Origin: Eledone cirrhosa | Lineage: Eukaryota | Reading direction: 5' to 3' | NCBI GenBank assembly: GCA_964016885.1 | Contig: OZ024740.1 | Span: 427,738,001-427,802,000, forward strand | Length of the DNA: 64,000 nt | Shown here: positions 1-64,000 of the stretch, piece after piece | Numbering within the stretch: the stretch's first letter is position 1 | Layout: every line of letters begins with the position of its first letter | Notes under the pieces: model-generated | What the model was told of the DNA's origin: nothing | Seen by the model: only the letters and a program-made list of their open reading frames with translations | Databases searched by the model: none | Position numbers and translations under genes: made by a program

Positions 1-1641
1 TATCTCACTGTACCATAGTTATATAAAACTCTACTCTATCTCACTGTACCATAGTTATATAAAACTCTACCCTATCTCACTGTACCATAGTTATATAAAA
101 CAGTACCCTATCTCACTGTACCATAGTTATATAAAACTCTACCCTATCTCACTGTACCATAGTTATATAAAACACTACCCTATCTCACTGTACCATAGTT
201 ATATAAAACTCTACCCTATCGCACTGTACCATAGTTATATAAAACTCTACCCTATCTCAGTGTTGTATAGTTATATAAAACTCTACACTATCTCACTGTA
301 CCATAGTTATATAAAACTCTACCCTATCTCACTGTACCATAGTTATATAAAACTCTACCCTATCTCACTGTACCATAGTTATATAAAACTCTACCCTATC
401 TCAGTGTTGTATAGTTATATAAAACTCTACCCTATCTCACTGTACCATAGTTATATAAACTCTACCCTATCTCACTGTACCATAGTTATATAAAACTCTA
501 CCCTATCTCAGTGTACCATAGTTATATAAAACTCTACCCTATCTCAGTGTACCATAGTTATATAAAACTCTACCCTATCTCAGTGTACCATAGTTATATA
601 AAACTCTACCCTATCTCACTGTACCATAGTTATATAAATCTCTACCCTATCTCACTGTACCTTAGTTATATAAAACTCTACCCTATCTCAGTGTACCATA
701 GTTATATAAATCTCTACCCTATCTCACTGTACTATAGTTATATAAAACTCTACCCTATCTCACTGTACCATAGTTATATAAAACTCTACTCTATCTCACT
801 GTACCATAGTTATATAAAACTCTACCCTATCTCACTGTACCATAGTTATATAAAACAGTACCCTATCTCACTGTACCATAGTTATATAAAACTCTACCCT
901 ATCTCACTGTACCATAGTTATATAAAACACTACCCTATCTCACTGTACCATAGTTATATAAAACTCTACCCTATCTCACTGTACCATAGTTATATAAAAC
1001 TCTACCCTATCTCAGTGTTGTATAGTTATATAAAACTCTACACTATCTCACTGTACCATAGTTATATAAAACTCTACCCTATCTCACTGTACCATAGTTA
1101 TATAAAACTCTACCCTATCTCACTGTACCATAGTTATATAAAACTCTACCCTATCTCAGTGTTGTATAGTTATATAAAACTCTACCCTATCTCACTGTAC
1201 CATAGTTATATAAACTCTACCCTATCTCACTGTACCATAGTTATATAAAACTCTACCCTATCTCAGTGTACCATAGTTATATAAAACTCTACCCTATCTC
1301 AGTGTACCATAGTTATATAAAACTCTACCCTATCTCACTGTACCATAGTTATATAAAACTCTACCCTATCTCAGTGTACCATAGTTATATAAAACTCTAC
1401 CCTATCTCACTGTACCATAGTTATATAAAACTCTACCCTATCTCAGTGCACCATAGTTATAGAAAACTCTACCTTATCTTAGTGTACCATAGTTATATAA
1501 AACTCTACCCTATCTCAGTGTTGTATAGTTATATAAAACTCTACCCTATCTCACTGTACCATAGTTATATAAAACTCTACCCTATCTCACTGTACCATAG
1601 TTGTATACAACTCTACCCTATCTCACTGTACCATAGTTATA
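1..1641. repeat. 36-bp tandem satellite array, left segment (about 45 monomers, open at the window edge)
   Basis: Head-to-tail copies of TATCTCACTGTACCATAGTTATATAAAACTCTACCC, mostly the CACT variant; two 35-bp monomers (AAAA>AAA at 457-459 and 1212-1214). Confidence 0.99.
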
Positions 1642-2596
1642 CTAGACATGAAAAATGCGCAAGCTCAAAAGTGCCACAGAATGTTATAATAAACCTTCAA
1701 AAGTGTGGGACTAGAGTTGTTGCTAAAAAATATTGTAATCATTATATATCGTACATTCTGTGGCATCCTTTATAAAAATAGCTTAAACCAACGAAGCCTT
1801 TATTTTTACGCTATTTCACTTAGTTAATTCTTAGAGTGTAACATATAAAAATATGATTTACAACTATAAAATAAATTAATTAATATAATAACAGAGCTGC
1901 GGAGCTGAAATTTAGGAAATAATGGAGTATTGGATCCTGAGTTGGAGCCAGTCAATTTTTGACCGACTCCGCAGCCCTGTATAATACATTTCATATTAAA
2001 GTTATTAATAAACCTATTTTACACTTCATGCAAATTACCACGAGATATTGATATTAGATATAAGATACAGCGCAATATCTACAGCTGTAAAAGTACGAAA
2101 GCGAAGTAATAATAAGTGGCTTAAGGTAATTCCAATATGAAAGTTTGTAGTGATAAAAATTTGATAATGCAATACGATTGTTAATATTATAGTTCTATGA
2201 AAATGTAACAATAGATAACTAAATTATTTTACTATTAGTATATTTAAGAAATTATCATTATAGATTTGATCGTTCATATAAGCATCATATTAAGTTTCAA
2301 CACAATTATTTTGTTACTATGAGTATATGATAATAATATTACGTAATTATTTATAGCTGTTATTACATTAAACATAGATGTATTTATTTTTATATGTTAC
2401 ACTCTAAGAATTAACTAAGTGAAATAGCGTAAAAATAAAGGCTTCGTTGGTTTAAGCTATTTTTATAAAGGATGCCACAGAATGTACGATATATAATGAT
2501 TACAATATTTTTTAGCAACAACTCTAGTCCCACACTTTTGAAGGTTTATTATAACATTCTGTGGCACTTTTGAGCTTGCGCATTTTTCATGTCTAG
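1642..2596. repeat. 212-bp perfect inverted repeat (arms 1642-1853 and 2385-2596, 531-bp spacer)
   Basis: The left arm ctagacatgaaaaatgcgcaagctc...gtaacatataaaaata is the reverse complement of tatttttatatgttac...gagcttgcgcatttttcatgtctag. I saw no mismatch or indel by eye, and both end pairs sum to 4238. Confidence 0.97.
1892..1979. mobile_element. 88-bp hAT-like MITE / internally deleted DNA transposon
   Basis: TIRs are cagagctgcggag (1892-1904) and ctccgcagccctg (1967-1979), 12/13 complementary, with CAG termini. Flanking 8-mers tataataa (1884-1891) and tataatac (1980-1987) match 7/8, consistent with an 8-bp hAT TSD. It forms a GC-richer island in AT-rich DNA. Confidence 0.65.
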
Positions 2597-3153
2597 TTTA
2601 ATATTTTTTTAAGGCAACGCTTGTAATAACTCTAGTTAAACAGGATATATATTAATAATAAATTATCGTTGTAATGTAATTAGATTATGTAATTGTTATT
2701 ATAAATTATCTTATAAATATTAGTGTAAGATGTATAAAAATATTTTCAGACTTTTAATATAAACAACTACAAAAAACAATCAATATTAAATCAATATATT
2801 ATACATAATAGAAAACATAAAATATACAATACAAAAACAAAATATTTACATACATTTGCAATTATCAGTGTATATACATTTTCTTTATATTCCCTGAGCA
2901 AATTAATAAGATTTGTTTTTATTGTACATAATTTGATGACTTGTTGGAGTGTATTAAAAGATAGCAACAATTTGTGATTAAATTGTTATCTTAAGCAACT
3001 CACTTTTTAATAGTTGTTGGCTGAGCGAAATTGTAAAAGCCTATGAGCAAATATAAAAAAAAATACACAAACAACATTTCCTTGTGTTATTACAACATTA
3101 GATAAAATAATTGAGCAATGTCGTTATATTTTGCTCTTATTGCACATTAATAG

Positions 3154-3321
3154 TGTTTCTATTTTTCGGCACAAATCCATTACGGCAGTCCATTACTGGT
3201 ACTTTATTTTATCGAATTAGTAAGTATGAAAGTCGAAGTTAACCTCGGCAGGATTTGAACTTAGAATGCAAAGGACCATAACAATACTGCAAAGCATGGT
3301 GTCTGACGCTCTACCAATACT
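3154..3321 (-). mobile_element. Diverged tRNA-derived SINE copy, slightly 5'-truncated
   Basis: Colinear with 4017-4202: cattactggtactttattttatcga, aagttaacctcggc, ggatttgaact (B box on the minus strand), aaagcatgg, ctctacc. No TSD seen. Confidence 0.8.
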
Positions 3322-3711
3322 TGTGTTGAGCTGGTCATTAATTTATGGTGGTCGTGCGTGAAGTAGAGCAATCGCTAGTTGAAATATTATGAACAAAACA
3401 TTTTTATTTGCCGAAGAACATATTTTCAATACTGTTTGTGAATGTGACGAAGGAAATACATTCTGATATGGAACAGTGTACAAAGTGTGTCTGTGAATAA
3501 CATAATGTTACCTCATGTTGTTGTCAAGACATAATGGATTTCGTTTATCCAGTTAGAAGATGAAACCTAGCCATCTCGGATTAGTTATATTTCATGCCAT
3601 GTGTAAACGTGTTTGAGGATAGCAAAATATGCGCGTTAATTATAATAATTAGTTAATAATATTACAAAATATACCTAATTAAACTCTTTGCTTGAAATTT
3701 TATCATTCTTC

Positions 3712-3714
<3 letters not shown>

Positions 3715-3788
<74 letters not shown>
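3715..3788. repeat. Compound microsatellite (TA)18(GA)19
   Basis: Pure TA run 3715-3750 directly followed by a pure GA run 3751-3788. Confidence 0.98.
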
Positions 3789-3792
<4 letters not shown>

Positions 3793-4016
3793 TCTAGTCC
3801 TTCGCTCAAGATTAATCTATAAGTTTAGATGTTTGCCTTCGTTTAAGTAAATATTACAGTAAGATTTTTAATATAAACAACTGCAAAAAACAATTAATAT
3901 TAAAACGAAAAAATTATCAATGATAAAAGAAGCGGATGCAACTTTTTTTTTTATAAAGTTATATTCCTGTTTCTTTAAAGAACATTTCATTTTTGTTCTA
4001 TTGTAGGCGAAATAAT

Positions 4017-4202
4017 TGTTTCTACTTTAGGCACAAGGCCAGCAAATTACCCAGTACATTACTGGTACTTTATTTTATCGACCCCGTAAGGATGAAAGGC
4101 AAAGTTAACCTCGGCGGGATTTGAACTCAGACTGTAAAGGGACGTAACTATGCTAGAAAGCATGGCGTCCAACCCTCTACCGATACTGCCAATTCACCGC
4201 CC
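4017..4202 (-). mobile_element. tRNA-derived SINE with intact 5' head and 15-bp target-site duplication
   Basis: Perfect TSD tgtaggcgaaataat at 4002-4016 and 4203-4217. The minus strand starts GGGCGGTGAATTGGCAGTATCGG (A-box-like, 4180-4191), has B box GAGTTCAAATCC (4117-4128), then the core GCCTTTCATCCTTACGGGGTCGATAAAATAAAGTACCAGT. Confidence 0.9.
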
Positions 4203-4349
4203 TGTAGGCGAAATAATGCAATGGTTTAATAGGGAAGATATAACTTACGAATTATGTCTCTAACCGTGTAACGCTTTTTAAGTAGATAACTACAATTGAA
4301 AATACTAAAGAAATGGAACCAACAATTCAATTTGAAAGTCGTCTAGTGA

Positions 4350-4401
4350 CAGTGTATTACTGGTACTTTATTTTATCGACCCCGTAACGATGAAAGGCAA
4401 A
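4350..4401 (-). mobile_element. SINE core fragment (same family)
   Basis: attactggtactttattttatcgaccccgtaacgatgaaaggcaaa is nearly identical to 4058-4103. Confidence 0.85.
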
Positions 4402-4430
4402 AATGCAAATGCTTAAAATTTAAATTGCCT

Positions 4431-4530
4431 TAATTCTATCGTCTGCTGTTTCATTAAAGGGAGATTATCGTCTGTATGTAATTCTATCGTCTACTGTTCC
4501 ACTAAACAGATATACCTCCACTATCGTCTC
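4431..4530. repeat. Short degenerate tandem duplication (period 48) with recurring TATCGTCT
   Basis: taattctatcgtct[g/a]ctgtt[t/c]ca[t/c]taaa at 4431-4458 and 4479-4506; tatcgtct occurs four times in about 100 bp. Confidence 0.75.
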
Positions 4531-4764
4531 TATTTATACATTTTAACTTATAACTTATACACATTTGATTTGAAATATTTTATCTAGTCCCCCCTCTCAA
4601 TATTATGATGATTTCTTTCGAATGAAACAGTTCTAGTCCTGTAGAAGCCATTTATATATATAATTGAACTGAGTTAAAAATTCACAATATTTATAATTAA
4701 ATAAGCTCATATATATATGTGTGTATTTATCTGTTTATTGTATTATATATAATGTGTGTATATA

Positions 4765-4795
4765 CAGGATGTCCCCCAAAAATATATACACACTT
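4765..4795. mobile_element. Possible solo Tc1/mariner-type terminal inverted repeat remnant
   Basis: TA followed by CAGGATGTCCCCCAAAAATATATACACACTT resembles TA|CAGGGTGTCCC-type termini (recalled similarity only). No convincing partner TIR found. Confidence 0.3.
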
Positions 4796-4900
4796 CAACA
4801 GCATTCTAATAACTATTGCCTGTACAGGTAATCAAAGTGTCAATCGAATGTTAGTTTCGTGTTTTAACAGTACAAATTTACAATACACACATAAAACCAG

Positions 4901-4950
4901 TGTATATACATACATGAGTGTGTATACACATACATGAATGTGTATATACA
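4901..4950. repeat. 20-bp minisatellite, 2.5 copies
   Basis: tgtatatacatacatgagtg / tgtatacacatacatgaatg / tgtatataca. Confidence 0.8.
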
Positions 4951-5009
4951 ATATATATGTATATATATATATAGACACATGTATTCACGGTGCAACGGTA
5001 CATTAAAAT

Positions 5010-5250
5010 ATAGATGCGGGAGAGGGGGTGTATATATAGGGGCGCTGGGGATAAAGGAGTGTAAAGCGTGTGTAATTGATATATTGAAGGAGAGGAGCGT
5101 GCAGCGATAGAGTAACAAATATATAGAGAGGGGGAGAGATGGTATTGAAGGGGAGGAGTGCAAAGCGAAAGAGTAAGAGATATAAATAGAGACGGAACAG
5201 ATAGAGAGAAACAGGCGTAAGTAACAGTGGAAGAGATATAGAGAGAGGTA
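5010..5250. repeat. Purine (GA)-rich low-complexity tract
   Basis: Strong G/A strand bias (gagagggggagagatgg, gaaggggaggagtg, gatagagagaaac). This explains the Leu/Ser/Pro-rich minus-strand ORFs. Confidence 0.7.
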
Positions 5251-5253
5251 CTC

Positions 5254-5278
5254 TGATTGGTTGAAAATTAGCCAATGA
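5254..5278. promoter_or_regulatory. Pair of oppositely oriented CCAAT-box motifs near the TC end of the element
   Basis: tgATTGGtt (ATTGG at 5256-5260) and agCCAATga (CCAAT at 5272-5276) both fit the NF-Y-type RRCCAATSR pattern. Function is not demonstrated. Confidence 0.35.
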
Positions 5279-5334
5279 CATACGATCACCACCACGGCTA
5301 TCCCCGAAAAATTTTTAAAGAAGCTAGGCATATA

Positions 5335-5388
5335 TGTTAGAACACGAAAAGTGAACATTCTGTGTTTCACACTTTTCGTGTTCTAACA
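5335..5388. other. Terminal hairpin: perfect 19-bp stem, 16-nt loop, 2 bp from the element end
   Basis: tgttagaacacgaaaagtg (5335-5353) is the reverse complement of cacttttcgtgttctaaca (5370-5388); the loop is aacattctgtgtttca. Confidence 0.95.
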
Positions 5389-5390
5389 GA

Positions 5391-8300
5391 TAAAACTCTA
5401 CCCAATCTCACTGTACCATAGTTATATAAAACTCTACATTATCTCAGTGTACCATAGTTATATAAAACTCTACCCTATCTCAGTGTACCATAGTTATATA
5501 AAACTCTACCCTATTTCACTGTACCATAGTTGTATAAAACTCTACCCTATCTCAGTGTACCATAGTTATATAAAACTCTACCCTATCTCACTGTACCATA
5601 GTTATATAAAACTCAACCCTATCTCAGTGTACCATAGTTATATAAAACTCTACCCTATCTCACTGTACCATAGTTATATAAATCTCTACCCTATCTCACT
5701 GTACCATAGTTATATAAAACTCTACCCTATCTCAGTGTACCATAGTTATATAAATCTCTACCCTATCTCACTGTACCATAGTTGTATAAAACTCTACCCT
5801 ATCTCACTGTACCATAGTTATATAAAACTCTACTCTAGCTCACTGTACCATAGTTATATAAAACTCTACCCTATCTCACTGTACCATAGTTATATAAAAC
5901 TCTACCCTATCTCACTGTACCATAGTTATATAAAACTCTACCCTATCTCAGTGTTGTATAGTTATATAAAACTCTACACTATCTCACTGTACCATAGTTA
6001 TATAAAACTCTACCCTATCTCACTGTACCATAGTTATATAAAACTCTACCCTATCTCACTGTACCATAGTTATATAAAACTCTACCCTATCTCAGTGTTG
6101 TATAGTTATATAAAACTCTACCCTATCTCACTGTACCATAGTTATATAAAACTCTACTCTATCTCACTGTACCATAGTTATATAAAACTCTACCCTATCT
6201 CACTGTACCATAGTTATATAAAACTCTACCCTATCTCACTGTACCATAGTTATATAAAACTCTACCCTATCTCACTGTACCATAGTTATATAAAACTCTA
6301 CTCTATCTCACTGTACCATAGTTATATAAAACTCTACCCTATCTCACTGTACCATAGTTATATAAAACTCTACACTATCTCACTGTACCATAGTTATATA
6401 AAACACTACCCTATCTCACTGTACCATAGTTATATAAAACTCTACCCTATCTCACTGTACCATAGTTATATAAAACTCTACCCTATCTCAGTGTTGTATA
6501 GTTATATAAAACTCTACACTATCTCACTGTACCATAGTTATATAAAACTCTACCCTATCTCACTGTACCATAGTTATATAAAACTCTACCCTATCTCACT
6601 GTACCATAGTTATATAAAACTCTACCCTATCTCAGTGTTGTATAGTTATATAAAACTCTACCCTATCTCACTGTACCATAGTTATATAAACTCTACCCTA
6701 TCTCACTGTACCATAGTTATATACAACTCTACCCTATCTCAGTGTACAATAGTTATATAAAACTCTACCCTATCTCAGTGTTGTATAGTTATATAAAACT
6801 CTACCCTATCTCACTGTACCATAGTTATATAAAACTCTATCCTATCTCAGTGTACCATAGTTATATAAAACTCTACCCTATCTCACTGTACCATAGTTAT
6901 AGAAAACTCTACCCTATCTTAGTGTACCATAGTTATATAAAACTCTACCCTATCTCAGTGTTGTATAGTTATATAAAACTCTACCCTATCTCACTGTACC
7001 ATAGTTATATAAAACTCTACCCTATCTCACTGAACCATAGTTGTATACAACTCTACCCTATCTCACAGTACCATAGTTATATAAAACTCTACCCTATCTC
7101 ACTGTACCATAGTTATATAAATCTCTACCCTATCTCACTGTACCATAGTTATATAAAACTCTACACTATCTCAGTGTACCATAGTTATATAAAACTCTAC
7201 CCTATCTCTGTGTACCATAGTTATATAAAACTCTACCCTATCTCACTGTACCATAGTTGTATAAAACTCTACCCTATCTCACTGTACCATAGTTATATAA
7301 AACTCTACCCTATCTCACTGTACCATAGTTGTATACAACTCTACCCTATCTCACTGCACCATAGTTATATAAAACTCTACCCTATCTCACTGTACCATAG
7401 TTATATAAATCTCTACCCTATCTCACTCTACCATAGTTATATAAAACTCTACACTATCTCAGTGTACCATAGTTATATAAAACTCTACCCTATCTCAGTG
7501 TACCATAGTTATATAAAACTCTACCCTATCTCACTGTACCATAGTTGTATAAAACTCTACCCTATCTCAGTGTACCATAGTTATATAAAACTCTACCCTA
7601 TCTCACTGTACCATAGTTATATAAAACTCTACCCTATCTCGGTGTACCATAGTTATATAAAACTCTACCCTATCTCAGTGATGTATAGTTATATAAAACT
7701 GTACGCTATCACAGTATACCATAGTTATATAAAACTCTACCCTATCTCTGTGTACCATAGTTATATAAAACTCTACCCTATCTCACTCTACCATAGTTAT
7801 ATAAAACTCTACCCTATCTCAGTGTACCATAGTTATATAAAACTCTACTCTATCTCACTGTACCATAGTTATATAAAACTCTACCCTATCTCACTGTACC
7901 ATAGTTATATAAAACTCTACCCTATCTCAGTGTACCATAGTTATATAAAACTCTACTCTATCTCACTGTACCATAGTTATATAAAACTCTACCCTATCTC
8001 ACTGTACCATAGTTATATAAAACTCTACCCTATCTCACTGTACCATAGTTATATAAAACTCTACACTATCTCACTGTACCATAGTTATATAAAACACTAC
8101 CCTATCTCACTGTACCATAGTTATATAAAACTCTACCCTATCTCACTGTACCATAGTTATATAAAACTCTACCCTATCTCAGTGTTGTATAGTTATATAA
8201 AACTCTACACTATCTCACTGTACCATAGTTATATAAAACTCTACCCTATCTCACTGTACCATAGTTATATAAAACTCTACCCTATCTCACTGTACCATAG

Positions 8301-11300
8301 TTATATAAAACTCTACCCTATCTCAGTGTTGTATAGTTATATAAAACTCTACCCTATCTCACTGTACCATAGTTATATAAATCTCTACCCTATCTCACTC
8401 TACCATAGTTATATAAAACTCTACACTATCTCAGTGTACCATAGTTATATAAAACTCTACCCTATCTCAGTGTACCATAGTTATATAAAACTCTACCCTA
8501 TCTCACTGTACCATAGTTGTATAAAACTCTACCCTATCTCAGTGTACCATAGTTATATAAAACTCTACCCTATCTCACTGTACCATAGTTATATAAAACT
8601 CTACCCTATCTCGGTGTACCATAGTTATATAAAACTCTACCCTATCTCAGTGATGTATAGTTATATAAAACTGTACGCTATCACAGTATACCATAGTTAT
8701 ATAAAACTCTACCCTATCTCTGTGTACCATAGTTATATAAAACTCTACCCTATCTCACTCTACCATAGTTATATAAAACTCTACCCTATCTCAGTGTACC
8801 ATAGTTATATAAAACTCTACTCTATCTCACTGTACCATAGTTATATAAAACTCTACCCTATCTCACTGTACCATAGTTATATAAAACTCTACCCTATCTC
8901 AGTGTACCATAGTTATATAAAACTCTACTCTATCTCACTGTACCATAGTTATATAAAACTCTACCCTATCTCACTGTACCATAGTTATATAAAACTCTAC
9001 CCTATCTCACTGTACCATAGTTATGTAAAACTCTACCCTATCTCAGTGTACCATAGTTATATAAAACTCTACCCTATCTCACTGTACCATGGTTATATAA
9101 AAATTTACCCTATCTCAGTGTACCATAGTTATATAAAACTCTACCCTATATCACTCTACCATAGTTATATAAAACTCTACCCTATCTCAGTGTACCATAG
9201 TTATATAAAACTCTACCCTATCTCACTCTACCATAGATATATAAAACTCTACCCTATCTCAGTGCACCATAGTTATAGAAAACTCTACCCTATCTCAGTG
9301 TACCATAGTTATATAAAACTCTACCCTATCTCAGTGTACCATAGTTATATAAAACTCTACCCTATCTCAGTGTTGTATAGTTATATAAAACTCTACCCTA
9401 TCTCAGTGTACCATAGTTATATAAAACTCTACCCTATCTCACTGTTGTATAGTTATATAAAACTCTACCCTATCTCAGTGTACCATAGTTATATAAAACT
9501 CTACCCTATCTCAGTGTTGTATAGTTATATAAAACTCTACCCTATCTCAGTGTACCATAGTTATATAAAACTCTACCCTATCTCAGTGTACCATAGTTAT
9601 ATAAAACTCTACCCTATCTCAGTGTACCATAGTTATATAAAACTCTACCCTATCTCAGAGTACGATAGTTATATAAAACTCTACCCTATCTCAGTGTTGT
9701 ATAGTTATATAAAACACTACCCTATCTCACTGTACCATAGTTATATAAAACTCTACCCTATCTCAGTGTACCATAGTTATATAAAACTCTACCCTATCTC
9801 AGTGTTGTATAGTTATATAAAACTCTACCCTATCTCACTGTACCATAGTTATGTAAAACTCTACCCTATCTCAGTGTACCATAGTTATATAAAACTCTAC
9901 CCTATCTCACTGTACCATAGTTATATAAAACTCTACCCTATCTCAGTGTACCATAGTTATATAAAACTCTACCCTATCTCAGTGTTGTATAGTTATATAA
10001 AACTCTACCCTATCTCAGTGTACCATAGTTATATAAAACTCTACCCTATCTCACTGTTGTATAGTTATATAAAACTCTACCCTATCTCAGTGTACCATAG
10101 TTATGTAAAACTCTACCCTATCTCAGTGTACCATAGTTATATAAAACTCTACCCTATCTCACTGTTGTATAGTTATATAAAACTCTACCCTATCTCAGTG
10201 TACCATAGTTATATAAAACTCTACCCTATCTCAGTGTTGTATAGTTATATAAAACTCTACCCTATCTCACTGTACCATAGTTATGTAAAACTCTACCCTA
10301 TCTCAGTGTACCATAGTTATATAAAACTCTACCCTATCTCACTGTACCATAGTTATATAAAACTCTACCCTATCTCAGTGTACCATAGTTATATAAAACT
10401 CTACCTTATCTCAGTGTTGTATAGTTATATAAAACTCTACCCTATCTCAGTGTACCATAGTTATATAAAACTCTACCCTATCTCACTGTTGTATAGTTAT
10501 ATAAAACTCTACCCTATCTCAGTGTACCATAGTTATATAAAACTCTACCCTATCTCAGTGTTGTATAGTTATATAAAAATTTACCCTATCTCAGTGTACC
10601 ATAGTTATATAAAACTCTACCCTATCTCACTGTACTATAGTTATATAAAACTCTACCCTATCTCACTGTACCATAGTTATATAAAACTCTACTCTATCTC
10701 ACTGTACCATAGTTATATAAAACTCTACCCTATCTCACTGTACCATAGTTATATAAAACTCTACCCTATCTCACTGTACCATAGTTATATAAAACTCTAC
10801 CCTATCTCACTGTACCATAGTTATATAAAACTCTACTCTATCTCACTGTACCATAGTTATATAAAACTCTACCCTATCTCACTGTACCATAGTTATATAA
10901 AACTCTACCCTATCTCACTGTACCATAGTTATATAAAACACTACCCTATCTCACTGTACCATAGTTATATAAAACTCTACCCTATCTCACTGTACCATAG
11001 TTATATAAAACTCTACCCTATCTCAGTGTTGTATAGTTATATAAAACTCTACACTATCTCACTGTACCATAGTTATATAAAACTCTACCCTATCTCACTG
11101 TACCATAGTTATATAAAACTCTACCCTATCTCACTGTACCATAGTTATATAAAACTCTACCCTATCTCAGTGTTGTATAGTTATATAAAACTCTACCCTA
11201 TCTCACTGTACCATAGTTATATAAACTCTACCCTATCTCACTGTACCATAGTTATATACAACTCTACCCTATCTCAGTGTACAATAGTTATATAAAACTC

Positions 11301-14300
11301 TACCCTATCTCAGTGTTGTATAGTTATATAAAACTCTACCCTATCTCACTGTACCATAGTTATATAAAACTCTATCCTATCTCAGTGTACCATAGTTATA
11401 TAAAACTCTACCCTATCTCACTGTACCATAGTTATATAAAACTCTACCCTATCTCAGTGCACCATAGTTATAGAAAACTCTACCCTATCTTAGTGTACCA
11501 TAGTTATATAAAACTCTACCCTATCTCAGTGTTGTATAGTTATATAAAACTCTACCCTATCTCACTGTACCATAGTTATATAAAACTCTACCCTATCTCA
11601 CTGTACCATAGTTGTATACAACTCTACCCTATCTCACTGTACCATAGTTATATAAAACTCTACCCTATCTCACTGTACCATAGTTATATAAAACTCTACA
11701 CTATCTCAGTGTACCATAGTTATATAAAACTCTACCCTATCTCAGTGTACCATAGTTATATAAAACTCTACCCTATCTCACTGTACCATAGTTGTATAAA
11801 ACTCTACCCTATCTCAGTGTACCATAGTTATATAAAACTCTACTCTATCTCACTGTACCATAGTTATATAAAACTCTACCCTATCTCAGTGTACCATAGT
11901 TATATAAAACTCTACCCTATCTCAGTGATGTATAGTTATATAAAACTGTACGCTATCACAGTATACCATAGTTATATAAAACTCTACCCTATCTCTGTGT
12001 ACCATAGTTATATAAAACTCTACCCTATCTCACTCTACCATAGTTATATAAAACTCTACCCTATCTCAGTGTACCATAGTTATATAAAACTCTACTCTAT
12101 CTCACTGTACCATAGTTATATAAAACTCTACCCTATCTCACTGTACCATAGTTATATAAAACTCTACCCTATCTCAGTGTACCATAGTTATATAAAACTC
12201 TACTCCATCTCACTGTACCATAGTTATATAAAACTCTACCCTATCTCACTGTACCATAGTTATATAAAACTCTACCCTATCTCACTGTACCATAGTTATG
12301 TAAAACTCTACCCTATCTCAGTGTACCATAGTTATATAAAACTCTACCCTATCTCACTGTACCATGGTTATATAAAAATTTACCCTATCTCAGTGTACCA
12401 TAGTTATATAAAACTCTACCCTATCTCACTCTACCATAGTTATATAAAACTCTACCCTATCTCAGTGTACCATAGTTATATAAAACTCTACCCTATCTCA
12501 CTCTACCATAGATATATAAAACTCTACCCTATCTCAGTGCACCATAGTTATAGAAAACTCTACCCTATCTCAGTGTACCATAGTTATATAAAACTCTACC
12601 CTATCTCAGTGTACCATAGTTATATAAAACTCTACCCTATCTCAGTGTTGTATAGTTATATAAAACTCTACCCTATCTCAGTGTACCATAGTTATATAAA
12701 ACTCTACCCTATCTCACTGTTGTATAGTTATATAAAACTCTACCCTATCTCAGTGTACCATAGTTATATAAAACTCTACCCTATCTCAGTGTTGTATAGT
12801 TATATAAAACTCTACCCTATCTCAGTGTACCATAGTTATATAAAACTCTACCCTATCTCAGTGTACCATAGTTATATAAAACTCTACCCTATCTCAGTGT
12901 ACCATAGTTATATAAAACTCTACCCTATCTCAGAGTACCATAGTTATATAAAACTCTACCCTATCTCAGTGTTGTATAGTTATATAAAACACTACCCTAT
13001 CTCACTGTACCATAGTTATATAAAACTCTACCCTATCTCAGTGTACCATAGTTATATAAAACTCTACCCTATCTCAGTGTTGTATAGTTATATAAAACTC
13101 TACCCAATCTCACTGTACCATAGTTATGTAAAACTCTACCCTATCTCAGTGTACCATAGTTATATAAAACTCTACCCTATCTCACTGTACCATAGTTATA
13201 TAAAACTCTACCCTATCTCAGTGTACCATAGTTATATAAAACTCTACCCTATCTCAGTGTTGTATAGTTATATAAAACTCTACCCTATCTCAGTGTACCA
13301 TAGTTATATAAAACTCTACCCTATCTCACTGTTGTATAGTTATATAAAACTCTACCCTATCTCAGTGTACCATAGTTATGTAAAACTCTACCCTATCTCA
13401 GTGTACCATAGTTATATAAAACTCTACCCTATCTCACTGTTGTATAGTTATATAAAACTCTACCCTATCTCAGTGTACCATAGTTATATAAAACTCTACC
13501 CTATCTCAGTGTTGTATAGTTATATAAAACTCTACCCTATCTCACTGTACCATAGTTATGTAAAACTCTACCCTATCTCAGTGTACCATAGTTATATAAA
13601 ACTCTACCCTATCTCACTGTACCATAGTTATATAAAACTCTACCCTATCTCAGTGTACCATAGTTATATAAAACTCTACCCTATCTCAGTGTTGTATAGT
13701 TATATAAAACTCTACCCTATCTCAGTGTACCATAGTTATATAAAACTCTACCCTATCTCACTGTTGTATAGTTATATAAAACTCTACCCTATCTCAGTGT
13801 ACCATAGTTATATAAAACTCTACCCTATCTCAGTGTTGTATAGTTATATAAAAATTTACCCTATCTCAGTGTACCATAGTTATATAAAACTCTACCCTAT
13901 CTCACTGTACTATAGTTATATAAAACTCTACCCTATCTCACTGTACCATAGTTATATAAAACTCTACTCTATCTCACTGTACCATAGTTATATAAAACTC
14001 TACCCTATCTCACTGTACCATAGTTATATAAAACTCTACCCTATCTCACTGTACCATAGTTATATAAAACTCTACCCTATCTCACTGTACCATAGTTATA
14101 TAAAACTCTACTCTATCTCACTGTACCATAGTTATATAAAACTCTACCCTATCTCACTGTACCATAGTTATATAAAACTCTACCCTATCTCACTGTACCA
14201 TAGTTATATAAAACACTACCCTATCTCACAGTACCATAGTTATATAAAACTCTACCCTATCTCACTGTACCATAGTTATATAAATCTCTACCCTATCTCA

Positions 14301-17300
14301 CTGTACCATAGTTATATAAAACTCTACACTATCTCAGTGTACCATAGTTATATAAAACTCTACCCTATCTCTGTGTACCATAGTTATATAAAACTCTACC
14401 CTATCTCACTGTACCATAGTTGTATAAAACTCTACCCTATCTCACTGTACCATAGTTATATAAAACTCTACCCTATCTCACTGTACCATAGTTGTATACA
14501 ACTCTACCCTATCTCACTGTACCATAGTTATATAAAACTCTACCCTATCTCACTGTACCATAGTTATATAAATCTCTACCCTATCTCACTCTACCATAGT
14601 TATATAAAACTCTACACTATCTCAGTGTACCATAGTTATATAAAACTCTACCCTATCTCAGTGTACCATAGTTATATAAAACTCTACCCTATCTCACTGT
14701 ACCATAGTTGTATAAAACTCTACCCTATCTCAGTGTACCATAGTTATATAAAACTCTACCCTATCTCACTGTACCATAGTTATATAAAACTCTACCCTAT
14801 CTCGGTGTACCATAGTTATATAAAACTCTACCCTATCTCAGTGATGTATAGTTATATAAAACTGTACGCTATCACAGTATACCATAGTTATATAAAACTC
14901 TACCCTATCTCTGTGTACCATAGTTATATAAAACTCTACCCTATCTCACTCTACCATAGTTATATAAAACTCTACCCTATCTCAGTGTACCATAGTTATA
15001 TAAAACTCTACTCTATCTCACTGTACCATAGTTATATAAAACTCTACCCTATCTCACTGTACCATAGTTATATAAAACTCTACCCTATCTCAGTGTACCA
15101 TAGTTATATAAAACTCTACTCTATCTCACTGTACCATAGTTATATAAAACTCTACCCTATCTCACTGTACCATAGTTATATAAAACTCTACCCTATCTCA
15201 CTGTACCATAGTTATGTAAAACTCTACCCTATCTCAGTGTACCATAGTTATATAAAACTCTACCCTATCTCACTGTACCATGGTTATATAAAAATTTACC
15301 CTATCTCAGTGTACCATAGTTATATAAAACTCTACCCTATATCACTCTACCATAGTTATATAAAACTCTACCCTATCTCAGTGTACCATAGTTATATAAA
15401 ACTCTACCCTATCTCACTCTACCATAGATATATAAAACTCTACCCTATCTCAGTGCACCATAGTTATAGAAAACTCTACCCTATCTCAGTGTACCATAGT
15501 TATATAAAACTCTACCCTATCTCAGTGTACCATAGTTATATAAAACTCTACCCTATCTCAGTGTTGTATAGTTATATAAAACTCTACCCTATCTCAGTGT
15601 ACCATAGTTATATAAAACTCTACCCTATCTCACTGTTGTATAGTTATATAAAACTCTACCCTATCTCAGTGTACCATAGTTATATAAAACTCTACCCTAT
15701 CTCAGTGTTGTATAGTTATTTAAAACTCTACCCTATCTCAGTGTACCATAGTTATATAAAACTCTACCCTATCTCAGTGTACCATAGTTATATAAAACTC
15801 TACCCTATCTCAGTGTACCATAGTTATATAAAACTCTACCCTATCTCAGAGTACCATAGTTATATAAAACTCTACCCTATCTCAGTGTTGTATAGTTATA
15901 TAAAACACTACCCTATCTCACTGTACCATAGTTATATAAAACTCTACCCTATCTCAGTGTACCATAGTTATATAAAACTCTACCCTATCTCAGTGTTGTA
16001 TAGTTATATAAAACTCTACCCTATCTCACTGTACCATAGTTATGTAAAGCTCTACCCTATCTCAGTGTACCATAGTTATATAAAACTCTACCCTATCTCA
16101 CTGTACCATAGTTATATAAAACTCTACCCTATCTCAGTGTACCATAGTTATATAAAACTCTACCCTATCTCAGTGTTGTATAGTTATATAAAACTCTACC
16201 CTATCTCAGTGTACCATAGTTATATAAAACTCTACCCTATCTCACTGTTGTATAGTTATATAAAACTCTACCCTATCTCAGTGTACCATAGTTATGTAAA
16301 ACTCTACCCTATCTCAGTGTACCATAGTTATATAAAACTCTACCCTATCTCACTGTTGTATAGTTATATAAAACTCTACCCTATCTCAGTGTACCATAGT
16401 TATATAAAACTCTACCCTATCTCAGTGTTGTATAGTTATATAAAACTCTACCCTATCTCACTGTACCATAGTTATGTAAAACTCTACCCTATCTCAGTGT
16501 ACCATAGTTATATAAAACTCTACCCTATCTCACTGTACCATAGTTATATAAAACTCTACCCTATCTCAGTGTACCATAGTTATATAAAACTCTACCTTAT
16601 CTCAGTGTTGTATAGTTATATAAAACTCTACCCTATCTCAGTGTACCATAGTTATATAAAACTCTACCCTATCTCACTGTTGTATAGTTATATAAAACTC
16701 TACCCTATCTCAGTGTACCATAGTTATATAAAACTCTACCCTATCTCAGTGTTGTATAGTTATATAAAAATTTACCCTATCTCAGTGTACCATAGTTATA
16801 TAAAACTCTACCCTATCTCACTGTACTATAGTTATATAAAACTCTACCCTATCTCACTGTACCATAGTTATATAAAACTCTACTCTATCTCACTGTACCA
16901 TAGTTATATAAAACTCTACCCTATCTCACTGTACCATAGTTATATAAAACTCTACCCTATCTCACTGTACCATAGTTATATAAAACTCTACCCTATCTCA
17001 CTGTACCATAGTTATATAAAACTCTACTCTATCTCACTGTACCATAGTTATATAAAACTCTACCCTATCTCACTGTACCATAGTTATATAAAACTCTACC
17101 CTATCTCACTGTACCATAGTTATATAAAACACTACCCTATCTCACTGTACCATAGTTATATAAAACTCTACCCTATCTCACTGTACCATAGTTATATAAA
17201 ACTCTACCCTATCTCAGTGTTGTATAGTTATATAAAACTCTACACTATCTCACTGTACCATAGTTATATAAAACTCTACCCTATCTCACTGTACCATAGT

Positions 17301-20300
17301 TATATAAAACTCTACCCTATCTCACTGTACCATAGTTATATAAAACTCTACCCTATCTCAGTGTTGTATAGTTATATAAAACTCTACCCTATCTCACTGT
17401 ACCATAGTTATATAAACTCTACCCTATCTCACTGTACCATAGTTATATACAACTCTACCCTATCTCAGTGTACAATAGTTATATAAAACTCTACCCTATC
17501 TCAGTGTTGTATAGTTATATAAAACTCTACCCTATCTCACTGTACCATAGTTATATAAAACTCTATCCTATCTCAGTGTACCATAGTTATATAAAACTCT
17601 ACCCTATCTCACTGTACCATAGTTATATAAAACTCTACCCTATCTCAGTGCACCATAGTTATAGAAAACTCTACCCTATCTTAGTGTACCATAGTTATAT
17701 AAAACTCTACCCTATCTCAGTGTTGTATAGTTATATAAAACTCTACCCTATCTCACTGTACCATAGTTATATAAAACTCTACCCTATCTCACTGTACCAT
17801 AGTTGTATACAACTCTACCCTATCTCACTGTACCATAGTTATATAAAACTCTACCCTATCTCACTGTACCATAGTTATATAAAACTCTACACTATCTCAG
17901 TGTACCATAGTTATATAAAACTCTACCCTATCTCAGTGTACCATAGTTATATAAAACTCTACCCTATCTCACTGTACCATAGTTGTATAAAACTCTACCC
18001 TATCTCAGTGTACCATAGTTATATAAAACTCTACCCTATCTCACTGTACCATAGTTATATAAAACTCTACCCTATCTCAGTGTACCATAGTTATATAAAA
18101 CTCTACCCTATCTCAGTGATGTATAGTTATATAAAACTGTACGCTATCACAGTATACCATAGTTATATAAAACTCTACCCTATCTCTGTGTACCATAGTT
18201 ATATAAAACTCTACCCTATCTCACTCTACCATAGTTATATAAAACTCTACCCTATCTCAGTGTACCATAGTTATATAAAACTCTACTCTATCTCACTGTA
18301 CCATAGTTATATAAAACTCTACCCTATCTCACTGTACCATAGTTATATAAAACTCTACCCTATCTCAGTGTACCATAGTTATATAAAACTCTACTCCATC
18401 TCACTGTACCATAGTTATATAAAACTCTACCCTATCTCACTGTACCATAGTTATATAAAACTCTACCCTATCTCACTGTACCATAGTTATGTAAAACTCT
18501 ACCCTATCTCAGTGTACCATAGTTATATAAAACTCTACCCTATCTCACTGTACCATGGTTATATAAAAATTTACCCTATCTCAGTGTACCATAGTTATAT
18601 AAAACTCTACCCTATCTCACTCTACCATAGTTATATAAAACTCTACCCTATCTCAGTGTACCATAGTTATATAAAACTCTACCCTATCTCACTCTACCAT
18701 AGATATATAAAACTCTACCCTATCTCAGTGCACCATAGTTATAGAAAACTCTACCCTATCTCAGTGTACCATAGTTATATAAAACTCTACCCTATCTCAG
18801 TGTACCATAGTTATATAAAACTCTACCCTATCTCAGTGTTGTATAGTTATATAAAACTCTACCCTATCTCAGTGTACCATAGTTATATAAAACTCTACCC
18901 TATCTCACTGTTGTATAGTTATATAAAACTCTACCCTATCTCAGTGTACCATAGTTATATAAAACTCTACCCTATCTCAGTGTTGTATAGTTATATAAAA
19001 CTCTACCCTATCTCAGTGTACCATAGTTATATAAAACTCTACCCTATCTCAGTGTACCATAGTTATATAAAACTCTACCCTATCTCAGTGTACCATAGTT
19101 ATATAAAACTCTACCCTATCTCAGAGTACCATAGTTATATAAAACTCTACCCTATCTCAGTGTTGTATAGTTATATAAAACACTACCCTATCTCACTGTA
19201 CCATAGTTATATAAAACTCTACTCTATCTCAGTGTACCATAGTTATATAAAACTCTACCCTATCTCAGTGTTGTATAGTTATATAAAACTCTACCCAATC
19301 TCACTGTACCATAGTTATGTAAAACTCTACCCTATCTCAGTGTACCATAGTTATATAAAACTCTACCCTATCTCACTGTACCATAGTTATATAAAACTCT
19401 ACCCTATCTCAGTGTACCATAGTTATATAAAACTCTACCCTATCTCAGTGTTGTATAGTTATATAAAACTCTACCCTATCTCAGTGTACCATAGTTATAT
19501 AAAACTCTACCCTATCTCACTGTTGTATAGTTATATAAAACTCTACCCTATCTCAGTGTACCATAGTTATGTAAAACTCTACCCTATCTCAGTGTACCAT
19601 AGTTATATAAAACTCTACCCTATCTCACTGTTGTATAGTTATATAAAACTCTACCCTATCTCAGTGTACCATAGTTATATAAAACTCTACCCTATCTCAG
19701 TGTTGTATAGTTATATAAAACTCTACCCTATCTCACTGTACCATAGTTATGTAAAACTCTACCCTATCTCAGTGTACCATAGTTATATAAAACTCTACCC
19801 TATCTCACTGTACCATAGTTATATAAAACTCTACCCTATCTCAGTGTACCATAGTTATATAAAACTCTACCCTATCTCAGTGTTGTATAGTTATATAAAA
19901 CTCTACCCTATCTCAGTGTACCATAGTTATATAAAACTCTACCCTATCTCACTGTTGTATAGTTATATAAAACACTACCCTATCTCAGTGTACCATAGTT
20001 ATATAAAACTCTACCCTATCTCAGTGTTGTATAGTTATATAAAAATTTACCCTATCTCAGTGTACCATAGTTATATAAAACTCTACCCTATCTCACTGTA
20101 CTATAGTTATATAAAACTCTACCCTATCTCACTGTACCATAGTTATATAAAACTCTACTCTATCTCACTGTACCATAGTTATATAAAACTCTACCCTATC
20201 TCACTGTACCATAGTTATATAAAACTCTACCCTATCTCACTGTACCATAGTTATATAAAACTCTACCCTATCTCACTGTACCATAGTTATATAAAACTCT

Positions 20301-23300
20301 ACTCTATCTCACTGTACCATAGTTATATAAAACTCTACCCTATCTCACTGTACCATAGTTATATAAAACTCTACCCTATCTCACTGTACCATAGTTATAT
20401 AAAACACTACCCTATCTCACTGTACCATAGTTATATAAAACTCTACCCTATCTCACTGTACCATAGTTATGTAAAACTCTACCCTATCTCAGTGTACCAT
20501 AGTTATATAAAACTCTACCCTATCTCACTGTACCATGGTTATATAAAAATTTACCCTATCTCAGTGTACCATAGTTATATAAAACTCTACCCTATCTCAC
20601 TCTACCATAGTTATATAAAACTCTACCCTATCTCAGTGTACCATAGTTATATAAAACTCTACCCTATCTCACTCTACCATAGATATATAAAACTCTACCC
20701 TATCTCAGTGCACCATAGTTATAGAAAACTCTACCCTATCTCAGTGTACCATAGTTATATAAAACTCTACCCTATCTCAGTGTACCATAGTTATATAAAA
20801 CTCTACCCTATCTCAGTGTTGTATAGTTATATAAAACTCTACCCTATCTCAGTGTACCATAGTTATATAAAACTCTACCCTATCTCACTGTTGTATAGTT
20901 ATATAAAACTCTACCCTATCTCAGTGTACCATAGTTATATAAAACTCTACCCTATCTCAGTGTTGTATAGTTATATAAAACTCTACCCTATCTCAGTGTA
21001 CCATAGTTATATAAAACTCTACCCTATCTCAGTGTACCATAGTTATATAAAACTCTACCCTATCTCAGTGTACCATAGTTATATAAAACTCTACCCTATC
21101 TCAGAGTACCATAGTTATATAAAACTCTACCCTATCTCAGTGTTGTATAGTTATATAAAACACTACCCTATCTCACTGTACCATAGTTATATAAAACTCT
21201 ACCCTATCTCAGTGTACCATAGTTATATAAAACTCTACCCTATCTCAGTGTTGTATAGTTATATAAAACTCTACCCAATCTCACTGTACCATAGTTATGT
21301 AAAACTCTACCCTATCTCAGTGTACCATAGTTATATAAAACTCTACCCTATCTCACTGTACCATAGTTATATAAAACTCTACCCTATCTCAGTGTACCAT
21401 AGTTATATAAAACTCTACCCTATCTCAGTGTTGTATAGTTATATAAAACTCTACCCTATCTCAGTGTACCATAGTTATATAAAACTCTACCCTATCTCAC
21501 TGTTGTATAGTTATATAAAACTCTACCCTATCTCAGTGTACCATAGTTATGTAAAACTCTACCCTATCTCAGTGTACCATAGTTATATAAAACTCTACCC
21601 TATCTCACTGTTGTATAGTTATATAAAACTCTACCCTATCTCAGTGTACCATAGTTATATAAAACTCTACCCTATCTCAGTGTTGTATAGTTATATAAAA
21701 CTCTACCCTATCTCACTGTACCATAGTTATGTAAAACTCTACCCTATCTCAGTGTACCATAGTTATATAAAACTCTACCCTATCTCACTGTACCATAGTT
21801 ATATAAAACTCTACCCTATCTCAGTGTACCATAGTTATATAAAACTCTACCCTATCTCAGTGTTGTATAGTTATATAAAACTCTACCCTATCTCAGTGTA
21901 CCATAGTTATATAAAACTCTACCCTATCTCACTGTTGTATAGTTATATAAAACTCTACCCTATCTCAGTGTACCATAGTTATATAAAACTCTACCCTATC
22001 TCAGTGTTGTATAGTTATATAAAAATTTACCCTATCTCAGTGTACCATAGTTATATAAAACTCTACCCTATCTCACTGTACTATAGTTATATAAAACTCT
22101 ACCCTATCTCACTGTACCATAGTTATATAAAACTCTACTCTATCTCACTGTACCATAGTTATATAAAACTCTACCCTATCTCACTGTACCATAGTTATAT
22201 AAAACTCTACCCTATCTCACTGTACCATAGTTATATAAAACTCTACCCTATCTCACTGTACCATAGTTATATAAAACTCTACTCTATCTCACTGTACCAT
22301 AGTTATATAAAACTCTACCCTATCTCACTGTACCATAGTTATATAAAACTCTACCCTATCTCACTGTACCATAGTTATATAAAACACTACCCTATCTCAC
22401 TGTACCATAGTTATATAAAACTCTACCCTATCTCACTGTACCATAGTTATATAAAACTCTACCCTATCTCAGTGTTGTATAGTTATATAAAACTCTACAC
22501 TATCTCACTGTACCATAGTTATATAAAACTCTACCCTATCTCACTGTACCATAGTTATATAAAACTCTACCCTATCTCACTGTACCATAGTTATATAAAA
22601 CTCTACCCTATCTCAGTGTTGTATAGTTATATAAAACTCTACCCTATCTCACTGTACCATAGTTATATAAACTCTACCCTATCTCACTGTACCATAGTTA
22701 TATACAACTCTACCCTATCTCAGTGTACAATAGTTATATAAAACTCTACCCTATCTCAGTGTTGTATAGTTATATAAAACTCTACCCTATCTCACTGTAC
22801 CATAGTTATATAAAACTCTATCCTATCTCAGTGTACCATAGTTATATAAAACTCTACCCTATCTCACTGTACCATAGTTATATAAAACTCTACCCTATCT
22901 CAGTGCACCATAGTTATAGAAAACTCTACCCTATCTTAGTGTACCATAGTTATATAAAACTCTACCCTATCTCAGTGTACCATAGTTATATAAAACTCTA
23001 CCCTATCTCAGTGTTGTATAGTTATATAAAACTCTACCCTATCTCAGTGTACCATAGTTATATAAAACTCTACCCTATCTCACTGTTGTATAGTTATATA
23101 AAACTCTACCCTATCTCAGTGTACCATAGTTATATAAAACTCTACCCTATCTCAGTGTTGTATAGTTATATAAAACTCTACCCTATCTCAGTGTACCATA
23201 GTTATATAAAACTCTACCCTATCTCAGTGTACCATAGTTATATAAAACTCTACCCTATCTCAGTGTACCATAGTTATATAAAACTCTACCCTATCTCAGA

Positions 23301-26300
23301 GTACCATAGTTATATAAAACTCTACCCTATCTCAGTGTTGTATAGTTATATAAAACACTACCCTATCTCACTGTACCATAGTTATATAAAACTCTACCCT
23401 ATCTCAGTGTACCATAGTTATATAAAACTCTACCCTATCTCAGTGTTGTATAGTTATATAAAACTCTACCCTATCTCACTGTACCATAGTTATGTAAAAC
23501 TCTACCCTATCTCAGTGTACCATAGTTATATAAAACTCTACCCTATCTCACTGTACCATAGTTATATAAAACTCTACCCTATCTCAGTGTACCATAGTTA
23601 TATAAAACTCTACCCTATCTCAGTGTTGTATAGTTATATAAAACTCTACCCTATCTCAGTGTACCATAGTTATATAAAACTCTACCCTATCTCACTGTTG
23701 TATAGTTATATAAAACTCTACCCTATCTCAGTGTACCATAGTTATGTAAAACTCTACCCTATCTCAGTGTACCATAGTTATATAAAACTCTAACCTATCT
23801 CACTGTTGTATAGTTATATAAAACTCTACCCTATCTCAGTGTACCATAGTTATATAAAACTCTACCCTATCTCAGTGTTGTATAGTTATATAAAACTCTA
23901 CCCTATCTCACTGTACCATAGTTATGTAAAACTCTACCCTATCTCAGTGTACCATAGTTATATAAAACTCTACACTATCTCACTGTACCATAGTTATATA
24001 AAACTCTACCCTATCTCAGTGTACCATAGTTATATAAAACTCTACCCTATCTCAGTGTTGTATAGTTATATAAAACTCTACCCTATCTCAGTGTACCATA
24101 GTTATATAAAACTCTACCCTATCTCACTGTTGTATAGTTATATAAAACTCTACCCTATCTCAGTGTACCATAGTTATATAAAACTCTACCCTATCTCAGT
24201 GTTGTATAGTTATATAAAAATTTACCCTATCTCAGTGTACCATAGTTATATAAAACTCTACCCTATCTCACTGTACTATAGTTATATAAAACTCTACCCT
24301 ATCTCACTGTACCATAGTTATATAAAACTCTACTCTATCTCACTGTACCATAGTTATATAAAACTCTACCCTATCTCACTGTACCATAGTTATATAAAAC
24401 TCTACCCTATCTCACTGTACCATAGTTATATAAAACTCTACCCTATCTCACTGTACCATAGTTATATAAAACTCTACTCTATCTCACTGTACCATAGTTA
24501 TATAAAACTCTACCCTATCTCACTGTACCATAGTTATATAAAACTCTACCCTATCTCACTGTACCATAGTTATATAAAACACTACCCTATCTCACTGTAC
24601 CATAGTTATATAAAACTCTACCCTATCTCACTGTACCATAGTTATATAAAACTCTACCCTATCTCAGTGTTGTATAGTTATATAAAACTCTACACTATCT
24701 CACTGTACCATAGTTATATAAAACTCTACCCTATCTCACTGTACCAAAGTTATATAAAACTCTACCCTATCTCACTGTACCATAGTTATATAAAACTCTA
24801 CCCTATCTCAGTGTTGTATAGTTATATAAAACTCTACCCTATCTCACTGTACCATAGTTATATAAAACTCTATCCTATCTCAGTGTACCATAGTTATATA
24901 AAACTCTACCCTATCTCACTGTACCATAGTTATATAAAACTCTACCCTATCTCAGTGCACCATAGTTATAGAAAACTCTACCCTATCTTAGTGTACCATA
25001 GTTATATAAAACTCTACCCTATCTCAGTGTACCATAGTTATATAAAACTCTACCCTATCTCAGTGTTGTATAGTTATATAAAACTCTACCCTATCTCAGT
25101 GTACCATAGTTATATAAAACTCTACCCTATCTCACTGTTGTATAGTTATATAAAACTCTACCCTATCTCAGTGTACCATAGTTATATAAAACTCTACCCT
25201 ATCTCAGTGTTGTATAGTTATATAAAACTCTACCCTATCTCAGTGTACCATAGTTATATAAAACTCTACCCTATCTCAGTGTACCATAGTTATATAAAAC
25301 TCTACCCTATCTCAGTGTACCATAGTTATATAAAACTCTACCCTATCTCAGAGTACCATAGTTATATAAAACTCTACCCTATCTCAGTGTTGTATAGTTA
25401 TATAAAACACTACCCTATCTCACTGTACCATAGTTATATAAAACTCTACCCTATCTCAGTGTACCATAGTTATATAAAACTCTACCCTATCTCAGTGTTG
25501 TATAGTTATATAAAACTCTACCCTATCTCACTGTACCATAGTTATGTAAAACTCTACCCTATCTCAGTGTACCATAGTTATATAAAACTCTACCCTATCT
25601 CACTGTACCATAGTTATATAAAACTCTACCCTATCTCAGTGTACCATAGTTATATAAAACTCTACCCTATCTCAGTGTTGTATAGTTATATAAAACTCTA
25701 CCCTATCTCAGTGTACCATAGTTATATAAAACTCTACCCTATCTCACTGTTGTATAGTTATATAAAACTCTACCCTATCTCAGTGTACCATAGTTATGTA
25801 AAACTCTACCCTATCTCAGTGTACCATAGTTATATAAAACTCTAACCTATCTCACTGTTGTATAGTTATATAAAACTCTACCCTATCTCAGTGTACCATA
25901 GTTATATAAAACTCTACCCTATCTCAGTGTTGTATAGTTATATAAAACTCTACCCTATCTCACTGTACCATAGTTATGTAAAACTCTACCCTATCTCAGT
26001 GTACCATAGTTATATAAAACTCTACCCTATCTCACTGTACCATAGTTATATAAAACTCTACCCTATCTCAGTGTACCATAGTTATATAAAACTCTACCCT
26101 ATCTCAGTGTTGTATAGTTATATAAAACTCTACCCTATCTCAGTGTACCATAGTTATATAAAACTCTACCCTATCTCACTGTACTATAGTTATATAAAAC
26201 TCTACCCTATCTCACTGTACCATAGTTATATAAAACTCTACTCTATCTCACTGTACCATAGTTATATAAAACTCTACCCTATCTCACTGTACCATAGTTA

Positions 26301-29300
26301 TATAAAACTCTACCCTATCTCACTGTACCATAGTTATATAAAACTCTACCCTATCTCACTGTACCATAGTTATATAAAACTCTACTCTATCTCACTGTAC
26401 CATAGTTATATAAAACTCTACCCTATCTCACTGTACCATAGTTATATAAAACTCTACCCTATCTCACTGTACCATAGTTATATAAAACACTACCCTATCT
26501 CACTGTACCATAGTTATATAAAACTCTACCCTATCTCACTGTACCATAGTTATATAAAACTCTACCCTATCTCAGTGTTGTATAGTTATATAAAACTCTA
26601 CACTATCTCACTGTACCATAGTTATATAAAACTCTACCCTATCTCACTGTACCATAGTTATATAAAACTCTACCCTATCTCACTGTACCATAGTTATATA
26701 AAACTCTACCCTATCTCAGTGTTGTATAGTTATATAAAACTCTACCCTATCTCACTGTACCATAGTTATATAAAACTCTATCCTATCTCAGTGTACCATA
26801 GTTATATAAAACTCTACCCTATCTCACTGTACCATAGTTATATAAAACTCTACCCTATCTCAGTGCACCATAGTTATAGAAAACTCTACCCTATCTTAGT
26901 GTACCATAGTTATATAAAACTCTACCCTATCTCAGTGTTGTATAGTTATATAAAACTCTACCCTATCTCACTGTACCATAGTTATATAAAACTCTACCCT
27001 ATCTCACTGTACCATAGTTGTATACAACTCTACCCTATCTCACTGTACCATAGTTATATAAAACTCTACCCTATCTCACTGTACCATAGTTATATAAATC
27101 TCTACCCTATCTCACTCTACAATAGTTATATAAAACTCTACACTATCTCAGTGTACCATAGTTATATAAAACTCTACCCTATCTCAGTGTACCATAGTTA
27201 TATAAAACTCTACCCTATCTCACTGTACCATAGTTGTATAAAACTCTACCCTATCTCAGTGTACCATAGTTATATAAAACTCTACCCTATCTCACTGTAC
27301 CATAGTTATATAAAACTCTACCCTATCTCAGTGTACCATAGTTATATAAAACTCTACCCTATCTCAGTGATGTATAGTTATATAAAACTGTACGCTATCA
27401 CAGTATACCATAGTTATATAAAACTCTACCCTATCTCTGTGTACCATAGTTATATAAAACTCTACCCTATCTCACTCTACCATAGTTATATAAAACTCTA
27501 CCCTATCTCAGTGTACCATAGTTATATAAAACTCTACTCTATCTCACTGTACCATAGTTATATAAAACTCTACCCTATCTCACTGTACCATAGTTATATA
27601 AAACTCTACCCTATCTCAGTGTACCATAGTTATATAAAACTCTACTCTATCTCACTGTACCATAGTTATATAAAACTCTACCCTATCTCACTGTACCATA
27701 GTTATATAAAACTCTACCCTATCTCACTGTACCATAGTTATGTAAAACTCTACCCTATCTCAGTGTACCATAGTTATATAAAACTCTACCCTATCTCACT
27801 GTACCATGGTTATATAAAAATTTACCCTATCTCAGTGTACCATAGTTATATAAAACTCTACCCTATCTCACTCTACCATAGTTATATAAAACTCTACCCT
27901 ATCTCAGTGTACCATAGTTATATAAAACTCTACCCTATCTCACTCTACCATAGATATATAAAACTCTACCCTATCTCAGTGCACCATAGTTATAGAAAAC
28001 TCTACCCTATCTCAGTGTACCATAGTTATATAAAACTCTACCCTATCTCAGTGTACCATAGTTATATAAAACTCTACCCTATCTCAGTGTTGTATAGTTA
28101 TATAAAACTCTACCCTATCTCAGTGTACCATAGTTATATAAAACTCTACCCTATCTCACTGTTGTATAGTTATATAAAACTCTACCCTATCTCAGTGTAC
28201 CATAGTTATATAAAACTCTACCCTATCTCAGTGTTGTATAGTTATATAAAACTCTACCCTATCTCAGTGTACCATAGTTATATAAAACTCTACCCTATCT
28301 CAGTGTACCATAGTTATATAAAACTCTACCCTATCTCAGTGTACCATAGTTATATAAAACTCTACCCTATCTCAGAGTACCATAGTTATATAAAACTCTA
28401 CCCTATCTCAGTGTACCATAGTTATATAAAACTCTACCCTATCTCAGTGTTGTATAGTTATATAAAACTCTACCCTATCTCAGTGTACCATAGTTATATA
28501 AAACTCTACCCTATCTCACTGTTGTATAGTTATATAAAACTCTACCCTATCTCAGTGTACCATAGTTATATAAAACTCTACCCTATCTCAGTGTTGTATA
28601 GTTATATAAAACTCTACCCTATCTCAGTGTACCATAGTTATATAAAACTCTACCCTATCTCAGTGTACCATAGTTATATAAAACTCTACCCTATCTCAGT
28701 GTACCATAGTTATATAAAACTCTACCCTATCTCAGAGTACCATAGTTATATAAAACTCTACCCTATCTCAGTGTTGTATAGTTATATAAAACACTACCCT
28801 ATCTCACTGTACCATAGTTATATAAAACTCTACCCTATCTCAGTGTACCATAGTTATATAAAACTCTACCCTATCTCAGTGTTGTATAGTTATATAAAAC
28901 TCTACCCTATCTCACTGTACCATAGTTATGTAAAACTCTACCCTATCTCAGTGTACCATAGTTATATAAAACTCTACCCTATCTCACTGTACCATAGTTA
29001 TATAAAACTCTACCCTATCTCAGTGTACCATAGTTATATAAAACTCTACCCTATCTCAGTGTTGTATAGTTATATAAAACTCTACCCTATCTCAGTGTAC
29101 CATAGTTATATAAAACTCTACCCTATCTCACTGTTGTATAGTTATATAAAACTCTACCCTATCTCAGTGTACCATAGTTATGTAAAACTCTACCCTATCT
29201 CAGTGTACCATAGTTATATAAAACTCTAACCTATCTCACTGTTGTATAGTTATATAAAACTCTACCCTATCTCAGTGTACCATAGTTATATAAAACTCTA

Positions 29301-32300
29301 CCCTATCTCAGTGTTGTATAGTTATATAAAACTCTACCCTATCTCACTGTACCATAGTTATGTAAAACTCTACCCTATCTCAGTGTACCATAGTTATATA
29401 AAACTCTACACTATCTCACTGTACCATAGTTATATAAAACTCTACCCTATCTCAGTGTACCATAGTTATATAAAACTCTACCCTATCTCAGTGTTGTATA
29501 GTTATATAAAACTCTACCCTATCTCAGTGTACCATAGTTATATAAAACTCTACCCTATCTCACTGTTGTATAGTTATATAAAACTCTACCCTATCTCAGT
29601 GTACCATAGTTATATAAAACTCTACCCTATCTCAGTGTTGTATAGTTATATAAAAATTTACCCTATCTCAGTGTACCATAGTTATATAAAACTCTACCCT
29701 ATCTCACTGTACTATAGTTATATAAAACTCTACCCTATCTCACTGTACCATAGTTATATAAAACTCTACTCTATCTCACTGTACCATAGTTATATAAAAC
29801 TCTACCCTATCTCACTGTACCATAGTTATATAAAACTCTACCCTATCTCACTGTACCATAGTTATATAAAACTCTACCCTATCTCACTGTACCATAGTTA
29901 TATAAAACTCTACTCTATCTCACTGTACCATAGTTATATAAAACTCTACCCTATCTCACTGTACCATAGTTATATAAAACTCTACCCTATCTCACTGTAC
30001 CATAGTTATATAAAACACTACCCTATCTCACTGTACCATAGTTATATAAAACTCTACCCTATCTCACTGTACCATAGTTATATAAAACTCTACCCTATCT
30101 CAGTGTTGTATAGTTATATAAAACTCTACACTATCTCACTGTACCATAGTTATATAAAACTCTACCCTATCTCACTGTACCAAAGTTATATAAAACTCTA
30201 CCCTATCTCACTGTACCATAGTTATATAAAACTCTACCCTATCTCAGTGTTGTATAGTTATATAAAACTCTACCCTATCTCACTGTACCATAGTTATATA
30301 AAACTCTATCCTATCTCAGTGTACCATAGTTATATAAAACTCTACCCTATCTCACTGTACCATAGTTATATAAAACTCTACCCTATCTCAGTGCACCATA
30401 GTTATAGAAAACTCTACCCTATCTTAGTGTACCATAGTTATATAAAACTCTACCCTATCTCAGTGTACCATAGTTATATAAAACTCTACCCTATCTCAGT
30501 GTTGTATAGTTATATAAAACTCTACCCTATCTCAGTGTACCATAGTTATATAAAACTCTACCCTATCTCACTGTTGTATAGTTATATAAAACTCTACCCT
30601 ATCTCAGTGTACCATAGTTATATAAAACTCTACCCTATCTCAGTGTTGTATAGTTATATAAAACTCTACCCTATCTCAGTGTACCATAGTTATATAAAAC
30701 TCTACCCTATCTCAGTGTACCATAGTTATATAAAACTCTACCCTATCTCAGTGTACCATAGTTATATAAAACTCTACCCTATCTCAGAGTACCATAGTTA
30801 TATAAAACTCTACCCTATCTCAGTGTTGTATAGTTATATAAAACACTACCCTATCTCACTGTACCATAGTTATATAAAACTCTACCCTATCTCAGTGTAC
30901 CATAGTTATATAAAACTCTACCCTATCTCAGTGTTGTATAGTTATATAAAACTCTACCCTATCTCACTGTACCATAGTTATGTAAAACTCTACCCTATCT
31001 CAGTGTACCATAGTTATATAAAACTCTACCCTATCTCACTGTACCATAGTTATATAAAACTCTACCCTATCTCAGTGTACCATAGTTATATAAAACTCTA
31101 CCCTATCTCAGTGTTGTATAGTTATATAAAACTCTACCCTATCTCAGTGTACCATAGTTATATAAAACTCTACCCTATCTCACTGTTGTATAGTTATATA
31201 AAACTCTACCCTATCTCAGTGTACCATAGTTATGTAAAACTCTACCCTATCTCAGTGTACCATAGTTATATAAAACTCTAACCTATCTCACTGTTGTATA
31301 GTTATATAAAACTCTACCCTATCTCAGTGTACCATAGTTATATAAAACTCTACCCTATCTCAGTGTTGTATAGTTATATAAAACTCTACCCTATCTCACT
31401 GTACCATAGTTATGTAAAACTCTACCCTATCTCAGTGTACCATAGTTATATAAAACTCTACCCTATCTCACTGTACCATAGTTATATAAAACTCTACCCT
31501 ATCTCAGTGTACCATAGTTATATAAAACTCTACCCTATCTCAGTGTTGTATAGTTATATAAAACTCTACCCTATCTCAGTGTACCATAGTTATATAAAAC
31601 TCTACCCTATCTCACTGTACTATAGTTATATAAAACTCTACCCTATCTCACTGTACCATAGTTATATAAAACTCTACTCTATCTCACTGTACCATAGTTA
31701 TATAAAACTCTACCCTATCTCACTGTACCATAGTTATATAAAACTCTACCCTATCTCACTGTACCATAGTTATATAAAACTCTACCCTATCTCACTGTAC
31801 CATAGTTATATAAAACTCTACTCTATCTCACTGTACCATAGTTATATAAAACTCTACCCTATCTCACTGTACCATAGTTATATAAAACTCTACCCTATCT
31901 CACTGTACCATAGTTATATAAAACACTACCCTATCTCACTGTACCATAGTTATATAAAACTCTACCCTATCTCACTGTACCATAGTTATATAAAACTCTA
32001 CCCTATCTCAGTGTTGTATAGTTATATAAAACTCTACACTATCTCACTGTACCATAGTTATATAAAACTCTACCCTATCTCACTGTACCATAGTTATATA
32101 AAACTCTACCCTATCTCACTGTACCATAGTTATATAAAACTCTACCCTATCTCAGTGTTGTATAGTTATATAAAACTCTACCCTATCTCACTGTACCATA
32201 GTTATATAAAACTCTATCCTATCTCAGTGTACCATAGTTATATAAAACTCTACCCTATCTCACTGTACCATAGTTATATAAAACTCTACCCTATCTCAGT

Positions 32301-35300
32301 GCACCATAGTTATAGAAAACTCTACCCTATCTTAGTGTACCATAGTTATATAAAACTCTACCCTATCTCAGTGTTGTATAGTTATATAAAACTCTACCCT
32401 ATCTCACTGTACCATAGTTATATAAAACTCTACCCTATCTCACTGTACCATAGTTGTATACAACTCTACCCTATCTCACTGTACCATAGTTATATAAAAC
32501 TCTACCCTATCTCACTGTACCATAGTTATATAAATCTCTACCCTATCTCACTCTACAATAGTTATATAAAACTCTACACTATCTCAGTGTACCATAGTTA
32601 TATAAAACTCTACCCTATCTCAGTGTACCATAGTTATATAAAACTCTACCCTATCTCACTGTACCATAGTTGTATAAAACTCTACCCTATCTCAGTGTAC
32701 CATAGTTATATAAAACTCTACCCTATCTCACTGTACCATAGTTATATAAAACTCTACCCTATCTCAGTGTACCATAGTTATATAAAACTCTACCCTATCT
32801 CAGTGATGTATAGTTATATAAAACTGTACGCTATCACAGTATACCATAGTTATATAAAACTCTACCCTATCTCTGTGTACCATAGTTATATAAAACTCTA
32901 CCCTATCTCACTCTACCATAGTTATATAAAACTCTACCCTATCTCAGTGTACCATAGTTATATAAAACTCTACTCTATCTCACTGTACCATAGTTATATA
33001 AAACTCTACCCTATCTCACTGTACCATAGTTATATAAAACTCTACCCTATCTCAGTGTACCATAGTTATATAAAACTCTACTCTATCTCACTGTACCATA
33101 GTTATATAAAACTCTACCCTATCTCACTGTACCATAGTTATATAAAACTCTACCCTATCTCACTGTACCATAGTTATGTAAAACTCTACCCTATCTCAGT
33201 GTACCATAGTTATATAAAACTCTACCCTATCTCACTGTACCATGGTTATATAAAAATTTACCCTATCTCAGTGTACCATAGTTATATAAAACTCTACCCT
33301 ATCTCACTCTACCATAGTTATATAAAACTCTACCCTATCTCAGTGTACCATAGTTATATAAAACTCTACCCTATCTCACTCTACCATAGATATATAAAAC
33401 TCTACCCTATCTCAGTGCACCATAGTTATAGAAAACTCTACCCTATCTCAGTGTACCATAGTTATATAAAACTCTACCCTATCTCAGTGTACCATAGTTA
33501 TATAAAACTCTACCCTATCTCAGTGTTGTATAGTTATATAAAACTCTACCCTATCTCAGTGTACCATAGTTATATAAAACTCTACCCTATCTCACTGTTG
33601 TATAGTTATATAAAACTCTACCCTATCTCAGTGTACCATAGTTATATAAAACTCTACCCTATCTCAGTGTTGTATAGTTATATAAAACTCTACCCTATCT
33701 CAGTGTACCATAGTTATATAAAACTCTACCCTATCTCAGTGTACCATAGTTATATAAAACTCTACCCTATCTCAGTGTACCATAGTTATATAAAACTCTA
33801 CCCTATCTCAGAGTACCATAGTTATATAAAACTCTACCCTATCTCAGTGTTGTATAGTTATATAAAACACTACCCTATCTCACTGTACCATAGTTATATA
33901 AAACTCTACCCTATCTCAGTGTACCATAGTTATATAAAACTCTACCCTATCTCAGTGTTGTATAGTTATATAAAACTCTACCCTATCTCACTGTACCATA
34001 GTTATGTAAAACTCTACCCTATCTCAGTGTACCATAGTTATATAAAACTCTACCCTATCTCACTGTACCATAGTTATATAAAACTCTACCCTATCTCAGT
34101 GTACCATAGTTATATAAAACTCTACCCTATCTCACTGTTGTATAGTTATATAAAACTCTACCCTATCTCAGTGTACCATAGTTATATAAAACTCTACCCT
34201 ATCTCAGTGTTGTATAGTTATATAAAACTCTACCCTATCTCACTGTACCATAGTTATGTAAAACTCTACCCTATCTCAGTGTACCATAGTTATATAAAAC
34301 TCTACCCTATCTCACTGTACCATAGTTATATAAAACTCTACCCTATCTCAGTGTACCATAGTTATATAAAACTCTACCCTATCTCAGTGTTGTATAGTTA
34401 TATAAAACTCTACCCTATCTCAGTGTACCATAGTTATATAAAACTCTACCCTATCTCACTGTACTATAGTTATATAAAACTCTACCCTATCTCACTGTAC
34501 CATAGTTATATAAAACTCTACTCTATCTCACTGTACCATAGTTATATAAAACTCTACCCTATCTCACTGTACCATAGTTATATAAAACTCTACCCTATCT
34601 CACTGTACCATAGTTATATAAAACTCTACCCTATCTCACTGTACCATAGTTATATAAAACTCTACTCTATCTCACTGTACCATAGTTATATAAAACTCTA
34701 CCCTATCTCACTGTACCATAGTTATATAAAACTCTACCCTATCTCACTGTACCATAGTTATATAAAACACTACCCTATCTCACTGTACCATAGTTATATA
34801 AAACTCTACCCTATCTCACTGTACCATAGTTATATAAAACTCTACCCTATCTCAGTGTTGTATAGTTATATAAAACTCTACACTATCTCACTGTACCATA
34901 GTTATATAAAACTCTACCCTATCTCACTGTACCATAGTTATATAAAACTCTACCCTATCTCACTGTACCATAGTTATATAAAACTCTACCCTATCTCAGT
35001 GTTGTATAGTTATATAAAACTCTACCCTATCTCACTGTACCATAGTTATATAAAACTCTATCCTATCTCAGTGTACCATAGTTATATAAAACTCTACCCT
35101 ATCTCACTGTACCATAGTTATATAAAACTCTACCCTATCTCAGTGCACCATAGTTATAGAAAACTCTACCCTATCTTAGTGTACCATAGTTATATAAAAC
35201 TCTACCCTATCTCAGTGTTGTATAGTTATATAAAACTCTACCCTATCTCACTGTACCATAGTTATATAAAACTCTACCCTATCTCACTGTACCATAGTTG

Positions 35301-38300
35301 TATACAACTCTACCCTATCTCACTGTACCATAGTTATATAAAACTCTACCCTATCTCACTGTACCATAGTTATATAAATCTCTACCCTATCTCACTCTAC
35401 AATAGTTATATAAAACTCTACACTATCTCAGTGTACCATAGTTATATAAAACTCTACCCTATCTCAGTGTACCATAGTTATATAAAACTCTACCCTATCT
35501 CACTGTACCATAGTTGTATAAAACTCTACCCTATCTCAGTGTACCATAGTTATATAAAACTCTACCCTATCTCACTGTACCATAGTTATATAAAACTCTA
35601 CCCTATCTCAGTGTACCATAGTTATATAAAACTCTACCCTATCTCAGTGATGTATAGTTATATAAAACTGTACGCTATCACAGTATACCATAGTTATATA
35701 AAACTCTACCCTATCTCTGTGTACCATAGTTATATAAAACTCTACCCTATCTCACTATACCATAGTTATATAAAACTCTACCCTATCTCAGTGTACCATA
35801 GTTATATAAAACTCTACTCTATCTCACTGTACCATAGTTATATAAAACTCTACCCTATCTCACTGTACCATAGTTATATAAAACTCTACCCTATCTCAGT
35901 GTACCATAGTTATATAAAACTCTACTCTATCTCACTGTACCATAGTTATATAAAACTCTACCCTATCTCACTGTACCATAGTTATATAAAACTCTACCCT
36001 ATCTCACTGTACCATAGTTATGTAAAACTCTACCCTATCTCAGTGTACCATAGTTATATAAAACTCTACCCTATCTCACTGTACCATGGTTATATAAAAA
36101 TTTACCCTATCTCAGTGTACCATAGTTATATAAAACTCTACCCTATCTCACTCTACCATAGTTATATAAAACTCTACCCTATCTCAGTGTACCATAGTTA
36201 TATAAAACTCTACCCTATCTCACTCTACCATAGATATATAAAACTCTACCCTATCTCAGTGCACCATAGTTATAGAAAACTCTACCCTATCTCAGTGTAC
36301 CATAGTTATATAAAACTCTACCCTATCTCAGTGTACCATAGTTATATAAAACTCTACCCTATCTCAGTGTTGTATAGTTATATAAAACTCTACCCTATCT
36401 CAGTGTACCATAGTTATATAAAACTCTACCCTATCTCACTGTTGTATAGTTATATAAAACTCTACCCTATCTCAGTGTACCATAGTTATATAAAACTCTA
36501 CCCTATCTCAGTGTTGTATAGTTATATAAAACTCTACCCTATCTCAGTGTACCATAGTTATATAAAACTCTACCCTATCTCAGTGTACCATAGTTATATA
36601 AAACTCTACCCTATCTCAGAGTACCATAGTTATATAAAACTCTACCCTATCTCAGTGTTGTATAGTTATATAAAACACTACCCTATCTCACTGTACCATA
36701 GTTATATAAAACTCTACCCTATCTCAGTGTACCATAGTTATATAAAACTCTACCCTATCTCAGTGTTGTATAGTTATATAAAACTCTACCCTATCTCACT
36801 GTACCATAGTTATGTAAAACTCTACCCTATCTCAGTGTACCATAGTTATATAAAACTCTACCCTATCTCACTGTACCATAGTTATATAAAACTCTACCCT
36901 ATCTCAGTGTACCATAGTTATATAAAATTCTACCCTATCTCACTGTTGTATAGTTATATAAAACTCTACCCTATCTCAGTGTACCATAGTTATATAAAAC
37001 TCTACCCTATCTCACTGTTGTATAGTTATATAAAACTCTACCCTATCTCAGTGTACCATAGTTATGTAAAACTCTACCCTATCTCAGTGTACCATAGTTA
37101 TATAAAACTCTACCCTATCTCACTGTTGTATAGTTATATAAAACTCTACCCTATCTCAGTGTACCATAGGTATATAAAACTCTACCCTATCTAAGTGTTG
37201 TATAGTTATATAAAACTCTACCCTATCTCACTGTACCATAGTTATGTAAAACTCTACCCTATCTCAGTGTACCATAGTTATATAAAACTCTACCCTATCT
37301 CACTGTACCATAGTTATATAAAACTCTACCCTATCTCAGTGTACCATAGTTATATAAAACTCTACCCTATCTCAGTGTTGTATAGTTATATAAAACTCTA
37401 CCCTATCTCAGTGTACCATAGTTATATAAAACTCTACCCTATCTCACTGTTGTATAGTTATATAAAACTCTACCCTATCTCAGTGTACCATAGTTATATA
37501 AAACTCTACCCTATCTCAGTGTTGTATAGTTATATAAAAATTTACCCTATCTCAGTGTACCATAGTTATATAAAACTCTACCCTATATCAGTGTACCATA
37601 GTTATATAAAACTCTACCCTATCTCAGAGTACCATAGTTATATAAAACTCTACCCTATCTCAGAGTACCATAGTTATATAAAACTCTACCCTATCTCAGT
37701 GTTGTATAGTTATATAAAACACTACCCTATCTCACTGTTGTATAGTTATATAAAACTCTACCCTATCTCAGTGTACCATAGTTATATAAAACTCTACCCT
37801 ATCTCAGTGTTGTATAGTTATATAAAACTTTACCCTATCTCAGTGTACCATAGTTATATAAAACTCTACCCTATCTCAGTGTACCATAGTTATATAAAAC
37901 TCTACCCTATCTCACTCTACCATAGTTATATAAAACTCTACCCTATCTCAGTGTACCATAGTTATATAAAACTCTACCCTATCTCACTCTACCATAGTTA
38001 TATAAAACTCTACCCTATCTCAGTGTACCATAGTTATATAAAACTCTACCCTATCTCAGTGTTGTATAGTTATATAAAACTCTACCCTATCTCAGTGTAC
38101 CATAGTTATATAAAACTCTACCCTATCTCACTGTTGTATAGTTATATAAAACTCTACCCTATCTCAGTGTACCATAGTTATATAAAACTCTACCCTATCT
38201 CAGTGTTGTATAGTTATATAAAACTCTACCCTATCTCAGTGTACCATAGTTATATAAAACTCTACCCTATCTCAGTGTACCATAGTTATATAAAACTCTA

Positions 38301-41300
38301 CCCTATCTCAGTGTACCATAGTTATATAAAACTCTACCCTATCTCAGAGTACCATAGTTATATAAAACTCTACCCTATCTCAGTGTTGTATAGTTATATA
38401 AAACACTACCCTATCTCACTGTACCATAGTTATATAAAACTCTACCCTATCTCAGTGTACCATAGTTATATAAAACTCTACCCTACCTCAGTGTTGTATA
38501 GTTATATAAAACTCTACCCTATCTCACTGTACCATAGTTATGTAAAACTCTACCCTATCTCAGTGTACCATAGTTATATAAAACTCTACCCTATCTCACT
38601 GTACCATAGTTATATAAAACTCTACCCTATCTCAGTGTACCATAGTTATATAAAACTCTACCCTATCTCACTGTTGTATAGTTATATAAAACTCTACCCT
38701 ATCTCAGTGTACCATAGTTATATAAAACTCTACCCTATCTCACTGTTGTATAGTTATATAAAACTCTACCCTATCTCAGTGTACCATAGTTATGTAAAAC
38801 TCTACCCTATCTCAGTGTACCATAGTTATATAAAACTCTACCCTATCTCACTGTTGTATAGTTATATAAAACTCTACCCTATCTCAGTGTACCATAGTTA
38901 TATAAAACTCTACCCTATCTCAGTGTTGTATAGTTATATAAAACTCTACCCTATCTCACTGTACCATAGTTATGTAAAACTCTACCCTATCTCAGTGTAC
39001 CATAGTTATATAAAACTCTACCCTATCTCACTGTACCATAGTTATATAAAACTCTACCCTATCTCAGTGTACCATAGTTATATAAAACTCTACCCTATCT
39101 CAGTGTTGTATAGTTATATAAAACTCTACCCTATCTCAGTGTACCATAGTTATATAAAACTCTACCCTATCTCACTGTTGTATAGTTATATAAAACTCTA
39201 CCCTATCTCAGTGTACCATAGTTATATAAAACTCTACCCTATCTCAGTGTTGTATAGTTATATAAAAATTTACCCTATCTCAGTGTACCATAGTTATATA
39301 AAACTCTACCCTATCTCAGTGTAACATAGTTATATAAAACTCTACCCTATCTCAGAGTACCATAGTTATATAAAACTCTACCCTATCTCAGAGTACCATA
39401 GTTATATAAAACTCTACCCTATCTCAGTGTACCATAGTTATATAAAACTCTACCCTATCTCAGAGTACCATAGTTATATAAAACTCTACCCTATCTCAGT
39501 GTTGTATAGTTATATAAAACACTACCCTATCTCACTGTACCATAGTTATATAAAACTCTACCCTATCTCAGTGTACCATAGTTATATAAAACTCTACCCT
39601 ATCTCAGTGTACCATAGTTATATAAAACTCTACCCTATCTCAGTGTACCATAGTTATATAAAACTCTACCCTATCTCAGAGTACCATAGTTATATAAAAC
39701 TCTACCCTATCTCAGTGTTGTATAGTTATATAAAACACTACCCTATCTCACTGTTGTATAGTTATATAAAACTCTACCCTATCTCAGTGTACCATAGTTA
39801 TATAAAACTCTACCCTATTTCAGTGTTGTATAGTTATATAAAACTCTACCCTATCTCAGTGTACCATAGTTATATAAAACTCTACCCTATCTCAGTGTAC
39901 CATAGTTATATAAAACTCTACCCTATCTCAGTGTACCATAGTTATATAAAACTCTACCCTATCTCAGTGTTGTATAGTTATATAAAACACTACCCTATCT
40001 CACTGTACCATAGTTATATAAAACTCTACCCTATCTCAGTGCACCATAGTTATATAAAACTCTACCCTATCTCAGTGTACCATAGTTATATGAAACTCTA
40101 CCCTATCTCAGTGTTGTATAGTTATATAAAACTCTACCCTATCTCAGTGTTGTATAGTTATATAAAACTGTACGCTATCACAGTATACCACAGTTATATA
40201 AAACTCTACCCTATCTCAGTGTACCATAGTTATATAAAACTCTACCCTATCTCACTCTACCATCGTTATATAAAACTCTACCCTATCTCAGTGTACCATA
40301 GTTATATAAAACTCTACTCTATCTCACTGTACCATAGTTATATAAAACTCTACCCTATCTCACTGTACCATAGTTATATAAAACTCTACCCTATCTCACT
40401 GTACCATAGTTATATAAAACTCTACCCTATCTCAGTGTACCATAGTTATATAAAACTCTACCCTATCTCACTCTACCATAGTTATATAAAAATTTACCCT
40501 ATCTCAGTGTACCATAGTTATATAAAACTCTACCCTATCTCACTCTACCATAGTTATATAAAACTCTACCCTATCTCAGTGTACCATAGCTATATAAAAC
40601 TCTACCCTACCTCAGTGTACCATAGTTATATAAAACTCTACCCTATCTCACTGTACCATAGTTATATAAAACTCTACCCTATCTCACTCTACCATAGTTA
40701 TATAAAACTCTACCCTATCTCAGTGTACCATAGTTATATAAAACTCTACCCTATCTCAGTGTTGTATAGTTATATAAAACTGTACACTATCACAGTATAC
40801 CATAGTTATATAAAACTCTACCCTATCTCTGTGTACCATAGTTATATAAAACTCTACCCTATCTCACTCTACCATAGTTATATAAAACTCTACCCTATCT
40901 CAGTGTACCATAGTTATATAAAACTCTACTCTATCTCACTGTACCATAGTTATATAAAACTCTACCCTATCTCACTGTACCATAGTTATATAAAACTCTA
41001 CCCTATCTCACTGTACCATAGTTATATAAAAATTTACCCTATCTCAGTGTACCATAGTTATATAAAACTCTACCCTATCTCACTCTACCATAGTTATATA
41101 AAACTCTACCCTATCTCAGTGTACCATAGTTATATAAAACTCTACCCTATCTCACTCTACCATAGATATATAAAACTCTACCCTATCTCAGTGCACCATA
41201 GTTATAGAAAACTCTACCCTATCTCAGTGTACCATAGTTATATAAAACTCTACCCTATCTCAGTGTACCATAGTTATATAAAACTCTACCCTATCTCAGT

Positions 41301-44300
41301 GTTGTATAGTTATATAAAACTCTACCCTATCTCAGTGTACCATAGTTATATAAAACTCTACCCTATCTCACTGTTGTATAGTTATATAAAACTCTACCCT
41401 ATCTCAGTGTACCATAGTTATATAAAACTCTACCCTATCTCAGTGTTGTATAGTTATATAAAACTCTACCCTATCTCAGTGTACCATAGTTATATAAAAC
41501 TCTACCCTATCTCAGTGTACCATAGTTATATAAAACTCTACCCTATCTCAGTGTACCATAGTTATATAAAACTCTACCCTATCTCAGAGTACCATAGTTA
41601 TATAAAACTCTACCCTATCTCAGTGTTGTATAGTTATATAAAACACTACCCTATCTCACTGTACCATAGTTATATAAAACTCTACCCTATCTCAGTGTAC
41701 CATAGTTATATAAAACTCTACCCTATCTCAGTGTTGTATAGTTATATAAAACTCTACCCTATCTCACTGTACCATAGTTATGTAAAACTCTACCCTATCT
41801 CAGTGTACCATAGTTATATAAAACTCTACCCTATCTCACTGTACCATGGTTATATAAAAATTTACCCTATCTCAGTGTACCATAGTTATATAAAACTCTA
41901 CCCTATCTCACTCTACCATAGTTATATAAAACTCTACCCTATCTCAGTGTACCATAGTTATATAAAACTCTACCCTATCTCACTCTACCATAGATATATA
42001 AAACTCTACCCTATCTCAGTGCACCATAGTTATAGAAAACTCTACCCTATCTCAGTGTACCATAGTTATATGAAACTCTACCGTATCTCAGTGTACCATA
42101 GTTATATAAAACTCTACCCTATCTCAGTGTTGTATAGTTATATAAAACTCTACCCTATCTCAGTGTACCATAGTTATATAAAACTCTACCCTAACTCACT
42201 GTTGTATAGTTATATAAAACTCTACCCTATCTCAGTGTACCATAGTTATATAAAACTCTACTCTATCTCAGTGTACCATAGTTATATAAAACTCTACCCT
42301 ATCTCAGTGTACCATAGTTATATAAAACTCTACCCTATCTCAGTGTTGTATAGTTATATAAAACACTACCCTATCTCACTGTACCATAGTTATATAAAAC
42401 TCTACCCTATCTCAGTGCACCATAGTTATATAAAACTCTACCCTATCTCAGTGTACCATAGTTATATGAAACTCTACCCTATCTCAGTGTTGTATAGTTA
42501 TATAAAACTCTACCCTATCTCAGTGTTGTATAGTTATATAAAACTGTACGCTATCACAGTATACCACAGTTATATAAAACTCTACCCTATCTCAGTGTAC
42601 CATAGTTATATAAAACTCTACCCTATCTCACTCTACCATCGTTATATAAAACTCTACCCTATCTCAGTGTACCATAGTTATATGGAACTCTACCCTATCT
42701 CAGTGTTGTATAGTTATATAAAACTCTACCCTATCTCAGTGTTGTATAGTTATATAAAACTGTACGCTATCACAGTATACCACAGTTATATAAAACTCTA
42801 CCCTATCTCAGTGTACCATAGTTATATAAAACTCTACCCTATCTCACTCTACCATAGTTATATAAAACTCTACCCTATCTCAGTGTACCATAGTTATATA
42901 AAACTCTACCCTATCTCACTCTACCATAGATATATAAAACTCTACCCTATCTCAGTGCACCATAGTTATAGAAAACTCTACCCTATCTCAGTGTACCATA
43001 GTTATATAAAACTCTACCCTATCTCAGTGTACCATAGTTATATAAAACTCTACCCTATATCAGTGTTGTATAGTTATATAAAACTCTACCCTATCTCAGT
43101 GTACCATAGTTATATAAAACTCTACCCTATCTCACTGTTGTATAGTTATATAAAACTCTACCCTATCTCAGTGTACCATAGTTATATAAAACTCTACCCT
43201 ATCTCAGTGTTGTATAGTTATATAAAACTCTACCCTATCTCAGTGTACCATAGTTATATAAAACTCTACCCTAACTCAGTGTACCATAGTTATATAAAAC
43301 TCTACCCTATCTCAGTGTACCATAGTTATATAAAACTCTACCCTATCTCAGAGTACCATAGTTATATAAAACTCTACCCTATCTCAGTGTTGTATAGTTA
43401 TATAAAACACTACCCTATCTCACTGTACCATAGTTATATAAAACTCTACCCTATCTCAGTGTACCATAGTTATATAAAACTCTACCCTATCTCAGTGTTG
43501 TATAGTTATATAAAACTCTACCCTATCTCACTGTACCATAGTTATGTAAAACTCTACCCTATCTCAGTGTACCATAGTTATATAAAACTCTACCCTATCT
43601 CACTGTACCATGGTTATATAAAAATTTACCCTATCTCAGTGTACCATAGTTATATAAAACTCTACCCTATCTCACTCTACCATAGTTATATAAAACTCTA
43701 ACCTATCTCAGTGTACCATAGTTATATAAAACTCTACCCTATCTCACTCTACCATAGATATATAAAACTCTACCCTATCTCAGTGCACCATAGTTATAGA
43801 AAACTCTACCCTATCTCAGTGTACCATAGTTATATAAAACTCTACCCTATCTCAGTGTACCATAGTTATATAAAACTCTACCCTATCTCAGTGTTGTATA
43901 GTTATATAAAACTCTACCCTATCTCAGTGTACCATAGTTATATAAAACTCTACCCTAACTCACTGTTGTATAGTTATATAAAACTCTACCCTATCTCAGT
44001 GTACCATAGTTATATAAAACTCTACTCTATCTCAGTGTACCATAGTTATATAAAACTCTACCCTATCTCAGTGTACCATAGTTATATAAAACTCTACTCT
44101 ATCTCAGTGTACCATAGTTATATAAAATTCTACCCTATCTCAGTGTACCATAGTTATATAAAACTCTACCCTATCTCAGTGTTGTATAGTTATATAAAAC
44201 ACTACCCTATCTCAGTGTACCATAGTTATATAAAACTCTACCCTATCTCACTCTACCATCGTTATATAAAACTCTACCCTATCTCAGTGTACCATAGCTA

Positions 44301-47300
44301 TATGAAACTCTACCCTATCTCAGTGTTGTATAGTTATATAAAACTCTACCCTATCTCAGTGTTGTATAGTTATATAAAACTGTACGCTATCACAGTATAC
44401 CACAGTTATATAAAACTCTACCCTATCTCAGTGTACCATAGTTATATAAAACTCTACCCTATCTCACTCTACCATAGTTATATAAAACTCTACCCTATCT
44501 CAGTGTACCATAGTTATATAAAACTCTACCCTATCTCACTCTACCATAGATATATAAAACTCTACCCTATCTCAGTGCACCATAGTTATAGAAAACTCTA
44601 CCCTATCTCAGTGTACCATAGTTATATAAAACTCTACCCTATCTCAGTGTACCATAGTTATATAAAACTCTACCCTATATCAGTGTTGTATAGTTATATA
44701 AAACTCTACCCTATCTCAGTGTACCATAGTTATATAAAACTCTACCCTATCTCACTGTTGTATAGTTATATAAAACTCTACCCTATCTCAGTGTACCATA
44801 GTTATATAAAACTCTACCCTATCTCAGTGTTGTATAGTTATATAAAACTCTACCCTATCTCAGTGTACCATAGTTATATAAAACTCTACCCTATCTCAGT
44901 GCACCATAGTTATAGAAAACTCTACCCTATCTCAGTGTACCATAGTTATATAAAACTCTACCCTATCTCAGTGTACCATAGTTATATAAAACTCTACCCT
45001 ATATCAGTGTTGTATAGTTATATAAAACTCTACCCTATCTCAGTGTACCATAGTTATATAAAACTCTACCCTATCTCACTGTTGTATAGTTATATAAAAC
45101 TCTACCCTATCTCAGTGTACCATAGTTATATAAAACTCTACCCTATCTCAGTGTTGTATAGTTATATAAAACTCTACCCTATCTCAGTGTACCATAGTTA
45201 TATAAAACTCTACCCTATCTCAGTGTACCATAGTTATATAAAACTCTACCCTATCTCAGTGTACCATAGTTATATAAAACTCTACCCTATCTCAGAGTAC
45301 CATAGTTATATAAAACTCTACCCTATCTCAGTGTTGTATAGTTATATAAAACACTACCCTATCTCACTGTACCATAGTTATATAAAACTCTACCCTATCT
45401 CAGTGTACCATAGTTATATAAAACTCTACCCTATCTCAGTGTTGTATAGTTATATAAAACTCTACCCTATCTCACTGTACCATAGTTATGTAAAACTCTA
45501 CCCTATCTCAGTGTACCATAGTTATATAAAACTCTACCCTATCTCACTGTACCATGGTTATATAAAAATTTACCCTATCTCAGTGTACCATAGTTATATA
45601 AAACTCTACCCTATCTCACTCTACCATAGTTATATAAAACTCTACCCTATCTCAGTGTACCATAGTTATATAAAACTCTACCCTATCTCACTCTACCATA
45701 GATATATAAAACTCTACCCTATCTCAGTGCACCATAGTTATAGAAAACTCTACCCTATCTCAGTGTACCATAGTTATATGAAACTCTACCGTATCTCAGT
45801 GTACCATAGTTATATAAAACTCTACCCTATCTCAGTGTTGTATAGTTATATAAAACTCTACCCTATCTCAGTGTACCATAGTTATATAAAACTCTACCCT
45901 AACTCACTGTTGTATAGTTATATAAAACTCTACCCTATCTCAGTGTACCATAGTTATATAAAACTCTACTCTATCTCAGTGTACCATAGTTATATAAAAC
46001 TCTACCCTATCTCAGTGTACCATAGTTATATAAAACTCTACCCTATCTCAGTGTTGTATAGTTATATAAAACACTACCCTATCTCACTGTACCATAGTTA
46101 TATAAAACTCTACCCTATCTCAGTGCACCATAGTTATATAAAACTCTACCCTATCTCAGTGTACCATAGTTATATGAAACTCTACCCTATCTCAGTGTTG
46201 TATAGTTATATAAAACTCTACCCTATCTCAGTGTTGTATAGTTATATAAAACTGTACGCTATCACAGTATACCACAGTTATATAAAACTCTACCCTATCT
46301 CAGTGTACCATAGTTATATAAAACTCTACCCTATCTCACTCTACCATCGTTATATAAAACTCTACCCTATCTCAGTGTACCATAGTTATATGAAACTCTA
46401 CCCTATCTCAGTGTTGTATAGTTATATAAAACTCTACCCTATCTCAGTGTTGTATAGTTATATAAAACTGTACGCTATCACAGTATACCACAGTTATATA
46501 AAACTCTACCCTATCTCAGTGTACCATAGTTATATAAAACTCTACCCTATCTCACTCTACCATAGTTATATAAAACTCTACCCTATCTCAGTGTACCATA
46601 GTTATATAAAACTCTACCCTATCTCACTCTACCATAGATATATAAAACTCTACCCTATCTCAGTGCACCATAGTTATAGAAAACTCTACCCTATCTCAGT
46701 GTACCATAGTTATATAAAACTCTACCCTATCTCAGTGTACCATAGTTATATAAAACTCTACCCTATATCAGTGTTGTATAGTTATATAAAACTCTACCCT
46801 ATCTCAGTGTACCATAGTTATATAAAACTCTACCCTATCTCACTGTTGTATAGTTATATAAAACTCTACCCTATCTCAGTGTACCATAGTTATATAAAAC
46901 TCTACCCTATCTCAGTGTTGTATAGTTATATAAAACTCTACCCTATCTCAGTGTACCATAGTTATATAAAACTCTACCCTATCTCAGTGTACCATAGTTA
47001 TATAAAACTCTACCCTATCTCAGTGTACCATAGTTATATAAAACTCTACCCTATCTCAGAGTACCATAGTTATATAAAACTCTACCCTATCTCAGTGTTG
47101 TATAGTTATATAAAACACTACCCTATCTCACTGTACCATAGTTATATAAAACTCTACCCTATCTCAGTGTACCATAGTTATATAAAACTCTACCCTATCT
47201 CAGTGTTGTATAGTTATATAAAACTCTACCCTATCTCACTGTACCATAGTTATGTAAAACTCTACCCTATCTCAGTGTACCATAGTTATATAAAACTCTA

Positions 47301-50300
47301 CCCTATCTCACTGTACCATGGTTATATAAAAATTTACCCTATCTCAGTGTACCATAGTTATATAAAACTCTACCCTATCTCACTCTACCATAGTTATATA
47401 AAACTCTAACCTATCTCAGTGTACCATAGTTATATAAAACTCTACCCTATCTCACTCTACCATAGATATATAAAACTCTACCCTATCTCAGTGCACCATA
47501 GTTATAGAAAACTCTACCCTATCTCAGTGTACCATAGTTATATAAAACTCTACCCTATCTCAGTGTACCATAGTTATATAAAACTCTACCCTATCTCAGT
47601 GTTGTATAGTTATATAAAACTCTACCCTATCTCAGTGTACCATAGTTATATAAAACTCTACCCTAACTCACTGTTGTATAGTTATATAAAACTCTACCCT
47701 ATCTCAGTGTACCATAGTTATATAAAACTCTACTCTATCTCAGTGTACCATAGTTATATAAAACTCTACCCTATCTCAGTGTACCATAGTTATATAAAAC
47801 TCTACTCTATCTCAGTGTACCATAGTTATATAAAATTCTACCCTATCTCAGTGTACCATAGTTATATAAAACTCTACCCTATCTCAGTGTTGTATAGTTA
47901 TATAAAACACTACCCTATCTCAGTGTACCATAGTTATATAAAACTCTACCCTATCTCACTCTACCATCGTTATATAAAACTCTACCCTATCTCAGTGTAC
48001 CATAGCTATATGAAACTCTACCCTATCTCAGTGTTGTATAGTTATATAAAACTCTACCCTATCTCAGTGTTGTATAGTTATATAAAACTGTACGCTATCA
48101 CAGTATACCACAGTTATATAAAACTCTACCCTATCTCAGTGTACCATAGTTATATAAAACTCTACCCTATCTCACTCTACCATAGTTATATAAAACTCTA
48201 CCCTATCTCAGTGTACCATAGTTATATAAAACTCTACCCTATCTCACTCTACCATAGATATATAAAACTCTACCCTATCTCAGTGCACCATAGTTATAGA
48301 AAACTCTACCCTATCTCAGTGTACCATAGTTATATAAAACTCTACCCTATCTCAGTGTACCATAGTTATATAAAACTCTACCCTATATCAGTGTTGTATA
48401 GTTATATAAAACTCTACCCTATCTCAGTGTACCATAGTTATATAAAACTCTACCCTATCTCACTGTTGTATAGTTATATAAAACTCTACCCTATCTCAGT
48501 GTACCATAGTTATATAAAACTCTACCCTATCTCAGTGTTGTATAGTTATATAAAACTCTACCCTATCTCAGTGTACCATAGTTATATAAAACTCTACCCT
48601 ATCTCAGTGTACCATAGTTATATAAAACTCTACCCTATCTCAGTGTACCATAGTTATATAAAACTCTACCCTATCTCAGAGTACCATAGTTATATAAAAC
48701 TCTACCCTATCTCAGTGTTGTATAGTTATATAAAACACTACCCTATCTCACTGTACCATAGTTATATAAAACTCTACCCTATCTCAGTGTACCATAGTTA
48801 TATAAAACTCTACCCTATCTCAGTGTTGTATAGTTATATAAAACTCTACCCTATCTCACTGTACCATAGTTATGTAAAACTCTACCCTATCTCAGTGTAC
48901 CATAGTTATATAAAACTCTACCCTATCTCACTGTACCATGGTTATATAAAAATTTACCCTATCTCAGTGTACCATAGTTATATAAAACTCTACCCTATCT
49001 CACTCTACCATAGTTATATAAAACTCTACCCTATCTCAGTGTACCATAGTTATATAAAACTCTACCCTATCTCACTCTACCATAGATATATAAAACTCTA
49101 CCCTATCTCAGTGCACCATAGTTATAGAAAACTCTACCCTATCTCAGTGTACCATAGTTATATAAAACTCTACCCTATCTCAGTGTACCATAGTTATATA
49201 AAACTCTACCCTATCTCAGTGTTGTATAGTTATATAAAACTCTACCCTATCTCAGTGTACCATAGTTATATAAAACTCTACCCTAACTCACTGTTGTATA
49301 GTTATATAAAACTCTACCCTATCTCAGTGTACCATAGTTATATAAAACTCTACTCTATCTCAGTGTACCATAGTTATATAAAACTCTACCCTATCTCAGT
49401 GTACCATAGTTATATAAAACTCTACCCTATCTCAGTGTTGTATAGTTATATAAAACACTACCCTATCTCACTGTCCCATAGTTATATAAAACTCTACCCT
49501 ATCTCAGTGCACCATAGTTATATAAAACTCTACCCTATCTCAGTGTACCATAGTTATATGAAACTCTACCCTATCTCAGTGTTGTATAGTTATATAAAAC
49601 TCTACCCTATCTCAGTGTTGTATAGTTATATAAAACTGTACGCTATCACAGTATACCACAGTTATATAAAACTCTACCCTATCTCAGTGTACCATAGTTA
49701 TATAAAACTCTACCCTATCTCACTCTACCATCGTTATATAAAACTCTACCCTATCTCAGTGTACCATAGTTATATGAAACTCTACCCTATCTCAGTGTTG
49801 TATAGTTATATAAAACTCTACCCTATCTCAGTGTTGTATAGTTATATAAAACTGTACGCTATCACAGTATACCACAGTTATATAAAACTCTACCCTATCT
49901 CAGTGTACCATAGTTATATAAAACTCTACCCTATCTCACTCTACCATAGTTATATAAAACTCTACCCTATCTCAGTGTACCATAGTTATATAAAACTCTA
50001 CCCTATCTCACTCTACCATAGATATATAAAACTCTACCCTATCTCAGTGCACCATAGTTATAGAAAACTCTACCCTATCTCAGTGTACCATAGTTATATA
50101 AAACTCTACCCTATCTCAGTGTACCATAGTTATATAAAACTCTACCCTATATCAGTGTTGTATAGTTATATAAAACTCTACCCTATCTCAGTGTACCATA
50201 GTTATATAAAACTCTACCCTATCTCACTGTTGTATAGTTATATAAAACTCTACCCTATCTCAGTGTACCATAGTTATATAAAACTCTACCCTATCTCAGT

Positions 50301-53300
50301 GTTGTATAGTTATATAAAACTCTACCCTATCTCAGTGTACCATAGTTATATAAAACTCTACCCTATCTCAGTGCACCATAGTTATAGAAAACTCTACCCT
50401 ATCTCAGTGTACCATAGTTATATAAAACTCTACCCTATCTCAGTGTACCATAGTTATATAAAACTCTACCCTATATCAGTGTTGTATAGTTATATAAAAC
50501 TCTACCCTATCTCAGTGTACCATAGTTATATAAAACTCTACCCTATCTCACTGTTGTATAGTTATATAAAACTCTACCCTATCTCAGTGTACCATAGTTA
50601 TATAAAACTCTACCCTATCTCAGTGTTGTATAGTTATATAAAACTCTACCCTATCTCAGTGTACCATAGTTATATAAAACTCTACCCTATCTCAGTGTAC
50701 CATAGTTATATAAAACTCTACCCTATCTCAGTGTACCATAGTTATATAAAACTCTACCCTATCTCAGAGTACCATAGTTATATAAAACTCTACCCTATCT
50801 CAGTGTTGTATAGTTATATAAAACACTACCCTATCTCACTGTACCATAGTTATATAAAACTCTACCCTATCTCAGTGTACCATAGTTATATAAAACTCTA
50901 CCCTATCTCAGTGTTGTATAGTTATATAAAACTCTACCCTATCTCACTGTACCATAGTTATGTAAAACTCTACCCTATCTCAGTGTACCATAGTTATATA
51001 AAACTCTACCCTATCTCACTGTACCATGGTTATATAAAAATTTACCCTATCTCAGTGTACCATAGTTATATAAAACTCTACCCTATCTCACTCTACCATA
51101 GTTATATAAAACTCTACCCTATCTCAGTGTACCATAGTTATATAAAACTCTACCCTATCTCACTCTACCATAGATATATAAAACTCTACCCTATCTCAGT
51201 GCACCATAGTTATAGAAAACTCTACCCTATCTCAGTGTACCATAGTTATATGAAACTCTACCGTATCTCAGTGTACCATAGTTATATAAAACTCTACCCT
51301 ATCTCAGTGTTGTATAGTTATATAAAACTCTACCCTATCTCAGTGTACCATAGTTATATAAAACTCTACCCTAACTCACTGTTGTATAGTTATATAAAAC
51401 TCTACCCTATCTCAGTGTACCATAGTTATATAAAACTCTACTCTATCTCAGTGTACCATAGTTATATAAAACTCTACCCTATCTCAGTGTACCATAGTTA
51501 TATAAAACTCTACCATATCTCAGTGTTGTATAGTTATATAAAACACTACCCTATCTCACTGTACCATAGTTATATAAAACTCTACCCTATCTCAGTGCAC
51601 CATAGTTATATAAAACTCTACCCTATCTCAGTGTACCATAGTTATATGAAACTCTACCCTATCTCAGTGTTGTATAGTTATATAAAACTCTACCCTATCT
51701 CAGTGTTGTATAGTTATATAAAACTGTACGCTATCACAGTATACCACAGTTATATAAAACTCTACCCTATCTCAGTGTACCATAGTTATATAAAACTCTA
51801 CCCTATCTCACTCTACCATCGTTATATAAAACTCTACCCTATCTCAGTGTACCATAGTTATATGAAACTCTACCCTATCTCAGTGTTGTATAGTTATATA
51901 AAACTCTACCCTATCTCAGTGTTGTATAGTTATATAAAACTGTACGCTATCACAGTATACCACAGTTATATAAAACTCTACCCTATCTCAGTGTACCATA
52001 GTTATATAAAACTCTACCCTATCTCACTCTACCATAGTTATATAAAACTCTACCCTATCTCAGTGTACCATAGTTATATAAAACTCTACCCTATCTCACT
52101 CTACCATAGATATATAAAACTCTACCCTATCTCAGTGCACCATAGTTATAGAAAACTCTACCCTATCTCAGTGTACCATAGTTATATAAAACTCTACCCT
52201 ATCTCAGTGTACCATAGTTATATAAAACTCTACCCTATATCAGTGTTGTATAGTTATATAAAACTCTACCCTATCTCAGTGTACCATAGTTATATAAAAC
52301 TCTACCCTATCTCACTGTTGTATAGTTATATAAAACTCTACCCTATCTCAGTGTACCATAGTTATATAAAACTCTACCCTATCTCAGTGTTGTATAGTTA
52401 TATAAAACTCTACCCTATCTCAGTGTACCATAGTTATATAAAACTCTACCCTATCTCAGTGTACCATAGTTATATAAAACTCTACCCTATCTCAGTGTAC
52501 CATAGTTATATAAAACTCTACCCTATCTCAGAGTACCATAGTTATATAAAACTCTACCCTATCTCAGTGTTGTATAGTTATATAAAACACTACCCTATCT
52601 CACTGTACCATAGTTATATAAAACTCTACCCTATCTCAGTGTACCATAGTTATATAAAACTCTACCCTATCTCAGTGTTGTATAGTTATATAAAACTCTA
52701 CCCTATCTCACTGTACCATAGTTATGTAAAACTCTACCCTATCTCAGTGTACCATAGTTATATAAAACTCTACCCTATCTCACTGTACCATGGTTATATA
52801 AAAATTTACCCTATCTCAGTGTACCATAGTTATATAAAACTCTACCCTATCTCACTCTACCATAGTTATATAAAACTCTAACCTATCTCAGTGTACCATA
52901 GTTATATAAAACTCTACCCTATCTCACTCTACCATAGATATATAAAACTCTACCCTATCTCAGTGCACCATAGTTATAGAAAACTCTACCCTATCTCAGT
53001 GTACCATAGTTATATAAAACTCTACCCTATCTCAGTGTACCATAGTTATATAAAACTCTACCCTATCTCAGTGTTGTATAGTTATATAAAACTCTACCCT
53101 ATCTCAGTGTACCATAGTTATATAAAACTCTACCCTAACTCACTGTTGTATAGTTATATAAAACTCTACCCTATCTCAGTGTACCATAGTTATATAAAAC
53201 TCTACTCTATCTCAGTGTACCATAGTTATATAAAACTCTACCCTATCTCAGTGTACCATAGTTATATAAAACTCTACTCTATCTCAGTGTACCATAGTTA

Positions 53301-56300
53301 TATAAAATTCTACCCTATCTCAGTGTACCATAGTTATATAAAACTCTACCCTATCTCAGTGTTGTATAGTTATATAAAACACTACCCTATCTCAGTGTAC
53401 CATAGTTATATAAAACTCTACCCTATCTCACTCTACCATCGTTATATAAAACTCTACCCTATCTCAGTGTACCATAGCTATATGAAACTCTACCCTATCT
53501 CAGTGTTGTATAGTTATATAAAACTCTACCCTATCTCAGTGTTGTATAGTTATATAAAACTGTACGCTATCACAGTATACCACAGTTATATAAAACTCTA
53601 CCCTATCTCAGTGTACCATAGTTATATAAAACTCTACCCTATCTCACTCTACCATAGTTATATAAAACTCTACCCTATCTCAGTGTACCATAGTTATATA
53701 AAACTCTACCCTATCTCACTCTACCATAGATATATAAAACTCTACCCTATCTCAGTGCACCATAGTTATAGAAAACTCTACCCTATCTCAGTGTACCATA
53801 GTTATATAAAACTCTACCCTATCTCAGTGTACCATAGTTATATAAAACTCTACCCTATATCAGTGTTGTATAGTTATATAAAACTCTACCCTATCTCAGT
53901 GTACCATAGTTATATAAAACTCTACCCTATCTCACTGTTGTATAGTTATATAAAACTCTACCCTATCTCAGTGTACCATAGTTATATAAAACTCTACCCT
54001 ATCTCAGTGTTGTATAGTTATATAAAACTCTACCCTATCTCAGTGTACCATAGTTATATAAAACTCTACCCTATCTCAGTGTACCATAGTTATATAAAAC
54101 TCTACCCTATCTCAGTGTACCATAGTTATATAAAACTCTACCCTATCTCAGAGTACCATAGTTATATAAAACTCTACCCTATCTCAGTGTTGTATAGTTA
54201 TATAAAACACTACCCTATCTCACTGTACCATAGTTATATAAAACTCTACCCTATCTCAGTGTACCATAGTTATATAAAACTCTACCCTATCTCAGTGTTG
54301 TATAGTTATATAAAACTCTACCCTATCTCACTGTACCATAGTTATGTAAAACTCTACCCTATCTCAGTGTACCATAGTTATATAAAACTCTACCCTATCT
54401 CACTGTACCATGGTTATATAAAAATTTACCCTATCTCAGTGTACCATAGTTATATAAAACTCTACCCTATCTCACTCTACCATAGTTATATAAAACTCTA
54501 CCCTATCTCAGTGTACCATAGTTATATAAAACTCTACCCTATCTCACTCTACCATAGATATATAAAACTCTACCCTATCTCAGTGCACCATAGTTATAGA
54601 AAACTCTACCCTATCTCAGTGTACCATAGTTATATAAAACTCTACCCTATCTCAGTGTACCATAGTTATATAAAACTCTACCCTATCTCAGTGTTGTATA
54701 GTTATATAAAACTCTACCCTATCTCAGTGTACCATAGTTATATAAAACTCTACCCTAACTCACTGTTGTATAGTTATATAAAACTCTACCCTATCTCAGT
54801 GTACCATAGTTATATAAAACTCTACTCTATCTCAGTGTACCATAGTTATATAAAACTCTACCCTATCTCAGTGTACCATAGTTATATAAAACTCTACCCT
54901 ATCTCAGTGTTGTATAGTTATATAAAACACTACCCTATCTCACTGTCCCATAGTTATATAAAACTCTACCCTATCTCAGTGCACCATAGTTATATAAAAC
55001 TCTACCCTATCTCAGTGTACCATAGTTATATGAAACTCTACCCTATCTCAGTGTTGTATAGTTATATAAAACTCTACCCTATCTCAGTGTTGTATAGTTA
55101 TATAAAACTGTACGCTATCACAGTATACCACAGTTATATAAAACTCTACCCTATCTCAGTGTACCATAGTTATATAAAACTCTACCCTATCTCACTCTAC
55201 CATCGTTATATAAAACTCTACCCTATCTCAGTGTACCATAGTTATATGAAACTCTACCCTATCTCAGTGTTGTATAGTTATATAAAACTCTACCCTATCT
55301 CAGTGTTGTATAGTTATATAAAACTGTACGCTATCACAGTATACCACAGTTATATAAAACTCTACCCTATCTCAGTGTACCATAGTTATATAAAACTCTA
55401 CCCTATCTCACTCTACCATAGTTATATAAAACTCTACCCTATCTCAGTGTACCATAGTTATATAAAACTCTACCCTATCTCACTCTACCATAGATATATA
55501 AAACTCTACCCTATCTCAGTGCACCATAGTTATAGAAAACACTACCCTATCTCAGTGTACCATAGTTATATAAAACTCTACCCTATCTCAGTGTACCATA
55601 GTTATATAAAACTCTACCCTATCTCAGTGTTGTATAGTTATATAAAACTCTACCCTATCTCAGTGTACCATAGTTATATAAAACTCTACCCTATCTCACT
55701 GTTGTATAGTTATATAAAACTCTACCCTATCTCAGTGTACCATAGTTATATAAAACTCTACCCTATCTCAGTGTTGTATAGTTATATAAAACTCTACCCT
55801 ATCTCAGTGTACCATAGTTATATAAAACTCTACCCTATCTCAGTGTACCATAGTTATATAAAACTCTACCCTATCTCAGTGTACCATAGTTATATAAAAC
55901 TCTACCCTATCTCAGAGTACCATAGTTATATAAAACTCTACCCTATCTCAGTGTTGTATAGTTATATAAAACACTACCCTATCTCACTGTACCATAGTTA
56001 TATAAAACTCTACCCTATCTCAGTGTACCATAGTTATATAAAACTCTACCCTATCTCAGTGTTGTATAGTTATATAAAACTCTACCCTATCTCACTGTAC
56101 CATAGTTATGTAAAACTCTACCCTATCTCAGTGTACCATAGTTATATAAAACTCTACCCTATCTCACTGTACCATGGTTATATAAAAATTTACCCTATCT
56201 CAGTGTACCATAGTTATATAAAACTCTACCCTATCTCACTCTACCATAGTTATATAAAACTCTAACCTATCTCAGTGTACCATAGTTATATAAAACTCTA

Positions 56301-59300
56301 CCCTATCTCACTCTACCATAGATATATAAAACTCTACCCTATCTCAGTGCACCATAGTTATAGAAAACTCTACCCTATCTCAGTGTACCATAGTTATATA
56401 AAACTCTACCCTATCTCAGTGTACCATAGTTATATAAAACTCTACCCTATCTCAGTGTTGTATAGTTATATAAAACTCTACCCTATCTCAGTGTACCATA
56501 GTTATATAAAACTCTACCCTAACTCACTGTTGTATAGTTATATAAAACTCTACCCTATCTCAGTGTACCATAGTTATATAAAACTCTACTCTATCTCAGT
56601 GTACCATAGTTATATAAAACTCTACCCTATCTCAGTGTACCATAGTTATATAAAACTCTACTCTATCTCAGTGTACCATAGTTATATAAAATTCTACCCT
56701 ATCTCAGTGTACCATAGTTATATAAAACTCTACCCTATCTCAGTGTTGTATAGTTATATAAAACACTACCCTATCTCAGTGTACCATAGTTATATAAAAC
56801 TCTACCCTATCTCAGTGCACCATAGTTATATAAAACTCTACCCTATCTCAGTGTACCATAGTTATATGAAACTCTACCCTATCTCAGTGTTGTATAGTTA
56901 TATAAAACTCTACCCTATCTCAGTGTTGTATAGTTATATAAAACTGTACGCTATCACAGTATACCACAGTTATATAAAACTCTACCCTATCTCAGTGTAC
57001 CATAGTTATATAAAACTCTACCCTATCTCAGTGTTGTATAGTTATATAAAACTCTACCCTATCTCAGTGTACCATAGTTATATAAAACTCTACCCTAACT
57101 CACTGTTGTATAGTTATATAAAACTCTACCCTATCTCAGTGTACCATAGTTATATAAAACTCTACTCTATCTCAGTGTACCATAGTTATATAAAACTCTA
57201 CCCTATCTCAGTGTACCATAGTTATATAAAACTCTACTCTATCTCAGTGTACCATAGTTATATAAAACTCTACCCTATCTCAGTGTACCATAGTTATATA
57301 AAACTCTACCCTATCTCAGTGTTGTATAGTTATATAAAACACTACCCTATCTCAGTGTACCATAGTTATATAAAACTCTACCCTATCTCAGTGCACCATA
57401 GTTATATAAAACTCTACCCTATCTCAGTGTACCATAGTTATATGAAACTCTACCCTATCTCAGTGTTGTATAGTTATATAAAACTCTACCCTATCTCAGT
57501 GTACCATAGTTATATAAAACTCTACCCTATCTCAGTGTTGTATAGTTATATAAAACACTACCCTATCTCACTGTCCCATAGTTATATAAAACTCTACCCT
57601 ATCTCAGTGCACCATAGTTATATAAAACTCTACCCTATCTCAGTGTACCATAGTTATATGAAACTCTACCCTATCTCAGTGTTGTATAGTTATATAAAAC
57701 TCTACCCTATCTCAGTGTTGTATAGTTATATAAAACTGTACGCTATCACAGTATACCACAGTTACATAAAACTCTACCCTATCTCAGTGTACCATAGTTA
57801 TATAAAACTCTACCCTATCTCACTCTACCATCGTTATATAAAACTCTACCCTATCTCAGTGTACCATAGTTATATGAAACTCTACCCTATCTCAGTGTTG
57901 TATAGTTATATAAAACTCTACCCTATCTCAGTGTTGTATAGTTATATAAAACTGTACGCTATCACAGTATACCACAGTTATATAAAACTCTACCCTATCT
58001 CAGTGTACCATAGTTATATAAAACTCTACCCTATCTCACTCTACCGTAGTTATATAAAACTCTACCCTATCTCAGTGTACCATAGTTATATAAAACTCTA
58101 CCCTATCTCACTCTACCATAGATATATAAAACTCTACCCTATCTCAGTGCACCATAGTTATAGAAAATACTACCCTATCTCAGTGTACCATAGTTATATA
58201 AAACTCTACCCTATCTCAGTGTACCATAGTTATATAAAACTCTACCCTATCTCAGTGTTGTATAGTTATATAAAACTCTACCCTATCTCAGTGTACCATA
58301 GTTATATAAAACTCTACCCTATCTCACTGTTGTATAGTTATATAAAACTCTACCCTATCTCAGTGTACCATAGTTATATAAAACTCTACCCTATCTCAGT
58401 GTTGTATAGTTATATAAAACTCTACCCTATCTCAGTGTACCATAGTTATATAAAACTCTACCCTATCTCAGTGTACCATAGTTATATAAAACTCTACCCT
58501 ATCTCAGTGTACCATAGTTATATAAAACTCTACCCTATCTCAGAGTACCATAGTTATATAAAACTCTACCCTATCTCAGTGTTGTATAGTTATATAAAAC
58601 ACTACCCTATCTCACTGTACCATAGTTATATAAAACTCTACCCTATCTCAGTGTACCATAGTTATATAAAACTCTACCCTATCTCAGTGTTGTATAGTTA
58701 TATAAAACTCTACCCTATCTCACTGTACCATAGTTATGTAAAACTCTACCCTATCTCAGTGTACCATAGTTATATAAAACTCTACCCTATCTCACTGTAC
58801 CATGGTTATATAAAAATTTACCCTATCTCAGTGTACCATAGTTATATAAAACTCTACCCTATCTCACTCTACCATAGTTATATAAAACTCTAACCTATCT
58901 CAGTGTACCATAGTTATATAAAACTCTACCCTATCTCACTCTACCATAGATATATAAAACTCTACCCTATCTCAGTGCACCATAGTTATAGAAAACTCTA
59001 CCCTATCTCAGTGTACCATAGTTATATAAAACTCTACCCTATCTCAGTGTACCATAGTTATATAAAACTCTACCCTATCTCAGTGTTGTATAGTTATATA
59101 AAACTCTACCCTATCTCAGTGTACCATAGTTATATAAAACTCTACCCTAACTCACTGTTGTATAGTTATATAAAACTCTACCCTATCTCAGTGTACCATA
59201 GTTATATAAAACTCTACTCTATCTCAGTGTACCATAGTTATATAAAACTCTACCCTATCTCAGTGTACCATAGTTATATAAAACTCTACTCTATCTCAGT

Positions 59301-62300
59301 GTACCATAGTTATATAAAATTCTACCCTATCTCAGTGTACCATAGTTATATAAAACTCTACCCTATCTCAGTGTTGTATAGTTATATAAAACACTACCCT
59401 ATCTCAGTGTACCATAGTTATATAAAACTCTACCCTATCTCACTCTACCATAGATATATAAAACTCTACCCTATCTCAGTGCACCATAGTTATAGAAAAC
59501 TCTACCCTATCTCAGTGTACCATAGTTATATAAAACTCTACCCTATCTCAGTGTACCATAGTTATATAAAACTCTACCCTATCTCAGTGTTGTATAGTTA
59601 TATAAAACTCTACCCTATCTCAGTGTACCATAGTTATATAAAACTCTACCCTATCTCACTGTTGTATAGTTATATAAAACTCTACCCTATCTCAGTGTAC
59701 CATAGTTATATAAAACTCTACCCTATCTCAGTGTTGTATAGTTATATAAAACTCTACCCTATCTCAGTGTACCATAGTTATATAAAACTCTACCCTATCT
59801 CAGTGTACCATAGTTATATAAAACTCTACCCTATCTCAGTGTACCATAGTTATATAAAACTCTACCCTATCTCAGAGTACCATAGTTATATAAAACTCTA
59901 CCCTATCTCAGTGCACCATAGTTATAGAAAACTCTACCCTATCTCAGTGTACCATAGTTATATGAAACTCTACCGTATCTCAGTGTACCATAGTTATATA
60001 AAACTCTACCCTATCTCAGTGTTGTATAGTTATATAAAACTCTACCCTATCTCAGTGTACCATAGTTATATAAAACTCTACCCTAACTCACTGTTGTATA
60101 GTTATATAAAACTCTACCCTATCTCAGTGTACCATAGTTATATAAAACTCTACTCTATCTCAGTGTACCATAGTTATATAAAACTCTACCCTATCTCAGT
60201 GTACCATAGTTATATAAAACTCTACCCTATCTCAGTGTTGTATAGTTATATAAAACACTACCCTATCTCACTGTACCATAGTTATATAAAACTCTACCCT
60301 ATCTCAGTGCACCATAGTTATATAAAACTCTAACCTATCTCAGTGTACCATAGTTATATGAAACTCTACCCTATCTCAGTGTTGTATAGTTATATAAAAC
60401 TCTACCCTATCTCAGTGTTGTATAGTTATATAAAACTGTACGCTATCACAGTATACCACAGTTATATAAAACTCTACCCTATCTCAGTGTACCATAGTTA
60501 TATAAAACTCTACCCTATCTCACTCTACCATCGTTATATAAAACTCTACCCTATCTCAGTGTACCATAGTTATATGAAACTCTACCCTATCTCAGTGTTG
60601 TATAGTTATATAAAACTCTACCCTATCTCAGTGTTGTATAGTTATATAAAACTGTACGCTATCACAGTATACCACAGTTATATAAAACTCTACCCTATCT
60701 CAGTGTACCATAGTTATATAAAACTCTACCCTATCTCACTCTACCATAGTTATATAAAACTCTACCCTATCTCAGTGTACCATAGTTATATAAAACTCTA
60801 CCCTATCTCACTCTACCATAGATATATAAAACTCTACCCTATCTCAGTGCACCATAGTTATAGAAAACTCTACCCTATCTCAGTGTACCATAGTTATATA
60901 AAACTCTACCCTATCTCAGTGTACCATAGTTATATAAAACTCTACCCTATATCAGTGTTGTATAGTTATATAAAACTCTACCCTATCTCAGTGTACCATA
61001 GTTATATAAAACTCTACCCTATCTCACTGTTGTATAGTTATATAAAACTCTACCCTATCTCAGTGTACCATAGTTATATAAAACTCTACCCTATCTCAGT
61101 GTTGTATAGTTATATAAAACTCTACCCTATCTCAGTGTACCATAGTTATATAAAACTCTACCCTATCTCAGTGTACCATAGTTATATAAAACTCTACCCT
61201 ATCTCAGTGTACCATAGTTATATAAAACTCTACCCTATCTCAGAGTACCATAGTTATATAAAACTCTACCCTATCTCAGTGTTGTATAGTTATATAAAAC
61301 ACTACCCTATCTCACTGTACCATAGTTATATAAAACTCTACCCTATCTCAGTGTACCATAGTTATATAAAACTCTACCCTATCTCAGTGTTGTATAGTTA
61401 TATAAAACTCTACCCTATCTCACTGTACCATAGTTATGTAAAACTCTACCCTATCTCAGTGTACCATAGTTATATAAAACTCTACCCTATCTCACTGTAC
61501 CATGGTTATATAAAAATTTACCCTATCTCAGTGTACCATAGTTATATAAAACTCTACCCTATCTCACTCTACCATAGTTATATAAAACTCTACCCTATCT
61601 CAGTGTACCATAGTTATATAAAACTCTACCCTATCTCACTCTACCATAGATATATAAAACTCTACCCTATCTCAGTGCACCATAGTTATAGAAAACTCTA
61701 CCCTATCTCAGTGTACCATAGTTATATAAAACTCTACCCTATCTCAGTGTACCATAGTTATATAAAACTCTACCCTATCTCAGTGTTGTATAGTTATATA
61801 AAACTCTACCCTATCTCAGTGTACCATAGTTATATAAAACTCTACCCTAACTCACTGTTGTATAGTTATATAAAACTCTACCCTATCTCAGTGTACCATA
61901 GTTATATAAAACTCTACTCTATCTCAGTGTACCATAGTTATATAAAACTCTACCCTATCTCAGTGTACCATAGTTATATAAAACTCTACCCTATCTCAGT
62001 GTTGTATAGTTATATAAAACACTACCCTATCTCACTGTCCCATAGTTATATAAAACTCTACCCTATCTCAGTGCACCATAGTTATATAAAACTCTACCCT
62101 ATCTCAGTGTACCATAGTTATATGAAACTCTACCCTATCTCAGTGTTGTATAGTTATATAAAACTCTACCCTATCTCAGTGTTGTATAGTTATATAAAAC
62201 TGTACGCTATCACAGTATACCACAGTTATATAAAACTCTACCCTATCTCAGTGTACCATAGTTATATAAAACTCTACCCTATCTCACTCTACCATCGTTA

Positions 62301-64000
62301 TATAAAACTCTACCCTATCTCAGTGTACCATAGTTATATGAAACTCTACCCTATCTCAGTGTTGTATAGTTATATAAAACTCTACCCTATCTCAGTGTTG
62401 TATAGTTATATAAAACTGTACGCTATCACAGTATACCACAGTTATATAAAACTCTACCCTATCTCAGTGTACCATAGTTATATAAAACTCTACCCTATCT
62501 CACTCTACCATAGTTATATAAAACTCTACCCTATCTCAGTGTACCATAGTTATATAAAACTCTACCCTATCTCACTCTACCATAGATATATAAAACTCTA
62601 CCCTATCTCAGTGCACCATAGTTATAGAAAACACTACCCTATCTCAGTGTACCATAGTTATATAAAACTCTACCCTATCTCAGTGTACCATAGTTATATA
62701 AAACTCTACCCTATCTCAGTGTTGTATAGTTATATAAAACTCTACCCTATCTCAGTGTACCATAGTTATATAAAACTCTACCCTATCTCACTGTTGTATA
62801 GTTATATAAAACTCTACCCTATCTCAGTGTACCATAGTTATATAAAACTCTACCCTATCTCAGTGTTGTATAGTTATATAAAACTCTACCCTATCTCAGT
62901 GTACCATAGTTATATAAAACTCTACCCTATCTCAGTGTACCATAGTTATATAAAACTCTACCCTATCTCAGTGTACCATAGTTATATAAAACTCTACCCT
63001 ATCTCAGAGTACCATAGTTATATAAAACTCTACCCTATCTCAGTGTTGTATAGTTATATAAAACACTACCCTATCTCACTGTACCATAGTTATATAAAAC
63101 TCTACCCTATCTCAGTGTACCATAGTTATATAAAACTCTACCCTATCTCAGTGTTGTATAGTTATATAAAACTCTACCCTATCTCACTGTACCATAGTTA
63201 TGTAAAACTCTACCCTATCTCAGTGTACCATAGTTATATAAAACTCTACCCTATCTCACTGTACCATGGTTATATAAAAATTTACCCTATCTCAGTGTAC
63301 CATAGTTATATAAAACTCTACCCTATCTCACTCTACCATAGTTATATAAAACTCTAACCTATCTCAGTGTACCATAGTTATATAAAACTCTACCCTATCT
63401 CACTCTACCATAGATATATAAAACTCTACCCTATCTCAGTGCACCATAGTTATAGAAAACTCTACCCTATCTCAGTGTACCATAGTTATATAAAACTCTA
63501 CCCTATCTCAGTGTACCATAGTTATATAAAACTCTACCCTATCTCAGTGTTGTATAGTTATATAAAACTCTACCCTATCTCAGTGTACCATAGTTATATA
63601 AAACTCTACCCTAACTCACTGTTGTATAGTTATATAAAACTCTACCCTATCTCAGTGTACCATAGTTATATAAAACTCTACTCTATCTCAGTGTACCATA
63701 GTTATATAAAACTCTACCCTATCTCAGTGTACCATAGTTATATAAAACTCTACTCTATCTCAGTGTACCATAGTTATATAAAATTCTACCCTATCTCAGT
63801 GTACCATAGTTATATAAAACTCTACCCTATCTCAGTGTTGTATAGTTATATAAAACACTACCCTATCTCAGTGTACCATAGTTATATAAAACTCTACCCT
63901 ATCTCAGTGTACCATAGTTATATAAAACTCTACCCTATCTCAGTGTTGTATAGTTATATAAAACTCTACCCTATCTCAGTGTACCATAGTTATATAAAAC
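5391..64000. repeat. 36-bp tandem satellite array, main segment (about 1,630 monomers, open at the window edge), with irregular higher-order block duplications
   Basis: Uninterrupted, single-orientation monomers with recurrent variants (CACT/CAGT, TACCAT/TTGTAT, ACAC, ATGT, AGAAAA and others) recurring in fixed order. The only length variants seen are four 1-bp deletions (6688, 11223, 17414, 22669). Confidence 0.99.

Follow-up and report, generated by a model that had tools for sequence, protein, structure and literature searches.

The window, a stretch of 64,000 nucleotides of the Eledone cirrhosa genome (contig OZ024740.1, positions 427,738,001 to 427,802,000), holds a 36-bp satellite that is interrupted by a 3,749-bp insert at positions 1642 to 5390. 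The satellite occupies positions 1 to 1641, continues for at least 10 kb further upstream of the window, and resumes in phase at 5391, from where it runs to 64000. The insert splits a monomer at an A^T step, with no bases gained or lost: the plus-strand junctions read GTTATA/CTAG (at 1641/1642) and CAGA/TAAAAC (at 5390/5391). Read on the minus strand, the borders are A/TC...CTAG/T, with host bases A (5391, a T on the plus strand) and T (1641, an A on the plus strand). The series of satellite variants continues in phase across the insert. When the satellite was tiled into monomers, a monomer boundary coincided with the insertion junction, and 35-bp marker monomers were recovered at 1175, 6651, 11186, and 17377. 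The marker arithmetic of the first-pass annotation (429 bp from marker to insertion site, and a marker spacing of 1,727 = 48x36-1 once the insert is subtracted) checks out.

The first-pass annotation had also pointed to two empty sites in the right flank, 11652/11653 and 17843/17844. These are genuine, but they are cousins of the insertion site rather than its best matches: relative to the flanks of the window copy (432 bp on the left plus 432 bp on the right), they have 7 + 21 and 7 + 20 mismatches, respectively. The best empty sites, at window coordinates -1705 and -5734, fall in the 10 kb that precede the window. Each has 0/432 mismatches on the left and 1/432 on the right (1 in 864 bp), with the length unchanged; the median for in-phase positions overall is 42 mismatches per 600 bp, versus 1 for these two sites. 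The proposal of a precise, duplication-free insertion at A^T is thus borne out by the empty sites, as well as by the same ends across the family. The insertion is a recent marker for the satellite and is younger than the roughly 4-kb higher-order duplication upstream. Under a target profile derived from 45 other copies, the insertion site ranks first among the monomer's 8 A^T steps (5.0, versus 4.7 for the next), and the element's landing in the satellite is an ordinary event.

The insert is a non-autonomous rolling-circle element on the minus strand, running from 5'-TC (5390) to CTAG-3' (1642), with its direction taken from the open reading frame (ORF) of its parent (described below). A hairpin at 5335 to 5388 begins 2 nt inside the 5' end and has a perfect 19-bp stem (5370-5388 with 5335-5353) and a 16-nt loop. 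Within the loop lies the 5' half of an asymmetric inverted repeat (5354 to 5364; 11 bp here and 10 bp in the parent). The 3' half (1675 to 1685, minus strand) is 34-44 nt from the CTAG end, and no hairpin follows it. The final 212 bp of the element (1642 to 1853) form the outer arm of a 3' foldback, and the inner arm (2385 to 2596, plus strand) is a perfect inverted copy that stops exactly at CTAG, followed by T. The arms are 531 bp apart, so that the whole foldback unit is 955 bp. In the interior, an internal-deletion junction at 3633 to 3637, with ACGC at both breakpoints, marks the loss of about 9.3 kb in which the transposase ORF lay. A 186-bp insertion, which we take to be SINE-like, is accompanied by a 15-bp duplication (4002 to 4217, with the duplicated bases at 4002-4016 and 4203-4217); it is present in 27/39 sampled copies but not in the parent, and the repeat had very high depth in four runs. 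A diverged, older copy of the same short repeat (3154 to 3321) comes from the parent's 3' region. A (TA)18(AG)19 microsatellite (3715 to 3788), also inherited from the parent, is the chief cause of length variation among copies. The insert had been described as a composite non-autonomous element: "non-autonomous" is right, but "composite" is too strong, as the interior is the parent's untranslated DNA across one 9.3-kb deletion plus the later 186-bp insertion.

The genome contains about 650 very young copies of this family, which are 0.16% apart. Exact matches were found for 640 5' ends, 1,354 3' arms (two per element), and 369 deletion junctions. The ends belong together: in the first 187 Mb of contig 1, 48 of 50 5' ends have a 3' arm at most 15 kb away, and all 39 other copies that were selected by their 5' end bear the entire element. 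Where a 3' match had no partner, the usual reason was a mismatch in one arm of the copy or membership of an older subfamily (8/8 examined). Other copies with TC/CTAG borders at A^T, which the first-pass annotation had anticipated, were readily found: the target is A^T in 45/45 copies with intact single ends, a count that leaves out 6 of 51 copies (4 with 1-4 altered terminal bases and 2 with a doubled 5' end). The window copy has clean empty paralogues, as have 4 of 38 other copies, and none of these empty sites shows a true target-site duplication. We saw no sign of 3' read-through, as no pair among the 36 copies compared shares a 3' flank. In a tandem pair of elements, the 811-bp spacer is not a repeat of the next flank, and none of the 15 joints examined, out of 1,337, was the end-to-end joint of a circle.

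The parent is a 12.9-kb element with ends TC...CTAG and an intact ORF of 2,224 amino acids; it is the RepHel-encoding partner sharing both termini that the first-pass annotation had called for, and coding elements of this kind are 98-100% identical over both arms. Its protein matches the Pfam families DUF6570 (64 bits, versus a cutoff of 24.3), Helitron_like_N (Rep), PIF1, and UCH. No AP endonuclease (Exo_endo_phos) match and no SET or TIR domain were seen in this protein. The parent family accounts for 13 of the 18 DUF6570 loci that we fetched. All 13 copies begin with TC, and of the 12 with both ends in view, 11 end with CTAG followed by T and 7 have an unbroken frame (2,224/2,239 amino acids); the HVH, Y..Y..K, and Walker A words are present in 7/7 full-length frames. 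FWR, which is of the F/Y-x-R type and is a feature of HLE2, precedes Rep motif 2. Motif 2 itself is RGAPH, with A between G and P, versus S in Helentrons (RGSPH) and L in Helitrons (RGLPH). In a quick tree search, in which the HLE2 rows were labeled by Pfam domains only and the named proto-Helentron, FoHeli, and Helitron2 sequences were not included, the protein falls with HLE2, and 5 HLE1 proteins taken from this genome are separate (SH-aLRT of 100). Judging from its sequence, the parent transposase groups with the HLE2 (Helentron/Helitron2) branch. None of the 23 homologues returned for the transposase was a named oomycete or fungal sequence. A profile search contributed one further protein, and the Atlas confirmed the protein family.

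In the reading that we consider likely, the insert arose recently, by deletion, from this 12.9-kb TC...CTAG element with its HLE2 transposase, and that enzyme probably moved it, by a rolling-circle mechanism, into an A^T site of the satellite. The common ends, the A^T target, the lack of a duplication, the family burst, and the domains and direction of the parent are direct observations; rolling-circle transposition through a circular intermediate is suggested by analogy with Helraiser and FoHeli1.

The HUH Rep and PIF1 domains of a partner with both ends confirm the earlier placement in the rolling-circle superfamily. The more specific label of canonical Helitron (HLE1) does not hold: the transposase is of the HLE2 type (DUF6570, FWR, and the tree), and there is a hairpin at the 5' end instead of the 3' end. 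We consider it very unlikely that the insert is a canonical HLE1 non-autonomous element that was mobilized by one of the genome's HLE1 transposases. The ends and target would fit, as 5' TC, 3' CTRR, and A^T are found in 45/45 copies, and TC...CTAG, A^T with an AT-rich 3' flank, and no duplication are also described for Helraiser, an HLE1 (PMC4778049). Also, the genome has 3,704 HLE1-type Rep candidates, and with thousands of such matches, cross-mobilization by an HLE1 enzyme is formally possible. However, a hairpin some 11 nt from the 3' end, as expected for HLE1, is absent, and the parent does not have an HLE1-clade transposase with the L of RGLPH and without DUF6570. The only coding elements found with both ends are of the HLE2 type and are nearly identical to the insert across both arms, while the family's ends belong to none of the 5 HLE1 elements that were fetched with flanks. 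These 5, taken from the 150 listed in a search for partners with PF14214, have unrelated ends. A 1.2-kb old relative beside one HLE1 element proved to be a separate neighbor and not that element's end.

Cut-and-paste transposition with a TA target duplication, with the 955-bp foldback as a MITE, is an extremely improbable account, even though TA precedes 42/45 copies and follows 39/45 and the foldback unit has long perfect inverted arms. Both TAs are already present at the empty sites of the window copy and of the 4 other copies, TT follows 6/45 copies, and suffix-prefix identity over the junctions equals that of shuffled pairs. The family is not bounded by terminal inverted repeats on both sides, and its parent encodes RepHel, not a DDE transposase. 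Nor is the foldback mobile on its own, since the element-side flank of the inner arm is constant; the empty sites and this constant flank rule out a TA duplication and a free MITE. We also judge it highly improbable that misassembly put a dispersed repeat into the satellite. The flanks are highly repetitive, and among those listed we saw no read or contig that spans either satellite junction. Misassembly is excluded only indirectly, by the identical two ends at 39/39 other loci: the ends match the whole family to the base, and the insertion lies at the top-ranked step of the monomer in a variant series that stays in phase.

The elements most similar to the HLE2-encoded family are, from the published descriptions available to us, the proto-Helentron of Phytophthora and FoHeli3-5 of Fusarium. 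Proto-Helentron-Pi from Phytophthora infestans, as described in sections of PMC4067079 and PMC11417382, likewise has an HLE2 RepHel that contains DUF6570 and lacks an AP endonuclease, 3' CTAG, insertion at A/T without duplication, a 5' stem-loop, and a short inverted repeat. By the same descriptions, it differs in starting with TT rather than TC and in having its 5' repeat 3.6 kb inside the element rather than within the terminal hairpin or directly behind it; the E. cirrhosa family adds the UCH fusion, the 3' foldback, and an animal host. In the part of the HELIANO paper that we drew on, the proto-Helentron is known from Phytophthora alone, with nothing similar across 404 genomes, and UCH is enriched in HLE2 subgroups c and d (section 23, PMC11417382). 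FoHeli3-5 (HLE2-reverse, Fusarium oxysporum) are described as also having no 3' hairpin and, like FoHeli1-2, a 5' hairpin and an asymmetric inverted repeat situated 20-40 bp before the 3' end; doubled short 5' ends occur as well, and head-to-head self-insertion was proposed (PMC5148889). In that account, however, FoHeli3-5 begin with TGCCT and finish with CTCCTGT, FoHeli1-2 end with ATTTT, and these fungal elements have neither a CTAG end nor a strict A^T target. Helitron2 and Helentrons, as presented in PMC3627910 and PMC4067079, share the transposase branch, the asymmetric inverted repeats, and the 5' hairpin, but they have TT or T(T/C) targets, a 3' hairpin, and, in Helentrons, an AP endonuclease fusion with RGSPH; the E. 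cirrhosa family has none of these (it has UCH and RGAPH instead). The lepidopteran Hel-2, in the excerpt available (PMC4344730), is an animal non-autonomous element with TC...CTAG, A/T flanks, and 5' and subterminal inverted repeats; it has a 3' stem-loop, is about 250 bp, and has no autonomous partner named there. Hel-2 is a partial animal precedent, which makes the end plan less novel.

A second family in the same genome, whose protein is 49% identical to the first, has the same overall plan, including 5' TC (22/25 copies), a homologous inner copy of its 3' end, and a hairpin at the 5' end only (3' z of -0.6). Its stem has a compensatory pair (17 G-C, 6 C-G, and 2 unpaired of 25). In the first family, the 5' hairpin folds at -21.9 kcal/mol (z of -8.6; 0/200 shuffles as good), and folding found no hairpin at the 3' end (-1.0 kcal/mol, z of +1.3; 191/200 shuffles as good). 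Searches of Rfam gave only subthreshold matches to the hairpin. The asymmetric inverted repeat that joins the ends is 10-11 bp in family 1 and 12 bp in family 2, and the loop word is retained in an older subfamily with a different stem.

Copying probably ends without the customary end hairpin, as far as folding of the sequence can indicate. By analogy with the bat Helitron Helraiser, the HUH domain would nick at the 5' TC, the helicase would then peel off one strand, and a circle would form and be joined between a host A and T. With the 3' hairpin missing, the asymmetric inverted repeat may set the stop: its 3' half may be read together with the 5' half in the hairpin loop, and the strand may be cut at CTAG, about 33 nt past the 3' half. 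Pairing of such repeats was proposed as the endpoint signal of Helitron2 by Bao and Jurka, in the portion of that paper available to us (PMC3627910). When we co-folded the ends of family 1, the hairpin stayed closed and the inverted-repeat duplex did not form, with a program that cannot model loop-loop pairing; the repeat may instead be two protein-binding sites.

An old head-to-head self-insertion is the most likely origin of the inner copy in the 3' foldback, and conversion between the arms would keep that copy identical to the true end. The arms evolve in step: in 16 old copies compared with the window copy, the lineage-specific base is in both arms at 8/8 diagnostic columns, and both arms are exact in 46/54 3' clusters. 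The inner arm ends exactly at CTAG in both families, and the inner flanks are homologous. These observations could also mean that the foldback is functional, with the last 212 nt of the peeled strand folding onto the inner copy and so marking the end or priming second-strand synthesis, as the hairpins of parvoviruses do. We are doubtful of this. Conversion between nearby inverted arms suffices for their identity without any function, and copies that lack the inner arm (2/12 long copies and one short copy) have normal ends, although the loss may predate or postdate insertion. The spacer is flipped in just 2/67 loci; obligatory hairpin transfer predicts an even mix, and we reject an obligatory flip-flop of the spacer. 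Helraiser, in the available part of PMC5876387, requires double-stranded donors. A literature search found no report of Helitrons that conserve an inverted copy of their 3' end.

Annotation commonly takes TC...CTRR at A^T to mean HLE1 and short inverted repeats at TT to mean HLE2. The present family, which occurs in an animal in hundreds of copies, is an exception, so counts by ends mix the two branches. Full elements with an HLE2 enzyme and HLE1-type ends and target were, in the literature excerpts we had, reported only from a water mould; such an element is not described in the available parts of PMC13342296, PMC12001565, PMC13085455, PMC13282606, PMC6544945, PMC8788227, and PMC11934779, and Repbase or Dfam may hold one. 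Since this HLE2 has no endonuclease and has kept or regained A^T, the family lends support to the view that Helentrons acquired their TT targeting and altered ends together with the endonuclease they captured.

More tentatively, the family may represent an active animal HLE2 lineage, separate from Helentrons as well as from the oomycete proto-Helentron, in which the 5' hairpin repeat and the 3' foldback replace the terminator hairpin. They might then work as a two-part device, a possibility that is just as tentative: the hairpin-borne repeat would read the far end, and the foldback would mark or prime the end of the copied strand. In the sources as available, the mechanism has been dissected for an HLE1 only, Helraiser, whose transposase is of the other branch and whose terminator is the 3' hairpin (PMC4778049); here the ends are precise without one. 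The intact, near-identical transposase genes make possible a direct test of the 2013 inverted-repeat-pairing proposal. If the two-part reading is true, the seven intact copies would be the counterpart of Helraiser for how HLE2 elements start, stop, and choose their targets.

The 36-bp satellite fills the whole window apart from 1642-5390, and a monomer boundary coincides with the insertion junction. On the plus strand, GTTATA is followed by CTAG at the insert's start, and CAGA at its end by TAAAAC; on the minus strand, this reads A|TC...CTAG|T. Monomer tiling recovered the deletion markers of the first-pass annotation, which had proposed a precise insertion with empty sites at 11652 and 17843. 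Those empty sites exist, but 28 and 27 of their 864 flanking bases, respectively, do not match the filled site. The best-matching empty sites lie within 10 kb upstream, at -1705 and -5734, separated by about 4,029 bp; each has 1 of 864 flanking bases different and no bases gained or lost. In the assembly, these two sites bear out a precise insertion into the satellite, which postdates the ~4,029-bp higher-order duplication upstream. The target is the top-scoring of the eight A^T steps per monomer, by a narrow margin, and does not imply targeting of the satellite. The satellite's higher-order period shifts along the array (fetched locus L070 and window 1-64000): upstream of the window it is close to 4,029 bp, between markers 11186 and 17377 it is close to 6,191 bp, and different variant blocks follow further right.

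The 5' 111 bp of the insert had 687 candidates in the genome, 40 of which were scored (each 100%). The two ends co-occur elsewhere, a check that the first-pass annotation had set: the entire element was present at all 39 other loci that we fetched. The exact 3' end was found at 36 of them, and the other 3 have 1-4 bases missing or altered; selection relied on similarity to the 5' end of the window copy, which over-represents that copy's subfamily but leaves the 3' end unbiased. Exact matches across the genome number 640 for 5' ends, 1,354 for 3' arms (copies of the last 212 bp), and 369 for deletion junctions. On contig 1, up to 187 Mb, a 3' arm lies within 15 kb of 48 of 50 5' ends, and lengths fall near 3.5, 3.7, and 5.5-5.9 kb. 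The median divergence from the window copy is 5 per about 3,127 aligned bases (34 copies).

Both ends are in view for 51 copies: 47 have the CTAG end, and in 45 each end is single and intact. Every one of these 45 has A on one side and T on the other, in TA-rich surroundings, so the proposed A^T target holds. Because TA flanks imitate a target duplication, we tested empty paralogues, which were present among the fetched loci for 6 of 38 copies: 4 are clean, with no gain or loss, and 2 fall within TA runs and are uninformative. No 3' flank common to two copies was found. The first 53 bp are tandemly doubled in 2 of the 39 copies (L045 and L061), similarly to an old-subfamily copy (L165), and at a third locus (G000:C1:1309106 and 1309183) two 5' ends lie 77 bp apart; these doubled ends match the habit of FoHeli (PMC5148889). 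At G000:C2:205.52 Mb (L150/L058), two same-direction copies lie 811 bp apart, and the spacer does not repeat the next flank.

A RepHel partner sharing these ends was a further check set by the first-pass annotation. A PF14214 search reached unrelated HLE1 families. A search with DUF6570, an HLE2 marker according to HELIANO (PMC11417382), gave 54 matches, and 13 of the 18 fetched with flanks are the partner. These parent copies span 8.0-13.1 kb, mainly 12.8-12.9 kb. Among five that were compared, identity is 99.4-99.8% for four and about 97% for the first 2 kb of the fifth. All 13 start with A|TC; the 3' end is in view for 12, of which 11 finish with CTAG|T. The reading frame, of 2,224 or 2,239 amino acids, is unbroken in 7 of 12 copies and runs from the TC end, which is therefore the 5' end. 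The window copy is the first 1.6 kb of the parent (98.7%) fused to its last 2.0 kb (99.2%), plus a 186-bp piece with a 15-bp duplication, which we take to be SINE-like; 27 of 39 copies have this piece and the parent does not.

The closest database relative (P0001; 40%, UCH present) is labelled as a protein of a gammaproteobacterial metagenome, from a contig of 7 kb, and is likely animal DNA that was binned as bacterial. Sequencing runs X1-X4, which come from three studies and bear four organism labels, contain element pieces >99% identical (compared with window 1560-5470). X1 and X2 have low depth; like the parent, their contigs part from the window sequence at position 3637, the deletion junction, and do not carry the SINE-like insertion. 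Close kin, horizontal transfer, or contamination may each account for these pieces.

The 5' end forms a 19-bp stem (-21.9 kcal/mol, equalled by 0 of 200 shuffles), and the last 50 nt show no fold (-1.0 kcal/mol, equalled by 191 of 200). The hairpin loop contains ACAGAATGTT, which is matched by its complement at 34-44 nt from the 3' end. In an older 1.2-kb subfamily (944 candidates), the stem is different but the loop word is identical. A perfect inverted copy of the last 212 bp lies at 2385-2596 and terminates precisely at CTAG|T. The comparison with the old subfamily used 16 of the 30 copies fetched (6 others were segmental duplicates and 8 did not have both arms). In 8 of 8 columns that set the window lineage apart, its own base is found in the two arms alike; therefore, the arms evolve together. 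In two long copies without the inner arm (L237-L238 and L243-L244), the deletions share an endpoint 187 bp from the 3' end, and their left breakpoints differ.

A second family (HLE2-UCH, 11.2 kb), located approximately at G000:C13:18885149-18896352 (L221-L222) and G000:C10:33071760-33082928 (L223-L224), shares this end plan. Its protein, which includes UCH, is 49% identical to that of family 1, and its ORF is interrupted by stops in both full copies; its 5' pattern has 430 exact matches. A|TC opens 22 of 25 copies, and both full copies close with CTAG|T. The 5' end has a hairpin that includes a compensatory pair, and the 3' end has none; the asymmetric repeat is perfect over 12 bp, and the 3' end recurs as an inverted 188-bp copy, whose inner flank is homologous to family 1's. 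One short relative ends in CTGG|T.

The parent protein contains DUF6570, Helitron_like_N, PIF1, and a C-terminal UCH; a domain search detected no AP endonuclease. A Helentron-type FWR precedes Rep motif 2, whose residue between G and P is A, as compared to S in Helentrons and L in Helitrons (Thomas et al., PMC4067079). In a quick-search tree of the Rep region (30 rows, 0 dropped, no named reference element among them), five HLE1 proteins from E. cirrhosa stand apart from all other rows (SH-aLRT 100), five endonuclease-bearing proteins cluster (99), and families 1 and 2 both fall inside an endonuclease-less group (96). As for HLE1 itself, L234:676-5814 (G000:C2:315526175) encodes an intact 1,712-aa RepHel with 11 STPR repeat stretches, and near-identical Rep matches cluster at 100-200 kb spacing on contigs C19, C20, and C27, probably as large tandem or segmental duplications.

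The element works like Helitrons in general, and it targets A^T like HLE1. However, it lacks the 3' hairpin and its protein is not HLE1, so the canonical identity first assigned to it does not stand: by protein, inverted repeat, and 5' hairpin, it belongs to HLE2. Its target, its 3' end with no hairpin, and its lack of an endonuclease set it apart from Helentrons and Helitron2. This combination was described for proto-Helentrons (TT...CTAG, A^T; PMC4067079), which, per HELIANO, are reported solely in Phytophthora and went undetected in 404 genomes (PMC11417382); the present host is an animal. FoHeli3-5 have the hairpin plan in common but different termini (PMC5148889), and lepidopteran Hel-2 is a partial animal precedent, with no partner named in the available text (PMC4344730). 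UCH in HLE2 elements is already known. Our literature search, which did not extend to Repbase, Dfam, or subscription papers, turned up no publication that describes a conserved, inverted 3'-end copy.

The ends, the target, the lack of duplication, the burst of copies, and the parent are established here. By analogy with Helraiser (PMC4778049, PMC5876387), the 5' TC would be nicked, the strand peeled off, and a circular intermediate joined at A^T. Helraiser's 3' hairpin is a terminator whose loss increases read-through (same sources). Here, such a hairpin is missing, yet the ends are precise (CTAG in 47 of 51 copies, and no shared 3' flank). The likeliest candidate for the stop signal is the asymmetric repeat, the role suggested for such repeats in Helitron2 by Bao and Jurka (PMC3627910). 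The repeat might act by simple pairing, and when the ends are co-folded, family 2's repeat pairs freely; family 1's hairpin stays closed, contrary to simple pairing. The alternative is that the protein recognises two sites. The foldback most likely arose by head-to-head self-insertion, as drawn for FoHeli (PMC5148889). It could possibly serve as a primer or end marker, but the spacer between the arms is flipped in just 2 of 67 loci (L247-L248, L091/L139) and three copies lack the inner arm. Overall, the window insertion itself is real and ordinary, and it reveals an unusual family.

What the first reader, a model, noticed from the sequence alone, without database searches (positions are those of the whole stretch)
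1642..2596. Fold-back terminus: the CTAG end is duplicated as a perfect 212-bp inverted repeat
Seen: the terminal 212 bp reappear inverted 531 bp inward and end in CTAG|T at 2593-2597, so the element has two identical CTAG ends facing opposite ways. The arms look identical, while the spacer holds a decayed MITE and nearby cargo is diverged, so the arms are recent or actively homogenised. Canonical Helitrons have only a short 3' hairpin, and I see no such short GC-rich hairpin beside this CTAG. Inference: a template switch during rolling-circle replication, a second terminus usable on the other strand, or a 955-bp fold-back unit of its own. It would form a long stem in an ssDNA intermediate, or dsRNA if transcribed.
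Basis: partly seen in the sequence, partly recalled or inferred. Interest (0 to 1): 0.75.

Follow-up and report, generated by a model that had tools for sequence, protein, structure and literature searches.

The report
Helitron with a long fold-back tail
The 955-base inverted repeat is the standard 3' end of a rolling-circle transposon (Helitron) family present in many hundreds of copies in this genome, and this long hairpin likely replaces the short hairpin that normally tells the transposase where to stop.

Summary
Window 1641-1853 and 2385-2597 are perfectly complementary (213 nt, including a flanking A and T), and 531 nt lie between them.

It is not a one-off rearrangement, an assembly artefact or a free-standing TIR element. 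It is the 3' end of a 3,749-bp non-autonomous canonical Helitron (window 1642-5390, minus strand). The element starts with 5'-TC, ends with CTAG-3', and sits between A and T of a 36-bp satellite whose phase continues exactly across it.

About 670-700 copies in the genome carry the same 955-bp fold-back. An older subfamily (444-bp unit, 181-nt arms) and a middle one also carry a fold-back. No unit was found apart from the Helitron body. The last 45-70 nt contain no canonical short hairpin.

After insertion the two arms decay independently. One-arm-only versus mirrored changes were 35 versus 0 in young copies and 372 versus 12 in old copies. Between subfamilies, all 7 diagnostic arm changes are present on both arms, and the majority arms of the old and young subfamilies are perfect. 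The arms are therefore re-copied from each other in the transposing lineage.

I infer that the long hairpin acts as the transposition terminator. This is a new variant of a known kind and of moderate interest.

The parts
1..1641 (.). 36-bp satellite, left host flank of the insertion
   Evidence: TRF: period 36, 45.6 copies, 94% matches. It ends ...CCATAGTTATA at 1641.
1642..5390 (-). Non-autonomous canonical Helitron, 3,749 bp. On the minus strand it reads 5'-TCTGTTAGAAC...CATGTCTAG-3'.
   Evidence: The satellite phase continues exactly across it (GTTATA|TAAAACTC). The window copy and 7 other copies with both ends in the fetched DNA are all flanked A|TC at the 5' end and followed by host T at the 3' end, without TSD; one of them ends CTAT instead of CTAG. 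Copies are 97-99.6% alike over long stretches.
1642..1853 (-). Outer arm: the terminal 212 nt of the element. The CTAG cleavage site at 1642-1645 is the 3' end on the minus strand.
   Evidence: Host T follows CTAG in all 15 places.
1854..2384 (-). 531-nt spacer (loop of the fold-back), 26% G+C
   Evidence: It carries 4 common two-state sites among copies.
1892..1979 (.). MITE-like insert in the spacer: CAGAG.../...CCCTG ends with TATAATAA / TATAATAC flanks
   Evidence: Read from the sequence. Its first 36 nt give 337+364 hits, and all places listed lie inside fold-back units.
2385..2596 (-). Inner arm: inverted copy of the terminal 212 nt, abutting the body at ...ATATTAAA|CTAG
2597..5334 (-). 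Non-coding body of the element, holding tRNA-like SINE copies and (TA)n(GA)n
4017..4202 (.). SINE-like insertion present in the window copy and L032 but absent from the other copies that cover this site
   Evidence: BLAST: other copies join element positions 1188 and 1375 with a 14-15-nt overlap.
5335..5388 (-). 5' terminal hairpin, starting at nt 3 of the element (19+4 bp stem)
   Evidence: strand folding DNA: -21.9 kcal/mol, z -9.75, 0 of 200 shuffles as good; the repeat finder I23.
5391..64000 (.). The same 36-bp satellite, right host flank
   Evidence: TRF reports periods 72 and 180 (multiples of 36) at 93% matches. It resumes TAAAACTCTACCC at 5391.

Best explanation
The 955-bp fold-back is the family-wide 3' end of a non-autonomous canonical Helitron. 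It likely works as an oversized version of the 3' hairpin that stops rolling-circle transposition, and its two arms are inferred to be re-copied from each other now and then while the element is single-stranded. Shown: the element is window 1642-5390 on the minus strand, 5'-TC...CTAG-3', inserted between A and T with no target-site duplication. Its last 212 nt are repeated in inverted form 531 nt inward. The same module sits at the end of about 670-700 young copies. Older relatives carry a 444-bp version (181-nt arms) and middle versions (arms 137-216 nt). No short hairpin lies near the CTAG. Arms decay independently once inserted, yet every change that distinguishes the subfamilies is present on both arms. 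Inferred: when the transposase-helicase peels off the transposon strand, the outer arm pairs with the inner arm. The long stem, which contains the CTAG, stalls the helicase and presents the cleavage site. In that intrastrand duplex, or during copying of the single strand, mismatches and apex rearrangements are resolved by templated copying (repair or template switch). Active lineages therefore keep perfect arms.
For: Identity as a Helitron end. The satellite phase continues across the 3,749-bp insert. All 8 elements with both ends in hand read A|TC at the 5' end and have host T after the 3' end, with lengths of 3,217-3,781 bp; 7 end CTAG and L047 ends CTAT. In 15 of 15 places, one side of the unit runs into the same body sequence and the other into variable host DNA that starts with T.

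Family-wide. The terminal 42-mer (<=2 mismatches) gives 929+963 hits with 0 in the controls. The young-specific distal-arm 40-mer gives 663+674. The spacer 36-mer gives 337+364. Of 55 sources, 54 held a unit next to the body, and 47 of the 54 units are exactly 955 nt. Independent contigs bridge all three junctions.

Older versions. The old-type terminus gives 526+529 hits, and 29 of 30 loci have a partner arm. The majority sequence of 22 units is 444 nt with 181 perfect arm positions. A third junction type gives 81+75 hits.

No canonical hairpin: z +1.39 and -0.66 for the last 45 and 70 nt. In Helraiser the 3' hairpin is the terminator (PMC4778049, passages read).

Concerted change in the lineage. 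Old versus young arms differ at 5 substitutions and 1 indel in the shared 137 nt, identically on both arms. Adding the middle subfamily makes 7 of 7 diagnostic sites (7, 31, 81, 84, 105, 115, 128) the same on both arms in each majority. Middle copies carry the young-type apex with old states at 31, 84 and 105 on both arms, so these changes spread to both arms after that fold-back existed.

Snap-back products. The L185 type (units of 361-365 nt, 4 copies seen) mirrors 28 nt of spacer on both sides around a 32-nt loop.
Against: The terminator function is not tested; it rests on analogy with Helraiser and on the absence of any other hairpin. Arm copying is not obligatory at each transposition. 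A mosaic lineage (L104, L208, L213, L224) spread with arms of only 137 nt and with an unmirrored indel at position 128. After insertion there is almost no arm-to-arm correction. Young copies show 35 one-arm changes and 0 mirrored. Old copies show 372 one-arm changes against 12 mirrored, with 4.3 expected by chance, and arm-to-arm divergence of 6.7% is about the sum of the two arms' divergence from the majority, 7.1%. Part of the young arm (75 of its 212 nt) belongs to a 681-nt apex segment with its own inverted ends, so not all of the symmetry need come from correction. The autonomous partner was not found. Three of the 5 RepHel loci I looked at end in an ordinary short terminus unrelated to this one. 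The samples are the first-listed places, mostly on contig C1, and were chosen by exact matches in the first 38-42 nt of at least one arm.
Confidence: 0.55

Rival explanations
1. Neutral passenger palindrome. An old inverted duplication of the 3' end is carried along because it does no harm. The last few tens of bases plus CTAG are enough for termination, and the arms stay alike in the lineage only through the ordinary instability and gene conversion of any long inverted repeat.
For: Lineages with much shorter or asymmetric arms exist and some spread. The mosaic type has 137-nt arms (4 copies seen), and single units have arms of 51, 58 and 80 nt. The apex is a hot spot for deletions and flips. 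In Helraiser the right end is not strictly required (PMC4778049, passages).
Against: In all three subfamilies nearly every sampled copy keeps a stem of at least 137 nt that reaches the CTAG: 53 of 54 young units (L040 has a rearranged 287-nt unit), 29 of 30 old loci and 14 of 15 middle units (L205 has 118-nt arms). No other hairpin is present near the end. Inserted copies show next to no arm conversion, so generic conversion in duplex DNA is weak here. Yet 7 of 7 lineage changes are mirrored.
Confidence: 0.3
2. The inner CTAG is a second terminus used on the opposite strand, so the module ends transposition from either direction.
For: On the plus strand the inner arm reads ...CATGTCTAG|T, a formally valid Helitron 3' end.
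Against: A search for the body junction preceded by something other than the arm found only 7+6 places. Eleven of them have an arm with a point change at that spot, and the other two (L086, L087) have no clear partner arm. No element was seen that ends at the inner CTAG. A 5' end would have to lie in host DNA beyond the outer arm.
Confidence: 0.05
3. The unit is an independent long-TIR (foldback or MITE-like) transposon that happens to lie at the end of this Helitron.
For: It has perfect 212-nt terminal inverted repeats and a size typical of such elements.
Against: None of the 54 young, 29 old and 15 middle units examined stands without the Helitron body. Flanks are body on one side and host on the other, with no target-site duplication. 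The count of units matches the count of the internal spacer marker.
Confidence: 0.02
4. The inversion is an assembly or chimera artefact.
For: Palindromes are a known artefact of some library preparations.
Against: Hundreds of loci with different flanks share the structure. Contigs from runs X1, X2 and X4 bridge each junction.
Confidence: 0.01

Closest known systems
Canonical Helitrons (Helitron1 type; Helibat/Helraiser as the tested example)
   Same: 5'-TC and CTAG-3' ends, insertion between A and T without duplication, a non-autonomous derivative in many copies, and a hairpin-forming sequence at the 3' end. In Helraiser that hairpin acts as the terminator (PMC4778049, passages read).
   Different: Helraiser has a 19-bp palindrome 11 nt upstream of the end. 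Here the stem is 181-212 bp (137 bp at the least) and the loop 32-531 nt. The stem runs to the last base, so CTAG itself is paired with an inner CTAG. No short hairpin exists.
Lepidopteran and dipteran non-autonomous Helitrons with a 5'-inverted repeat and subterminal inverted repeats (Hel-2, Lep1; PMC4344730, passages read)
   Same: A hairpin at the very 5' end, further inverted repeats near the ends, and 5'-TC / 3'-CTAG with A/T flanks.
   Different: As far as the passages say, those repeats are short, the elements are a few hundred bp long, and a separate ordinary 3' stem-loop is present upstream of CTRR.
Helentrons / Helitron2 and DINE-1 (PMC4067079, search listing only; features recalled)
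   Same: Rolling-circle elements with inverted repeats at or near the termini.
   Different: Recalled features (short asymmetric terminal inverted repeats, insertion between T and T) do not fit. This element is TC...CTAG between A and T.
Foldback elements and long-TIR MITEs
   Same: Long perfect inverted repeats around a short middle part.
   Different: The unit has no target-site duplication and never occurs without the Helitron body.
Hairpin ends read by HUH enzymes, and palindrome correction (parvovirus terminal hairpins with flip/flop; IS200/IS605 subterminal hairpins; quasi-palindrome template-switch mutation; arm-to-arm conversion in sex-chromosome palindromes). All recalled, none read here.
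   Same: A single-strand hairpin marks the site for an HUH nuclease. One arm serves as template for the other. The loop is found in both orientations.
   Different: Loop inversion is rare here: 1 of 53 young units and 3 of 44 old units, not about half as in hairpin transfer. Correction is occasional, not part of every cycle.

Membership tests
Canonical Helitron (non-autonomous) | 5'-TC and 3'-CTRR termini | tested here: met
   TCTGTTAGAAC...CATGTCTAG in the window and 7 other complete copies; one of them ends CTAT.
Canonical Helitron (non-autonomous) | Insertion between host A and T, no target-site duplication | tested here: met
   8 of 8 complete elements are flanked by A and T. Removing 1642-5390 restores the satellite unit exactly.
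Canonical Helitron (non-autonomous) | Short (about 16-20 nt) hairpin some 10-12 nt upstream of the 3' end | tested here: not met
   The last 45 and 70 nt fold no better than shuffles. A 212-bp stem that includes the CTAG takes its place.
Canonical Helitron (non-autonomous) | A RepHel-encoding partner with matching ends in the same genome | tested here: inconclusive
   Helitron_like_N gives 3,704 candidates, and all 150 scored are above the cut-off. None of the 5 RepHel loci read shares these ends; 3 of 5 end ...GCTCCGCTAG|T.
TIR transposon / foldback element / MITE | Unit bounded by inverted repeats and flanked by a target-site duplication, occurring on its own | tested here: not met
   Inverted repeats are present. 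However, none of the sampled units stands alone, and the flanks are body versus host.
Helentron / Helitron2 | Short asymmetric terminal inverted repeats and insertion between T and T (recalled definition) | tested here: not met
   Flanks are A and T and termini are TC/CTAG.

The most novel reading that the evidence does not exclude
A Helitron lineage has swapped the short 3' hairpin for a self-templating terminator. This is a 140-210-bp stem that contains the cleavage site and is rebuilt from one arm whenever the element passes through its single-stranded form. Mutations, indels and even new apex sequence are copied across to the other arm. That would be sequence-level evidence from nature for intrastrand pairing and templated repair in the Helitron single-strand intermediate. 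It would also show that stem length and sequence of the terminator are almost free.
Probability: 0.3. Interest if true: 0.7.

Novelty: new variant of a known kind. Interest (0 to 1): 0.55.

Why it matters
The role of the Helitron 3' hairpin is known from one reconstructed bat element. Here a natural, very young and probably active family (private divergence about 0.1-0.2% per site) ends in a hairpin ten times longer that swallows the cleavage site. Three successive subfamilies let one read how such a terminus evolves: independent decay in dead copies, and mirrored change in the line that keeps moving. This gives a direct handle on what the transposase needs at the right end and on whether the single-stranded intermediate is repaired. 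It is also a practical warning for annotation. Tools that look for a short GC-rich hairpin before CTRR would miss this family, and TIR or MITE finders would miscall its end as a 955-bp foldback element.

Tried and rejected
- The DNA search of the own genome with the arm found nothing, not even the window itself. The tool skips very common words, so the result is uninformative.
- Two patterns with IUPAC letters were too long and were shortened (then 21, 22).
- The count of the 5' 40-mer (66+60) looked far below the number of 3' ends. The cause is a 1-nt indel polymorphism in the 5' loop, so the count is an undercount and was not used.
- Autonomous partner: five RepHel loci were read with 10 kb on each side. 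None shares the ends. A fold-back near one of them belongs to a separate 1,195-bp short relative.
- A third terminus type at arm position 7 (G or T) gave only 6+5 hits.
- Frequent single-arm variants in old copies were tested for linkage. None was found, so they are hot spots, many at CpG, and not hidden subfamilies.
- Expression: no RNA holder listed, so dsRNA or small-RNA ideas could not be looked at.
- Laying reads of runs X8-X11 (more distant holders) failed three times because the machine was busy.
- The search of earlier findings held nothing for this genome.
Only the top 11-20 listed titles and abstract starts of each search were seen, and subscription journals are not covered. PMC5714489 mentions fold-back only in another sense.

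Full report
**1. The observation**

The repeat finder reports one outstanding inverted repeat in window 1-6000: arms 1637-1853 and 2385-2601 with 531 nt between them. A direct check shows exact complementarity for 1641-1853 against 2385-2597. That is 213 nt: the 212-nt arm plus an A at 1641 and a T at 2597. Complementarity stops there on both sides. CTAG lies at 1642-1645 and at 2593-2596. Folded as single-stranded DNA, the 955-nt unit gives -291 kcal/mol, against -75 +/- 5 for shuffles (z -42).

**2. The surroundings**

The window is almost entirely one 36-bp satellite, at 1-1641 and 5390-64000. It is interrupted by a 3.75-kb island.
- The satellite stops at ...CCATAGTTATA (1641) and resumes TAAAACTCTACCC at 5391. 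This is the unbroken unit ...GTTATA|TAAAACTC....
- The island 1642-5390 is therefore a clean insertion between A and T, with no duplication.
- On the minus strand it reads 5'-TCTGTTAGAAC ... CATGTCTAG-3', which is the signature of a canonical Helitron.
- The fold-back is its 3' end. The outer arm (1642-1853) is the true terminus, and the inner arm (2385-2596) is an inverted copy 531 nt upstream.

**3. Other copies**

*Counts*
- The terminal 42-mer (<=2 mismatches) occurs 929 times forward and 963 times reverse in the 3.0-Gb genome, and 0 times in the reversed-pattern controls. Nearly all listed places form +/- pairs 913 nt apart. This count includes old-type arms, which differ at exactly two of the 42 positions.
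- Markers specific to the young form give 663+674 hits (distal arm) and 337+364 hits (spacer). That is about 670-700 units.

*Flanks*
- In 15 of 15 places, one side of the unit continues into the same sequence (TTTAATATTTTTTTAAGGCAACGC..., the element body). The other side is variable host DNA, mostly TA-rich, that begins with T after CTAG.
- Longer stretches gave 8 elements with both ends in hand, the window included. All read A|TC at the 5' end and have host T after the 3' end, with lengths of 3,217-3,781 bp. One ends CTAT. Long stretches are 97-99.6% identical to the window copy.

*Unit sizes and exceptions*
- Of 55 sources (the window plus 54 loci), 54 hold a unit next to the body. Forty-seven of the 54 units are exactly 955 nt. 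One source (L081) has lost the inner arm and spacer by deletion. One unit (L040) is a rearranged 287-nt form.
- No unit stands alone, so the '955-bp element of its own' is excluded.

*Independent data*
- Contigs from three other public runs bridge the arm/spacer, spacer/arm and arm/body junctions, which excludes an artefact.

**4. No ordinary hairpin**

The last 45 and 70 nt fold no better than shuffled sequence (z +1.39 and -0.66). In Helraiser, a 19-bp palindrome 11 nt from the end is the main part of the right end and acts as the terminator. Its loss lowers transposition and raises read-through (PMC4778049, passages read). Here the only hairpin available at the 3' end is the 212-bp stem, which includes the CTAG itself. 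The 5' end also folds: nt 3-56 form a hairpin of -21.9 kcal/mol (z -9.75).

**5. Do the arms co-vary? Within inserted copies they do not.**

*Young family (52 units, flipped copy left out)*
- 35 arm differences from the majority are on one arm only, and none is mirrored.
- Private substitutions per site and copy are 0.0011 (inner arm), 0.0016 (outer arm) and 0.0022 (spacer). Arm positions 1-42 were fixed by the way copies were picked. Positions 43-212 give 9 and 15 changes.

*Old family (44 independent units of 400-470 nt)*
- 372 changes are on one arm and 12 are mirrored, with 4.3 expected from site frequencies. Two of the 12 come from two members of one tandem array.
- Arm-to-arm divergence (6.7%) is close to the sum of the two arms' divergence from the majority (7.1%).
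- Frequent variants are unlinked hot spots.
- One further unit has the same C-to-G change at position 7 on both arms.

Inserted copies therefore decay arm by arm, with at most rare conversion.

**6. Between subfamilies the arms do co-vary.**

Searches for exceptions at the body junction uncovered an older subfamily.
- Its terminus gives 526+529 hits at <=1 mismatch.
- 29 of 30 loci have a partner arm, and the loci with a readable junction show the same body flank.
- The majority of 22 units is 444 nt, with 181 perfectly complementary arm positions and an 82-nt loop.

*Old versus young*
- The arms are homologous for 137 nt and differ by 5 substitutions and one indel. All six differences are identical on both arms.

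*Middle group*
- A third junction type gives 81+75 hits, and 15 units were read. Its majority arm states are intermediate.
- Over the three groups, 7 of 7 diagnostic sites (7, 31, 81, 84, 105, 115, 128) carry the same state on both arms in each majority.
- Middle copies already have the young-type apex but old states at 31, 84 and 105 on both arms. Those substitutions therefore came to stand on both arms after that fold-back existed. One late inverted duplication cannot explain this.

Arm-to-arm identity within copies dates the three bursts. It is about 93-95% in old copies, about 97% in middle copies and >99.5% in young copies.

**7. The apex is plastic.**
- The young unit is 137 + 681 + 137 nt. 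The 681-nt middle has its own 75-nt inverted ends, which together with the shared 137 nt make the 212-nt arms.
- A mosaic type has the young-type apex on the inner side and old apex remains on the outer side. Its arms are 137 nt and it has an unmirrored indel at 128. It was seen in L104, L208, L213 and L224. It spread in that state, so correction is not part of every cycle.
- The L185 type (units of 361-365 nt, 4 copies seen: L215, L220, L221, L222) runs 28 nt into the spacer, turns after a 32-nt loop and mirrors the inner side. It looks like a snap-back or strand-switch product.
- Other units are asymmetric apex deletions, with arms of 51, 58 and 80 nt.
- The loop is inverted in 1 of 53 young units (L067). 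L040 derives from such a form. The loop is also inverted in 3 of 44 old units. Inversion is rare, unlike the 1:1 flip/flop of hairpin transfer.

**8. Mechanism**

*Shown:* the anatomy, the copy numbers, independent decay after insertion, and mirrored change along the lineage.

*Inferred:*
- In the displaced single strand, the outer arm pairs with the inner arm.
- The stem halts the 5'-to-3' helicase and presents CTAG|T for the second cleavage, as proposed for the short hairpin of Helraiser.
- While the stem is paired, or while the single strand is copied, mismatches and apex changes are resolved using the other arm as template.
- Only donors pass through this phase, which would explain why arms are perfect in each burst's founder and decay afterwards.

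I give this 0.55. The main rival (0.3) is that the palindrome is harmless baggage and its symmetry reflects general palindrome dynamics.

**9. What is known**

The element passes the membership tests for a canonical Helitron, except for the short subterminal hairpin. The partner test is open. RepHel is abundant: 3,704 candidates, with 150 of 150 scored above the cut-off. However, the 5 loci I read do not share these ends.

Short 5' inverted repeats and subterminal inverted repeats are described in insect Helitrons (PMC4344730, passages). Four full-text searches listed no paper whose title or abstract start describes a long terminal fold-back in a Helitron. These searches cover open-access text only.

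**10. Verdict**

The finding is real and explained. It is a new structural variant of a known kind of element, with an informative evolutionary pattern. Interest is 0.55.

Noticed in passing
window 1-1641 and 5391-64000: One 36-bp satellite fills more than 60 kb of the window. In run X5 (coded organism D) the Helitron is covered but the satellite bins 1400-1603 have zero depth, while runs X1, X2 and X4 cover them. The satellite may be lineage-specific.
   Followed up: partly
window 5335-5388 (minus strand): The element's 5' end is itself a strong hairpin starting at nt 3 (-21.9 kcal/mol, z -9.75). Its loop has a 1-nt indel polymorphism among copies.
   Followed up: partly
window 5354-5364; 1675-1685 and 2553-2563; also 1753-1764 and 2474-2485: The 11-mer CACAGAATGTT in the 5' hairpin loop recurs in the arms. 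Each arm also holds its inverted copy about 68 nt further in. The lineage change at arm position 115 (C to T) made that internal inverted repeat perfect. This could be a transposase-binding motif, but that is untested.
   Followed up: partly
window 4017-4202: A tRNA-like SINE copy is present in the window copy and in L032 but absent from the other copies that cover the site, where the flanks overlap by 14-15 nt. It is a nested insertion that marks a sub-lineage. Related SINE copies lie at 3186-3321 and 4350-4401.
   Followed up: partly
G000 contigs C19, C20, C27 (table): The genome holds thousands of Helitron Rep matches (3,704 candidates). Many of the best ones, with the same 362-aa open frame, lie in series about 100-130 kb apart on C20 and C27. 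This looks like a large segmental or tandem array containing a Helitron.
   Followed up: no
L105-L107 (G000:C1:52923421, 52928907, 52934399): Three old-type fold-back termini lie in the same orientation, spaced 5,486 and 5,492 bp apart, with identical flanks. This is a tandem array of a unit that contains the Helitron end.
   Followed up: no
L034: This copy has its first 77 nt, including the 5' hairpin, duplicated in tandem, so it has two 5' ends.
   Followed up: no
L141:4130-6910: Downstream of a 1,718-aa RepHel frame lies an unrelated element with long, nearly perfect inverted repeats (171 nt at 100%, 262 nt at 99%), bounded by (TA)n.
   Followed up: no
window 1500-5500: Runs labelled as four different coded organisms (A-D) hold 70-76% of the sampled 31-mers of this stretch, and three more hold 21-26%. 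Nearly identical copies are therefore shared by several labelled taxa, through close relatives or through transfer.
   Followed up: partly
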